Positions 1-64,000 of a stretch of DNA of 64,000 bases are shown here, one piece after another. The first letter of the stretch is position 1. Every line of letters starts with the position of its first letter. A program made the position numbers and the translations under genes. The DNA lies in the NCBI RefSeq assembly GCF_964204645.1, contig NC_134028.1:11765263-11829262 (forward strand), given 5' to 3'. The notes below the pieces were generated by a model. The model worked only from the letters and a program-made list of their open reading frames with translations. It was not told where the DNA came from and ran no database searches. Source of the stretch: Tubulanus polymorphus. Its lineage: Eukaryota; Animalia; Nemertea.

Positions 1-327
1 GAAATTTGAACCCTTGCATAAGATATTTTTATTCTAGGAAATACCGTCACACGTATCTCACCTACATAAATTTCCAAAAGCATTTCCTTATCTATTGGCC
101 CCAAATGACTGCAATGTCTTTAACCATCTGATTAGCACATTAATATTGATCTGCTCTTCAGTTAAATCCTCATAATATATTTTGTAATTGTTGGTTATCC
201 TTGTGATATGATTGTCAAATTAACATGACTTTTCTTCTTCTTTTGGGTGGTATATACCTAAATCTTGCTTTTCTATATCTCTCCTGCTGTTAAATTATAA
301 CATAATACAATGTATTACTCTTTGTAA

Positions 328-450
328 TTAGGGTTTTCTGTTACTTCAGAGAAAACCCTATTGATATTCGCGTGATTCTTATTAGGGTTTCTGATGCTTT
401 CGCAGAAACCCTATTGTCATTCTGCTGATTATTATTAGGGTTTGCTTTCT
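328..450 (+). mobile_element. Stacked 5' ends of HINE-like family 2 (hairpin subterminal repeats)
   Basis: Consecutive TTAGGGTTT(T)CTG...CAGAAA(A)CCCTATTG stem-loops; the same end occurs inverted at 23341-23376. Confidence 0.5.
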
Positions 451-918
451 GCAACTTACCTTCACTGTTGGTGAAACTATTCTGTATCACAAGTACTACG
501 CTGCATTGACAGATACTGTACATAATATAAGTCAGAATTCCACCGTTTACTCAAAACATAGAAATTTAATCCTGATTCAAACAGTATCCATCTACGTACA
601 TGTATTGCGTGTGTCTTATTCCCAAAGCGCGTAAATACGTGTATTTGTGTGTGTGTCCTTACATGCATTGATAGAGTCATGTTCTAGATCTATAGCAACA
701 AGTAAGCAGTAGTGGTATTTTTATCTCTTGGAAGTCGATTGTTTTGCCGTTGAATGAGGACATTCCTCGAGTGAATGCAACTGAGGAATTTTTATAGCCT
801 TGTGCTGTATACACAAGTTTTTGCATCATATAGATTTTACATGCGTATTCAGCTAGTAACAGGAATACTCCTCAATAGATTTACTTATATGAGATGTACG
901 TAATACACGTACCATAAT

Positions 919-992
919 AACTTCCCAAAATAACTGGATTCCGAATACGGACTGACAAAAAGTGAACGCAAAGTCCAAAGTGGGCTAAAAAA
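919..992 (-). mobile_element. Terminal fragment of HINE family 1
   Basis: AACTTCCCAAAATAACTGGATTCC...AAAAGTGAACGCAA...AAGTGGGCTAAAAA matches the ends of the copies at 8830-8947 and 20400-20506. Confidence 0.75.
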
Positions 993-1164
993 TCACATGC
1001 AATTAAAAATTACCCTGGGTACTTTGATATCGATACAATGTAGCTCGGTTACACAATAGCCTAGGTTAATGACGGTTTGCCGCAAGATAAATCGGCAGAA
1101 ATTAGAAAACACCAGCTAACATCACAGTTGTTTACTTTTTCTAAGGATTTTGCGGGCTTAAGAC

Positions 1165-2114
1165 ATTGACTAGAAATTAGGGCGATCAGACTTAAGATGG
1201 CCATCCTGTGACCTGTTTTGTGCCTGCAAATGTCATTTAAGCCTGAGTCCTGTAGTTTCCTAATGGATTGCCATTTTACACTGCAAGTTTTGATGGGTAT
1301 TCTATGATTTTTAATACATCAGACAGGTATTGTTGATCAGCCAATTATCACACGATTGGCGTCCGTCTTAGTGTCATCAGTATTCATTCAGGTGGAAAAA
1401 GTTTCTTAAGGAAAATACAAGTTTTTAACTTATAGTCTTGACATTTGATCGTTACTAGCACTGTCATAAAATACATCTCCTCAGATGGCATTAGAATCAC
1501 CTTTTTCTTTGTTCTTGCCACCAAGGGGAGTTAAATATTGAATAACATATAATTTTCTATTCATATTGGAACCTATGCATATTTTGTAACCACAATCAAT
1601 TGCAAAATTGTAGCTAATGGTATGTTTTATTATTGTTGTGAGTTTCAATGCCATTGATTTTGGTATATGGTCACCAGGGGGCATTGAATGATAGAATTAC
1701 ATAGTATCTCTACATTATATTGGTACCTAAGCAAATTTTGTTACCACAAACGATAGCGAATTTGTAGGTCATAATATGTTCTATCATCGGAGTGAGTTTC
1801 AAGGTGATTGGTGTTGAATAGTACATTAACTTAGTATTTCTATATTATAATGGTACCTATGAATATTTTGTTACCACGAGCAATTGCAAAATTATAGCTC
1901 ATGACATGTTCCAGGTTCGTGTTGAGTTTCAAGGTCATTGGGTTTGCATACCAGGGGGCGTTTAAAAGTAGAATGATTTATTATTTCCTTATTTTATTGA
2001 TACCTAGGCATATTTATTATATGGTCACCAGAGGGGGTTGAATATTGAAATTGTTAAGTTGTGAGCATTTGAACCCGCTTCCCAAGTGGGCACGGTGTCC
2101 CTGGTCCCACAGTT
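1165..2114 (+). mobile_element. Diverged HINE family 1 copy
   Basis: Reverse complement of the 154-bp core units (ATATGGTCACCAGGGGGCATTG at ~1665); ends with TTCCCAAGTGGGCACGGTGTCCCTGG. Confidence 0.75.
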
Positions 2115-3334
2115 TACACCATTCACCATTTTCAGATAACTAAATGTCACTAAATGTTTCTATTTTCAGTGATCGTATACCATGCGCACATTAAACACTC
2201 TGAACAATCAATCTTCTAATCTGCTTTACAAGTATTGGTTTGGAACTGGGTTCTTCAGCAATGTTTGATTTGTAACCACGCTTTGCCCATTGGAATTGAA
2301 ATGGCAAATTTAATTTCCCCTTCTTATCAAATTATTGTATTTTATTCAGTAACATCAATAATACTCTGTATTCATTTCTTGGCATAATTTATACATTCAT
2401 TACGCTAGGAGCTTGTAATCTTTCAATACATTGTTATTAAGATATCTTAGGGAGCATCTCAAATTGTCAATAAATCCGTCGATTAGAATAACTGTCTAAT
2501 TAGAAAAACGAGTGATTAATTCTTGAATTTAGGGTATGGTGCCTAGTGATGGACAAATTAATGTCTATCAATTCACATTACTGCTGTGAACTGATATTGA
2601 CAAAAACTCTGTACGCCTCAAAGAACAACAATTCATCCAGCAAAGCAGAAACCCATTATTGCTACTTTGCAGCTATATCTATTATTTCATTCCACACAAT
2701 TTTTGTTAACAAGAGCCCCAAGGGGCACTATGGCGAGCCTGTCAGCTTTTCATAATATGGCAAATGATGGATTCTGTGGGTTATATTTGTCAAAATCCAC
2801 TCGCAGCTCAATACCATTACTATACCAATAATTTACACAATACAATTGTGTTTTCATAAGTAGCACAGACAGCGACTGGAGCTGGCAAGAAAAAATACCT
2901 CAGATAAATCTTGTCCCTTGGTCTTATTGATTTGAATGCGGAATAGAATTAAATTTTCTGAAATTTGCTCAGTAAAAAAAAAAATGGAATTGGATTTGAT
3001 TATATGTTTTATTTGTTCAATAAAGCAAAATTGAACTGGATTTAATATTTTTTGGCAGAATAAAATTTGATTGAATTTGCAGTTTGAGCACATGGCTAAT
3101 TAGCATATCCAGGTCATCCATCCGATTTGAGAAAAAGCTATTTTTCCCGGACTTTGCATAATTGTCAATATTTTCTGTAGTGCAAATAAAAATATTCCTC
3201 CCAAAAACCAAATCAACTAAAGATTTCACAGAAATCGATTTTGACATACAATTTTAGACCTTAAAATAAAACCGGAAGTAAAACAGTAGACGATACTGCG
3301 GGTTCACGTGAACACCTGCTGATCTCTGCGGCTA

Positions 3335-3660
3335 AGCCAATCATAGAGGAGTCTTTGCTTTCTTATTGGCTTTTTCTAAAACAGATATTTTTGAGTTCAG
3401 ATTTTCGCGAAGACGCTCATTCATTATAAATTAATAACTCATAATAAATATAATAAATTTAATTAATAAATATGAATTAATGAACGAGGGCCCTTTTCAA
3501 AGTTCAGCTTCATAGGGGTTGGAGAATGGATAATGCTCTAATGAATGATTTGTATGAATATATGCTCCGTTGCACAGTCAAAGCGCCTTTGCTCTGGAAA
3601 CCATTTCATTTAAATTCGCTCCATTTGTATAGTAATAGCCTACGGCTGGCCTAAAAATGC
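3335..3660. repeat. Dispersed repeat (probable MITE end), second copy at ~24150-24425
   Basis: GCCAATCATAGAGGAGT...TTTGTATGAATATATGCTC...GCCTACGGCTGGCCTAAAAATGC is shared between the two loci. Confidence 0.7.
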
Positions 3661-4072
3661 ATAGGCTTTCTTACCTTACTGCTGTTTCCAATACAATCCA
3701 TTTTATTTCATTTAGCTCACTTCGACCCACAGATACCCCGTCCGTGTTCTGATGAATGAATTACGTTACAAAAGCACTGTCGGGCCGTTAACATCGAAAA
3801 TTGGGCCCCATTTAATGAGGTGACATGTTTTTCTGAGTCCCCAATCTGAAATCCACTGCAGGCTGCTCGTCACTTCGATTATCAATTCAAGTTTAAATAA
3901 ACATTTTTATTACTGCAAGACTTCACATTCAGCCGCAGTCTTCAAACAGTAATTTTTATTTTTTTCATCATTAATGAAACTGGTATTTAGATCTTAGGAA
4001 GAGAGTTCAAATATCCGAATAACCATAGAAGCGATAACATTAAAAACCTCATTTTCTAATGAGTAAATACAG

Positions 4073-4124
4073 TTTATTAACACGAACGTTTTCGGGATCA
4101 TATCCCCTCATCAGGTGAAATACA
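4073..4124 (-). ncRNA. Minimal type I hammerhead ribozyme (mirror copy)
   Basis: Reverse-complement copy of 4355-4406 (TCATCAG at 4108-4114). Confidence 0.7.
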
Positions 4125-4354
4125 AGTGAATCAAATGATTAAACTACAGGTTTATATACAACATAAGTTACAAAATTACAAGTGCTAAATTCTAAGCTAA
4201 TTACAAACCAAGTATTTAATTACAAACTAATTATTTGAATACATTTAGGATAAAGGATGAGCGTTACTTGGTTTGTAATTAGCTTAGAATTTAGCACTTG
4301 TAATTTTGTAACTTATGTTGTATATAAACCTGTAGTTTAATCATTTGATTCACT

Positions 4355-4406
4355 TGTATTTCACCTGATGAGGGGATATGATCCCGAAAACGTTCGTGTC
4401 AATAAA
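4355..4406 (+). ncRNA. Minimal type I hammerhead ribozyme
   Basis: CAC-CTGATGA (4365-4371)-stem II GGGAT/ATCCC-GAAA (4386-4389)-palindromic ACGT-TC-GTG; this is the minimal layout known from Penelope-like elements. Confidence 0.7.
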
Positions 4407-4504
4407 CTGTATTTACTCATTAGAAAATGAGGTTTTTAATGTTATCGCTTCTATGGTTATTTCGGAAAACTGGTATTTTATTAATTCCAGAGGACTTAAG
4501 TTAC

Positions 4505-4935
4505 TATGGAGCCCCAGATGAAAAGATCTTTTTTTCTTTCAAACAACCTTTCGTTCGGACATATTTTTTTTGTCGGAACAAAAATTTTTTGTTCGAACTA
4601 ATAATATTTTGTTCGATCGAACAAAATAATTTCATTCAAACAAAACTTGGTTTGAAAAATTGTTCGAACAAAATTGTTTTCGTTTGAACAAATTTTTTTG
4701 TCAGAATGAAAGGTTTTTCGTTCGGACAAAAAGTATATTTTTCGATCAAGCAGAATCAACTCCATTCGAACAAAATTTTCCTGTTGGAACATTAAGTTTT
4801 TCACTGAAACAAGTATATTTACCGATCAAAGCGTTTTTTATTCCAAAGAAATATTTTCATGGAACTAAATAGTCTTTTCGTTATAATGAGTAATCTTCAT
4901 TCGAACAAAATAATCTTCTCACTCGAACAAAAAGT
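4505..4935. repeat. Degenerate short-repeat region (TTCGAACAAA-like motifs), probably a DNA-transposon subterminal region
   Basis: Many dispersed (G)TTCGAACAAA/TTCGGACA motifs in both orientations after TATGGAGCCCC. Confidence 0.4.
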
Positions 4936-7097
4936 AATAATATTAACTTGGGTTTTCTTTGTATCCAATATTCATATCATGCCTTTTTGAGGTTGAAGCT
5001 CATCTTCAATGTTTCTGACCATATACGGAACACAGCTTGTTTATATGGCATGGAAATATTGTCAAAATCAAAATAACATTTTTGACGCGTCAAATTCACT
5101 TTATTCAAAATTTCATCTCATTTCAGAATGCATTTAATAAAGATCAGGTTGAATGAAGAGCTTTCGAAGCAACAGCGGATCTAGGGACGGTTGGACCCAA
5201 ACGTTTATTTCTTATTTTCCCAAATACTGTTGTGCCCCGGCTTGAGAGTTGTATTGCAAGTAGAATTGATGCACGGAGGTCAGGCTGGTAAGCTTCGAAC
5301 GGATGATGCAGTATTTTCCGAGAAAAACGTCGAAAATTCTCTGCTTTCCTAAGTTATGCAAATACGTGCAACTAGGAATTTCCGGGAATTTCGGCACCTC
5401 TGACGTAATTATGGGCGTCAGGAAATGGCGAGCAATGCATTGACGTTTGTGACGTGCTTAGTTTGCTCATAGTTTGTTCGATGTTCGATGGGGCAAAACT
5501 TTTGTCGGAAGATTAAAAGGATTGCTAAAGATGATAATGCGCGTTTGAAATTAAACTTCCTTCAGCTGTCTTAATTAAAAGCAGCTTAGCGAAATTTCAC
5601 TGATAGCAGTTTATTTTGGTGCAAAGCCATTGCAATAGACAGCCCCTGCTGGGCTGTCGGCTGCTTTGCTGCCGCTAAAACGTTGCATTTAACTTCGCTC
5701 ATTTTCCACAAATATTTTCAATATCAAGATTCCCTGGCGTGATATGAAAATACCAAAAGCTTACCAACAATATAACTAGATAAACCTAGAAATTTGGTCA
5801 CGTACACAAAGCTTACCTTTAAGCCAGTACAATAGTCGAGTTGAAATAAAAATACAGCAACCCAAGTAATTGTTGCTACATAGTTAAATTGGCTAATTTC
5901 GGACCTACATTCATGTTGTTGTAGACAACTAAAATATCAAACTATGATGTCTGGAAAAACACAAGTCAACATTATCCACCAGTGTCCTGATATAAGTGAT
6001 ATAGAATTTAAATGAAAATGTCTAAGTAATATATTTTAATCTCATAATGATCTCACAATTTACGCAATTCAGAGTAACATTTTTCGATACGTTCCATGTC
6101 CTCTCTCAACAATCTAAGCATCCGACCAGACTTTGACAAAGGTTGCACTATGAGAAAAATGATATCAGCTACCCAAACTACTATGGCATATTTGGCCATT
6201 GGTACAGGGCTTTCATTGTCACAAGTACGTATGTATTTCAAGAAGGTTAAAATGAAGTCGTTTGGGAAGAGCTGGAGGGGGTGTCCCCCTTCCCTTGTGT
6301 TCAGAAAATTTTATGAAAATTTACCATTAATTGGCACAATTTCCGCGAAGTTGAGCCTTTAAATCAACTATTGAATTGAATTGTGCCGGAAGCATCTGAA
6401 ACACGGTCACAGTCCCTGACGCAGTTTAAAAGCCGGTCCCAGCCTCGGCCAGACGTCATATACATGGGCTGGTTCCGCCTCCGCGATCAGCTTTTTCTGT
6501 GTCACGCACAAAATCAACACAATGTTTACAATTCAAATAGATGCAGTTATTGATTCAATTTTTACTGTCTTCTTGAATGGAAATCGTGAAAACGCATATA
6601 ATGAACGCTTTTACGGACGATCTACCAATCTTAGAACTTTGTGACCCGGATTTACACTGTTTTAATCACTGATATATCACCATGCAATGGCATGAACAGG
6701 CAAAAATTAATAAAATAGACGGCAGTCATCACAAAACACTACTTCTACACAGCCGTAATATTGAATATCTCAGAGATATTCGGGTTTTGGTGAGAGCAAC
6801 ATTTATGCTTTGTTCAATTGGCCGATCCCTTCTCAATATTACCAATATGCGAACTAGGGGTCCAGGAACACTATGTCCACTTAGGAAATGCTTTGAAATG
6901 CTCAACAATCTCACCATTTCAATACTCAACGTCCCCTGATGAATATATACTGAAACCAATGATCTCGAAACTCACCATAATCACACATGTCATGAGTTAA
7001 AATTGAGCAACTGATTATAATAACAAAATATGCCTAGATATCAATATAATATGGAAATACTAAGTTATTCTGCTATTGAACGCTCCTGGTGAGCATA

Positions 7098-9515
7098 GGG
7101 ATGGTCCATAAAGTACATACACATGGAAATGGCTGAAAATATGAGGTCCTAACATCCGTATGCATGGCGTACGCATTTGTTTAACTGGTCCTGACTTGTG
7201 TAAGCAAAAAAAAAAACTAGGGGTCCAGGGACACCATGCCCACTTGGGAAGTGGTTACAAATACTCAACAATCTAACCATTTCAATATTCAATGCCCCCT
7301 GGTGACCATATACAAAAACCAATGACCTTGAAACTCCCCACAATCATAGAATATGTCAGCAGCTAAGATTTTGTAATTGATTGTGATAACAAAATATGCT
7401 TTGTTACCAAATTAATAAGGAAATACTAAGTTATTCTTCTATTCAACGCCCCTTGCTGACCATATGCAAAACCCAATGACCTTGAAACTCACCACAATCA
7501 TAGAACATGTCATGATCTACAACATTGCAATTGATCATGGTAACCAAATATCTCTAGGTACCAATCTAATAAGGAAATACCAAGTTCTTCTACTATTCAA
7601 CGCCCCCTGGTGACCATATAGAATAACTTATGTCCTTGAAACTCACCACAATCTTAGACGATGTCATGAGCTACAACTTTGCAATTGATTGTGGTAACAA
7701 AATATGTATATAGAATATAATATAGAAATACTAAGTTATTATATTATTCAACGCCCATGGTGACCATATGCAAAACCCAATGACCTTGAAACTCACCAAA
7801 ATCATAGAACATGTCATGAACTACAATTTTGCAATGGATCACGGTAACAAAATAGCCCTACGTACCAATCTAATAAGGAAATGCTATGTTATTTTTATTA
7901 TTCAACGCCCCCTGGTGACCATATGCAAAACCCAATGACCTTGAAACTCACCACAATCATAGAACATGTCATGAACTACAACTTTGCAATTGATCATGGT
8001 AACAAAGTATCCCTAGCTACCAATCTAATAAGGAAATACCAAGTTCTTCTACTATTCAACGCCCCCTGGTGACCATATAAAACAACTTATGTCCTCGAAA
8101 CTCACTACAATCATAGACGATGTCATGAGCTACAACTTTGTAATTGATTGTGGTAATAAAATATCGTAGGTACAAATATAATATAGACATACTAAGTTTT
8201 TGAATTATTCAATGCCCCCTGGTGGCCATATACAAAAACTAATGACCTTGAAACTCACCAAAATCATAGAAAACGTTATGAGCTACAACTTTCCAATACA
8301 TTGTGGTAACACAATATGCTTAGGTATCAATATAATGTGGAAAAACTTTTTCCCACCTACGAATGAGTACTGATGACGCCAAGATGGCTGCCAATTAGGC
8401 CATAATTGGCTGATCAAAAATACATGTCTCAGATATAAAACATCCCTTTCCAAAGAATACCCATCACAAATTGCAATGAGAATTGGCAAACCAGTAGGAA
8501 GCTACAAGGACTCCAGAATTTGGGCCAAAATTGACATTTTTGGGCACTAAAAAGGTCATAGGACGGCCATCTTAAGGCCGATCGACCCAAATTTTCTTTT
8601 GTTGATTGGGAGGTACAAATATACACAAACAATCAAGGTTATTGATAAAAGTGTCTTCAAAATTTCCCTCGAAAACTTCGAAAATGTGTAAAGTGCTGAT
8701 ATTGGCGAAAAACAATGGCTGCCAGTCGGCCATCTTGAATCTGATAGGGCCAGTTTTTGGCCTGAAGATGTGTCTAGGGTAGATACATGTATAAGAAATA
8801 TCAAAAAATTACCTTGAAGCGTCTTCAAAACTTCCCAAAATAACTGGATTCAGTCTAGGGACGGATGGACGGACGGACGGACGACGGACGACGGACGAAA
8901 AGTGAACGCAATAGGCCGTGGGGTTTAAGTCCCAAGTGGGCTAAAAATCTATGTTACACTGTTTTACACACACTGTCTTTAGTATGTAAACAATGGAATA
9001 TACATAATACACATCGATAGTTCTCGATGGGCTCCATTATCTTGAAACAAATCACATTTTAGTACCGTAGGATATATTACACACTTTTTTGAATCCAACA
9101 TGGTTCCTCGATGTCAATGGTACGCTTAAATAAGTGCTATATTTATTTCACTGTTGTCAGGCTACATAATCAATACAAACCAAGTGAAAGTTTGAGTGTT
9201 GTTCTTACTGAGTTATGGCCAGACACTGGTGTAGTGTTTGTATACATATTGTTGTATGATACTGCCACCTATGATGGGTGATAAAGTATGGCGTAGACCA
9301 TGAAGTGTGATTGTTAATCTATTGTTCACTTTATTCATTGTCTAGGAGCTGGATCTTGGCCCCAGGAATACTACAACTAGCTTAAGTTAGATTATCTTTC
9401 ATTCATTAAGTACGTATGCTAAATCTAAATTGAAACTACCTATGATACGCATTTTGTACGCATTGTACGATAAGGTCATACCTTGACCATGCATACGTAC
9501 TTTATGGATCATCCC
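7098..9515. mobile_element. Harbinger-type non-autonomous element (~29-bp TIR, 3-bp TSD ATA) containing a younger HINE
   Basis: GGGATGGTCCATAAAGTACATACACATGG at 7098 and its inverted counterpart ending at 9515; ATA on both sides. Confidence 0.75.
7215..8947 (-). mobile_element. Full-length HINE family 1 (Helentron-associated/DINE-1-like) with ~7 tandem ~154-bp units
   Basis: Subterminal IRs GCCCACTTGGGA/TCCCAAGTGGGC, (GGAC)n microsatellite at ~8860-8897, terminal hairpin, CTAG-TT end, tandem core. Confidence 0.85.
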
Positions 9516-10147
9516 ATATACAAAAACCAATAACCCTGAAACTCACAACATTTATAGAGTATGTTATGAGCTAAAATTTTGCAATGGATTGTAGTAACAA
9601 AGTATGCCTAGGTCCCTACATAAAATGGAAATACAGACTTATTCCACTATTCCAACACCCCTTGGCGACCATATACAAAATTGGGTAAGGAGAGGAAGAG
9701 ATGTATCAGTGCTAATAATAATAATAACATATCAAGACTATAATTCAAAACCTGTGGATATTTTCCTCAAAATACCTTTTTCCAACTTTCCAATGAAGAC
9801 TGATGACACTAAGATGGCCGCCAATTGCATGATATTTGACTGATCTCAAAGCCCACCAGATATACTACAGATCCATCCTCATAGAATACCCATCACAAAT
9901 TTCAATGAAAAATGGTAAACTATTAGCAACCTACTGGCCTTAGAATTTAGACCAAAATTGGGAAAGGTATGCTTAAGTGAGCTAAAAAGAAATATATGGT
10001 CATGCTTCGGCAAAGATATAGATATCACTTGACTTGCCCAGTTTCTGCTATAAACACTGACCAAGGGCATTTGCATAGTTTGTATTTAACCGCTCTGCTG
10101 AACTTCCATATTGTAACGTGCATGGTGGAAAGTGAAAACATACATAC

Positions 10148-10291
10148 TTGTAGGGTCAGTATAATCAGAATCAGGTGTGGAGGATCGGGGATCACCACTA
10201 TCATCAAGTAGGTCATCATCATCATCATCCTCATCATCATCATCCTCCTCATCATCATCATCATCCTCCTCCTCCTCCTCATCTTCAGCTC
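10148..10291 (-). CDS. Host-gene exon, Asp/Glu-rich (AEDEEEEEDDDDD...LLDDSGDPRSSTPDSDYTDPT)
   Basis: CAG acceptor, GTATGT donor, 144 nt, open acidic frame, phase 1-1. Confidence 0.6.
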
Positions 10292-10396
10292 CTGTTTGAC
10301 ACAGTACCTCTGATATATCTTCTTTCTATAAAAATCCATAGAATTGCCATTATCATTAAATGCTGGGGATAGGCAAAATTTCAATAAAGCACAAGA

Positions 10397-10927
10397 CAGG
10401 GATGATAACAGGGCATCATTAAGGCGGAAAATTTTAAATCTCGTAATAACTTAGAAATAAGGAACGCCGTAGCTGCCAGTCACGTGCGCCGATGATTTTT
10501 CACATCGTCTTAGATCGTTTTTCAGCAGTTTTAACATTGAAATTTCACTCAGAGAATCAAATAACATCGTCCGATGTTTTACCGTTAACACACTGCTAGT
10601 TCCAAGACGAGTCAAGATGCTCATCATCTATTCATTTGCATAAGAAAAACAATGTAGGCAGCACCACGTTACGGGCCGCAAAAGCCGTTTTTCAGCACTA
10701 CACGCGAGCAACACTCGGTCAAAAAATCAATAATGTAGATACATATCACGGTCGGGCAACAGATGGATAAAACTTCGTTAACGAAAATGAATGCATTTAA
10801 AAATAGATCGGGAAACGCTTTCATGGTCATACCAATCTACCCTTATGATGCCATTATCCTCACCAACCCCCCATCTTTTTCAATGGATTTGCTTCGATCA
10901 GAGAAATGATAAAAATTATCATCCCTG
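10397..10927. mobile_element. hAT-type MITE, TIR CAGGGATGATAA
   Basis: TIRs at both ends; homologous to 27908-28508 and the fragment at ~48715-48925. Confidence 0.8.
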
Positions 10928-11221
10928 AGAAGCGGCCCGCAACCTTGAATTTTCAACAGAATAAGGTAAACTTCATTATAATCTATATATTAATACGAAA
11001 CTATGTACCAAATAGCGTCGCTGTGGACAAGAATTGGGCCTTGATATTTTGTGTGGTAGTCAATCATTGTATAAACGAATGCAACAGGTATAAACGGGTG
11101 TGAAAATATCTATAGGAAGGCCAAACGGAGGCAGACAAAATTTCAGCCAATCAGTAAGCAGGAATTCTAATTATAGACTCATACTGCACCAAAACAAATC
11201 TACAGTACTGTATCACTATGC

Positions 11222-11295
11222 TGTCACAATGGCCCAGTTAGTAGAGTACAAGACTGCCACCTGATGGGTCAGAAGTTCGAGTCCCGCACAACACC
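11222..11295 (+). pseudogene. tRNA pseudogene / tRNA-derived SINE head (Gly-GCC-like loop)
   Basis: A box TGGCCCAGTTAGTAGAG, loop CTGCCAC, B box GTTCGAGTCC; stems imperfect. Confidence 0.5.
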
Positions 11296-11709
11296 ACACA
11301 TATTTTGCTTTCCTCCAATAGTTCCCCGTCTCCATGGGTACAGGTCATCAAAGCTCATAGGGCATGGACACAAAGATTTTAAAGGGCCCGACTTAATTCC
11401 ATTGCGAATAAATTGAACAGTTCGAAGTTCTGGGCCAAAGGAAATCACCTGTGGTTTCCACAGGTATTTCTCTAGTCTATATATTACTATGAAACTATGT
11501 ACCAAATAGTGTCACCGTGGAGAAGAATTGGGCCTTGAAATTTTGTGTGGTAGTCAATCATTGTATAAACTAATGCAACGGGTGGATGTGAAAATATTTA
11601 TAGGGGGCCAAACGGAGGCAGACAAAATTTCAGCCAATCAGTAAGCAGGAAGTCGAATTATAGACTCTTACTGCATCAAAACAATTCTACAGTACAGTTT
11701 CATTATGCA

Positions 11710-11783
11710 GTCACAATGGCCAAGTTAGTACAGCAAAAGACTTGCACCTGATGGGTCAGGAGTTCAAGTCCCGCGTAGCTCTG
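11710..11783 (+). pseudogene. Second tRNA-like copy (loop CTTGCAC)
   Basis: TGGCCAAGTTAGTACAG and GTTCAAGTCC boxes. Confidence 0.45.
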
Positions 11784-13227
11784 AACATATTTTGTTTACC
11801 TCCGATAGTTCCCAGTCTCCAGGTCATCAAAGCTCATAGGGGTTCCACCGGCATGGACACATAGATTTCAAATGGCCTGACTTAATTCCATTGCCAATAA
11901 ATTGAACAGTTTGAAGTTCTGGGCCAAAGGAAATCACCCGTGGTTTCCGCAGGTATTACTCTAGTGCTATACATTATAACAAAATTTGAATTTGCAGAGG
12001 CGTTGGAAGTGCAGGGACTGCAGTGGTGAAAGCCATAATAACTTAATAAATTACTTAACCCTTTCACTGCCAGTATTTTGTAATCAATTAACCCTCTCCT
12101 GCCACTTATAATTAGTGGTTTTTGTAGGTATAACATACAATATATTCAATTAGCTCCATGGCTTTTACTACTGAATTTAACTCGTGTAAACTATATATGG
12201 TTAGAAAGTAAATATACTAAGCTATCTTATCCAACCAAAAAAAAGTAATGCCGTATAAACAAGTTCAACCAATGATGTCATCAAGATGGCTGCCAAACTC
12301 TGTTCCAATCGAAAAATGAAATTTCAAACTCATATATCATGTTACAGTAAGCAAATATATGATTATTTTCAATCTAATGCACTTATATGTAATGATTGCT
12401 ACACAATAAAGTTATTTCATGTTGATAACGATGGTTATTCAGTTTTAATTGATTTTTTTTGTGCCTGAATATGGTCACTCACTGATACCAAAATTCTCGG
12501 ATTTCGAACACATTCTCATTTTTAAGTCAGATTCTTTTCAGCGTGCCATATTTTGAAACAAGGATAAGGACACAAGGGAATGTTACCACAAAAATAATGA
12601 CCAGCTGGCTGATTTCCATCACTGTTATAATTATGATCATCCAAATTATTTTCAGTGTTGCCATGGTTTCTGTCAAAATCATCACCCTAAAAATCCAAAC
12701 TACTATCCTCAACACCCAACGATGAATTCGCATCTGACGCTTCATCACTCAAATGTCCAAATGTGTTATCATTCTGATCAACAATATCAACGAATTGATC
12801 CCACCTTAGTTCGCTTTTTTGTTCTAGCATTATCCATAAGACAATAAGCACACTTGTTACTACACATCAAGTCATTTTCTAAGCGTGAAATTAACGTAAA
12901 AGTGTAATATTTTTCCAAAAAAACTCTGCTACCTTGAGGTTTAGTTTGTGTCTGTACTACCGACATAGTTCTATCAATATCCGCCAGGTGCAGACACTTC
13001 AGGTATATAATAGTCACTAAATTGACAAGTGACTCGAGCATTTGCTCGGCCGAGCATAATTGAAGAAGACTCGGCCGAGTGAGTGGTTAAATTCGGCGGT
13101 CCACTCGGCCGAGCTAACAGTATAGTAATTCCTTTACTCCGCCGAGTAAACAAAGAAAACACAGTGCTTATGGCGAGACAGTATCGGTTATGATAACAGA
13201 CAGCCACAAAATAGGTCTACTGACGCA

Positions 13228-13622
13228 ATGTCTACAGGAACGTCAAAACTAAAGATCGAGGAGTTGCGATAACGGGGAGCAATGTTTAAAAAGAATCGTT
13301 GAAAACGCGGATATCGGATATTTGTGATGGAATTACAACTGACGAGCAACCAGGAATAGTTGAAAGTGAAAACGTGATAATTTCGAATCAGTTTCCAAAT
13401 ATAGCTGAGGTATACGGCAGAAGTTTTAATTCTCTGCCTAGTGATGACGCCAGAGTCCTGCTCACGAAATTAGTATATTTGAGCAAAGTTTTAAGTGGAA
13501 TGCGTTCTACCAACCCACACTGGGGAGATGAATCATGTCGTGTTCAGTGGTGGCCTGAAAACCTACCATGGAGGAGAGAACTGGCAGATCGGCCTACATT
13601 TTTCATAAATGTGAAAGCTTGA
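13228..13622 (+). pseudogene. Accessory ORF of the KDZ element with an NRF1/Ewg-like DNA-binding motif
   Basis: NPHWGDESCRVQWWPENLPW resembles NRF1 KPGWGKESCKPIWWPEDIPW; upstream ATG at 13228 is separated by a stop and a frameshift; possible donor AG-GTACGC at ~13625. Confidence 0.55.
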
Positions 13623-13857
13623 CAGGTACGCAAAAATAAATTTAATTCTAATTTCTAATATGAACTTGCTATTAAAATTGTTCGAAAGCAAAAATTAAAC
13701 AATTAAGAGAAAAATGTCCCTTAAGGTAGAAAAAATACCCTAGTCTATCATTTCATGTATTATAATCATTGGAAAATTTATTCACTCAGTGTATGTGTAC
13801 ATATATTATGTTTATATTTTAATAAAATTCAATTTATAGATTCAGATATCAAATTCA

Positions 13858-16800
13858 TTATACTTTCGTTATTTTATCTCGGTTTTCTATCGCGAGGAAC
13901 AAAGCAATGTGACGCATAAAGTTCTCAGGCTTCATATATGCTAACTGTGATTTCAGGCGAACCAAGCCTGCATTTGCTTGTTCGTTGACTTGGCTGTTGA
14001 TATTTGTGACATCCACATTCGCTTTGTACAAGTCAAGAGAGTATCCATCGCAGCATCTGTAATTATAGTAACATATTAAAAATGTATCAATACAGTATAA
14101 ACTCTTTACAATGATACTGCTTTAACCACAAAGGATTAATACTCCCAACCTAAAATGAAAAGACGTATTTAATTTATTCAGACTCCACTCTGGAATTGTG
14201 GGGGACCAAAAATGTGTGTTTATATGAGGATACAATAAATGACAGAAAAGTGACATCAACTTTATATATCTGTACGAATCAGGCGCAGTAACATAATAAC
14301 ATAATATTTACCCTGTGTGATTTTTCCAGTGTAAGCGGTCAACACAGAACATTGTATTTCTGAAGAATTCTGGTTCTCTACAAAATAATCAAAACAAGAA
14401 AGATGATTCACTCATTTTTCATAAGTAACGAGATGAGTAGTACTATATAGGTTAACTATTTATTTGACGCACGAGCTTTCGCTACTAATGAATCAGGTGA
14501 ATGAGTATAGTCAATAGAAAAACGACAGTTTTTATAGGTAGACTGACACTAATTACAGAGAACTGAGTGAGAAGAGTAATTACAAATAAATGATGAGTGA
14601 CATGATAATTAATAACTAAGTGAGTGAGTGGATAATTAATCAATTAAGGAACAACAAACTAAAACAAATCAAAGAGAAATAATCAAAATGAAACTATATC
14701 AAAGTTAAATAAACAGATAGTATCTAAGAGTAACAAATAACAAGAAATGGGAGTCCAAAATAAGTCCAGATACAATGAATAACAAACGAAATTACGTTCT
14801 GTAGTGGGACATGAATCCTAGATCGCGATTGAGGCCAAGATTAACAGTATCACCGCGTTGAATAAGTTTTTGTTCCATGATTTCGCGCGAATGCTTATTA
14901 GAAGTGTTCATTTTATGTAACGCGGTCACTTTTAGGTTACTGATAGTGTGGTTCGAAAGATAGATATGTTCGCCGATAGGTTTAACCATTTTCTTGTGTC
15001 TGATATCAAATTTGTGACCGTTCAAGCGTTGATGTAATGTTTGTCCAGTTTCTCCGATTATGACACTACTCGTCTTGTTACTTATTTTAAACCAGGTTAA
15101 CACAGCTATATATTCTCATCAATTTTTCATATCTATGAATAAGTTTCTTATGGACAATTTGTCAACTGAAGTGAAAACGCTTACCTATTCAAACAGTACT
15201 GACGAAGTTTACAAGCATTGTCGTACATGATAAGGTTAGGAGGTTTTGAAAACCTTGTCTTGAAGATGCTGAATGGGTGCTTCTGCGATTCGTGACTTTC
15301 CATAACCTGAATACGATAAATATTTCTTATCTTTAAAAATCTATTCCCATCCGACACTAGATTACTCAATTTCTAAGGTTTTTCTTACCTGAAATCCGTA
15401 ACTAATGCTATGAAGACAAAACACTGTAAATATTCCTGGAGTCAGGACTCTGTGACACTTCGAATATTTCTGACACATGTCTCGTTCACTCTCCCAACAA
15501 TTACTTCTAGCTGTGTGTATTGTATCCATTTTGTATGATGCATCTCTGGAATATTTATAAGCAACTGTATTAAAAATAGCCCATTTCATTTAATACTATA
15601 ACTGAAATGAAGAATACTTACTTATGTAGCTTTGGTGATACTGGAAAGAAACTCAGTGTTCTAAATATCTCTTCGCTTTCTGCAGCACAGTACAAGTTGG
15701 ATTTATTTTGTACCTATGATTTTAAAAAGTTGAATTGTAAGAATTTCACATAGTAGCAAAAAAATGTACTGTTAAGCAGTTTTACATTTTCATATCAGTC
15801 ACAATAAATATACAACTTACCTCATAGCACAATTTAATTCGAGCAACAGTGTCATATATGAATGTCCTGTGAACATCTGTCAATTCTTGGCTAACTTGAT
15901 CCCGACATCCAAGTATGAAACAAACTACGATTGTTGCTTCTTTCATCAGCTGAGCAACGTTTGTCTGATTACTTGATTGAAAAAAGTCAGCCTGCCTCAA
16001 GCAGGACTGTAGTAATTGTAAAGTCAATTCTACATTATTTGACTGAACAAGGGCACAAACAGGCCCATTACATGAAAGTGCTTTAAACAATTCTCTCTCA
16101 TTTTCCTTAGCAGTCAACGATTCATTTTCCAAAATTAACGTGGATAAGCTACGAAGATGTTACTCGTGTAGACAGTTATTTTGGTCCATTTTTTGTGCCT
16201 GAGGTAAATGAACTGGCTCCTTAGGTACCGTCTCAGCTGATCCAGCTACCTGACCACCCGCATACTGCCGAAGAAGCTTTCTAGCTTTAGTCAATGGGAA
16301 AAATACACAGTCTAGATGTTTAGGTCCAGAAATTGGTGCTGACTCTGGGAAATCTGATGATGTGGAAGACTCAGATTTAATAAAGTCTTTCCTGAAGCCA
16401 ATATCTACCCCCTCACAAATTATTACAGGCGGAGTGGAGAGAAATTTCTGACACACGAACTCGTCATTCCAGGTGAACGAGAGAAGCCTGATAAATACAT
16501 TCCAGCTTCCCTGCAATACATGTAGGGGAATCACATGTTCACTAAAAAGATTCACTGAAGTTCGAGACAGTGCCCTAAAAATAACAAAAATTATCTATTT
16601 GATAACAGCGTTTCTTCGTTTAAAATGTTTCAGGAAAATCTCGATAAAGATTTCACTGGTTTTTTACATTTCATTTTTAGGTACAATTCGATAGCATACC
16701 TTTGGAATGTTGACAATGGATTGCGCCCCTCAACCATCAGATGTAAACATCTAAACAATAGCCGATAATCTACAAAATCTGCATTGTTTAAATTAATCAG

Positions 16801-18186
16801 CAAACTTCGCTGCCATCAAAATGAAGCTTACAGTCACACGATCATGTAGTCGGTCGATAATAAGCTGAAATGATATTAAGCACTGTCAAATTGATTTGTT
16901 TGGAATACATGAAAGAATAAAAAATAAATGTGAACAAATAAATGCAGGGAGAATTACCTTTAATTGGCTTAATTATTCCATCATGCGTGGTTTCATTCAT
17001 TAAACAATTTTCAGTATGGACTTTCACGGTCTCTTTCGATAACCAGTTCATAGCAAATGGATCTCGTGTATCCCAAGGCTTACCATACGTACAACAACGA
17101 GTGTAGGATAATACGATAAAATATTTACAGATTCAGTTTCATTGTTATCTTCTAATTCATCCGGATTGACAGCACTTGGGAATAATATTGTAACTGCTTT
17201 GCAATGTATACAGTAAGCATCCGATTGCTTTCCATAAAATGACTTCCCAGGTTCACTTAGACTCATTGATAACGCCCGAAGATAAAGCTTGTTACACTCT
17301 CCAACAAAACAGGTACACATCAGTAACGAGCAGGACTCATCCATATGTGTGAATCTGGATTCTTTCCTAACTACACAATGTTGAGAACTTTTATAATCCG
17401 CCAATACAAAAGCATTATTCGAAATCATCCAGAATTTCTCACTTCTTCGCAAATCCTGCATATAATTGTACTCCAGGTTTATTTCGATACTGAGGAAAGA
17501 CGATGAACTAACATCTCTGAAAAGTAAAAAAAAAGCTTTTTACTACAGTAGTCCAAACATTTAAAAAAAGCTTATGGTTGTAGGCCTATACGAAATGTGG
17601 TATTGTTTCATGTCGCAGAATTTTTGTAGCCTGAATTAAGCTTAATTTTCTCTTTCATTGTTATTGGTACAAATTTCATTTATCATCTGTTGTATCATCA
17701 TCCAAAACCATGTAAGATTTTATGATGAATAAAAATTGATTGAATGTGAATTACGACCGAGTCTTCGGATGATCATTCTGACCGAGCACCGAGAGTTTTT
17801 TATTCACACAATACATGACCCAATATAAATAGAACTGAATCATGGGAGTTACTTCAGTACATGGGAGATAGTTCAGAGTGAGGGTGTCCCGAGCTTACAT
17901 CGTAGCGGATTTCGAAATCGATCAAACTTATCAAGTAAGTTAAGATTATTAGGATTAGGAAAACTTACGATGTATTGTAGTACTAGTAGGCCTGTTGTTA
18001 ATGTTATTAATTGTTGGTTACTTACTGCGACATGGTCTGACATGGCGCTCTTGTATTATTTGATTCTGAAGCACATGATGAAGTTTTCTGCTGTTTCAAG
18101 GGTGTTACAGTTGACAAGATCGTACTTTTTCGTTCTTCACGTTTCTTACAAGGAACTATATTAGCGCTGCGTGCTTGGCGAGGCAT
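13858..18186 (-). pseudogene. Intron-containing KDZ transposase with CxC4-like cysteine cluster (HMGXB3-related), disrupted upstream
   Basis: In-phase GT-AG exons 15389-~15545, 15185-15306, 14312-14377 and 13858-14056 give LTPGIFTVFCLH..ESHES..IMYDNACKLRQYCLNR-EPEFF..VDRLHWKNHTGC..NSQVNEQANAGL; YYRPT..CDC..FDG at ~16700-16864 with a stop/frameshift; putative first exon from ATG 18186 (MPRQARS). Confidence 0.85.
14450..15065 (-). mobile_element. 5'-truncated Penelope-like retroelement (GIY-YIG C-terminus plus pLTR) in a transposase intron
   Basis: ORF 14792-15103: IGETGQTLHQRLNGHKFDI..EH..REIMEQKLI..GLNRD; degenerate hammerhead CACCTGAT..GAAAGCTCGTG on the minus strand at ~14470-14500. Confidence 0.85.
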
Positions 18187-19235
18187 TCTCAATCAATGAT
18201 CTTGAAGTGAGCGCGACAGTGGCGGCGCAAACGGAATACGGACCGGACCAAATTCAATTTTATTTTATTTTGTGAACCAATCGGGCGGCACCCACAGACA
18301 TTTTCGAACTAATTGTTTGCTCGACTGACAGGGTAAGAATGAACAAACTACTGATATCTTGGCCAAGTGTGACTGCAGAATTTAATAAGTCACTCGGCCA
18401 AGTAGATTGGCGAATTCTATCGTTTACTCGGCCAAGTAAAGAACTTAACTTTTACTAAACTCGGCCGAGTGGATTGTCGAATTCGAACAATCACTCGGCC
18501 GAGTAAACAACTTTCTGATATAATGCTTGTCAATTGGGACCGTATTTTATAGCTCGACACTTCCCATATTTATTCAACTCTACTCAGTTCAGACTATTTC
18601 CGGAGAGGCAGTTTGGGGTGAAATTACGCTCCCGACTATAACTGGAGTGGCAGTTATATGGTTAATGATCATTGAAGTTCTAAAATTGCTTCCAACGTGC
18701 CTGATTTTTAAGTCAATTATGTAGCACTTATTAAAACCTAATTAACATAATTATTATTTTTCAGAAACTGGCTCAAATTAAATTCAGAGACGTTACCAAT
18801 TCCTATAAATAAGCCTGTTATTCTATTCTGCAGTATGATCTGATAATAATCCGAAAATTATGGATTTTTATTCATTAATCATTTTAGCTGTCAGGTCATA
18901 AATAAAAATAACTTTCACCGAAGGTCATTTTTCAGAAAAATCTAGAAATTTGGAATTTCACTGCCATTCACTGTCCCTCTCATGCAAAATTCACTGCCAA
19001 CTGCAGCAACTTTTTAAGAAATGTGCTAATTTTCGAGCCAGTGACCAAATGCCCACACTAAGGCCTTTTCAATTAGTTGGAGTATGAATTTTACCAGCAA
19101 AATGAAGGGTAGAAGAGGAAAATATACAATCTTTCAAAGCATATATACTTTTTCAGATCACAAATCTATTTAAATGGAAGGGAACACAGCGCCCTTCTAT
19201 GAGTATTTTCCATGTAAATCTTGGAAGGACTGTAG

Positions 19236-20506
19236 AACTAGGGGTCCAGGGACACCATGCCCACTTGGGAAGTGGTTCCAAATGCTCAACAAACTAACAA
19301 TTTCAATATTCAACGCCCCCTGGTGACCATATACAAAAACCGATGACCTTGAAACTCACCACAATCATAGAACATGTCAGCAGCAACGATTTTGTAATTG
19401 ATTGTGATAACAAAATATGCCTCGTTACCAATTTAATATGGATATACAAAGTTATTCTACTATTCAACGCCCCCTGGTGACCATATCCAAAATCCACTGA
19501 CCTCGAAACTCACCACAATCATAGAACATGTTATGAGCTACAACTTTGCAATTGATCATGGTAACAAAATATGCCTAGGTACCAATATAATAAGGAAATA
19601 CTAAGTTATTCTACTATTCAACGCCCCCTGGTGACCATATAGAAAAACTAATGTCCTTAAAACTCGCAAAAATCATAGATGATGTCATGCGCTACAACTT
19701 TCCAATTGATTGTGGTTACAAAATATGCATAGGTATGAATATAATAAAGAAATGCGAAGATATTGTATTATTCAACGCCCCCTGGTGGCCATATACGAAA
19801 TCCAATTACCTCGAAACTCACCACAATCATAGAACACATTATGAGCTACAACTTTCTTATTGATTGTGGTATCAAAATATGCTTAGGTATCAATATAATG
19901 TGGAAAAACTTTTTCCCATTTACGAATGAGTACTAGTGACACCAAGATGTCCGCCAATTGCGTCATAATTGGCTGATGAAAAATACCTGTCCCAGGTATA
20001 AAACATCCCTTTCCAAAGAATACCCATCACAAATTTCAATGAGAAACGGCAAACCAGTAGGAAGCTACAGGACTCAGAATTCGGGCCAAAATTAACATTT
20101 TTGGGCACTAAAAAGGTCATAGGACAGCCATCTTGAGTCCGATCGACCTAATTTTTGTTATGCTGATGGGCCCTGGGGGGATTCACATATATCCGAAAGA
20201 TCAAGGTAATTGATCGAAGCGTCTTAAAAATTTCCCTCAAAAAGTTCAAAAATGTGTAAAAAGTGCTGATTTTGGCAAACAACAATGGCTGCCAGTCGGC
20301 CATCTTGATTCTGACAGGGCCAGTTTTTGGGCTGAAGGTGTGTCTAGGATAGATACATGTGTAACCCAAATATCAAGACGTTACCTTGAAGCGTCTTCAA
20401 AACTTCCCAAAATAACTGGATTCCGTTTACGGACGGACGGACACTACGACGGACGAAAAGTGAACGCAATAGCCCGCAGGGACTAAAGTCCCAAGTGGGC
20501 TAAAAA
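19236..20506 (-). mobile_element. Full-length HINE family 1 with 4 core units
   Basis: Same termini as 7215-8947, GGGACTAAAGTCCC hairpin, GGAC microsatellite. Confidence 0.85.
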
Positions 20507-20649
20507 TGAAGAATGAAAACTGTTTTGGATGGAATTCAAATGATGGGAGAAAACTAACTTTTTCAAATAATTAGCTCAAAAATCAAGACAGAAATATAGC
20601 TGCAAAGCAGCGATAACGGGTTTTCTGCACAGTCTTAGAATCCTGTTCA

Positions 20650-20890
20650 ACGGTGGATTTCAACAAAGCATTTGATAAGGCTCAACATCAGCCATTACTA
20701 AACAGGCTATTAGGAAACAGTATCAATGATAGGTCGCCCAAATGGCTCAGCAGTTATCTCTGAACGGAAACTTGTAACCGAAATCAACAGAACGCCTCAT
20801 CTTGGAATGAGACGGTCTAACTAGTGGAGTCACGCAAGGTAGTATCCTAAGTCGTCTTCTGTTTAATGTCCTGACAAATGACATACACAG
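20650..20890 (+). pseudogene. Degenerate non-LTR reverse transcriptase fragment
   Basis: Translates DFNKAFDKAQHQPLLNRL..KWLSSYL and SGVTQGSILSRLLFNVLTNDI. Confidence 0.75.
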
Positions 20891-20959
20891 TAATCCAAAA
20901 TATACCAGAACGAGTAAATTTCCAAAACGACCTTAACACACCAAAAAACTTAATGTTCC

Positions 20960-22225
20960 GACAAAACCACGGGCGACAAAACCAAAATTAGGAATTGTCA
21001 CGGGTGACAAAACCAAAAAAAAAATTGTCGCGGACGACAAAAACAAAATATAAAACCAAAATAATGAATTGTCGTGGGTGATAAAACCAAACTAATGAAT
21101 TGTCGCGGGTGATAAAACCAAAATATTGAATTGTCACGGGCGACAAAACCAAACTAATGAATTGTCGGGGGCGATAAAACCAAACTATGAATTGTCACGG
21201 GCGATTAAACAAAAATATTGAATTGTCGCGGGTGATAAAACCAAAATATTGATTTGTCGCGGGCGACAAAACCAAACTAATGAATTGTCGCGGGCGATAA
21301 AACCAAACTATGAATTGTCGCGGTTGATAAAACCAAAATATTGAATTGTCACGGGCGACAAAACCAAACTAATGAATTGTCGGGGGCGATAAAACCAAAC
21401 TATGAATTGTCACGGGCGATTAAACAAAAATATTGAATTGTCGCGAGTGATAAAACCAAAATATTGATTTGTCGCGGGCGACAAAACCAAACTAATGAAT
21501 TGTCGCGGGCGATAAAACCAAACTATGAATTGTCTCGGGCGACAAAAACAAAATATTGAATTGTCACGTGCGACAAAACCAAAATAATGAATTGTCGCGG
21601 GCGACAAAACCAAAATAATGAATTGTCGCGGGCGATAAAACCAAAATAATGAATTGTCTCGGGCGACAAAAACAAAATATTGAATTGTCACGTGCGACAA
21701 AACCAAAATAATGAATTGTCGCGGGCGACAAAACCAAAATAATGAATTGTTGCGGGCGATAAAACCAAAATAATGAATTGTCTCGTGCGACAAAACCAAA
21801 ATAATGAATTATCGCGGGCGATTAAACCAAAATAATGAATTATCGCGGGCGACAAAACCAAAATATTGAATTGTCGCGGGCAACAAAACCAAAAAAAAAA
21901 TTGTCGCGGACGACAAAAACAAAATATAAAACCAAAATAATGAATTGTCTTGGGCGACAAAACCAAAATATTGAATTGTCGCGGGCGACAAAACCAAAAT
22001 AATAAATTGTCGCTGGAGATAAAACCAAAGAAACGAATTGTCGCGGGCGACAAAACCAAAATATTGAATTGTTGCGGGCGACAAAACCAAACTAATGAAT
22101 TGTCGCGGGCGACAAAACCAAAAAAAGTAATGTCGGGGCGACAAAACCAAAATAATGAATTGTCGCGGGCGATAAAACCAAAATAATGATTTGTCGCGGG
22201 CGATAAAACCAAAATAATGAATTGT
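20960..22225. repeat. Minisatellite, ~31-bp unit AAAACCAAAATAATGAATTGTCGCGGGCGAC, ~40 copies
   Basis: Direct tandem array with higher-order duplications; the repetitive ORFs 21410-22280 are by-products. Confidence 0.95.
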
Positions 22226-23419
22226 TTTCTCGCGTTATTTTAGTTTTGTCGTTTTGTCGTAATGTTGCCCTCATTTGCATATTCGTGTTTTTTTAATCTT
22301 ATCAGCCACCATACTAAAGCCTTAAGGTCGCGTAAAACTCGATCAACACTTCAAGCGACACAGCGAACGATCTCCTTTCCTCCACTGCGAACGCTTACTC
22401 CGAATGTCAAGTGTGAGTCAAGCATACGGATAGGAATGTGTTATATACTTGTATTTAGTAAATACCTTGTGGATTTGACAATGATCGGTATGTACTGTAG
22501 GAAATATAGAGTATTGATGGTATTGATATAGAGGTTTAAGCCCGCGGCCGAATAAAGTAATATATTTCTTTATTTTGATACCTCGTCGACATAACAGCTT
22601 TTCTCCGCTATATCTCTTCGGCGTGTTTAGTTTAGGCCTACGACTCCCCGGTACACTTATGATTTACCTTAGTAAATACACGGTTAATTTGGTAAAGAAA
22701 AACACTTATGATTTATCTTAGTAAATACACGGTTAATTTGGTAAAGAAAAATAGGTACTGCTAAACTAACTGCTTGACGCCCGCAGCCAAATCACTGGTA
22801 GTTATAAATTAATTTGTACTCGATTTGATTCTCATGATGAGGAGAAACTCGCAGCTATCCCCGGAACGACGATGTAGTAACACACGTCGATTCGTCGATG
22901 TTTACGGCTCGACAGTGCTTTTAAAATCTAAAGTAGTAAATTTCCAGTGTATCGGTAATATGATTTGATGAGGAAAATGGGCCATTGTTAAAATCACTGT
23001 TTGAAGACCGCGACTGAATGTGAAGTCTGCGGCAATAAATTAGTTCATTTATACTTGAATATATAATCGAAGTGACAGTCGGCCTGCGGGTTGATTTCGG
23101 GATGACGACTCGAAAAACATGTCGCCCCATTGAATGGGGCTAAATTTTCGATGTTTACGGCCCGACAGCGCTTTTGTAACGATGATTCGTGAAAAAACAC
23201 GCGGGCTATTTGTAGATCTCAGTGAGCTGAACGATATTATATGGATTGTATATGAAACAGCGGTAAGGTAACAAAGCCTATGTTCTTGTGGTAAAAATAG
23301 TGTGGAAGAAAATAATAATAATAATAATCACGCGGATATCAATAGGGTTTTCTGTGAAATAACAGAAAACCCTAAATATCACGAAAAAATGTTTTTTTAT
23401 ATGTTACATATGATGAATT

Positions 23420-23822
23420 CTAAGGGGGATCTGTGCTCCAAGCAATTAAAAAGGCCACGTGTCCCCTTGAACCAAGAAATTGGTATGAAAATCCTTCAAT
23501 TGACATGATCCCTGCGAAATCACACATAACTGCATGATTCATCATGGATATACATGGTAGTGGGTTTTCTCCAATGACTTGAAATAGACACCTTCTGTGT
23601 AAAATTGAAAAGAAATCAATATAATTTATATATTGGGCATTAAACATCGTCACACTGTTGCCAAGTTATCCATTATTCATTAATACAAAAACACAAATCT
23701 ATAGATTTGCTACATTTCTAAAATTGAAGGCCCAAAATCTGTTTTGAAAACCAGAGCTGAATTCAAGGCCTAGAATTTCCCTTTTGATAATTCAATGCTA
23801 TTGAGGCCCGCTACGAATGCTG
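23420..23822. mobile_element. hAT-type MITE fragment, related to ~55770-56236
   Basis: Shared GGTAGTGGGTTTT..CCAATGACT and an end resembling GCTACGAACCCTG of the element ending at 60144. Confidence 0.55.
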
Positions 23823-24608
23823 TACCAACAGTCTTGTCATGTGCAGCACTACCAGCTTCACCTGCAGCTGATTGGACAGTGCCAGTTTCTTCGAAAACTT
23901 TAACTAGGCAATGCATGTCAAGGCACCTTTTTTACATAGCTACCAATAGTGAATATAGTCAAACCACACGGTAGTAGTCCGAGTGACGCATATATGAAGC
24001 ACATATACATACATAGTGGCAAACAATTTCTGACCAAACTGGCAGAATGACAAAATACACAGTAGATCTTGAAATACAGTTTTAAATCTTAAAATAAAAG
24101 CCAGAAGTGAAACATGGACAATATGTGAAAACCTGCTGATGTATGGGTGAGCCAATCATAGAGGAGTGTTTGCTTTCTGATAGGCTTTTTAAAACTGATA
24201 CTTTTGCATTCAGATTTTCGTGAAAAACCTCATGTAAATTTTAACAAGGCCCTCTTTCAAAATTCGGCTCCCTACGATTTGGAGTATGGATAATGCTTTA
24301 ATGACTGATTTGTATGAATATATGCTCAGTTGCACAGTCAAAGGACCATTCCTCTGGAAACCATGTCATTAAAATTCACTCCATTTGTATAGTAATAGGC
24401 CCTGCCTACGGCTGGCCTAAAAATGCCTTTTAGAAATTATTTTACAACTTCACAGTCTTTGAATTGAAAGCTCGATGATTCAAAGGGATGTTTAAAGTCC
24501 CAATCATACATAAGACAATTCAACAATAGACTTCAACATTGCCATTCCACATACTCAAGAAATTTAGGATGTATTATAAATCCAGCTTTTCTTTTTGTTT
24601 GAACTTAC

Positions 24609-24735
24609 CGATCGTTGCACCTCGTCAACTATTTCTAATGAAGCTTGACTTATATCATCTCCATCAGTTTCATGCTCGGGCACTGATGAATCAGACTCCA
24701 GGGCAGCAGCAGCAGCAGCAGCAGCCTTGGGATAC
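24609..24735 (-). CDS. Host-gene exon (YPKAAAAAAAALESDSSVPEHETDGDDISQASLEIVDEVQRS)
   Basis: TTTTAG acceptor, GTAAGT donor, 127 nt, only one open frame, phase 2-0. Confidence 0.65.
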
Positions 24736-25074
24736 CTAAAATTGTACACAGAACTCAGATATCAATGTCTACAATAAAACCATCAGTTCAAAGACACCAT
24801 GCCCATTTTGGGAATGGCAAAATACCAACCCAATAAGATTGGTTGCCCCAATCTTCACACTGAGTTTCATGAAAATTCTTTAGAAATTGTAGGCTGTATC
24901 ATGTGAACAAGAAATTCAAGATGACTGCTTGGCAGCTATATACCTGGCTGGTATTTTGATTCCCAATGACCTACAACTGTGATACGGGCACACATTTCAC
25001 CTGCCAAAAGTCGCTCACTAAATTTTATGACAATCCATCAAGAATGACAGGCAGTTGATAATTTGATAATTTCG

Positions 25075-27471
25075 GATTTTTGCTTAAAAAGTCTATCGCT
25101 GTTAAGCAGAAAGCTAATTGCATATCTGAGACTTCCTTTGATGCATGTGTGATTAAATTGTCATTTGGTTCACGTAATGTGAATTTAGTCTACAGACCAC
25201 CACCATCTAGGAAAAACAAGTTTACAGTGTCCATGTTCATTGAGGAATTCACACCAACTCTAGTTGATCTAGTATCACACGCAGGCGAACTCATCATAGT
25301 CGGTGATGTAAACTTTCACCTTGAAAAACATGATTCAGCAGACACGATCAAATTCATTGAGCTATTGGAATCTTTTGGGCTTAAGCAATTCGTAACATTT
25401 CCGACCCACAAATCCGGACATACCCTGGATGCTGTTATAACATTTGGTAGTACTATCAAGAGGATATGCAGAGGGTATATGGTCGCTGACCATCACCTCA
25501 TTGTTTGTATGATTCCAATGTGAAAACCGTCATCAACGAAGAGAGAAATATCAGTCCGAAAACTGAAGACTGTTGATCTTGACAGGGTAAAGCATTCCAA
25601 GAGGCAGTACTACAATACCAGGATTAAAGATGCAAGTTCAGATGGAAAAGCTATGCAGAAAGTGTTTGATGAACTTCTTCTGAAAGATGTTAGTAGAAAG
25701 CTGCCAGATAGTGATGATTGGGAAGAACTTGCAAATAGATTTGCAACTTTCTTTGCTGACAAAAATGAGAGGAATAGCCTATCTTTCCCAGACTCGTGTT
25801 TGGGTCCTGAAACGATGCATTTCGGAGATTGTGAGCTAGCGGAATTTGAGCCAGTCTTGGAGAAAGAGCTTATATCAATAATAGGGAAATCGCCATGTAA
25901 GTCATGTGAGCTTGATGCTTTGCCTACTTGGATGCTGAAAGCCATCCTACCTGCTGTCATTCCTCTCTATTTGGACATTATTAACAGATCGTTGTTGGAA
26001 GGATACGTTCCCGTGTCTATGAAGACTGCGTTAATAACCCCCCTCATTAAAAAAGAGAGCTTAGATACTTCGTCCAGTCAGTAACCTCCCGTTTATCTCC
26101 AAGGTACTGGAGCGTGTTGTAGCTGCTCGTATAACTGCTTATATGGATGCTAACAATTTACATGATATTTACCAGTCTGCGTACAAAACCTGTCACAGCA
26201 CCGAGACAGCTCTTGTCAAGGTTCAAAGTGACATTCGTAACATGGTTGACGCTGATGGTGCTGCCATACTTGTCCTTTTAGACCTGAGTGCTGCCTTCGA
26301 TACTGTGGACCATCTCATCCTTGTAAATCGACTTCAGGTAGTGCTCGGTATTCGTGGTTCAGCACTTCAGTGGTTAATATTGTATCTTGAGAATCGAACG
26401 CATCGTGTCGTTATTAACGGACATTACTCTGATTTCTGCAAAGTTGAGTATGGTGTGCCCCAAGGCTCCGTGCTGGGGCCACTATTGTTCCTCATTTATA
26501 TATTGTCCTTAGTGCAGTTATTTGAGGATAGCAAAGTTTCACGTCATGGTTTTGCGGACGATGGGCAAGTGTATATGGCAATAAATGCAAATCATCGGGC
26601 ATTAGTAGACAAGTTAATGTTATCGAGCTTACATGTTCTCAAGTCAACAAGTGGCTTATCGACAATAAGTTGATGTGCAATGTGGATAAGTTCGAGGCAA
26701 TGTTGTTTAAAACAATGCATATACTGCGTTCAATCAACATACGTAGTATTCGTGTTGACGACTTTGAGATTCCGTTATCGAATAAACCTATCCGAAATCA
26801 TGGAGTTATTTTTTACCCTCAGCTCAATATGGAGGCACATGTTAGTAGTGTTGTCTGTGCTACGTCCTATTATCTTAGGTAGCATCCGGGACTACTTGTC
26901 TGATGCGGCTGCGAAACTGTTGATGCAGTCCCTAGTTTTGTCGAGGATTGACTACTGTAACGCATGCTTGGCAGGACCATCTTTTTCTTCTCTTCACAGA
27001 CTGCAATTAATACAGAACCGTGCCGCTCGTATTGTCACCAAAACAAAGAAATATGAGCATATAACACCTGTGCTTAAGTCCCTTCACTGGTTGCCTGTGA
27101 AACAGCGCATAGAGTTCAAAGTTATTCTCCTTGTTTTTAAGTGCCTCCACTTGTTGGCTCCAGTCTACTTGAGAGATCTACTCGTTCAGTACAATCCAGT
27201 TCGTGCACTAAGATCATCATCTCAAAATTTACTCCAGCCCATTACAACCTAAGTACTTTTGGTGGACGTTCCTTTACTGTAGTTGCTGCTTCCCTTTGGA
27301 ATAACATTGATAACAACCTGCGTAATATTCACGATGTCAACCAGTTTAAACGTTCACTAAAACATCTACTCTTTCAACGTGCCTATACTTAGTGACTATG
27401 AACCATTGCAGTGCGCCGGTGAACTTATTTTTTAAGAAACAGGTGCCTTATAAATGTTTATTATTATTATT
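25075..27471 (+). mobile_element. 5'-truncated L2-clade LINE (APE plus RT, frameshifted, internal deletions)
   Basis: VYRPP, GDVNFH, PTHKSGHTLD, YQSAYK..STETAL, LLDLSAAFDTVDH, GVPQGSVLGP, FADD, SRIDYCN, LHWLPV; (TTA)n tail at ~27458-27471. Confidence 0.92.
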
Positions 27472-27907
27472 AATTAGAAATTCAAGATGGCTGCCCTGGT
27501 GGCCATATTTGATAGCCGATAACCTCCGTTTCCAATAGGATATCTCATCTGCAACAAATATATTTCATTTACAATGTGATGTGAAATTATCACTTGTTGA
27601 AGTATTCAACACCCCTGGTGGCCATATGGAATATCATGTGACCTGGAAACTTTGCCCAGGGACTTTTCATATTGCCAAGTATATACCTGCAACACATCTT
27701 CATTATAAAAAATTCATTTAGAAGTTAATCAGATATCATCTTAACCATGTACTAACCATCCAAAAGAACAAATACGGCAGCATGTCGACCATCTTGGATT
27801 CAACCACAAAATAAAATGCAGGTGCACAACTACATATCCAGATAAACATATGTGTAAATTTACAAGACAGTGCCAGTAGTTTAGGAGTTCTCCCCACAAG
27901 ATTGTGT

Positions 27908-28508
27908 CAGGGATGATAACAGGGCATCATTAAAAAGGCGGAAAAATAACAAACGCCATAGGCCTGAAGTTCCTGGCAGCGTTAGCTGCCAGTCACGAGC
28001 GCCGAAGGCGTGAAGTAATGACAGGGTGTCTGGATGTCCTCCTCCCCCAGAAAATTTTGATTGTTCACATTGTCCCAGATCGTTTTTCAGCAGTTTTAAC
28101 ATTGAAATTTCACTCAGAGAATCAAACAACATTGTCCGATGTTTTACCAATAACACACTGCTAGTTCAAAGACGAGTCAAGATGCTCATCATCTATTCAT
28201 TTGCATAAGAAAACCAATGTAGGCGGGCCACCGGGGCTGCAAAGGCCGTTTTTCAGCACTGCATGCAAGCAACACTCGGAAAAAAATGTAGATAATGTAG
28301 ATGTGTAAAACTTTGTTAAGGAAAATGATCGCATTTAAAAATAGATTGGGAAACGCTTTTATGGTCATACCAATCTATCCTTAAGATGCTATTATCCTCA
28401 CCTACCCACCCCCCTATTTTTTTCAACGGATTAGCATCGATCTGAGAAATAATAAAAATAGATTGAAAAGGCGGAAATCTAACGAAAGGCGGAAAATTAT
28501 CATCCCTG
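27908..28508. mobile_element. hAT-type MITE, TIR CAGGGATGATAA, 6-bp TSD TTGTGT
   Basis: TTGTGT at 27902-27907 and 28509-28514. Confidence 0.88.
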
Positions 28509-28522
28509 TTGTGTCTTGGCTT

Positions 28523-28775
28523 TAGGCCATTTTACAAGCATTTGATTTTTGCGATCGATTTCACAATCGGCGTTTTTATGAACACGATTTTCCGACCAAA
28601 GATGGCGGCACCGGGTAGTTCAAAAGATACACTATTTTTCTCAATGTCTCCATATTTATGTCATGTTATTGGCCAAAACCATTGTCATTTTTACGAACGT
28701 CCGATTCGATCGCACGATCGGAGAAAATTGTTCATGAAATCGATCGCAAAAATCGGATGCTCCTAAAAATGCCTA
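28523..28775. mobile_element. MITE with ~40-bp TIRs
   Basis: TAGGCCATTTT..GATTTTTGCGATCGATTTCA versus TGAAATCGATCGCAAAAATC..AAAAATGCCTA. Confidence 0.75.
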
Positions 28776-31700
28776 CAGACATCTGACAACCTGACTTCAT
28801 TGTGGAGGGTATAACTAGGAGTACAGGGACACCATGCTCACTTGGGAAGAGGTTTGAAACGCATAACGATCCGACAGATGCAATGCACAGTCGTTAACAT
28901 ATAGTTTGTAATTTTGTAATTGTTGTAACAAAATATTCATAATGTGGATCACCTGCTTAACCCTTTACCTGCTGGCAGCTTTAATGTGAAGTCCTGTGTG
29001 TGTGCCAGGTGATTTGCGTGTTTATGAAATTTACTCATCAAATCCTCATAACTTCCAAACTATTGTATATAGGGCATTGAAACTTCACAAAGTTGTAGTT
29101 TATAGCCATAGCCACGGGATAGTGCTTCCAATTTTTGAAAGAAGGGGTCCACTGGGTGGGGTCAGTCCTCTTTCACTTATTTCTGGGGGTGCAGATAGTG
29201 GATGGCAAAATATAGAGCAGTGAAACAGTCAAAGAGGAAGAGGTGAAATACTGTCATTAGGCTAAATGAAGATCGGAAAAAGTAAACAAGACTTTCTAAA
29301 TGGCCCAGTTTATTTTTGTCTCCATCAATTTAACCTTTGGCTTCCACTTATGGCACCAATCATGTACTAGTCTCTTACACAGTAGGCACACAAAATGATA
29401 GAATTCCTCTTCAAAAGTGCATTCATGTCCAGATATTACACAGAACAGAAAGTCAGTAACATCCGGAAGATTGTTCTCCAGAATCAAGATTTCTGGCTGG
29501 GGGTCAGATTTCCCGAAGATTTTTTTCAAGAAAATATATGGCCGGGGTGAGGGAGGGGGTGGGCAGAATTCTGGATGATGGAAAAAAATCTTCCGGAATT
29601 TGCCTCCCCCCTCCCTCCATGGGGTTGTTATGGAGACTGTTGTATACTTCAATTTCTTGTATACTTCAAATTCTATCAGTATTTGAAGCACAAGGTTCCC
29701 AGCTGTTTCGAGTCGTTTTTTTCTTCAATGGTATATATACTGATCAGAATATTTTAATTCACTTGATATTCCTTTAGTTTTAAAAAGCGAACAAGTAACA
29801 AGTAATACTGGGATTCAGTGAACTTTCAGTGAATTCAGTGAATGCAGGCGTTAACAAATCCTGGCACCTCCCCCTGTCCAGGTATTCAATTTTTTATATA
29901 TTTCGTAAGCTAGGAATTCGACCATCATTTCAAAAAATTTCTGTATTAGGCATCCTACCTCCATTAGACTTTCCTATGTGAGGCATAAGTTACCTATTAG
30001 ATGATTACTTACTGTTGTCATTTTTTTGAAATATAAAAAAAATCATAGACCTACCATTAATATCAGCAAAAAATCCAGTCATCTACAGTTCATTTACTGT
30101 AGGGTTCTGCTCCCGATGAATAGTTAGAGGCCTAGATAGCTGGGAGACTACACTCACGGTTCGCTTTTTAAAACTAACCCTTGTTAACTTGTTATTTTGT
30201 CATTTGAAACACAGCCGGGCCCTTATAATGGAATCCCTCTCCCTATTTTTTATTTCCTGATAAATCCTATCTCATTCAACAGGCTGTCGATATTTTCCTA
30301 CAGCAGGAAAAACGATTTTCATACGAAAGATGGATGATAACTGTGGCCAGACATTTGACTCCCAAACAACAGTTTTTGATATCAGTACCCTAGGATTCCG
30401 ACATTATATCACCATCGTAGACGTCGAAAGCCTGATGTATACATGGACAGGGGGTGTCAACATTTTTTTTGACGCCTGCATAAATATGGCCATCTGTTCG
30501 ATTATAACCAATTTGATTTATTCCGTATTTTTATGATTTTGGTTTTGTTTTCCAGTTAACAATTCAAAGTGGGTCGATAATGAATCGAAGGTATACAGAA
30601 AAGGAATGAAAAAAACAAAAAGCCCAGCTATAAAAGGTATGCTATGATATTCTTACATTTCCAATTTCATCTTGCTATCGTAGACAGGCAATTACTTTCG
30701 TTGGGATTTTCTTAGGCTCTTATATTCTCACATGTTTTATGTACCCATAAAGTCTAAGTACCTTCTGTAAATTGGTTAAATCTGTTGCATATTTCTTACA
30801 TACAGTAGACACATTTTACTTACATTCATACAGTAGCCTAAACTGGTATCCAGCAATAATTCAGTAAAATAAAAAAATGTTTGCTTCTGTTTTTCAATAC
30901 ATAAATATCGCCTAGCCCCCATTGGTTATCAGTGTTTGTTACTTCATCTGTGAACGACGCCTTTCATTTTCAGTAGGCATCATTGTTTTAAATGACTGGC
31001 TCTGTTACCCGTCACTGGCAGTCAAAATTATCATTGGTGGAGAATCTTGTTGCAGTGAGTCACAAGCGGTTGAATTGCAAACCTACATCCGGCATAAGTC
31101 CACTTGTTACCTCTGTTGCATTCCTATGGCTGATGAATTATGATTTCTATTGGGAACTATTTATTGGTTTGTTACGTGTACGCACACCCAGTCGCCTATT
31201 GCAATACTGTTCACAACTAACTATATGATCTTAAAGCCTTTTTTCTGCCCAATCTCCAGCACCTTGCGAGTGGATTAATATAATTATTGAGAATGAGAGC
31301 TGCCAGTTAGACGTCACAATGCTCATGGGCTTCTAGTTGCAGGTTTTTGGCAGAGTGGTTTAACTCTTAAAAAATCGCTGGCAGACACGTCAATCCACGT
31401 TAAATCATTCAGTCTTTATGGTCAAAGACCATAGAGCTATCATCGCTAGTAAAATTCCTGCCGTTCAACGAACAACACCCGTAGTATCTCTACTGCCATG
31501 GATATAGTACCATAATGCTGAATCGATATAGAACTGATAATCCGATAAAAAGTTGTCTGTAACGCATCATTTGCATATATCCATGATCCTAACTATGACT
31601 ATCATAACCTGTTGTACCTAAAGTCCCAAAATCGTGATGAATTATGGAAAGTTCTGAGGCGCATGAAGGGCTCACCATATCAGTGAATTGTCTACATCAG

Positions 31701-32493
31701 TTTTACCCAGGAAGAAAGACACTCTAAATATTTGGATGGATATATGAAAGCTGGGGGTACTGGAGTGTGTAATGGGTAGTGTAGTGTGATCTGTGTGCAT
31801 TTGTGGCCAGCACACAGATCATATTGTTCAATGGGGTTTGGTCCAGGACTCGCGAGATTTTCAACAACATGGAAGTAACGTGTAATAAATGATGACTTGA
31901 ATTGCATGACTACCTACCACCCCTCATTATTGTTGGAAAACTAAACGTTCGGCACTGACTAAAAATTAGTAATAACATTTTAGAAATGGCCAGAATCTCA
32001 TTTTTATTTTACAATTGCGATTGGTATAATTTTTTTTTAAACAGCCGTTAAGGCATCATGTTTCGTCTGCAATTCACTGCAAATAGTTACGCAACTACGC
32101 ACATTTCAGTGTTTTTGGCAGCTGTACACTCAATCAGCACCGTTCGTGACTAGCTTCACTGCGGAATTATCATTAATTAACATCGCCATATCACATCATC
32201 AACTTATATTGTGCCTTAAAACCCTAACAGCCGAAATAATTGAAATGCACACACGATTTCTATCATTGAAAATGGAGAGAGTGGCCATGTTTGTGTTTGC
32301 TGCTTCGCGTAAATCCCGCGCGGTGGGGCAACCGCGCGGTGTGGGGCCGATACATCCAGCAATGAAGTGTTATCCCATCACTCTCCTCACAGGTTCTCGT
32401 GCACTGATACATTCCTAAGTAGTTCGTGGACTATACCATTATGGAATATAGGGCCGGAAGGATTGTTTGGGTGATTACACTATTCTTTGTGGG

Positions 32494-32975
32494 CAGAGTT
32501 GCAACTTATGTGACGCTAAAAATCCGGAAAATAAGTCGGGGGTCTGGACCCCCAGAAAAATTTTTGAAATTAGAACGCCAGGAGATGCGTTCTGGCGCAA
32601 TACGCGTTATAGGCCTCATTTTCAATACTGCCTATAGATCATTTTTTCAAATAGCGATTGGTTCCGTCGAATACACCTCATATATAAACCAGAGCCAAAA
32701 ACAAACGAAGCGTCAGTCGATTTCGATCGTCGCGTCATCTTGGTTTAATCGTGTACTGCGGGGTTGTTGCCACTACGTGGCAGCACAATACGGCTTTTTC
32801 AAACCCTCTACGGAGCCGTCACGTTTTGATGTTTAGGGTCGAATCCCGAATTGATTTCATTTTTTTCGCGATGTTTTCTTTTGTGGTTATTTGACTTCTC
32901 CCGAAAATCTGGAAATGAAATTGGATTTCTTAAAAATCCGGAATTCCGGAGAAATCCGGAGAAGTGGCAACTCTG
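32494..32975. mobile_element. hAT-type MITE, TIR CAGAGTTGC(A/C)ACT, ~6-bp TSD
   Basis: Flanks TGTGGG / TGTAGG; TCCGGA subterminal repeats. Confidence 0.8.
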
Positions 32976-33357
32976 TGTAGGGAAGGTAGATATGACCTCC
33001 GCGCTATTATTGACGCTAAACTACATCGTCAGCCACGCATTTCATATTGAAACAGATCGTTACGTTGAAATAAACTAATGTCTTTATAGAACAAATAATC
33101 AATTTATTTTCCCCATTCCTTAAAGAATTTTTCAGGATTTAGGGAAAATAGAACCACTTTTGGCTGGGGATAATGTTCGTTAAACGGTAAAAAACAGCCT
33201 CACGGGAACCCTGGAAACGTGAATTTGTTTTCACTGATGACATCTCCTCGTGGATCCACTCACTACTATTTATTCAATATTAAACGCTGTCTTCGACCAT
33301 ATGGACCTTTATGGTCCTCTTGTTATCATAATTTTTTACAAGGTTTTTTTTTTTCAG

Positions 33358-34597
33358 ATAAAAGAGTCCGGTGGTCAGATGAGGAAGAAATAGCGATTGA
33401 AACTTCCTTAGGAAAGTTCCTTACACTTATGAAGGTGCCTGGCAGAAGAGAAATAGAAGATTGCATTAAAAGAAATCCAGTCTTGCAGCAACGATCATGG
33501 CTTGTGGTTAAGAGTAAAATCTTTAATATGATTGAGAAATTAAAAAAATCCTTCCCTGAATAAAAGGAATAGAACTGAACCACCTGATTTCCGCTAAGTC
33601 TATGCACTGTATTGGTTCTATTTTATTGCATTATGTTTAAATGCAGACAATTGTATTAGAGCTAGGTGCTGGCAACACTGCTTCATAACTGTGTCCTCAG
33701 TTTGATGGCATGGAATCAAGAGTTCATTCTGTATGTTAAAACATTGACAATGTTATCTTAAGTGTGTCCTCAAATTGTTGGCATCTCAAACATTTCCACT
33801 TGTACCTCTGAAATAATGGTTACTTATACCATTAAGTATTTGATACTCGTAATAAATCTTAGAAATGTTTATCATTCTACTTATTATTAGTTGTGTTTAC
33901 TCCATCTATGTGGGTATAATTGGTCATTGTTTTGGAAATTGAATTTGAGAAGTATGATTTATGTTTCTGTTGCATCATCTTGTGACTCCAATTCTGCTGA
34001 CTTGTCATTATTGGATAGGGCAAATGAATTTAGTCTTGAAATACCTCATAAGAAGTTTTTCATGATATTTAACCATCCATTGTCAATTCATTTACTAAAG
34101 TGAAGCGTTGAAAAAATCTTTTTTTAAATACCGATATCATACACTATTAGATTTCAAATTCAATTTCAAGTACGTTCTGATTAAGTCCTCAGTTTGATGG
34201 TATATGATCCAAGTTCAATCAGTTTTTCCTCGATTTGATTTGATTTGAAAACATGGCAGGGAAACATTATTGCGAATGATGTGCAGTTATTTTTTGAAAA
34301 GGGATTACCCAGACAAAGGGATATCTTACCTACCATAAAATTGACTTGAAATATTTGCTACAATGAAGCTTTGACAAAAACTTGATTAAAATACCGATAT
34401 CATACAGTCCTCAGTTTGATGGTATATGATCCGTTCATTCCATTTTTTCCTCGATTTGATTGCAACTCGCTAAGGGGACAATTACAATTTTCCTTTTTGA
34501 AAAGTATTCTTTTAAGGACGACGGTACGTAGACGTACGGTGACGTATGGTCATCGGCCAGACCGTTGACATAGGCTCGGTAATGCGAGCCAAAAAAA
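33358..34597 (+). mobile_element. 3' fragment of a possible tyrosine-recombinase (Crypton-like) element: SANT-like last exon, short repeats, terminal hairpin
   Basis: Exon after TTTTTCAG reads KRVRWSDEEE..VPGRREIEDCI..PVLQQRSWLVVKSKIFN; CCTCAGTTTGATGG x3; GGCTCG/CGAGCC hairpin plus A-run at 34573-34597. Confidence 0.4.
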
Positions 34598-35421
34598 GTG
34601 AAATAATGAAAATTTTCGTAGAAGACGAGTGATGGTAAACTGATACATGTAGCTGACATGTAGCTTAATTCCATAGGACAATCAAAAATCTTCTAACGTC
34701 TCCCAATGTAGAAATATTGATTAAGAAAGGCAAGATTATTACAAACTCTATGATAAAGCAGAATTTAGAAAAGACAGTCTCATCTTCTCACTGCTATCAT
34801 AGTTTTAATGATTATTCATTGTTTGTTGTGAATAAATGAATTTATTTTCTCAAATATATGAACATGGGTATAACAATTTTGTTTGATTACTACATATGTA
34901 TTGAAATTTTACATATTTGAGGAGGACATCTCCATGCGTACATAATATAGGTTATAATACATGGCTGTGAGTATTAGTTATCATCCGAGCAAATCTAGAA
35001 GTAACTCCACATGATACAGCACTTTCACATATCACTTGTGTCTTGTGCTTGGGTCAATAAAATAGGATGTAACACTCAGTGAAAGTGTCACCCTGATATA
35101 AGTTGCATATTCTATAATCATATATATCTACAATTTCATATCGAATGGTTAAAAATATTTCATATCTCTTACTATATGAAATGCTTAATAATGATAATAA
35201 TATAGTATTAATAATGTAATATAACTTATGAATATAGTATCAATATTTGCTTTTTCGTAATCAACATGTCAGACTATACAATATGTATTCAAAGTAATTA
35301 GCTCTAGTCAGTGCTCCTCATCAATTAATTTACGTCCCTCAAACATGTCACTAGGTGTTAGTTTGTGAGTCCTGATGTCTACAACTTGTCTGACACCTAG
35401 GGTAGGGTTGTAAATTTCCAG

Positions 35422-35700
35422 AAATGTCTTGAGCTGTGCTTTGAATGCTGGCAGAGAGTCAATATCACGGAGAGGTTGCGGAAGGGAGTTCCACACTGTA
35501 GGTGTAAATTTCTCAAATGCGCGTCCGCCAAATGACTTAAGACGACATAATCTGACTAACAAAAGGTTCTGCGACCCGGAACGAAGTGTTCGGACTGGTC
35601 TGTAAACTGTTAACAGGCTGGAGAGGTAAGAGGGTGCCAAGTTATGGAGGCACTTAAAAACCAGCAAAGCAACTTTAAATAAGATCCGTTTGCGTACTGG
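35422..35700 (-). mobile_element. L2-clade LINE 3' fragment
   Basis: PVRKRILFKVALLVFKCLHNLAPSYL..RTLRS..FGGRAF..WNSLP..FKAQLKTFL. Confidence 0.85.
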
Positions 35701-36080
35701 TGAACGGAGAATCGGAGAGATGTGATCACGTGACTTAGTTCAAAGTAGTGCGCATGCGCGAAGGGGAAAAGCTGTCTGCTAACAGCTCCGATCAATTTCG
35801 GATTTTTGGACCGTAAAACTAGCTAACGGACTGTGTATTCACTACATATTATCAGATTCGGCCCAAGGAACCATCAGAAATTGCTGAAGCGCTGCGACAA
35901 CGTAAATTGGTTGCATTTGCAGTAGTTTTAAGTCGGTTAGAGACGTTGATTTTGACACTTGGCAACACGTGTGTTTACACCGGAAGTAAACAAACCAGCG
36001 CTTACAGAAATCCATACGCAGAGGAAATAGGACAACTTCATTTTATTATTAACTGACAAGTTAGCCGTTTGAAACCAACT

Positions 36081-37672
36081 ATGATGGCTTCGGGATTAAA
36101 CGAAGGGAATAAGTATTCAATACGTAATAATGAAGCTAACGAAACGAACAGTATTGACGAAATAAACATTTTGGATGTTTCAAGTAGCAACCAGGTGGTG
36201 CTTGCGTCAATTCGCGAAAACCAGGAAAACTCTAAAAATTCACGTAGGACATCGCTGGCACTGGAGCTATCAAATCATCAGGACGTGGCAGGTACATCGA
36301 ATGTTTACCATTGTTCACCTACTAACACCACTACTAACAACACATCCCCCAGTACCGTTGTTACTAATACACTACTAAATCCGACTCACGACGACTGGCC
36401 CGATGATAACAACAGAAATGAAGAGTGGCAGGATGACTGGAGATCCGAGGGGGACGATAGCTCTGATCCCGAACACTTGACCACGCCAAAATTGAAGAAT
36501 CAACAGAGAGTCAAATATCACCTCTCCGGTTCCTCACGTACTAGACAGTTCATCAGACCGCAGCAAGGGATATCATCTACATCAGCTAGTTTCAGTAGAC
36601 CAACATATCTGGCAGCTGAATCGGATACACCAATAGGGTTCTCCCCGATACCTAAGATAAGAATATCCAAAAACACTTCAAACATGCCAGAAAATAGTAT
36701 GGATATTGAAATCGGGCCCCATAAAGGAGACAAACCCATCCAGCAAGCTAGTAAAAAAAGGAAGATGAATATATGTCTATCTTGTGGGGACAGTGGACGC
36801 AATATCAGTTGTTCGATATGTCAAGGCAACTGGTGCGAAACCTGCGTCAGAACGATGTACGAAGATATTGACCTGAAAAATTTGATGTTCTTCATCTGCA
36901 AGCCATGCAAGGAGGATCTTCCTAACCTAAGCAGAACAAGAAATGAGTTTAGTCCTGAAATTACCGGTACTCATAGTTTCTCACCGGAGGACTTAGCTTG
37001 CATGAAAGATATTTTCAAAGCTGGAATCAAAGAGGTTGCCGATCAAAAAGTAGACAAGGACGACTTCAAGCAACTTCTAACTGAATTCAGTAAGCTCAAC
37101 ACAAAGGTTGAAACGATGAGCACAAACCTTGAAAAGTCTGAGACCAAGAGGATACAGGAAATTGAAAAGTAACACAAAATATAGAAAGCGATATTCGTGA
37201 TATAACCGATAGTATCCTGGAGTCAAGACAGAGACGTACCCACCTGATCCTGTACAACGTCCCCGAATGCAATGACCCGGACTGGAAAGTTAGATTAAAA
37301 ACAGATAGTGATGCTGTCGAACGATTTCTCACTGTTACTCTGGGAGCATCAGTCGAAAAACCAAAGCACCTGATGAGATTGGGATCCCAACGTACGGACG
37401 GGTCAGACAGACCTCTTAGAGTAATATTGAATACGGAATGGGAAAAAGATTCATGCTTAGATCGCTATCTCAACAAACTTCGATACAATAGGGATACTTT
37501 AGGAAATATCAGAATGAGCGAAAATAAATCAAAACTTGAAATGAAAAAGTACAAGAAACTACGAGACGAACTCGAAAGAAGACTGCAAAATGGGGAGAAA
37601 AACTTGACAATCAGAAATTACCGAATAGTTGAACAACGAGCCAACAACAGGAGAGATAACAGCTTTCGATAA
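36081..37672 (+). pseudogene. CR1 ORF1 (PHD finger, coiled coil, RRM-like C-terminus), one frameshift at ~37170
   Basis: CLSC..CSICQGNWCETC..FICKPC; continues RRTHLILYNVPE..MRLG..RPLRVIL..LRDELERRLQNGE. Confidence 0.85.
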
Positions 37673-37839
37673 AAGGGATGTAGACCAACAGCCAATCAAA
37701 GTTTGCATCCCAGAAAACACCAGAAAAATTTACAAATATCAGGACGATCAAAAAACGCATGAAACGAAAACTGAAAAAATTCAAGATAATAAATTCCAAG
37801 TAATCGAACGGAACTCCAATCAAAACGCCAGTCGACAAA

Positions 37840-40678
37840 TTCAACTCGAGAAATTAACTTGTTTAATGACTAATGCCGATCAATTGCCTAATAAAATAGA
37901 CGAACTGGAGCTTATGGTAAATCAGTACTCGCCTCACATAATTGGGATCAGTGAAATGAAGGCTAAAAACCCGAGAAGTACTACACGAAACAAGCCACCA
38001 AATATCAGGGGCTATGACTGTTTCAGCAATCTCGAGTCAGAGGCAGATAGCAGGGGAATATGCCTGTACATAAAAAGTGTGCTTTCCCCAGTACCCTTTC
38101 AGCTGAAGACAAAGTTCTCCGAAAATGTTTGGGCTTCGGTTAACCTAGAAAATGACAGAAAACTACATGTAGGATGTATATATAGAAGCCCAAACTCAAA
38201 CGACGAAAATAACAATAAACTTCTGAAAATGCTAGATGAAATTTCACAACAAAATGCAGAAATGGTATTTTTCGGAGACTTCAACTATGGTGAAATTGAA
38301 TGGGGAACACCTGAATGTAGCAAACCACCAGGACACCGTGCCTCAAAATTCCTGAATGCTACTCAGGATGCTTTCCTAACTCAACATCAGCTCGAACCAT
38401 CTCGTTTCCGCGAAAACAACCAACCTAGCAATTTGGATCTTATCTTCACGAACAGAGAAGGAAAGATATCCTCGATAGAACACACTTCTGGTCTTGGAAA
38501 GAGTGACCACAACATTATAACATTTGATTATAATTCATCAGTCTCCTACACAAGAAATATCCAGGATAAGGTGCAATACTCCAAAGGTGATTATGATAAA
38601 CTACGACGATTAACTCAGCGAAACTGGGCTGATGAAATGAAAAATATGAGTGTCGAGGAAAGTTGGGAGCACTTCAAATCAATAATAAAAGAGGCAGGGG
38701 AAAAGTCTATTCCTACTTCAAAATATAGTGGCGAAAGCAAACCTAGGCCACTCTGGATGACCCCGGATACTTTGAACTCAGTGAAAGAAAAGAAGAAGTC
38801 ATGGAGGAAATATCTAAAAAACGAAATGTGACCAAGATTATGCTCAATATGTCACCGTCAGAAATAAAACCAGAAGAGATCTAAGGAAAGCTAAGAGGAA
38901 CTTGGAAAAGAACATAGCCGAAACAGCCAAAACTAATCCAATGGCTTTTTGGCAATATGCAAATAGTAAACTAACAAATAAGCAAGATATACCGCCTCTA
39001 TACATATCCTTAGACCAAAACACCCTTACTGATTCCGATGACATAAAAGCGGAAGTTTTTGCCAACTATTTCGCATCCGTATTCGTTAACGAAGACTTGC
39101 AGAATATTCCTGTTTTACATGATGTGCCAGAGCGCCCAAAACAAGAAAATATAGAAATCAAAGAAGACAAAGTTTTAAAATTATTAGAGAAAATCAAGGT
39201 CAACAAATCTCCAGGTCCAGATCGACTCCACCCGGGAGTACTCTTTGAAGCTAGAGAAAACCTTTATGTACCTCTTACAGTCATTTTCAACAAGTCGTTA
39301 CTAAGTGGTGAAATACCAAAAGACTGGAAACTCGGGTGTGTTACCCCGTTGTGCAAAAAGGGAGATAAACATAAAGCTGAAAATTACAGACCCGTAAGTT
39401 TAACTTCCCTAGCATCCAAGCTTATGGAGACGCTAATTAGAGACGCTGTGACGAAACATCTGGAAGAAAATAAATTGTTATCGAACGACCAACATGGATT
39501 CAGATCGGGAAGGTCTACCACCACAAATCTGTTAGATTCACTTGACGATTGGACTGAAGCACTGGATAATGGATATGCAATCGATTGTATATACCTTGAT
39601 TTTCAAAAAGCATTTGATACAGTGGCCCACCATAGATTAAACTAAGATAAAGCACATTGGTATAACAGGCATCATCGGTCGATGGATTGAAAATTTTCTT
39701 AAAGACAGAAAGCAATGCGTTCGGGTAAATAACAGATGTTCATCGTGGAGAGAGATCAAAAGTGGTGTACCGCAAGGTAGTGTATTGGGACCTACACTAT
39801 TCACTATATACATAAACGACCTTCCAGGGGTAACAAGTGTCCCTACAAAGCTCTTTGCTGACGACACGAGGTTGTATAACATCATCAGATCAAGAAACGA
39901 TTGTGAAAAACTGCAGGAAAGTGTTCTAAACGTAACAAATTGGTCGAACACATGGGACCTAAGTTTCCACCCAGAAAAGGCAAACAGGCTCAGAATTGGA
40001 CCCGAAACGAATCCTTTCAACTACAGCTTGAGTGGTGTACCTATAAAAAGAAGTACCGCCGAAAAAGACCTCGGAGTGATTATAGATGATAAAATTAACT
40101 TTAAAACCCATATAGCCGATTCTGCTAACAAAGCTAACAGAGTACTCTACACGATAAAAAGAACGATGCACTTCCAAGACACTCGTGCTTTTCTGCTACT
40201 GTATAAATCACTAGTGCGTCCTATACTAGAATACGGAGTGTGTGTTTGGGCACCAAACTCTATCCCCGAGATTGACAAACTCGAAAGTATCCAGAGGAGA
40301 GCTACGAAGATGATTAGAAATATTAGACATCTTCCATATGAACAACGATTACAAGTACTAAATCTCCCCAGCCTATCTTATAGAAGACTGCGTGGAGATA
40401 TGATCGAAACCTATAAGTATCTCTATAAAATAAATCGCGCAAGCTCCATCGTCCATCTAGACCCTAGACCAAGAGAAACACGAGGGCACTCTCTAAAACT
40501 GGAGAAACGTAGAAGCAAAAAATCTATACGAGCGAACTTCTTCAGCAATCGAATAATGAATATCTGGAATTCTCTACCTGATGATGTTGTATCATGCGAA
40601 TCACTAGACCTATTCAAGAAAAAACTCGACAAGCAATGGACAAATTACGAACTGAAATTTAATTATAAAGCAAAATGA
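37840..40678 (+). pseudogene. CR1 ORF2 endonuclease-reverse transcriptase, two frameshifts
   Basis: CIYRSP, GDFN, LDLIFT, SDH, KSPGPD, YRPVSLTS, QHGFR, YLDFQKAFDTV, GVPQGSVLGP, FADD, EKDLGV, TRGHSLKL across ORFs in three frames. Confidence 0.93.
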
Positions 40679-43600
40679 ACTGAAACTAGTCTATCCCCTT
40701 TTAGCAGCGCACTACGACGCAGATAAGGGACTATGTACAGCTAACCAGTGCAAGATCGCAGAGCGGTCACTCACTTATATGCTGATACTGATATTATACT
40801 TATGATTCCGTATATAAAGACTATGTAAAGTTATGATAATCATTCTCATTCCGGGATGCAATTAAGATTGTACATATAAGGTTTAACTGCCTTATTGTTC
40901 CTGATGGATGGAATCTATTGGTAAAACTATTGGTTGTGACTGGAACGTTGACCTCATGAGAATATCGTATTCATCTACACCTGTGACGAGATGGCCGTAC
41001 AGATCGTCAACATTGCTGCTGTTTCAGTGGATACAATGCATTACGGAAACTTTTTGTCAGCCAAAGGTAATATAGTTGCTTCTTTGTCTCCAATTAGTGG
41101 TCAAATGAAGATGATAGAAAATTATAGGAATTTGGATATAAGATACTACCGTACGATCAAAAAAGTTATCGCTGGTTTAAATAGTATGATTCACAATTCT
41201 TTTTTTTCTAGGTATCTAGTTCCAATCAGCTTAAATCAATTTTAGTTTCATTTCGTACTAGAAGTATTCGAATACGGTACACTTCACAGAGAATATGTCT
41301 AAGGTTAATTAGTCAAATTCATCTACTTACAGTACAGTGCGTATCTATACTTTTTCGCAACAAACTATTTCAACCATACAAGAGGTTTAATCTGCAATTT
41401 TCATTTTCATAGGTTTATATTTTTTGTTTGTTAGTATAACTGAAACATGAAGATGAATTGGTTAAATTTTCATGTGGACAAATATATAATCTCAGTTACA
41501 CCTTATTTTGGATGATAATAATTTTTTTTCTTTTGGTTGATAAGGGTAACTGTATTTGTGTTGTGTTATTGCCTGAACACTGCTCTGATGTCAGATGTTG
41601 CACGTTACTATCATTGTATCACAAAATTCCGTCACAAAGCTATTTCCAGTCAGTAATCGAAAGATCTTCGAAACAGAGAAATGCGTACTACTTGCTATCA
41701 CCAACTGGACTTCGGGACGCTATAACTACACAACACATCGCTAGTTTTGTTTGTCGCAGAATCAACCAGAATTCGGGGATCCTCTGCAGATCATTGAAAA
41801 TTACAGTTGACATATCGTCAACATGTGACTCTTTCGTGAATGACTGAGAATCCGGCGGAAGGAGTTTTGATAAGCTTTCAGCACCTACGTTTTCTGCAAA
41901 TTTGGAGGACCAAATTCTATTGGACAAGGGAGCATCTGTCACCCTGATATAAGTTGCATATTCTATAATCATATATATTTACAATTTCAAATCGAATGGT
42001 TCATAATATTTCATATCTCTTACTATATGAAATGCTTAATGATGACAATAATAGCATTAATAATGTAATATAACTTATGAATATAGTATCAATATGTGCT
42101 TTATCGTAATCAACATGTAAGACTACTCAATATGTATTCAAAGTAATTAGCTCTAGTCAGTGCTCCTCATTAATTAATTTACGTCTCTCAAACATGTCAC
42201 TAGGTGTTAGTTTATGAGCCCTGATGTCTATAACTTGTCTGACACCTAGTTCTCACATTATACTCATGATTCTGTATATAAAGACTATGTAAAGTTATGA
42301 TAATCATTCTCATTCCGGGGTGCAATAAAGATTGTACATATAAGGTTTAACTGCCTTGTTGTTCCTGATGGATGGAATCCTGTACCACTGGTGTAAATGC
42401 TAGTTCCCAAGCCAGCCTGCCGATACAACAAACCAGCTGGTTACAAGTGAAAGCCAATCATCCAGCCTATGAAAGCTTTTATGGTTTACTTGCTACCGAT
42501 CGTATCACAAATCCTCCCTTTCATGACTAGACTGTGAACACCCTAACCCCCTATTTCCCCCCCCCCCCCAGATTTGCCTGGTCTTGAGAATGATCTTTGT
42601 AAATGAAAAGGTTAAAATTCCGATTTCGGTCAGAAAATTACGATCCCTGGAGGTTGCTTGTTGTAGACAACCTCCCGTTGGTCGTGAGGATTCATTTTGA
42701 GTTTACGAATGGAAGACCCTTTCTTAGAAGCCTTCCCCTTGCCCCAAAATGAACAAGAGTTACTCTTACCAGCAAACTAGAGGCCTGTGACTGATGGAGG
42801 TGGGCGTTTGTCCTCCAACCAGCATTAGGAGCTGCGTGGGACAGCATCTGTGTGGTGGACTTGACCCTGGAGCACACCAACTGGAGAAAAGACGAGAGGA
42901 GCTTAACGGAGCTCTCAACAGGGGTTGCAATAACCTCTGGGACTGGTTCCTCATTAAAATCGGTCCTACTCCACCATCGAGAACTTCAATATCTGAGTTC
43001 TACATAACTGGATGGGCTGGAGCATATCTAACTGGACTATCAGGCTTACCTGCAATTCAAGTGACTACTCAGAATTTTACATTTAATATCATGGAAAATA
43101 CCAGTCTATGATAATTTTCGTTACCACGATGAATTTGGAAATGATACCTCGAACAGGAATGCGACATTACTGGTGCTATGGAATTCAGTACACTAGTCGG
43201 AACCATGCAAAAACTTCCTCCAATTACGTGCATAGTCCTTCTCTCGGTCTACCTTCATTCCCCATAAAGCTCTTGGGCGCTTACCATGCTTACTCAAGCA
43301 TCTGGTAGATGAGCATCCTCAACCAGACTCAGAGCAACGATGCCAACGTCACGCATTAGAATCATCTGAATCGGACAATTCATGCATATCAATAGCTGCC
43401 TGGCTGACCAATGCTAGGCGAACCGGTTCAGCTCTTAACCCATAGTTTGGTAAGTGCCTGGTACTACCTGAACTGAATGACCGGGGGCTGGATCCTGGGT
43501 GTCACACAACGAAACCAGGGACTGGTTCAGCAGCTGCAGATGGATACTGCACCAGAGAACGACCAGAGCCCGGTGACTGTCTTCCAGTAACCGGAGAAGC

Positions 43601-44863
43601 CCAGTGCCTGGAAATTGCCTGGAGCTTGCTGACTGAGTGGTCACTGGGAAACTGAACGTGCCAGTACAGCCGACAAGCCCCCAGAGTAATAAATATGAGA
43701 GCCAGTTACTTTACTACGATTGCATGATTTCAATGTTTGCATGATTCATCAGCCTGATGTCATAATTCTCAGGCCAAATCTCACAAGTCTTGGAGAGGTT
43801 GTCTCCAACAGGATGATCACACATCGTGATTGCCCCAGGCCCCAAACAATTGACTGCATCCTTAGCCACTATGAAGCTGGCCCTTAGGGAGTGGAAATAT
43901 ATACAGAATACAATATCAAATAATAAAATATTCGATAAAGAAATGAAAATCTTCCACAAATAAATCAAAATTATTCAATTGAAATATTTCGGTGAAAGTT
44001 AATATAGTCTAGTAAATTTTCATAAATTGCCCATGGGCAAAGAAAGTGTGGTTTACCTTGAAAGCTAGAGGTTGTTTGGAGTAAGGGCATTGCTTGAAAA
44101 ATCTTTTTAATTCGTGACTTCAAAGTTCTAGAAGTTTTTATTGTATTTTATCTTTCTTAAAGAATTATTTTGTAGTCAAATAAGACCAAAGATAAACATT
44201 TGTTTATGGTCTACGTCCAAAATTTCGTAGGGTACAGGTAGACGCAACATTAAAAACTATTTTATATTTTCAAAGAAACATTTTGCACAATATGAAAAAA
44301 TATTCAAATACAATTCATATGATGTCACATATCAGAGGGTCGCTGAATCGCTGAATTGAGTCTTGGAACTCACTGTATACATGTACTGTAGGTTTTCATG
44401 TTGTATGAATATTTTGCAGTTCAAATGGGTATGATGCTAAATTCCAATGTCAAACGCATGAAGTTAGATGGTCAAGGACAGTCAACACCAAGATGACCGA
44501 TGTTGTACCATAGAAGATCTGCTTCTTTCAACTCAAGGAAAGTGATTCAACACGATCGACATAACACTGGAATAGGTTTGCAGTAACTAACCGTTCATTT
44601 CATTTAGTCCTCTGTACTTTTTAGCCAATTTGGATTTGATTGTAATTGAAACTCTGGAACTGTTAACAAAAGACAAGTAAGACAAGTTGAAAAAACACAA
44701 GTTATGCTTGATTCTCGTGTTCAAATTTAATTCAAATTTATTTTATTACATCATATTTACAAAGCATATCATTGGTTCATACAGTAATAAAAATTAGGGC
44801 AGAACGAATATTATTACAGAAACTCCAAAAAGGCAATGAATTTCTATGACTAAATGAACATTA

Positions 44864-45432
44864 TTTTTAGCCCACTTGGGACTTTAGTCCCAGCGGGCTA
44901 TTGCGTTCACTTTTCGTCCGTCGTCCATCCGTAGACGGAAATCAGTTATTTTAGGAAGTTTTGAAAACGCTTCAATGTAATGTCTTGATATTTGGGTTTC
45001 ACATGTATCTACCCTAGACAAATCTTCAGCTCAAAAACTGGCCCTGTCAGAATCAAGATGGCCGACTGGCAGCCATTGTTGTTCGCCAAAATCAACACTT
45101 TTTACACATTTTTGAACTTTTTGAGGGAAATTTTGAAGATGCTTTGATCAATTACCTTGATCTTTCGGATATGTGTGAATGCCCCTGGGCCCATCAGCAT
45201 AACTTTGCAGCATAAAATTGGGATACGGACTCAAGATGGCCGTCCTATGACCTTTTTTAGTGCCCAAAAATGTCAATTTTGGCCCGAATTCTGAGTTTGC
45301 CATTTCTCATTGCAATTTGTGATGGGTATTCTTTGAAAAGGGATGTTTTATACCTTTGATACCTGAATTGTTAGATTGTTGAGCATTTGGAACCACTTCC
45401 CAAGTGGGCATGGTGTCCCTGGACCCCTAGTT
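44864..45432 (+). mobile_element. Short HINE family 1 copy lacking the tandem core
   Basis: TTTTTAGCCCACTTGGGACTTTAGTCCC ... TCCCAAGTGGGCATGGTGTCCCTGGACCCCTAGTT. Confidence 0.85.
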
Positions 45433-46045
45433 CTAATAACTCAGATCGAGAGTGACTCTCCCGTTTATTAGGAAACACACGCAACTAGTGGAATAGGTTT
45501 GATTTACACACATGTTGCAGGTATCAATTGTTTATCACTGTAGAATTTGTAATCCATAAAAGCCAAAATCAACATCAGCCGGAAACCCAGACCAAATCAA
45601 TTCATAATTTATTGATTGAATCTACACTACAATATATGTATTTATTCAAATATTTCAATAAAAACATTAACTTCTTAAATCTAATCTATTCTAAATCATA
45701 ATACGTTCTTATCTGTGAATTCACTCAATCTATCGGCTCAGCAGGTGCTTAAGATGAGTTCTTAATAGGACAGATCCATTTTTAAGGATGGTGATAATAC
45801 AGTATCATGATGTTTGAATGCCAAAATAAGTGCCTGGTCAAATATATTAATATTTGTGATTGTACGTCCACGTATGTTCGGTTTCAAAGCTGAATCATAT
45901 TTGACGTTTACACAGTGGTTGCATATTAGGTTCGAATCTGTCAATGCATTTTATTCTATGTATCGATATTTCAATTTACTACAATTCCCATCATTCTGAA
46001 TGGCTTTACAGAAAACCCGTCATCGCTGCTTTGCAGCTATATTTT

Positions 46046-48285
46046 CCATTGTTGTTCAGCTGGTCTCACTTTTGGGGGTTGACCAGGCTTGGAAGAGGGA
46101 ACTGAAAATATATTCTCGGGCAGTTCATCCATTCTGAGTGTTTGGTAGTCAGCGAATTCCATTTCAACATCATCTCGACTTATCCAATCTCCGAGAATAG
46201 CTGAATATCGGTCGAAGAAGTACACTAGGGATGCAAACATCACAGTTGCACGTATCTTGATATCAGCCACCTAAAATAAAAAGTCATTACAGTGAGTCAC
46301 ACCCACAGCTGTCTCACTCTTGCTGTCTGTTTTATCAGGCCACCATTGTCATACATAAGTTACATCTATTCAAGAATGAGTGTCAGTAGCTTACCTCTGC
46401 ATTTTTCCAAAGGGGCTGTTTTCGGGGATTTATGTTAGCAACCATGTAGGTACATGCAGCCTGGTAGAATGCCACTACTCTCTTGTAAAATTCTTTCGCC
46501 ACATCATCATGAACAGCAGCCAAAGCTATCTTTGCATCATCTCCGATGATGATTTCTTGCGTATTCTGAAAAGTACCGACACACATCTTAGTAACATATT
46601 ATTTTCACAGCTATCCTTTAAAAATAAGATTTTCTAATTACCTTTATATTGTACCGTGAAGTAAAATCTACAGTGAACGGAGATGCTGCGCCAGTTTGTG
46701 TGAATGCAGAAGGCTTTAAGAAGCAAACCAGCACTTTCTTCATCATTTCTTCCAAAACGAGGTATATTTTGTGAATCACTGCAGCTTCTGCTTGAAGGAT
46801 ACCATTCGTATTCGAATATCTGCAATCATAATAATCAGTACACTGCCTTGAAAATTAAGAATATAGTTTGTCCATTGCTAGCCAACCAGCTACAGTTCAC
46901 TGGCATTCTGCAATTTCAAAAACTTTAAAATCAAACTTAAGCTGTGAAAATATGTCATACTTAACTACCGAGATAGCTTTTATCAGAAACGCTGCATACA
47001 ATATAGCTGTTCGCCTGTGGAAAAATTTGTGCAGTTTCTGTTTTATGGTGTTGGCAGAAACTGGAACGTCCTCATCATCGTCTACATGTTCTCACCATTT
47101 TCTTTCGAGAAATACAATTTCAGTGCTTCCCACTGTTTGAAGAGCCGCCGCAATGCTGGACACAAGCTAAGCCATCTTGTTTTGACATGTTTAAGTATTT
47201 CATGCTTTGGCAGTCCACACTCTTCCTGACACTAAGTGTAACGGGCAGATCGCTTGCAAAAACGAAAAACGAAATATCATTTTTATCCAGCTCCCTTTTA
47301 ATAATCTCATAGATTGCTTGTCACATGTGTGATTCATTCCAGATAGGATTCGCGAGAAGTCTGGTGCAGGTGTCCATATTTTCATCAACAAATCTGACGA
47401 CTAACGGATAATATGTATCCTTCTTCAACGTTGACCCATCGACCCCGAGTATGAATGGACCATTTTTCAAGCACGTTATTGTTTTAGACACAGCATCCTC
47501 AGTGAGAGCGCCAACTATGTGTGAAGTTTTAGTACGCCCGCAATGATAGTTCATTGAATTGTAATAACCGGGAAACATTTTTTTGAATAGTTCTCTCGCG
47601 TGATCAGCTGCAGCCAGGGGCAGATTGTGTTCAACTAAGAAAAATGTTAACAAGGTTTCAGCCGTAATTACCTCCAGTTCCTTAGAGTACGGACGAAAAA
47701 ATGAAGATATTTTCCCTATCTTCGATGTGCTTTCATGTTATCCAGAATCGCAATGTTTTTTTACGTCGTTAAGGCCGCCGTGAGAGATGCTGAAATCAGC
47801 GCCTACTCTCACCTACGCAAGGAAATGTCAACTTAAAGTCTTTTCGGGATTTTTGCATTCGCTTCATTTTTTTTGTCGCTGGGCCAGATTCATCGGCGGA
47901 TCCCGAATCGCTGTGCGACGACGGCCCAGTGTCTGCCATCTTGTTGATGGTTGAGCTAATTACCGACCGAAACCGATATTACCCAATTCAATTCAAATCA
48001 AAAGTGAATACGGCTGATGTTGAACGAAGGTCAATTCACTTCTTTGCTGCGTCACGCTTTTTCCATAACAATTTTTTTTCAACAAATTTATTTGATTTAG
48101 TGTATTTCATAGACATTATGAGGAAATTAAGAAGTTTTATAATAAAAATCATATTTTTGGAATTATTCTCGGGATATCGGGACATTTGCGATGGGATTCG
48201 TATTTTTTTAACCCTGTCGGAACGGCGTATTTTCATTGGCCCAATTTTAACGATTCCGCCAAAGTCGGAACACTTGGCAGCCCTG
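46046..48285 (-). mobile_element. Degenerate hAT-superfamily transposon, 3' part truncated by a HINE family 2 end (46010-46045)
   Basis: TIR CTTGGCAGCCCTG ending at 48285; FSISHGGLNDVKKH, FLVEHNLPLAAADH..MFP..CGRTK..DGS, KHVKTRWLSL fragments with introns. Confidence 0.8.
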
Positions 48286-49059
48286 CATATACGGCACCTA
48301 GTCCAATGAAACTTTCGCCATTAATGGCTTACCCATAATTATTCTAGTAGCGCCCGAATTCCCCGTATATCCCAAAAACAGCCAATCACATTCGCTCGTT
48401 GAGACGACGCCTCCCAATCGAGGTCATTGCAATTTTATACGCAAGAGCTAAGAATTTTCCGGCCGAAAACAGTTTTTCCTCAAATTTAAACCAAGTTGAC
48501 CATGTCATCGTCGGAGGTTTGTCATGTCTCGCATCGATTATACGTCGTTTAAGCTGAGAACCAATGAAAAAAATGCTCACATAAAAAAACGTATCGCGAT
48601 TTTACATGAATTGGCTCAATGCCAACCTCATACTGCTGACAAAGGTAAACCGATAAAAAACTGCACGAAATGAGAAATACTGACTGGAAGAAAAACACCC
48701 ACACTGTAAAGGGGGTCGCATGGAAAAATCATTGCAACACTCGGTGAAAAATCAATAATGCTGAAATGTATCCACAGACACAGTCGGCCAACAGATACTA
48801 TATAACTTTGTTAGTATACACATGCCACGAATGAAAATGATGGCATTTAAAAATAGATCGGGAAATGCTTTTATGGTCATACCAATCTATCCTTAAGATG
48901 CTGGTAAAGCAGTCATCATCCTCACCATTGGCATGGCGTCATAGACGTCATCCAATGCTAACTAGAATGTCGCTGAAGACGACTGATGCCCCCACATCAG
49001 GTGAAACACCTGAGAGTAAAGTACAAGATTAATTCATTAATCATTTTACATAGTAATCG

Positions 49060-49882
49060 TAAACAATCAATGAATTAGAGCCCAGAAATGAAAATTCCAA
49101 AACAAATTCTGGTGACCTTGACCTTTGACCAACAGGACCCAATATCTAATCAGTTATCGATTTGCTCTAGGACAATCCATCAATTAAATTTCACCAAGTT
49201 ATTTTAAACCATTTATGAGTTATAACCCACAAATGAAAATAGCAAAATAACTTCTGGTGACCTTGACCTTAGACCTACAGGACCAGATATCTAAGCAGTC
49301 ACTGAAGGTCTCTAGGGTAACCCATCCATAAAATTTCAGCAAGTTATCTTAAATCGTTCATGAGTTAGAGCCCGCAAATTAAGAATAGAAAACAGCTCCT
49401 GGTGACCTTGACCTTTGACCTATAGGTTCCAAAATCTAATGAGTTAACACGGTCACTGGGATAACCCATCCTTTGAATTTCACTGAGTTATCTCAAATCG
49501 TTTATGAGTTAGAGCCCGGAAATTAAATTTACAAAATGGCTTCCTGTGACCTTGACCTTGGACCTACAGGACCCAAAATCTAATCAGTTAGCCCCAGTCT
49601 GTAGGATAACTCATCCATTAAATTTTACCAAGTTATCTTAAACCGTTTATGAGTTTAAGCCCGGAAATGAAATTTACAAAATGACTTCCTGTGACCTTGA
49701 TTTGGACCTACAGGATCCAAAATCTAATCAGTTACTAACCTCATCTAGTACAAAAGTTGTTAAATTTCAGGAAAATTTGTCAAAGGGTTTGGGTGCTAGG
49801 GCACGGAAACCACTGCGGACAGACGGACGGACGACGAAGTGAATATAGTATGCCCCCACAACGCGTTGTCGGGGCATAAAAA
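49060..49882 (-). mobile_element. HINE-like family 3 with five ~145-bp tandem units
   Basis: GTGACCTTGACCTT units at ~49110, 49254, 49399, 49545 and 49690; GGAC microsatellite; terminal hairpin ATGCCCC..GGGGCAT plus AAAAA. Confidence 0.8.
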
Positions 49883-50031
49883 TGACCGTTTTTCACCAGC
49901 ATGTGTCGTCTTCAAAAATTGATGGCCAAGAATTAATAAATAGAAACTTGGACCGCAGCCCTAGGGCACTTCAGTAGTTCAAACCTTAAAAAATGTCAAT
50001 TGATTGTTATAGGTCATGGTCCAAAGATCAG

Positions 50032-50902
50032 GCCCGGTATGCATAAAACTTCCCTAACTTAAGGGAAATTTTTCCTTAAATAGATAAGGAATTCCTTGCC
50101 TAAGAATGACTTTTAACTATGATGCATAAAGTATCTTAAGCATTTCTTTTGCCTAGGATATCCTTAACTTCTTGGATAACTCTTATCCTTGGCCTACTTG
50201 TGGCAAAATCTTATAGCCAATGAAACACGCTGTTGCAGACTTAGTTTCGAAAAAACCTGGGTTAGAAATATCCATCATTCCAGAAAAAAACCGGCTGTAG
50301 TGCACAGGTTGCAATCATGGCACAGAAAAAACGGTTACCTAATTGGAGCTATGAGGAGAAAGAAATCCTTGTAGAGGAGTATTTAAAGGTGAAAAGCATA
50401 ATCAGAGGGAAGTTGTCACCAATTCTGACGAGTCAAAATAAAAAGGAAGCATGGTGTAAAATAACAGCTGCAATCAACAACCATAGTCCCAATATAAAAA
50501 GAGGTCATCAGTGAGATCAGTGATGAAAATAATGCCTTCTCTGTCGAAACGAAATCTTTGGTATATCTCTCGATCATCATACATATCCATGGGATTTTCA
50601 CAGTCATGAAATATTCTTTGCCTTGGTACAACGTGTTGTAGTGCCTCTACTTCAAGCAGCCCAGCAATAATGAGAGCCATTTTATGGCATCGACACCATA
50701 CACACTAGGATTTAAGGACTAAATGCTCACTTATCTCAACAGAAAAGGTACCTTAAAGTTAAGGAATTTTTCAGAACAATTTGTATCTTAAGACACTTTA
50801 TGCATACCACTTATTTTAAGGATATACTCCGAGCAAGAATTTAAGGAAATTCTTAATATTTAGGGAATTTTTTATCCTTAAGATGCTTTATGCATACCGG
50901 GC
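50032..50902. mobile_element. Internally deleted Harbinger transposon (TIR GCCCGGTATGCATAAA, TSD CAG)
   Basis: Myb/SANT-like ORF start 50317-50514 (+) and HARBI1-like transposase start 50474-50680 (-; RIFHD..NPMDMYDD..QRFRF) converge at the deletion. Confidence 0.88.
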
Positions 50903-52286
50903 CAGAACCAAGTTTCATTACAATGTTTCTAAAGGACCTTGGATCCAGTAAGATCAACTGAACAGGGTTTATTTTGAAATAATTGATTCGTCCTGGGATT
51001 TGCAATAACATATTAAGACGAAATCTTGGTGCACAATACCACTGTAGTAAGCAACTATTATGATATTCATTAGCAATAGGTTTCCCCATACTCGATGGAA
51101 TGATACACGGCAGACCAATTAATACAATGTTTGTTCTATAAACATAGAACTTGGATGTTGAAGGGCTCTCCCAGTGATGACAAACAAGCATCGATTAGCA
51201 GCATGGGGATAAATTCATTAAAATTTTGCTCACTTTCTTCCAGTATCTGAATGGCTAAAAGTTGACTGGGGAAACTGTCCATATTATTTCCAACCCCTAT
51301 TTCCCTCCTAATGACAAAATATCAGGTATGTAAATCCAGTGGCTACAATTTGCCACCAAGAGGTAACAGAATTAGAAAGTTACCCTCAGCATTATTCTAG
51401 GATCAATAAATACATGTGACCCTCAAAACTAAAGAACTAGTACAGACTCATAACAAATATGAGCCCAAGAGCTGTGTTTTTCATTAAGAAAATTCCTCGC
51501 TCACGGTGCGTTCATATGCGCTTGTCCGGTGGGTCAGTGTTATTTTGAAATGCACTGATGAGAAATCTCAGAGATGAGAACGCCGACCTTTAAAATCCAC
51601 GGTTTTTTTCTTGAGTTACCCACGCGAACCAGCTGACGGCTTGCGAGCGCCGAAGGCGCAGTGCAATTTGGGGGGTTTGGGGGGCCCCCAAGAAAATTTT
51701 AGAAATCAAAAGCGTTTTCCGAGCACTTAGAGTGATCTTGAACTCATGAACGACTTTTATATTTTGGAAGGTAATGGGTATTTCCAATGTGGCATATTAC
51801 CTTTGATGACAATCAACATCTAATGCATTACGGGTCGAGCCCTGAATTATTGCAGTTAAATTGGGCTGGATGAATGAACACTAAAAATCATCACAGTGTA
51901 TAATATCTGAAGGCGTTCGCCACATATGCGACAGTAGTAGGCATATACTATACTACTGTTGCCGCGCGCTGAACAGGCGCTGAAACGCTTTCACTGTTCA
52001 CACACGACACTTGTCGAGTAAACCTGATAGAAACCACTGAGCCCTTCATGAGCCTCATGTCTAGAGTGTATAGAGTTCCGTAGTCAGGAACCATTTATCC
52101 GTGTCAGATCAACAGTGCTTGGTAGCGTGGCGCTTATAAAAGGCCGCGCATTCACGGACCAGGCTCTCTTGATCGTGGACCCGGACCTGGACCTCAGTTA
52201 TTCTCAGTTAACCTGGGTAAAGTATAATTTCCAAGACTTTCCTTCAGCAATTTAGGCTTATTCCATGTTAGGTATCATATACTATA

Positions 52287-53331
52287 CAGAGATGCTAGGG
52301 CCAAAGTACCAAAATTCCGGAATTTAGAACGGGGGTCTGGGGGCCTGATCAACTGCGGTGCCATCGAAAATGGTAATGAGTGTTCAGCCAGGAATGAAAC
52401 AGTCATTGCCTGTGCATTCGAAACTCTGTCAATCAGGCTGACTGGCCGTTTAGCTGTCTCGGTAACTGTTACTACATTTTCAATATTCGGAGCAGCTCCA
52501 TACGGGACGGATACTTTTCCTTGTGTCGATGTACTAGCGGCAGTATCACGATCGGCATCTTTCATCTTAAAATACGACGGCAGGCATTCGTTGTGCTTCA
52601 CATCCCTCGCTGCCTTCTTATGCCGCGCGCTATCCGGGTGACGAAGAATATCTTTTTTCCCACCACTACCGTATTTGACCTGGTCTTTACAAACAAAGCA
52701 GTACGCCACGCCAGCTAAGTCTAACTTACGAATGTGGTTCAATAAGTAGTCCCCGTTAATGTCCTTACACTCTAGCCAGTGCCAGTTTAATTTATTTTTT
52801 ATACCGCTGTCAATTGCCTTTATATCGGCCGACTCCCGACAGACAATCTTTCCGTGCGTGCTCATTTTGCAGACCGTCCCGCTTGACAGCTGCAGGCAAA
52901 AATAAAGTTACAAAGCTGCGTGCCTCAGGACACAGCACGCACGTGGTAATAATTAAGATGATATTTATTAAATATCATCTTAATTATTACCACGTGCATC
53001 TTCACATTGTTGGCCGTCAGCGGGACGATGTACAACGGCGCGTAAAGATAATTGACTTTTAATTGGAAATGGCGTCACAACAGTGGCGCTCCGCCTACGC
53101 ACGCACAGATACCACAACAAGCACACATATATACATTGTAGCAGAACGTCCTCGGAAACAGAGACCAAGATAAAATAACACAGAAGCGACAACGAGTACA
53201 AGCAAACGAACGCTTTTACGGTTCGTGCCATTACTGGTCGCCGTGAGGAACTTCCACCCAATTTCCGGAATTGACATCGGCGATCCTAAATTTCCGGAAT
53301 TCCGGATATTTCCGGAAAACTAGCATCTCTG
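52287..53331 (-). mobile_element. Internally deleted hAT-type transposon, TIR CAGAGATGCTAG, 6-bp TSD ACTATA
   Basis: ORF 52865-52345 with zinc finger AYCFVC..RH..RH and FLAEHSLPFS; ACTATA at 52281-52286 and 53332-53337. Confidence 0.88.
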
Positions 53332-53702
53332 ACTATATTATTTTCGGTCTTGTATATATTAATAATTTAGTAGTTAATATATTTAGTTTATCAAATTCCA
53401 TTTTCCTTTGATTATTTGCATTGTGTGACCAGTTAGTCAATCCAAATTCTATACACCTCAGAACATTTCACAAGTTAGTCAGAAAGGTATACAATTTGGG
53501 AACCTAAATAAAACACACTACAATGGCTATCATGGATACAGGCAACAATATTCAGAAATCAAATATGCCAGCACAAGGATGAAGGAAAGGATTACTGTTT
53601 ATCTTCTTTAGAATGATTTTGTAAATAGCTGTCCAAACAATTCAAACATTCTACCCAGTGAAACTGTATTCGTAGAATTTGTTTTATAAAGATTTAACAT
53701 AC

Positions 53703-53912
53703 CTCACTTTTGGTAGTTTGAACTTGATTGGTTGTTTGCCTGGAGACTTGCTGGGATCTGGAGCTTGTCCAAGCATGACAACTTCAGGAGTACCTCTTCC
53801 AGTTTCAATTTCATCGGATTCTTCCAATGGACTACTTTCTGATTCCCCAGCATATTCTGCCTCTTCTGGTACAACTGCTTCACGTAAAGATGTACTTCCA
53901 ACAGAAGGTTGC
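53703..53912 (-). CDS. Host-gene exon (QPSVGSTSLREAVVPEEAEYAGESESSPLEESDEIETGRGTPEVV..PSKSPGKQPIKFKLPKV)
   Basis: TAG acceptor, GTATGT donor, 210-nt open frame, phase 2-2, phase-compatible with exon 24609-24735. Confidence 0.65.
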
Positions 53913-54412
53913 CTATCATTATAAAATAGATTTTACTTAGTCAATGAAAGTCAAAAATGGCTTTCATAGTCTTAAACCAACCCAATTTGCTACAATCTGC
54001 TTACAGCAGACCTGCCAACAACTAAAACAGATTTGGAATAATTATGAGAGTAGTTTTTCTCTTAAAACAGGCCCGTTGGAAGTTAAAACCTTTTTGCTTG
54101 GCGTGGCCAGTTGCCGATTTTGCAAGATTTTGCACTTGATTTCTTCGAAACCATGGTATTCAAAGAAAAAGAAAAATCCAGTAAACTAGTGCCACGGCTT
54201 TCGACACTATATATATAATATCATTTTTGGCAAAAATCTCCTATGAATCGATAGCTATGATCCAGGTTCTTTGCATGCGGCTAGGCATACATACGCTCAT
54301 ACGAAGCGTCTTTTGCCGTTTGTCATTTGCGCTCATACAAATCTGCAGCACTATTGGCATAAGATTTTGTGCCATGAAAAAGCTGACTCACTCGTGGCCG
54401 CATAGGTAAACC

Positions 54413-55767
54413 AACTAGGGGTCCAGGGACACCATGCCCACTTGGGAAGCGGTTCCAAATGCTCAACAATCTAACATTTTCAATATTCAACGCCCCGTGA
54501 TTCAACGTGACCATATACAAAACCCAATGACCTTGAAACTCACCGTGATTCAACGTGACCATATACAAAACCCAATGACCTTGAAACTCACCACAATCAT
54601 AGAACATGTCAGCAGCTACGATTTTGTAATCGATTGTGATAACAAAATATGCCTAGGTACCAATATAATAAGGAAATACTAAGTTATTCTTTTATTCGTT
54701 ACCAATTTAATATGGAAATACTAAGCTATTCTACTATTCAACACCCCCTCGTGACCATATTCAAAACCCAATGGCCTTGAAACTCACCACAATCATAGAA
54801 CATGTCACGAACTATAACTTTGTAATTGATCATGGTAACAAAATATGCCTAGGTACCAATATAATAAGGAAATACTAAGTTATTCTTTTATTCAACGGCC
54901 CCTGGTGACCATATAGAATAACTAATGGCCTTAAAACTTGCCACAATCATAGATGATGTCATGAGCTACAATTTTGCAATTGATTGTGGTTACAAAATAT
55001 GCAATGATACGAATATAATATAGAAATACTAAGATATTGTATTATTCAACGCCCCCTGGTGGCTATATACAAAAACCAATGACCTTGAAACTCACCACAG
55101 TCATAGAACACGTTATGAGCTACAAGTTTCTTATCGATTGTGGTAACAAAATACGCTTAGGTATCAATATAATGTGGAAAAACTTTTTCCCACCTACGAA
55201 TGAGTACTGATGACACCAAGATGGCCACCAATTGCGTCATAATTGGCTCATCAAAAATACCTGTCTCAGGTATAAAACATCCCTTTTCAAAGAATACCCA
55301 TCACAAATTGCAATGAGAAATGGCAAACCAGTAGGGAGCTACAGGACTCAGAATTCGGGCCAAAATTGACATTTTTGGGCATAAAAAAGGTCATAGGACG
55401 GTCATCTTGAGTCCGATTGACCCAATTTTTGTTATGCTGATGGGCCCTGGGGGGATTCTCATACATCCGAAAGATCAAGGTAATTGATCAAAGCATCTTC
55501 AAAATTTCCGTCAAAAAGTTCAAAAATTTGTAAAAAGTGTTGATTTTGGCGAACAACAATGGCTGCCAGTCAGCCATCTTGATTCTGACAGGGCCAGTTT
55601 TTGGGCTGAAGATGTGTCTAGGGTAGATACACGTGTAACCCAAATATCAAGACATTACATTGAAGCTTCTTCAAAACTTCCCAAAATAACTGGATTCCGT
55701 CTACGGACGGACGGACGCTACGACGGACGAAAAGTGAACGCAATAGCCTGCTGGGACTAAAGTCCCA
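54413..55767 (-). mobile_element. HINE family 1 copy (~4 units, internal 41-bp duplication, terminal bases lost)
   Basis: Same termini and body as 19236-20506. Confidence 0.85.
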
Positions 55768-56451
55768 CTGCACCATGAAATTTTGATGAAAATCAGTCAA
55801 TTGACACAATCGCCACACGCAGTCTACATGCAGTAATCATATACAACTGAATGATTCATTGTGAATCTATGTGGTAGTGGGTTTTCCCCAATGACTCAAA
55901 TACATTCCATACTCGAACCCTATTGTATTTGAACGCTTCGTGGTGGTAGTAAACATCTACCAGGTGGTGCTCCGGTAGATTTTGTGAGTGAATTTACAAC
56001 TTTTATGAACTTTTGACAAGTTTTGCCGGAAAACCAAATTGAAGACTAAGGCAGTGAAGCGAAAAGATAATATTCAATTGAATTCCAACGGCGCGAATGG
56101 CTCTGATATGGACTGAGGAGAGTATTCAAGGATTTTAACCCTGCAAGGCCCAAAAATCAATTTTCAAGACCTAAGTGCTAAACTCAAGGCTTTTATTTTT
56201 GATAATTCAAGGATTTCAAGTCCCACTACGAGCCCTGCTAGGTAACCCCAATTCTACTTGAGATGAATACTATGAAAGTTATACAATTTATTGAATATCA
56301 AGACTATAAAACCTGTGGATATTTTCTTCAAAAACATTTTTCTATTCATAAATTGGCTGCCAATTGTGTAACGCTTGACTTGTCAAAGAATCTGTCTGAC
56401 ATGTTTGAGAGCCTTCGTCAAAGTATAACCGTCAATAATTTCAAGGAAAAT

Positions 56452-59400
56452 CAGGGTTCATAGCCTCCAGGCCCAACTTAATTTAAGTACTTTCAAGGAC
56501 CTATTTCAACAAAATTCAAGTACTATTTTCTGAAAAATACCATATAAACACTAGTATTTAAGGTGAATTTATTGCAATGAAAATTCCTTAATTGCAGAAA
56601 TTTAAAAGAAGTACAAACGCAAATCATCATAAAGAAACATCCACGTGTAGCAGAGCACTTGATAACTTTGGAATCTTTCAGCTTTATTTTAAGAAAGATT
56701 TACTACATGTATCAGAAATTAATAACTTTAAAACAAGAAATCTGTGGGCCTTTCAACGGAACTACAGGTAGACCTCGCCATCAAAAAGCCATACTATCGA
56801 AAGCAAAAATAACAAAATTATACAAAATCAAATTACAGCTCATCGACCTATTTACAATCGATTAATTTGCTCCTTTTGAGTTTCGATGGCTGAAATTACA
56901 TCGGCCAACTCATGTGATTTGTCTTTAGCCGAATTTCTCATGGTCACAGATTTTAAAATGAGCTCATGAGTTTCACTTTGTTTGCGAGATTTTAAACTTT
57001 CATCAGCCAATGAATCAGCAGAGGCGTTCAGACTATTAATATCAGTTTCCAGGCATTGTTTTTCGCAGTAAGCTCATTCAATTTCTGTTCCTTTCTTGCG
57101 CTTTAAATCTTTATCTGATAACTGAGTGGGAGCTTGCTCCTTGAGAAAGTCTTTGTAACAACTATGCGCTGATCCAGCATGTGTTACCAGCTCAGGGGGA
57201 ATCGGAACTTTTGTGACATCACCATCAAAACTAAGTACGTGATCACAAATGAGCCTTTGAGCTCTGTAGGTCATTTCAGCCATATTATCCCTTTCCACCT
57301 GCCGGTTTATGGAAAACCCTCTTACAACAGAGGCTTGACCATGCGATAAAAGCAGTAGGTTTTTCACAACATTCCACAATTTTGGGAATTGGGAAGTGTT
57401 TATTCCCATGTGCATTAAAAGAAACTGATCCAAATAGTCTTTTAACCTATCAAATGAACTAAATGATGACTTATTCTTATTAACATAGACAAAGTACTCA
57501 TCAAAGCTGCTTAGAATGTCATCACAGTCCTGTTCTTTCACAGGCTTGTTTGTTACTAATATTGTAAGGATACGTTTAAACTCTTTTTTACACACATCCT
57601 GATTGTTAGCTAAACGCACTGGATCAAGGCACTGAATATTTCTTACAATACCATATTTTATGGGTGCTTGCAGTAGTAATTTTTTCAGAAGAGCAATAAC
57701 AAAGTTACAAAACTCACTGCGGAATTCTAGAATTTGACGTTCAGATATTTTTTTTGTGGCAGTCAATTCACGCAGCTTTGTTTCAGCACTAAAGCCCACC
57801 TCAATTTTGGAATGACGGACATGACTCTCAGTATTGGACAGGTCAATCTCAAGAAGCTTGAGTATAGAGTCTGCATCATCAACAACACTGGATTTGATAA
57901 TACGTTTCATAAGTCTCCGAACAAGATCGGACAAATCTCCTGCCATAAAAGGCAACATAGGGCTGTCTGATTGATACATTGTCATGAATGGAGTTGTTCG
58001 TTTTGCTACGGAGAGAAATGCTTGAAGGCGCGGAATGGTCATGGAGTGTGATGCAGCATTTTTTACAACTTGATATGAATTACATGTTGGTTGTGAAGCT
58101 CTCTTCAACTTAGTCTCAACCCATTCTACATACTGTTGAACAGCAGGCCAAATATGTATGGCATGTTCGGCGGCGGGGGCGTTTTCTAACCATCTGTAAA
58201 AAGTATTGACAAAAAATATGGCATCAAACATTAATCATTGAATAAGGTCACATGAATAACTGTATTTAATGGATTCCAGAAACAGCACTAATTTCACCAA
58301 CACTGGTGTTAAAAGAATGCAGCTTATTTTAATACTGGTATAAATGTGGGTGTGGAAGGCACTGACACTAAAATAAACACTAGGGCACTATTATTATAAG
58401 CTGCCTTTCAATAATGCAGCATTAGATTTTCTTGCCGTATCCGACAGGTTAGTTCATGAATGAGTTAAACTTCTGCTCTGGATTGAAGATGAGGGAAGAC
58501 ATACCTGTGACGACAGAATTTCTTTGGAAATACCGTTGAATGCTTCATGCAATCCTCCCTTCTTGCAGGAGCATCTTTAAATAACATATAAAGGCTGGTC
58601 AAGAGAGATTCAATATTCCATTTCGATGTTTCTGACCCAGACTTGAATGCATTGTTGAGAATATGCAATCCACATGATCCTATGTTTAACAACCCAGAAT
58701 CAACAATATACTCATCTTTCAAATAGTTACTGAGTTTATCATAAAAACACCAATTTACGCTCGGACCGTCCATGGACAATTGATACAGTTCAGAATAATT
58801 CAAATCAAACTCTGCCGTGAACGCGTTTAACATATCAGCTGCCGTAGCATGTCCAATGAAAGCTGATCCATAGTCATGCGAAATAACTTTGCCTTCATCC
58901 CATGAACGAAACATAACATCTAACTGCTTTGACTGTGTTCTTTTGTTGAGCGATTCATCAAATAACAAGACGTAGGGACCTTCTCCTATTTTGTTCTTAA
59001 TCAGGTCCTTAAGATACGGATAAATTCCGAAATTTACCAGATAAGACACCTTTCTCTCGCTAAAGATAAATTTGTCCGCAATTTCTGAATCTGGAAACAT
59101 GTACTTGAAAACGCTTGGGGAACGTTCACATGACTTAAAGGAATAATGTCTATAGACAACATTCAGCGCCCAAACTATTTCAGCCCGCAGTACATTTTCT
59201 TTGGTCAGAAAATTATCTAAACTGTGGCTGGTATGCCCACTGACTGCAGCTGGTTCTGAGGCTGTCGAAGAAGCTCTGAAATGTATAAAATTGAAAAGCT
59301 TTTCTTGCTCATTTCAATCACCAAAGCTAAAAGAAGCAGCCTCACTTCATTCAAAGTTAATCTCAGGAGCGCGATTTAACGACAAAAACCTTGGTAGAAA

Positions 59401-60144
59401 TTTTGAATATTTTTTGCGTTCAAAAGTAGTGATAAACCAATGGAATGGATTGAATATTATGATCACAATGGCCTGTAATTGCTAATAAGAAATATCCGAT
59501 CAATTGTTTAGACCTAACCACAACAGAAGAGAGAAGTTTTCATAAACTTACCTGTTGTTGTTACTATCTTTATTGTTTTCAAAAAAAGCTGATAGCTTCG
59601 TCGTTTTAGATATTGCTGCCCCACCAGTTTGATGTTTTCTTGAAACCGCGTGACTCATTAGAGCCGCTTCTCCCATCGAAGATATGTCAATGGTTTTGGC
59701 GCATATCTTGCACCTAGCTTCTGTTGAAATTGGTCTTGAAGTATTTTGTTTGTTTATTTCATCACAACGGCATTTGTATATACGCAGCGCGCGATAGCGG
59801 TAGTGCCGCCACGTGTCTACTAATAGATTTGTATACGCATTGTCAGCAGTGAGCCACGTGCCTAATACATTTGTACTGTATATATACACAAGTCAGCAGT
59901 ATATACGAGTCTATAGCACGCCGACAGTACAGAGTCACAGCACTCTCACATGTGGTTGGCAGTGCGCGGGCGTATTGAAGTCAATACAACAAACTAATTG
60001 ACAAAATTTGGACAACATTAAAAATTCAAGGACTTCCAATGATTTATACTGAAATTTTGAAAATTCAAGCATTTTCAAGGCCTTGAAAACGCATTTAGCG
60101 ATTCAAGCACTATTAAGCACTTTCCAGGATCGCTACGAACCCTG
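56452..60144 (-). mobile_element. Complete but mutated hAT-type (hAT5-like) transposon with 5-bp TSD AAAAT, inserted in an old HINE
   Basis: TIRs CAGGGTTCATAGC / GCTACGAACCCTG; spliced transposase with CKIC..H..H finger, MFPDSEIA, LLFDESLN, SMDGP, GSCGLH, HR-WLEN and LSHGQASV.RGFS; flanks rejoin to HINE family 1 sequence. Confidence 0.9.
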
Positions 60145-61661
60145 AAAATTTGCAAACTGTTCGGAAGCTACAGGCCTCGGAATTCAGGGCAAAATGACCT
60201 TTTTGACCAGAAAAAAAGGTCACACGATGGCCAGCATGTGTCTGATCGACCAAATATTTCCCATGGGGGATACAAACATATGCGAAAGTTAAGGATAATT
60301 GATCGAAGTGTTTTCAAAATTTCCCTTGAAAACTTCACAAATGTGTAACAACAGCAGCCTGTCGGGTGAAAAAGATCTAGGGGTCTATATCAACATAGTC
60401 TATTATCCAGATAGAAGATCAATAGAAAATTTAGAAGAGATCTAGCCCACAGATCACTGGTACCAAGTTTTAGTGCAGGACTAGTAACCGAAGATCTGCT
60501 GACATCTTTCAGGAGTGTGGAACTGCTCTATCAATGAAATAATTAATGTGATGATTAACATAATATGAGTAATGATATCGATACCTGATATTTGTGTACT
60601 GTACTTCTTCATTGTTTGTGTTGATGAGATCGAGTGTATTGTTATAAGACTGAATAAAGTATCTTGAATCTTGGTACAAAGTTTAATCTTGATCCAATTA
60701 AAACTTATGACAAGAAACGATTCATAGAAATATGGGCCCCAGGCTCTAGGGTTACCACAATTCCATGTAAGGAGATGTGTCCTATGACAATGCTGACACT
60801 CATCAACAAGACTATAAGTTAAAACCTGTTGGAATTTTACAATTACTCAAAAATTACAATTTTGTTCAAAAATTGGTATTTACGAGGAATACTTACCTGG
60901 GAAAATACACTATAGCCATATTGCTTTTGGCTAGGCAGATAACGCCCGAATCGACTTTTGGTAGGGGCGCTGTAACATAGCGCCATCTGGCGAGACGCCA
61001 TCATCTTTTTGCGCCAATAATCCCTCAATCGCCTGGGGGACGGCTGGGTGGGAATACCCGTGTATTTTCCCAAGTAAGTATTCCTCGTAAATACCAATTC
61101 TTGAACAAAATTGTAATATTTACTTCGAATACATTCCCTGGGAAAATACACTATAGCCAGAATCCCAAAGAATGGAGGAGGGAGGCGACCAAAAGTCGAT
61201 TTAAATTCTCTACACTTACACTCACCCTAAAACTCACTGCAGAAAACCGCAACAAACCCCAGGTGAGCCAGTGGAAAACCAAAAATCAGGGAGCTACCGT
61301 GCTGCTTCCTTTTCAGTTCCTAACTGTACTGGTAGATAATAACATGCCTATTATGACCCTGTTACGTTTGAGTCGAAAAAAGGAAATCAAACAACCCGGT
61401 GTCAACTGACTCCCGGATACCTTAGTAAGGCACTGACTGCCATAACCTCGATATTAACCTAAACCAGTAGGTAAAAAACTTAAACTCTAGACGCAGCCTT
61501 GCCCAGGCTATATAAATGAAATCATGATTCATGTCTAAACTTAATACCTATAACAAAAGGGACCCTTACCACTAACTGTCTTAAGGTAACCTAGGCCCTG
61601 TAAAAGATGCCCACAACTTATATACATCAACTTTCTTATAGCTGAATACAGAAGAAACCCT

Positions 61662-62707
61662 TTAATCCCCAGGACCTGGTTTAAAAATGTCTAACTGGGC
61701 CCGATGTTTTTTGGGTTTTTGTACGCTTATTCGCTGTGCAGTAACAATTGGACCCAACGTGGACAGTGAGCCTAACTGTCCAGAAACGTCCTTCAAATAA
61801 AATGACGAGAAGGTAGGAGACGTCCAGAAGGCTGACCGACAAACCTGTTCCAAGGAAGCCCCCGTGAATAATGACCAGGATATGGCTAATGCCCTCACCT
61901 GATGAGAATGTATCCCGAGCGGAGCCTGGGCCCCCTGAGAATGCAGAGTTTCTTTAATTAAAGATACAATCCATCTAGCGATTGTGTCCCTTGAGATATC
62001 TCTCTTATCCCCTTGTCGGAGAGGAATAAAGAGCCTCTCCCTATCTTGTCTGTGGGGAAGTGTCCTCTCTAGGTACTCCTTTAAAGCTCTTACTGGACAG
62101 AGCGACGTATCAGGAAGATCGTGAGATACCCTATGCGTCAAAGCCTCGATCTTCCAAGATCTGGCTGCTACGGAAGCCTTTTGATTCTTGGCAATGAAAC
62201 TAAGACCAGGCCTTAAAATGACAAACCTATCTTGTGGACCAAAGGAAATATGACCCGGACGCATCGATAAAGCATCGAACGCCTCGCGGCCATCGCTAAG
62301 AACAGTAAGAACACCGTTTTCTTAGATAAGTCTGACAGGGTAGTATTGCGGATAGGCTCGAAGGGAGTGATCATAAGTGCTCTAAGAACCACTGTTAAGT
62401 CCCATGGCGGGATATCTGAAACCTGTTTGGGTCTCTTAACCCCAAAACCTGATATCAATTGAGCTATTTTCACATCCTCCGTCACTACAGGGACGCCCGC
62501 TGAACGAAAAGTATGCCCTATTGCTGATCTGTAGCCTTTAATGGTTATAACCTGTCTATTCTTCTCTTCGAACAGGAAATAGAAAAAATCTATTAACTCT
62601 GACACAGAGGGGTGGAGAGAATCCACCGCTCTCCTATTACACCAATCGGAGTAACATTCCCACTTGGAATCGTACAATGCTCCGGTAGAGGGACGTTTGG
62701 ATTCCAC
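61662..62707 (-). pseudogene. DIRS tyrosine recombinase, frameshifted at ~62270
   Basis: RPSTGALYDSKW, TIKGYRSAI, PPWDL, LAMAARRS; LCPVRAL, HQVRALAISW, FSSFY. Confidence 0.88.
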
Positions 62708-62780
62708 GATAAATCTGGCTGCCCCCGAAGAAATTCCTTGGTTTGAAAGCTGTCGCTTGACAATGGCCAGGCGTGTAGAT

Positions 62781-63965
62781 TCAATTGGAATTGATTTGGG
62801 TGTAACTTGACCGTCCCTGGGACAGTAACCCGGGGTAATTGGGCAGAGTGCGAGGGAAGTCCACCAGTAGATGCAGGAGTCTGAAGAACCATGTCTGAGT
62901 CGGCCAACAGGGAGCCACTAAGACCACTTGACAGTTGACTGCCCCCTCTATCTTCTCCAACACTCGATTGAGTAGGGGAGTGGGGGGAAAGGCATAAGCC
63001 AGCAGGTTGTCCCAACTCAGAGATAGAGCGTCCACCCCCCACGCCAAGTCGTCTTGAAATGGGGACACAAACACCGGACACCTCGTGTTGAAGCGAGTGG
63101 CAAACAGGTCCACGTTCGGACTTCCCATCAGGGCCCGGACTTGATTGGCTACCCTGACTGCCAATGTCCACTCGGTGGCTACTGGCTTGTCTTGGCGAGA
63201 CAGAGCGTCGGCCACCACATTCAGGCTGCCCGCCAGGTGAGAAACCGAAAGAATCATCCCTTGAGCCTGGACCCAGGTCAGAATCTGAGCTGCTAAGTTG
63301 GATAATGTTGGGGACCTGGTCCCCCCCTGGTTGAGCAAATAAGCCTTTACTGTGGAGTTGTCCGTTGACAGCCACACATGATGACCCCCTAACCTCCTTT
63401 TGAAGTGTTTGAAGGCCTTTTGAACCGCTAACAGTTCCAGGTGATTTATGTGGAGATGAGCCTCTGCTCGAGACCAGTTCCCGGCTTTCTGAAAACCTTC
63501 TACATGTGCTCCCCAGCCCTGATGGCTGGCATCCGTGAATAGATGAATCGGGGCCTTCAAAGGTGCTAGGGAGGTGCCTCTTGTCAAGTTCTGCGCGAGA
63601 GTCCACCACTCGAGGTCGGGGATTAGGTTCACCGGTGGTACCGGCAATAAGGTATCCCACTCTTCCCCTACCGATCTCCAAGCTTGCTTCCAGAATCTTT
63701 GAAGAGAACGGCTGTGTAAACGACCGAGCGTAACTACGGGTGCAACGGAACTCATCTGGCCCAAAACCTGGGACCAGGACCGAGCCGATCTGGGCGCCCC
63801 CGTCAGGAGACCGAGAACTGCCTCCCTCAGCTTCTGAACTCTGGCCTGTGCTGGTCTGACTAAGGCCTGCGTCAGGTCGAAGTGCATACCTAGGTACGTG
63901 AACCTTTGAGAGGGGGTCAACTGGGACTTCTCTAAATTCACTATGAAACCTAATTGACGGATCAA
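62781..63965 (-). CDS. DIRS RT C-terminus, RNase H and adenine-methyltransferase-like domain
   Basis: LGFIVNLEKS..YLG; FTDASHQGWGA, HINHLELLAV, TDN, NVVADALSR; DLFA, YAFPP, VAPCWPTQTWF. Confidence 0.9.
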   Translation of the reverse strand: MIRQLGFIVNLEKSQLTPSQRFTYLGMHFDLTQALVRPAQARVQKLREAVLGLLTGAPRSARSWSQVLGQMSSVAPVVTLGRLHSRSLQRFWKQAWRSVGEEWDTLLPVPPVNLIPDLEWWTLAQNLTRGTSLAPLKAPIHLFTDASHQGWGAHVEGFQKAGNWSRAEAHLHINHLELLAVQKAFKHFKRRLGGHHVWLSTDNSTVKAYLLNQGGTRSPTLSNLAAQILTWVQAQGMILSVSHLAGSLNVVADALSRQDKPVATEWTLAVRVANQVRALMGSPNVDLFATRFNTRCPVFVSPFQDDLAWGVDALSLSWDNLLAYAFPPTPLLNRVLEKIEGAVNCQVVLVAPCWPTQTWFFRLLHLLVDFPRTLPNYPGLLSQGRSSYTQINSN

Positions 63966-64000
63966 TGCCAGTGTCTTGTCTAAGGCTTCCTTGCACTCTG

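Follow-up and report, generated by a model that had tools for sequence, protein, structure and literature searches.

Among two-component cut-and-paste elements in which a separate partner protein binds DNA, Harbinger is the best known. In En/Spm (CACTA) an element-encoded protein, TnpA, made by alternative splicing together with TnpD, binds arrays of short subterminal repeats. The NRF1 fold is usually seen as one conserved host gene.

The KDZ (Kyakuja-Dileera-Zisupton) DNA transposons encode a transposase (Pfam PF18758) with a CxC4 domain (PF18717), an example being KDZx1 of Cryptococcus deneoformans, which in the accessible part of its description has two ORFs, CxC4 and an 8-bp target-site duplication (TSD) (PMC11343200). 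Excerpts from the literature give TSDs of 8 bp for Zisupton and Dileera and of 7 bp for Kyakuja, the latter having 5'-CA..TG-3' termini and no terminal inverted repeats (TIRs). In fungi, KDZ elements have TET/JBP genes as anti-silencing cargo, as well as further ORFs of unknown nature (excerpts of PMC12730594 and PMC11343200), and the CxC domains of KDZ proteins have themselves been proposed to recognise DNA (Iyer 2014, via an excerpt of PMC12062965). The accessible text of PMC9179366 describes the Harbinger partner as a Myb/SANT-like, fast-evolving protein, far more divergent than the transposase, which binds both the ends and the transposase; that of PMC10810270 describes NRF1 as a promoter-binding factor. 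NRF1 binds GCGCATGCGC as a dimer and reads bases through R206, N242 and R244. Our literature search returned no description of a KDZ element paired with an NRF1-type protein.

The window, that is the whole 64-kb stretch of DNA analysed here, contains an element with this pairing. By its sequence it is a member of the KDZ superfamily, having a KDZ domain, a CxC cluster and a TSD of 7-8 bp, and like described KDZ elements it has an extra ORF alongside the CxC4 and KDZ transposase. It differs from them in its animal-type host, spliced transposase and subterminal palindrome arrays, and from the fungal elements in that its companion is of the NRF1 type rather than TET/JBP or an unknown ORF; a Pfam scan of 15 element frames gave no match to TET/JBP dioxygenase cargo. 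The element would be what is left of a KDZ transposon with two genes, the second encoding an NRF1-type protein, and we think it probable that a lineage of KDZ elements regularly carries the NRF1-like gene as a companion.

Element boundaries and termini

As originally predicted, the element is bounded by TSDs: it occupies 13001-18555 (5.55 kb) and is flanked on both sides by GACACTTC (plus strand), at 12993-13000 and, matching this left flank, at 18556-18563. Comparison with two related elements places the left end possibly at 13000 (CAGGTAT), in which case the left duplication is 12993-12999; the sequence suggests a TSD of 8 bp, or of 7 bp with this earlier start. Contigs without the element, from runs X1 and X3, join the flanks 13000 to 18592. 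The left terminus (13001-13029), an imperfect TIR, begins (C)AGGTAT, a 7-mer equal to one end of L016, a related element of assembly G003, while the right terminus (18526-18555) reads inward GAGCTAT, equal to the other L016 end. The terminal inverted repeat is 29 bp long and imperfect (72%); the subterminal one is 83 bp (76%). Among related elements the TSD is 8 bp in L016 and L033 and 7 bp in L002. The termini do not fit the Kyakuja clade, the ends of the window element being (C)AGG..CTC with imperfect TIRs.

Both genes of this copy are decayed, the transposase by stops and frameshifts and the NRF1-like gene by two deletions and a stop, so that the copy is indeed as degraded as had been claimed. 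Intron 7 of the transposase contains a nested, high-copy insertion of 698 bp (14424-15121, minus strand) between copies of a 10-bp duplication, ATTTTTCATA, at 14414-14423 and 15122-15131. Its frame 14792-15115, which gave no match in a Pfam scan, resembles a scrap of a Penelope GIY-YIG endonuclease by its motif. This insertion, the longer gene cut by two deletions and the palindrome arrays at both ends had been overlooked in the original prediction.

The transposase gene

The spliced, minus-strand KDZ transposase of the original prediction is borne out by tblastn matches, the best at E 4e-25, to the CxC4/KDZ proteins P0004-P0008. It has nine exons, from 18186 to 13858, and all eight introns are GT-AG. 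Exon 1 (18026-18186) is predicted from a start codon and splice sites only, without homology support. Exon 2 (16958-17516) has a frameshift and, relative to P0004, is missing about 100 codons near 17090; exon 3 (16700-16864), the CxC4 part, contains one premature stop and one frameshift; and exon 4 (15821-16574; CEG..GFRKD) has a premature stop at 16160-16162. Exon 5 (15622-15713) is followed, in the genomic direction, by an intron (15714-15820) that is exactly missing from one X4 contig. Homology to relatives defines exons 6 (15389-15545; LTPGIFTVFC.H), 7 (15185-15306; ES..HPF..F..RF and YDNAC), 8 (14312-14377; DRLHW..H) and 9 (13858-14056), the last with the NSQVNEQAN motif and the stop codon.

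Over 172 core columns the window exons are 45-56% identical to P0004-P0008, and the closest proteins are from amphioxus. Four of these five proteins match PF18758 (E 2e-3 to 8e-6), every one below the curated cut-off, and the window exons taken singly gave no KDZ match in Pfam. The CxC4 domain of P0004 scores above its cut-off (E 2.2e-8), and window positions 17096-16699 align to that stretch (E 1e-18). Fish-type Zisupton has SWIM, SAP and SUMO-protease domains and CxC7; the full-length transposase relatives match CxC4 and KDZ only in Pfam. Transposase searches of 401 and 400 prokaryote genomes (one unscored) added no assemblies to those already known, and scans of viral contigs for the transposase and for the NRF1-like gene were empty. 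A conotoxin row of Pfam on the last exon (E 0.057) is a chance match.

The NRF1-like gene

On the plus strand the motif HWGDESCRVQWWPENLPW lies at 13518-13571, inside a stop-to-stop frame of 13290-13622. This ORF matches PF10491 with E 8.8e-5 (22.7 bits, cut-off 23.5), and in a PDB search the NRF1 chains 8K3D and 8K4L come out on top (E 7e-6 and 2e-5); with relatives that cover both the dimerisation and the DNA-binding domain, its proposed NRF1-like nature holds. The main frame (13230-13571) encodes the end of the dimerisation domain, the linker and the first part of the DNA-binding domain, in which the HWG...WWP...W block (13518-13571) matches NRF1 G220-W240. A deletion at 13573-13583 shifts the last helix out of frame (13583-13625; tblastn to P0001 residues 172-188), a candidate splice donor GT follows at 13626, a copy-specific stop codon interrupts the main frame at 13287-13289, and the 5' part of the gene is deleted at about 13229. 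The window ORF is thus the central portion of a gene that was once longer; two deletions have cut into it, and its start and its DNA-reading loop are lost.

Two relatives clear the PF10491 cut-off of 23.5, P0001 with 54.9 and P0002 with 39.1, and both have the N-x-R pair. P0001 is 36% identical to the window ORF and covers positions 34-207 of the 213 in PF10491 (E 1.3e-14). Pfam scans of the two proteins found PF10491 alone and no NRF1 activation domain; neither shows the C-terminal activation domain and high conservation of NRF1 orthologues. With the P0001 model, itself poor (pLDDT 38, TM 0.22), Foldseek ranked NRF1 8K4L first and second (E 1e-4 and 5e-4), the matched structures being about 20% identical in sequence; our two AlphaFold models are both poor (pLDDT 38 and 42), and VIA-align stayed at or below Z 3.2.

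With NRF1, Erect wing and P3A2 (PF10491; 8K3D, 8K4L) the window protein would share a MADS-like dimerisation domain, a linker and a WG..WWP DNA-binding domain, the N242/R244 pair in intact copies of the family, and candidate sites in the form of 12-bp dyads. It differs in that its gene lies in a transposon, in an identity of about 20% in the structure match, in the activation domain, which was not found, and in a candidate site unlike GCGCATGCGC. For the window family no equivalent of R206 was placed.

In word-based searches with the ORF none of 200 candidates was a longer homologue, and P0001 and P0002 alone came out of 6,435. An HMMER scan gave three matches; one of them, P0003, is an artefact of repeats. 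L001, the sole match of a metagenome scan, is due to chance.

Other copies in the same organism

Other copies were studied through the contigs of four runs (X1-X4), which come from one study and at most two samples; X1 is possibly the sample from which the window itself comes. Neither X4 nor X2 covers 13308-13534, and such gaps carry no weight. The original prediction had proposed a search for the ORF in further copies, and the contigs contain it, with the stop opened and both missing pieces in frame. The stop at 13287-13289 is replaced by TTA, position 13288 being T in three X1 contigs (172 of 208 depth) and two X3 contigs (106 of 106). Loose ends occur at 13228 and 13231, and joints and loose ends at 13572-13585; read by eye, the 30-letter loose ends keep an open frame and continue the homology to relatives. 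The end before 13231 encodes S-K-E-E-A-V-A-V-V-I, that after 13575 W-R-N-P-R-C-D-I-R-P-V-E, and that before 13584 P-Y-T-D-V-V-K-R-F-C. The N-x-R of such a loose end corresponds to NRF1 N242/R244 and is deleted in the window copy. A 273-nt X1 contig contains 145 letters of one side and 56 of the other, and the 72 letters between them restore the 25-codon W-to-C spacing of P0001. Some other copies are also broken (a stop at 13471, a 1-nt deletion at 13348). In the best copy 5 of 10 changes are synonymous (P 0.075), a weak indication of selection which uses 15 of 18 differences and copies separated by depth only.

These contigs bear on another possible origin, in which the NRF1-like stretch came into the window copy from a different repeat family, as a one-off or a nested insertion. 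Such an event has a precedent in the nested insertion of this very element, and none of the contigs of the four runs spans both coding regions in another window-family copy, loose ends interrupting at 13228/13231 and 13752/13755. Around the NRF1-like stretch, however, no duplication or termini were seen, and its depth is like that of the transposase (X1 summed depth at the variant sites listed mostly about 120-200 versus 120-150 for the two genes, a rough sign only), whereas that of the nested insertion is 5-100 times higher. Since the gene is found in other copies and the pairing recurs in L016, we regard a one-off or nested origin as very improbable. Intact copies of the window family, we infer, carry both genes on one molecule.

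A second KDZ family with an NRF1-like gene

In assembly G003 (16 Mb) PF10491 gives a single match at E <= 1, and this is about 500 bp away from the best KDZ transposase, for which the rough chance is about 1 in 1,000. The linkage that had been proposed for search in other genomes is thus found in this element, L016, whose 7-bp ends are identical to those of the window element. Its NRF1-like gene lies inside TIRs of ~620 bp with an 8-bp TSD and is intact, its two exons being separated by a GT-AG intron and giving 275 codons without a stop, unlike its transposase, which is broken. Both copies of the gene in G003 are within the element, L016 and L017 being one insertion within a segmental duplication. 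The two genes are head-to-head around a common spacer of ~300 bp; the tail-to-tail arrangement of the original prediction therefore describes the window element and is not a conserved feature.

The spliced core of the L016 protein scores 19.2 bits against the window-family profile (best of 2,000 shuffles, 8.7), and a PDB search places NRF1 on top (101 residues, E 0.021) with both domains aligned. Exon 1 matches PF10491 with 14.9 bits (E 0.023), below the Pfam cut-off, hhalign gave a probability of 1%, and the window-family profile missed the L016 protein in the genome search. At NRF1 R206/N242/R244 it has K/H/K, the 242/244 pair being H-x-K as against N-x-R in the window family. The best 10 Foldseek rows with the L016 model are all MEF2 MADS domains, weak ones (E 0.36-0.88). 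A homodimer prediction for the first exon reached ipSAE 0.66, the best of three controls 0.10, with at least 60% of contacts in agreement between runs, pLDDT of at least 56 and an interface of helix 8-29 and strand 31-37. Of 30 solved homodimers 21 attain the mark, as do 0 of 23 single chains (in eukaryotes 17 of 29 and 0 of 30; only 1 of 7 without an older solved relative), so that the L016 pass may reflect memory of NRF1/MADS. With this reservation the L016 protein is predicted to form a MADS/NRF1-type homodimer.

Host NRF1-related genes might also have been captured by KDZ elements twice or more, independently, as functionless cargo. The cargo proteins are 23% identical, the genes differ in orientation and intron position, and in the transposase tree, which lacks a clear grouping, the window and L016 transposases are not joined as sisters; two separate captures are therefore possible. 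Outside the window, one of two end-to-end KDZ elements has an NRF1-like gene: it is present in L016 and absent from L002/L003, of another clade and 5'-truncated. Against repeated capture, the NRF1-like gene of L016 keeps 275 codons intact beside a broken transposase, and the cargo stands much further from NRF1 than one would expect of a recent capture, although it retains the two-domain layout and in-frame spacing. That elements with identical termini took the same rare gene twice is unlikely without selection, and repeated capture appears improbable to us. An NPNWGK scrap in L002 was rejected as an NRF1-like remnant (no WWP block, 2.4 bits), and five short KDZ fragments in G003 (L004, L018-L021) have no NRF1-like neighbour.

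Subterminal palindromes and the role of the partner

The left subterminal array (13043-13147) contains four CTCGGCCGAG palindrome cores, at 13045, 13070, 13104 and 13137 (later spacings 34 and 33 bp), and the right one (18358-18504) five palindromes, at 18358, 18393, 18427, 18460 and 18494 (period 33-35 bp). The 64-kb window has 8 palindrome matches against 0.37 expected, and all 8 are within 170 bp of the element ends. L016 has a different 12-bp palindrome, TCCA-N4-TGGA in place of ACTC-GGCC-GAGT, and 34 of its 35 are confined to the ends. Between the two elements the residues at NRF1 positions 242/244 also differ, like the palindrome.

Because a distantly related element has the same pairing, we think it likely that the second protein takes part in recognising the palindromic repeats at the ends. 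An NRF1-type dimer would read the 12-bp palindromes and, once bound, would bring in the CxC4-KDZ transposase or keep it in place so that it can cut; its part in transposition would be like that of the Myb-like protein of Harbinger. Such a Harbinger-like role, suggested in the original prediction, fits the anatomy, and to the mechanism as a whole we give an even chance. As in Harbinger/PIF, there are two separate genes, in the window family and in L016 alike, and the partner is the less conserved (23% identity between window and L016, against 54% for the transposase core). The transposase and partner folds are unrelated to those of Harbinger/PIF, whose TSD is 3 bp and not 7-8 bp, so the comparison is one of working only. 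With En/Spm TnpA the element would share a separate protein that binds short repeats in subterminal arrays; the folds of TnpA and TnpD, which arise by alternative splicing, are unrelated to the window proteins.

The partner could instead be a regular passenger that regulates the transcription or chromatin of the element, turning the transposase promoter on or shielding against silencing, with the cysteine clusters of the transposase recognising the ends. NRF1 is itself a promoter-binding factor, the ~300-bp spacer of L016 is common to both genes, both window promoters adjoin palindrome arrays, and fungal KDZ elements provide precedents in their anti-silencing cargo and extra ORFs. In L016, however, the arrays occupy the termini, downstream of each gene and well away from the common promoter, they are retained in non-autonomous relatives in G003, and the activation domain of NRF1 was not found in P0001 or P0002. 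We judge a purely regulatory role unlikely, if the strongest of the alternatives.

Extending the end-recognition mechanism, we tentatively propose, at somewhat less than even odds, that a widespread animal CxC4-KDZ clade is two-component, with a fast-evolving NRF1-fold dimer as the end-recognition subunit co-evolving with the 12-bp palindrome of each family. Elements of this clade would then be a source from which NRF1-fold proteins of novel specificity could be drawn. An NRF1-type partner would be a second, independent solution beside that of Harbinger, with a candidate site ready for testing. The NRF1 fold has, as these genes show, a divergent mobile branch, which offers natural specificity variants and a direct test of direction, host to transposon or the reverse; that NRF1/Erect wing was domesticated from such KDZ elements is very doubtful. 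Atlas rows at 0.86-0.89 fall into NRF1 clusters and into a 210-aa cluster that has no name and is mostly from molluscs; we take them as leads only.

Element ends and surroundings

The window element, a decayed KDZ transposon (13001-18555), lies between two copies of the target-site duplication GACACTTC (12993-13000 and 18556-18563), and its termini carry an imperfect terminal inverted repeat of 29 bp and a subterminal inverted repeat of 83 bp, in keeping with the TSD-bounded element originally described. The palindrome core CTCGGCCGAG occurs eight times in the 64-kb window at ≤1 mismatch (0.37 expected), and all eight lie inside 170 bp of the element ends, mostly 33-34 bp apart. The complete repeat unit around the core is the 12-bp palindrome ACTCGGCCGAGT. 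Since the left and right flanks are directly joined, with the element absent, in contigs of two sequencing runs of the same organism (X1 and X3), the element was inserted into a host repeat of which other copies are empty. Putative family members with internal deletions are suggested by further joints in the contigs, for example 13054 to 18472, 15615 to 17114, and 17037 to 18499. The rest of the window is repeat debris, including LINE-like reverse transcriptases, one DIRS-like element and two sets of ORFs resembling those of DNA transposons, all judged by eye from long frames (25062-27249, 36057-40675, 61665-64000, 57077-59313, and 52278-52907).

Transposase

The transposase is encoded on the minus strand by nine exons with GT-AG introns (18186 to 13858), exon 1 being predicted from signals only. 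The exons match five full-length relatives (P0004-P0008) possessing CxC4 and KDZ domains, which bears out the spliced KDZ gene proposed initially. Among named proteins, those nearest to the products of the element belong to amphioxus and a ribbon worm. Intron 15714-15820 is exactly absent from one contig of run X4, and as this run is not recorded as RNA the contig represents either RNA after splicing or a relative without introns. The 3' half contains one premature stop, and the 5' half a deletion of ~100 codons, one stop and one frameshift.

Intron 7 houses a high-copy 698-bp insertion (14424-15121) with a 10-bp duplication and a 21-bp inverted repeat (14421-14441 and 15065-15085). One of its frames resembles a Penelope GIY-YIG endonuclease in its motifs; a Pfam scan gave no match for this frame.

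NRF1-like gene

The plus-strand frame 13290-13622 matches PF10491, the NRF1 DNA-binding profile, with an E value of 8.8e-5, slightly below the Pfam cut-off, and NRF1 crystal chains over just 27-28 residues. Searching 1.84 billion proteins with this ORF yielded three matches, two of them genuine: the unnamed P0001 (36% identity to the window ORF) and P0002 of Tubulanus polymorphus (30%). Both exceed the PF10491 cut-off, P0001 spanning profile positions 34-207 of 213, and the proposed likeness to NRF1 holds. Comparison with P0001 reveals that the window gene continues upstream across a stop at 13287 and restarts downstream at 13583 in a different frame. The last 40 residues of P0002 resemble, by motif, a scrap of Harbinger transposase, with no Pfam match for these residues; this suggests that the Tubulanus gene model sits in transposon debris. 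The wider family of the NRF1-like proteins may be an unnamed ESM Atlas cluster of 101 mostly molluscan proteins (~210 aa), whose scores against them are 0.86-0.89.

Other copies were viewed through contigs from four runs of one study, none of which covered both coding regions in another copy. Several divergent versions of the NRF1-like gene are present, told apart by depth, which does not equal copy number. Position 13288 is T in three X1 and two X3 contigs, opening the stop. The window copy has two deletions, marked by loose ends at 13228/13231 and 13572-13585, which together with the stop and the lesions of the transposase confirm it as degraded. Translated by eye (30 letters shown for each), these ends are in frame and extend the homology by a hydrophobic strand (S-K-E-E-A-V-A-V-V-I), a loop (W-R-N-P-R-C-D) and a last helix (P-Y-T-D-V-V-K-R-F-C); the lengths of one bridging contig place 72 letters in the second gap, the spacing of P0001. 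The N-x-R of this loop aligns to N242/R244, two of the three base-reading residues of NRF1 according to PMC10810270. That the NRF1-like stretch is a one-off insertion is less likely, given divergent versions in which the stop is open and the deleted pieces are in frame, though at least two further versions are also broken, and in the best version five of ten private changes are synonymous (P 0.075; 15 of 18 differences visible). Between the two genes, at 13752-13755, other copies have loose ends of 17, 90 and 121 letters; these suggest a third, putative deletion, which perhaps removed a last exon of the NRF1-like gene 3' of the donor at 13626.

A second element with the pairing

A transposase scan of prokaryote assemblies led to three loci on contigs of eukaryotic or viral look. 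In one assembly, G003 (16 Mb), PF10491 has a single match with E ≤ 1. This match has E 0.84 and is separated by ~500 bp from the start of the assembly's best KDZ transposase. Although filed as a bacterial MAG, G003 includes contigs of megabase size that carry spliceosomal introns and transposons of eukaryotes (L004, L016-L021), and is therefore contaminated by host DNA. The 5.4-kb element L016 has ~620-bp TIRs and an 8-bp duplication, GATAATGC; since L017 is its 99.7% segmental duplicate, the two count as one insertion. Its ends, CAGGTAT and GAGCTAT, are those of the window element, provided that the latter begins at 13000. The transposase tree unites both with P0004-P0006 (99/99), without joining the two as sisters within this clade.

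The L016 NRF1-like gene is split into two exons by a 119-nt GT-AG intron and has 275 codons open. Exon 1 matches PF10491 (E 0.023), with NRF1 its best PDB match across 101 residues, and the spliced core reaches 19.2 bits on the profile of the window family, compared with at most 8.7 among 2,000 shuffles, although that profile in a genome search, and hhalign, did not recover the gene. The pairing thus recurs, but the tail-to-tail orientation originally described does not, the L016 genes being head-to-head. The transposase cores are 54% identical (172 columns) and the NRF1-like proteins 23%, DNA-level similarity being confined to one patch (93 nt, 69%); the Harbinger partner is likewise much more divergent than its transposase (PMC9179366). 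Repeated passive capture of NRF1-like genes by KDZ elements is a less likely origin of the pairing. Arrays of TCCA-N4-TGGA persist in non-autonomous relatives of the L016 element (L033 1501-2019, L019, L030, L031); L033, whose ends are GAGGTA/CAGGTA, shows an 8-bp TSD, GCTGGGTA.

A full-text literature search found no KDZ or Zisupton transposon described with an NRF1 (PF10491) gene; the ORF may already figure in Repbase or in supplementary material. Extra ORFs are already known from fungal KDZ elements, which carry TET/JBP and unknown ORFs (PMC12730594 and PMC11343200).

Possible role of the partner

TCCA-N4-TGGA palindromes are concentrated in the L016 ends (34 of 35 in 16 kb), and the residues at NRF1 base-reading positions 206/242/244 are K/H/K; differing palindromes thus accompany differing reading residues, in two elements only. 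The product of L016 exon 1 is predicted to form a homodimer whose interface lies on helix 8-29 and strand 31-37 (ipSAE 0.66, best control 0.10; contacts agreeing ≥60%, pLDDT ≥56). Of 30 homodimers with solved structures 21 attain this mark, and of 23 single chains none does. The predicted arrangement is that described for NRF1 and MADS, and may reflect those known structures in the predictor's training. Most likely the partner would dimerise through a MADS-like domain, its two DNA-binding domains would read the palindromes, and it would coat both element ends and recruit the transposase, as the Harbinger Myb-like protein is said to do (PMC9179366). The main rival is that the partner acts in transcription or anti-silencing and that end reading falls to the CxC clusters of the transposase, a role that Iyer 2014 put forward for them (as cited in PMC12062965).

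An element without the gene

Outside the window, the NRF1-like gene is present in one of two end-to-end KDZ elements. The other, an AT-rich 2.9-kb element (L002 9900-12845, identical in L003; G001:C2 and G002:C2; 7-bp TSD GTAGAAA), is one insertion with a 5'-truncated transposase of another clade, and lacks both gene and palindrome array from end to end. Its GC-rich, gene-dense contig, filed in two bacterial MAGs, encodes deoxynucleoside kinase, protein kinase, BTB and phosphoesterase proteins; it has the look of a large DNA virus, by which KDZ elements might be carried horizontally.
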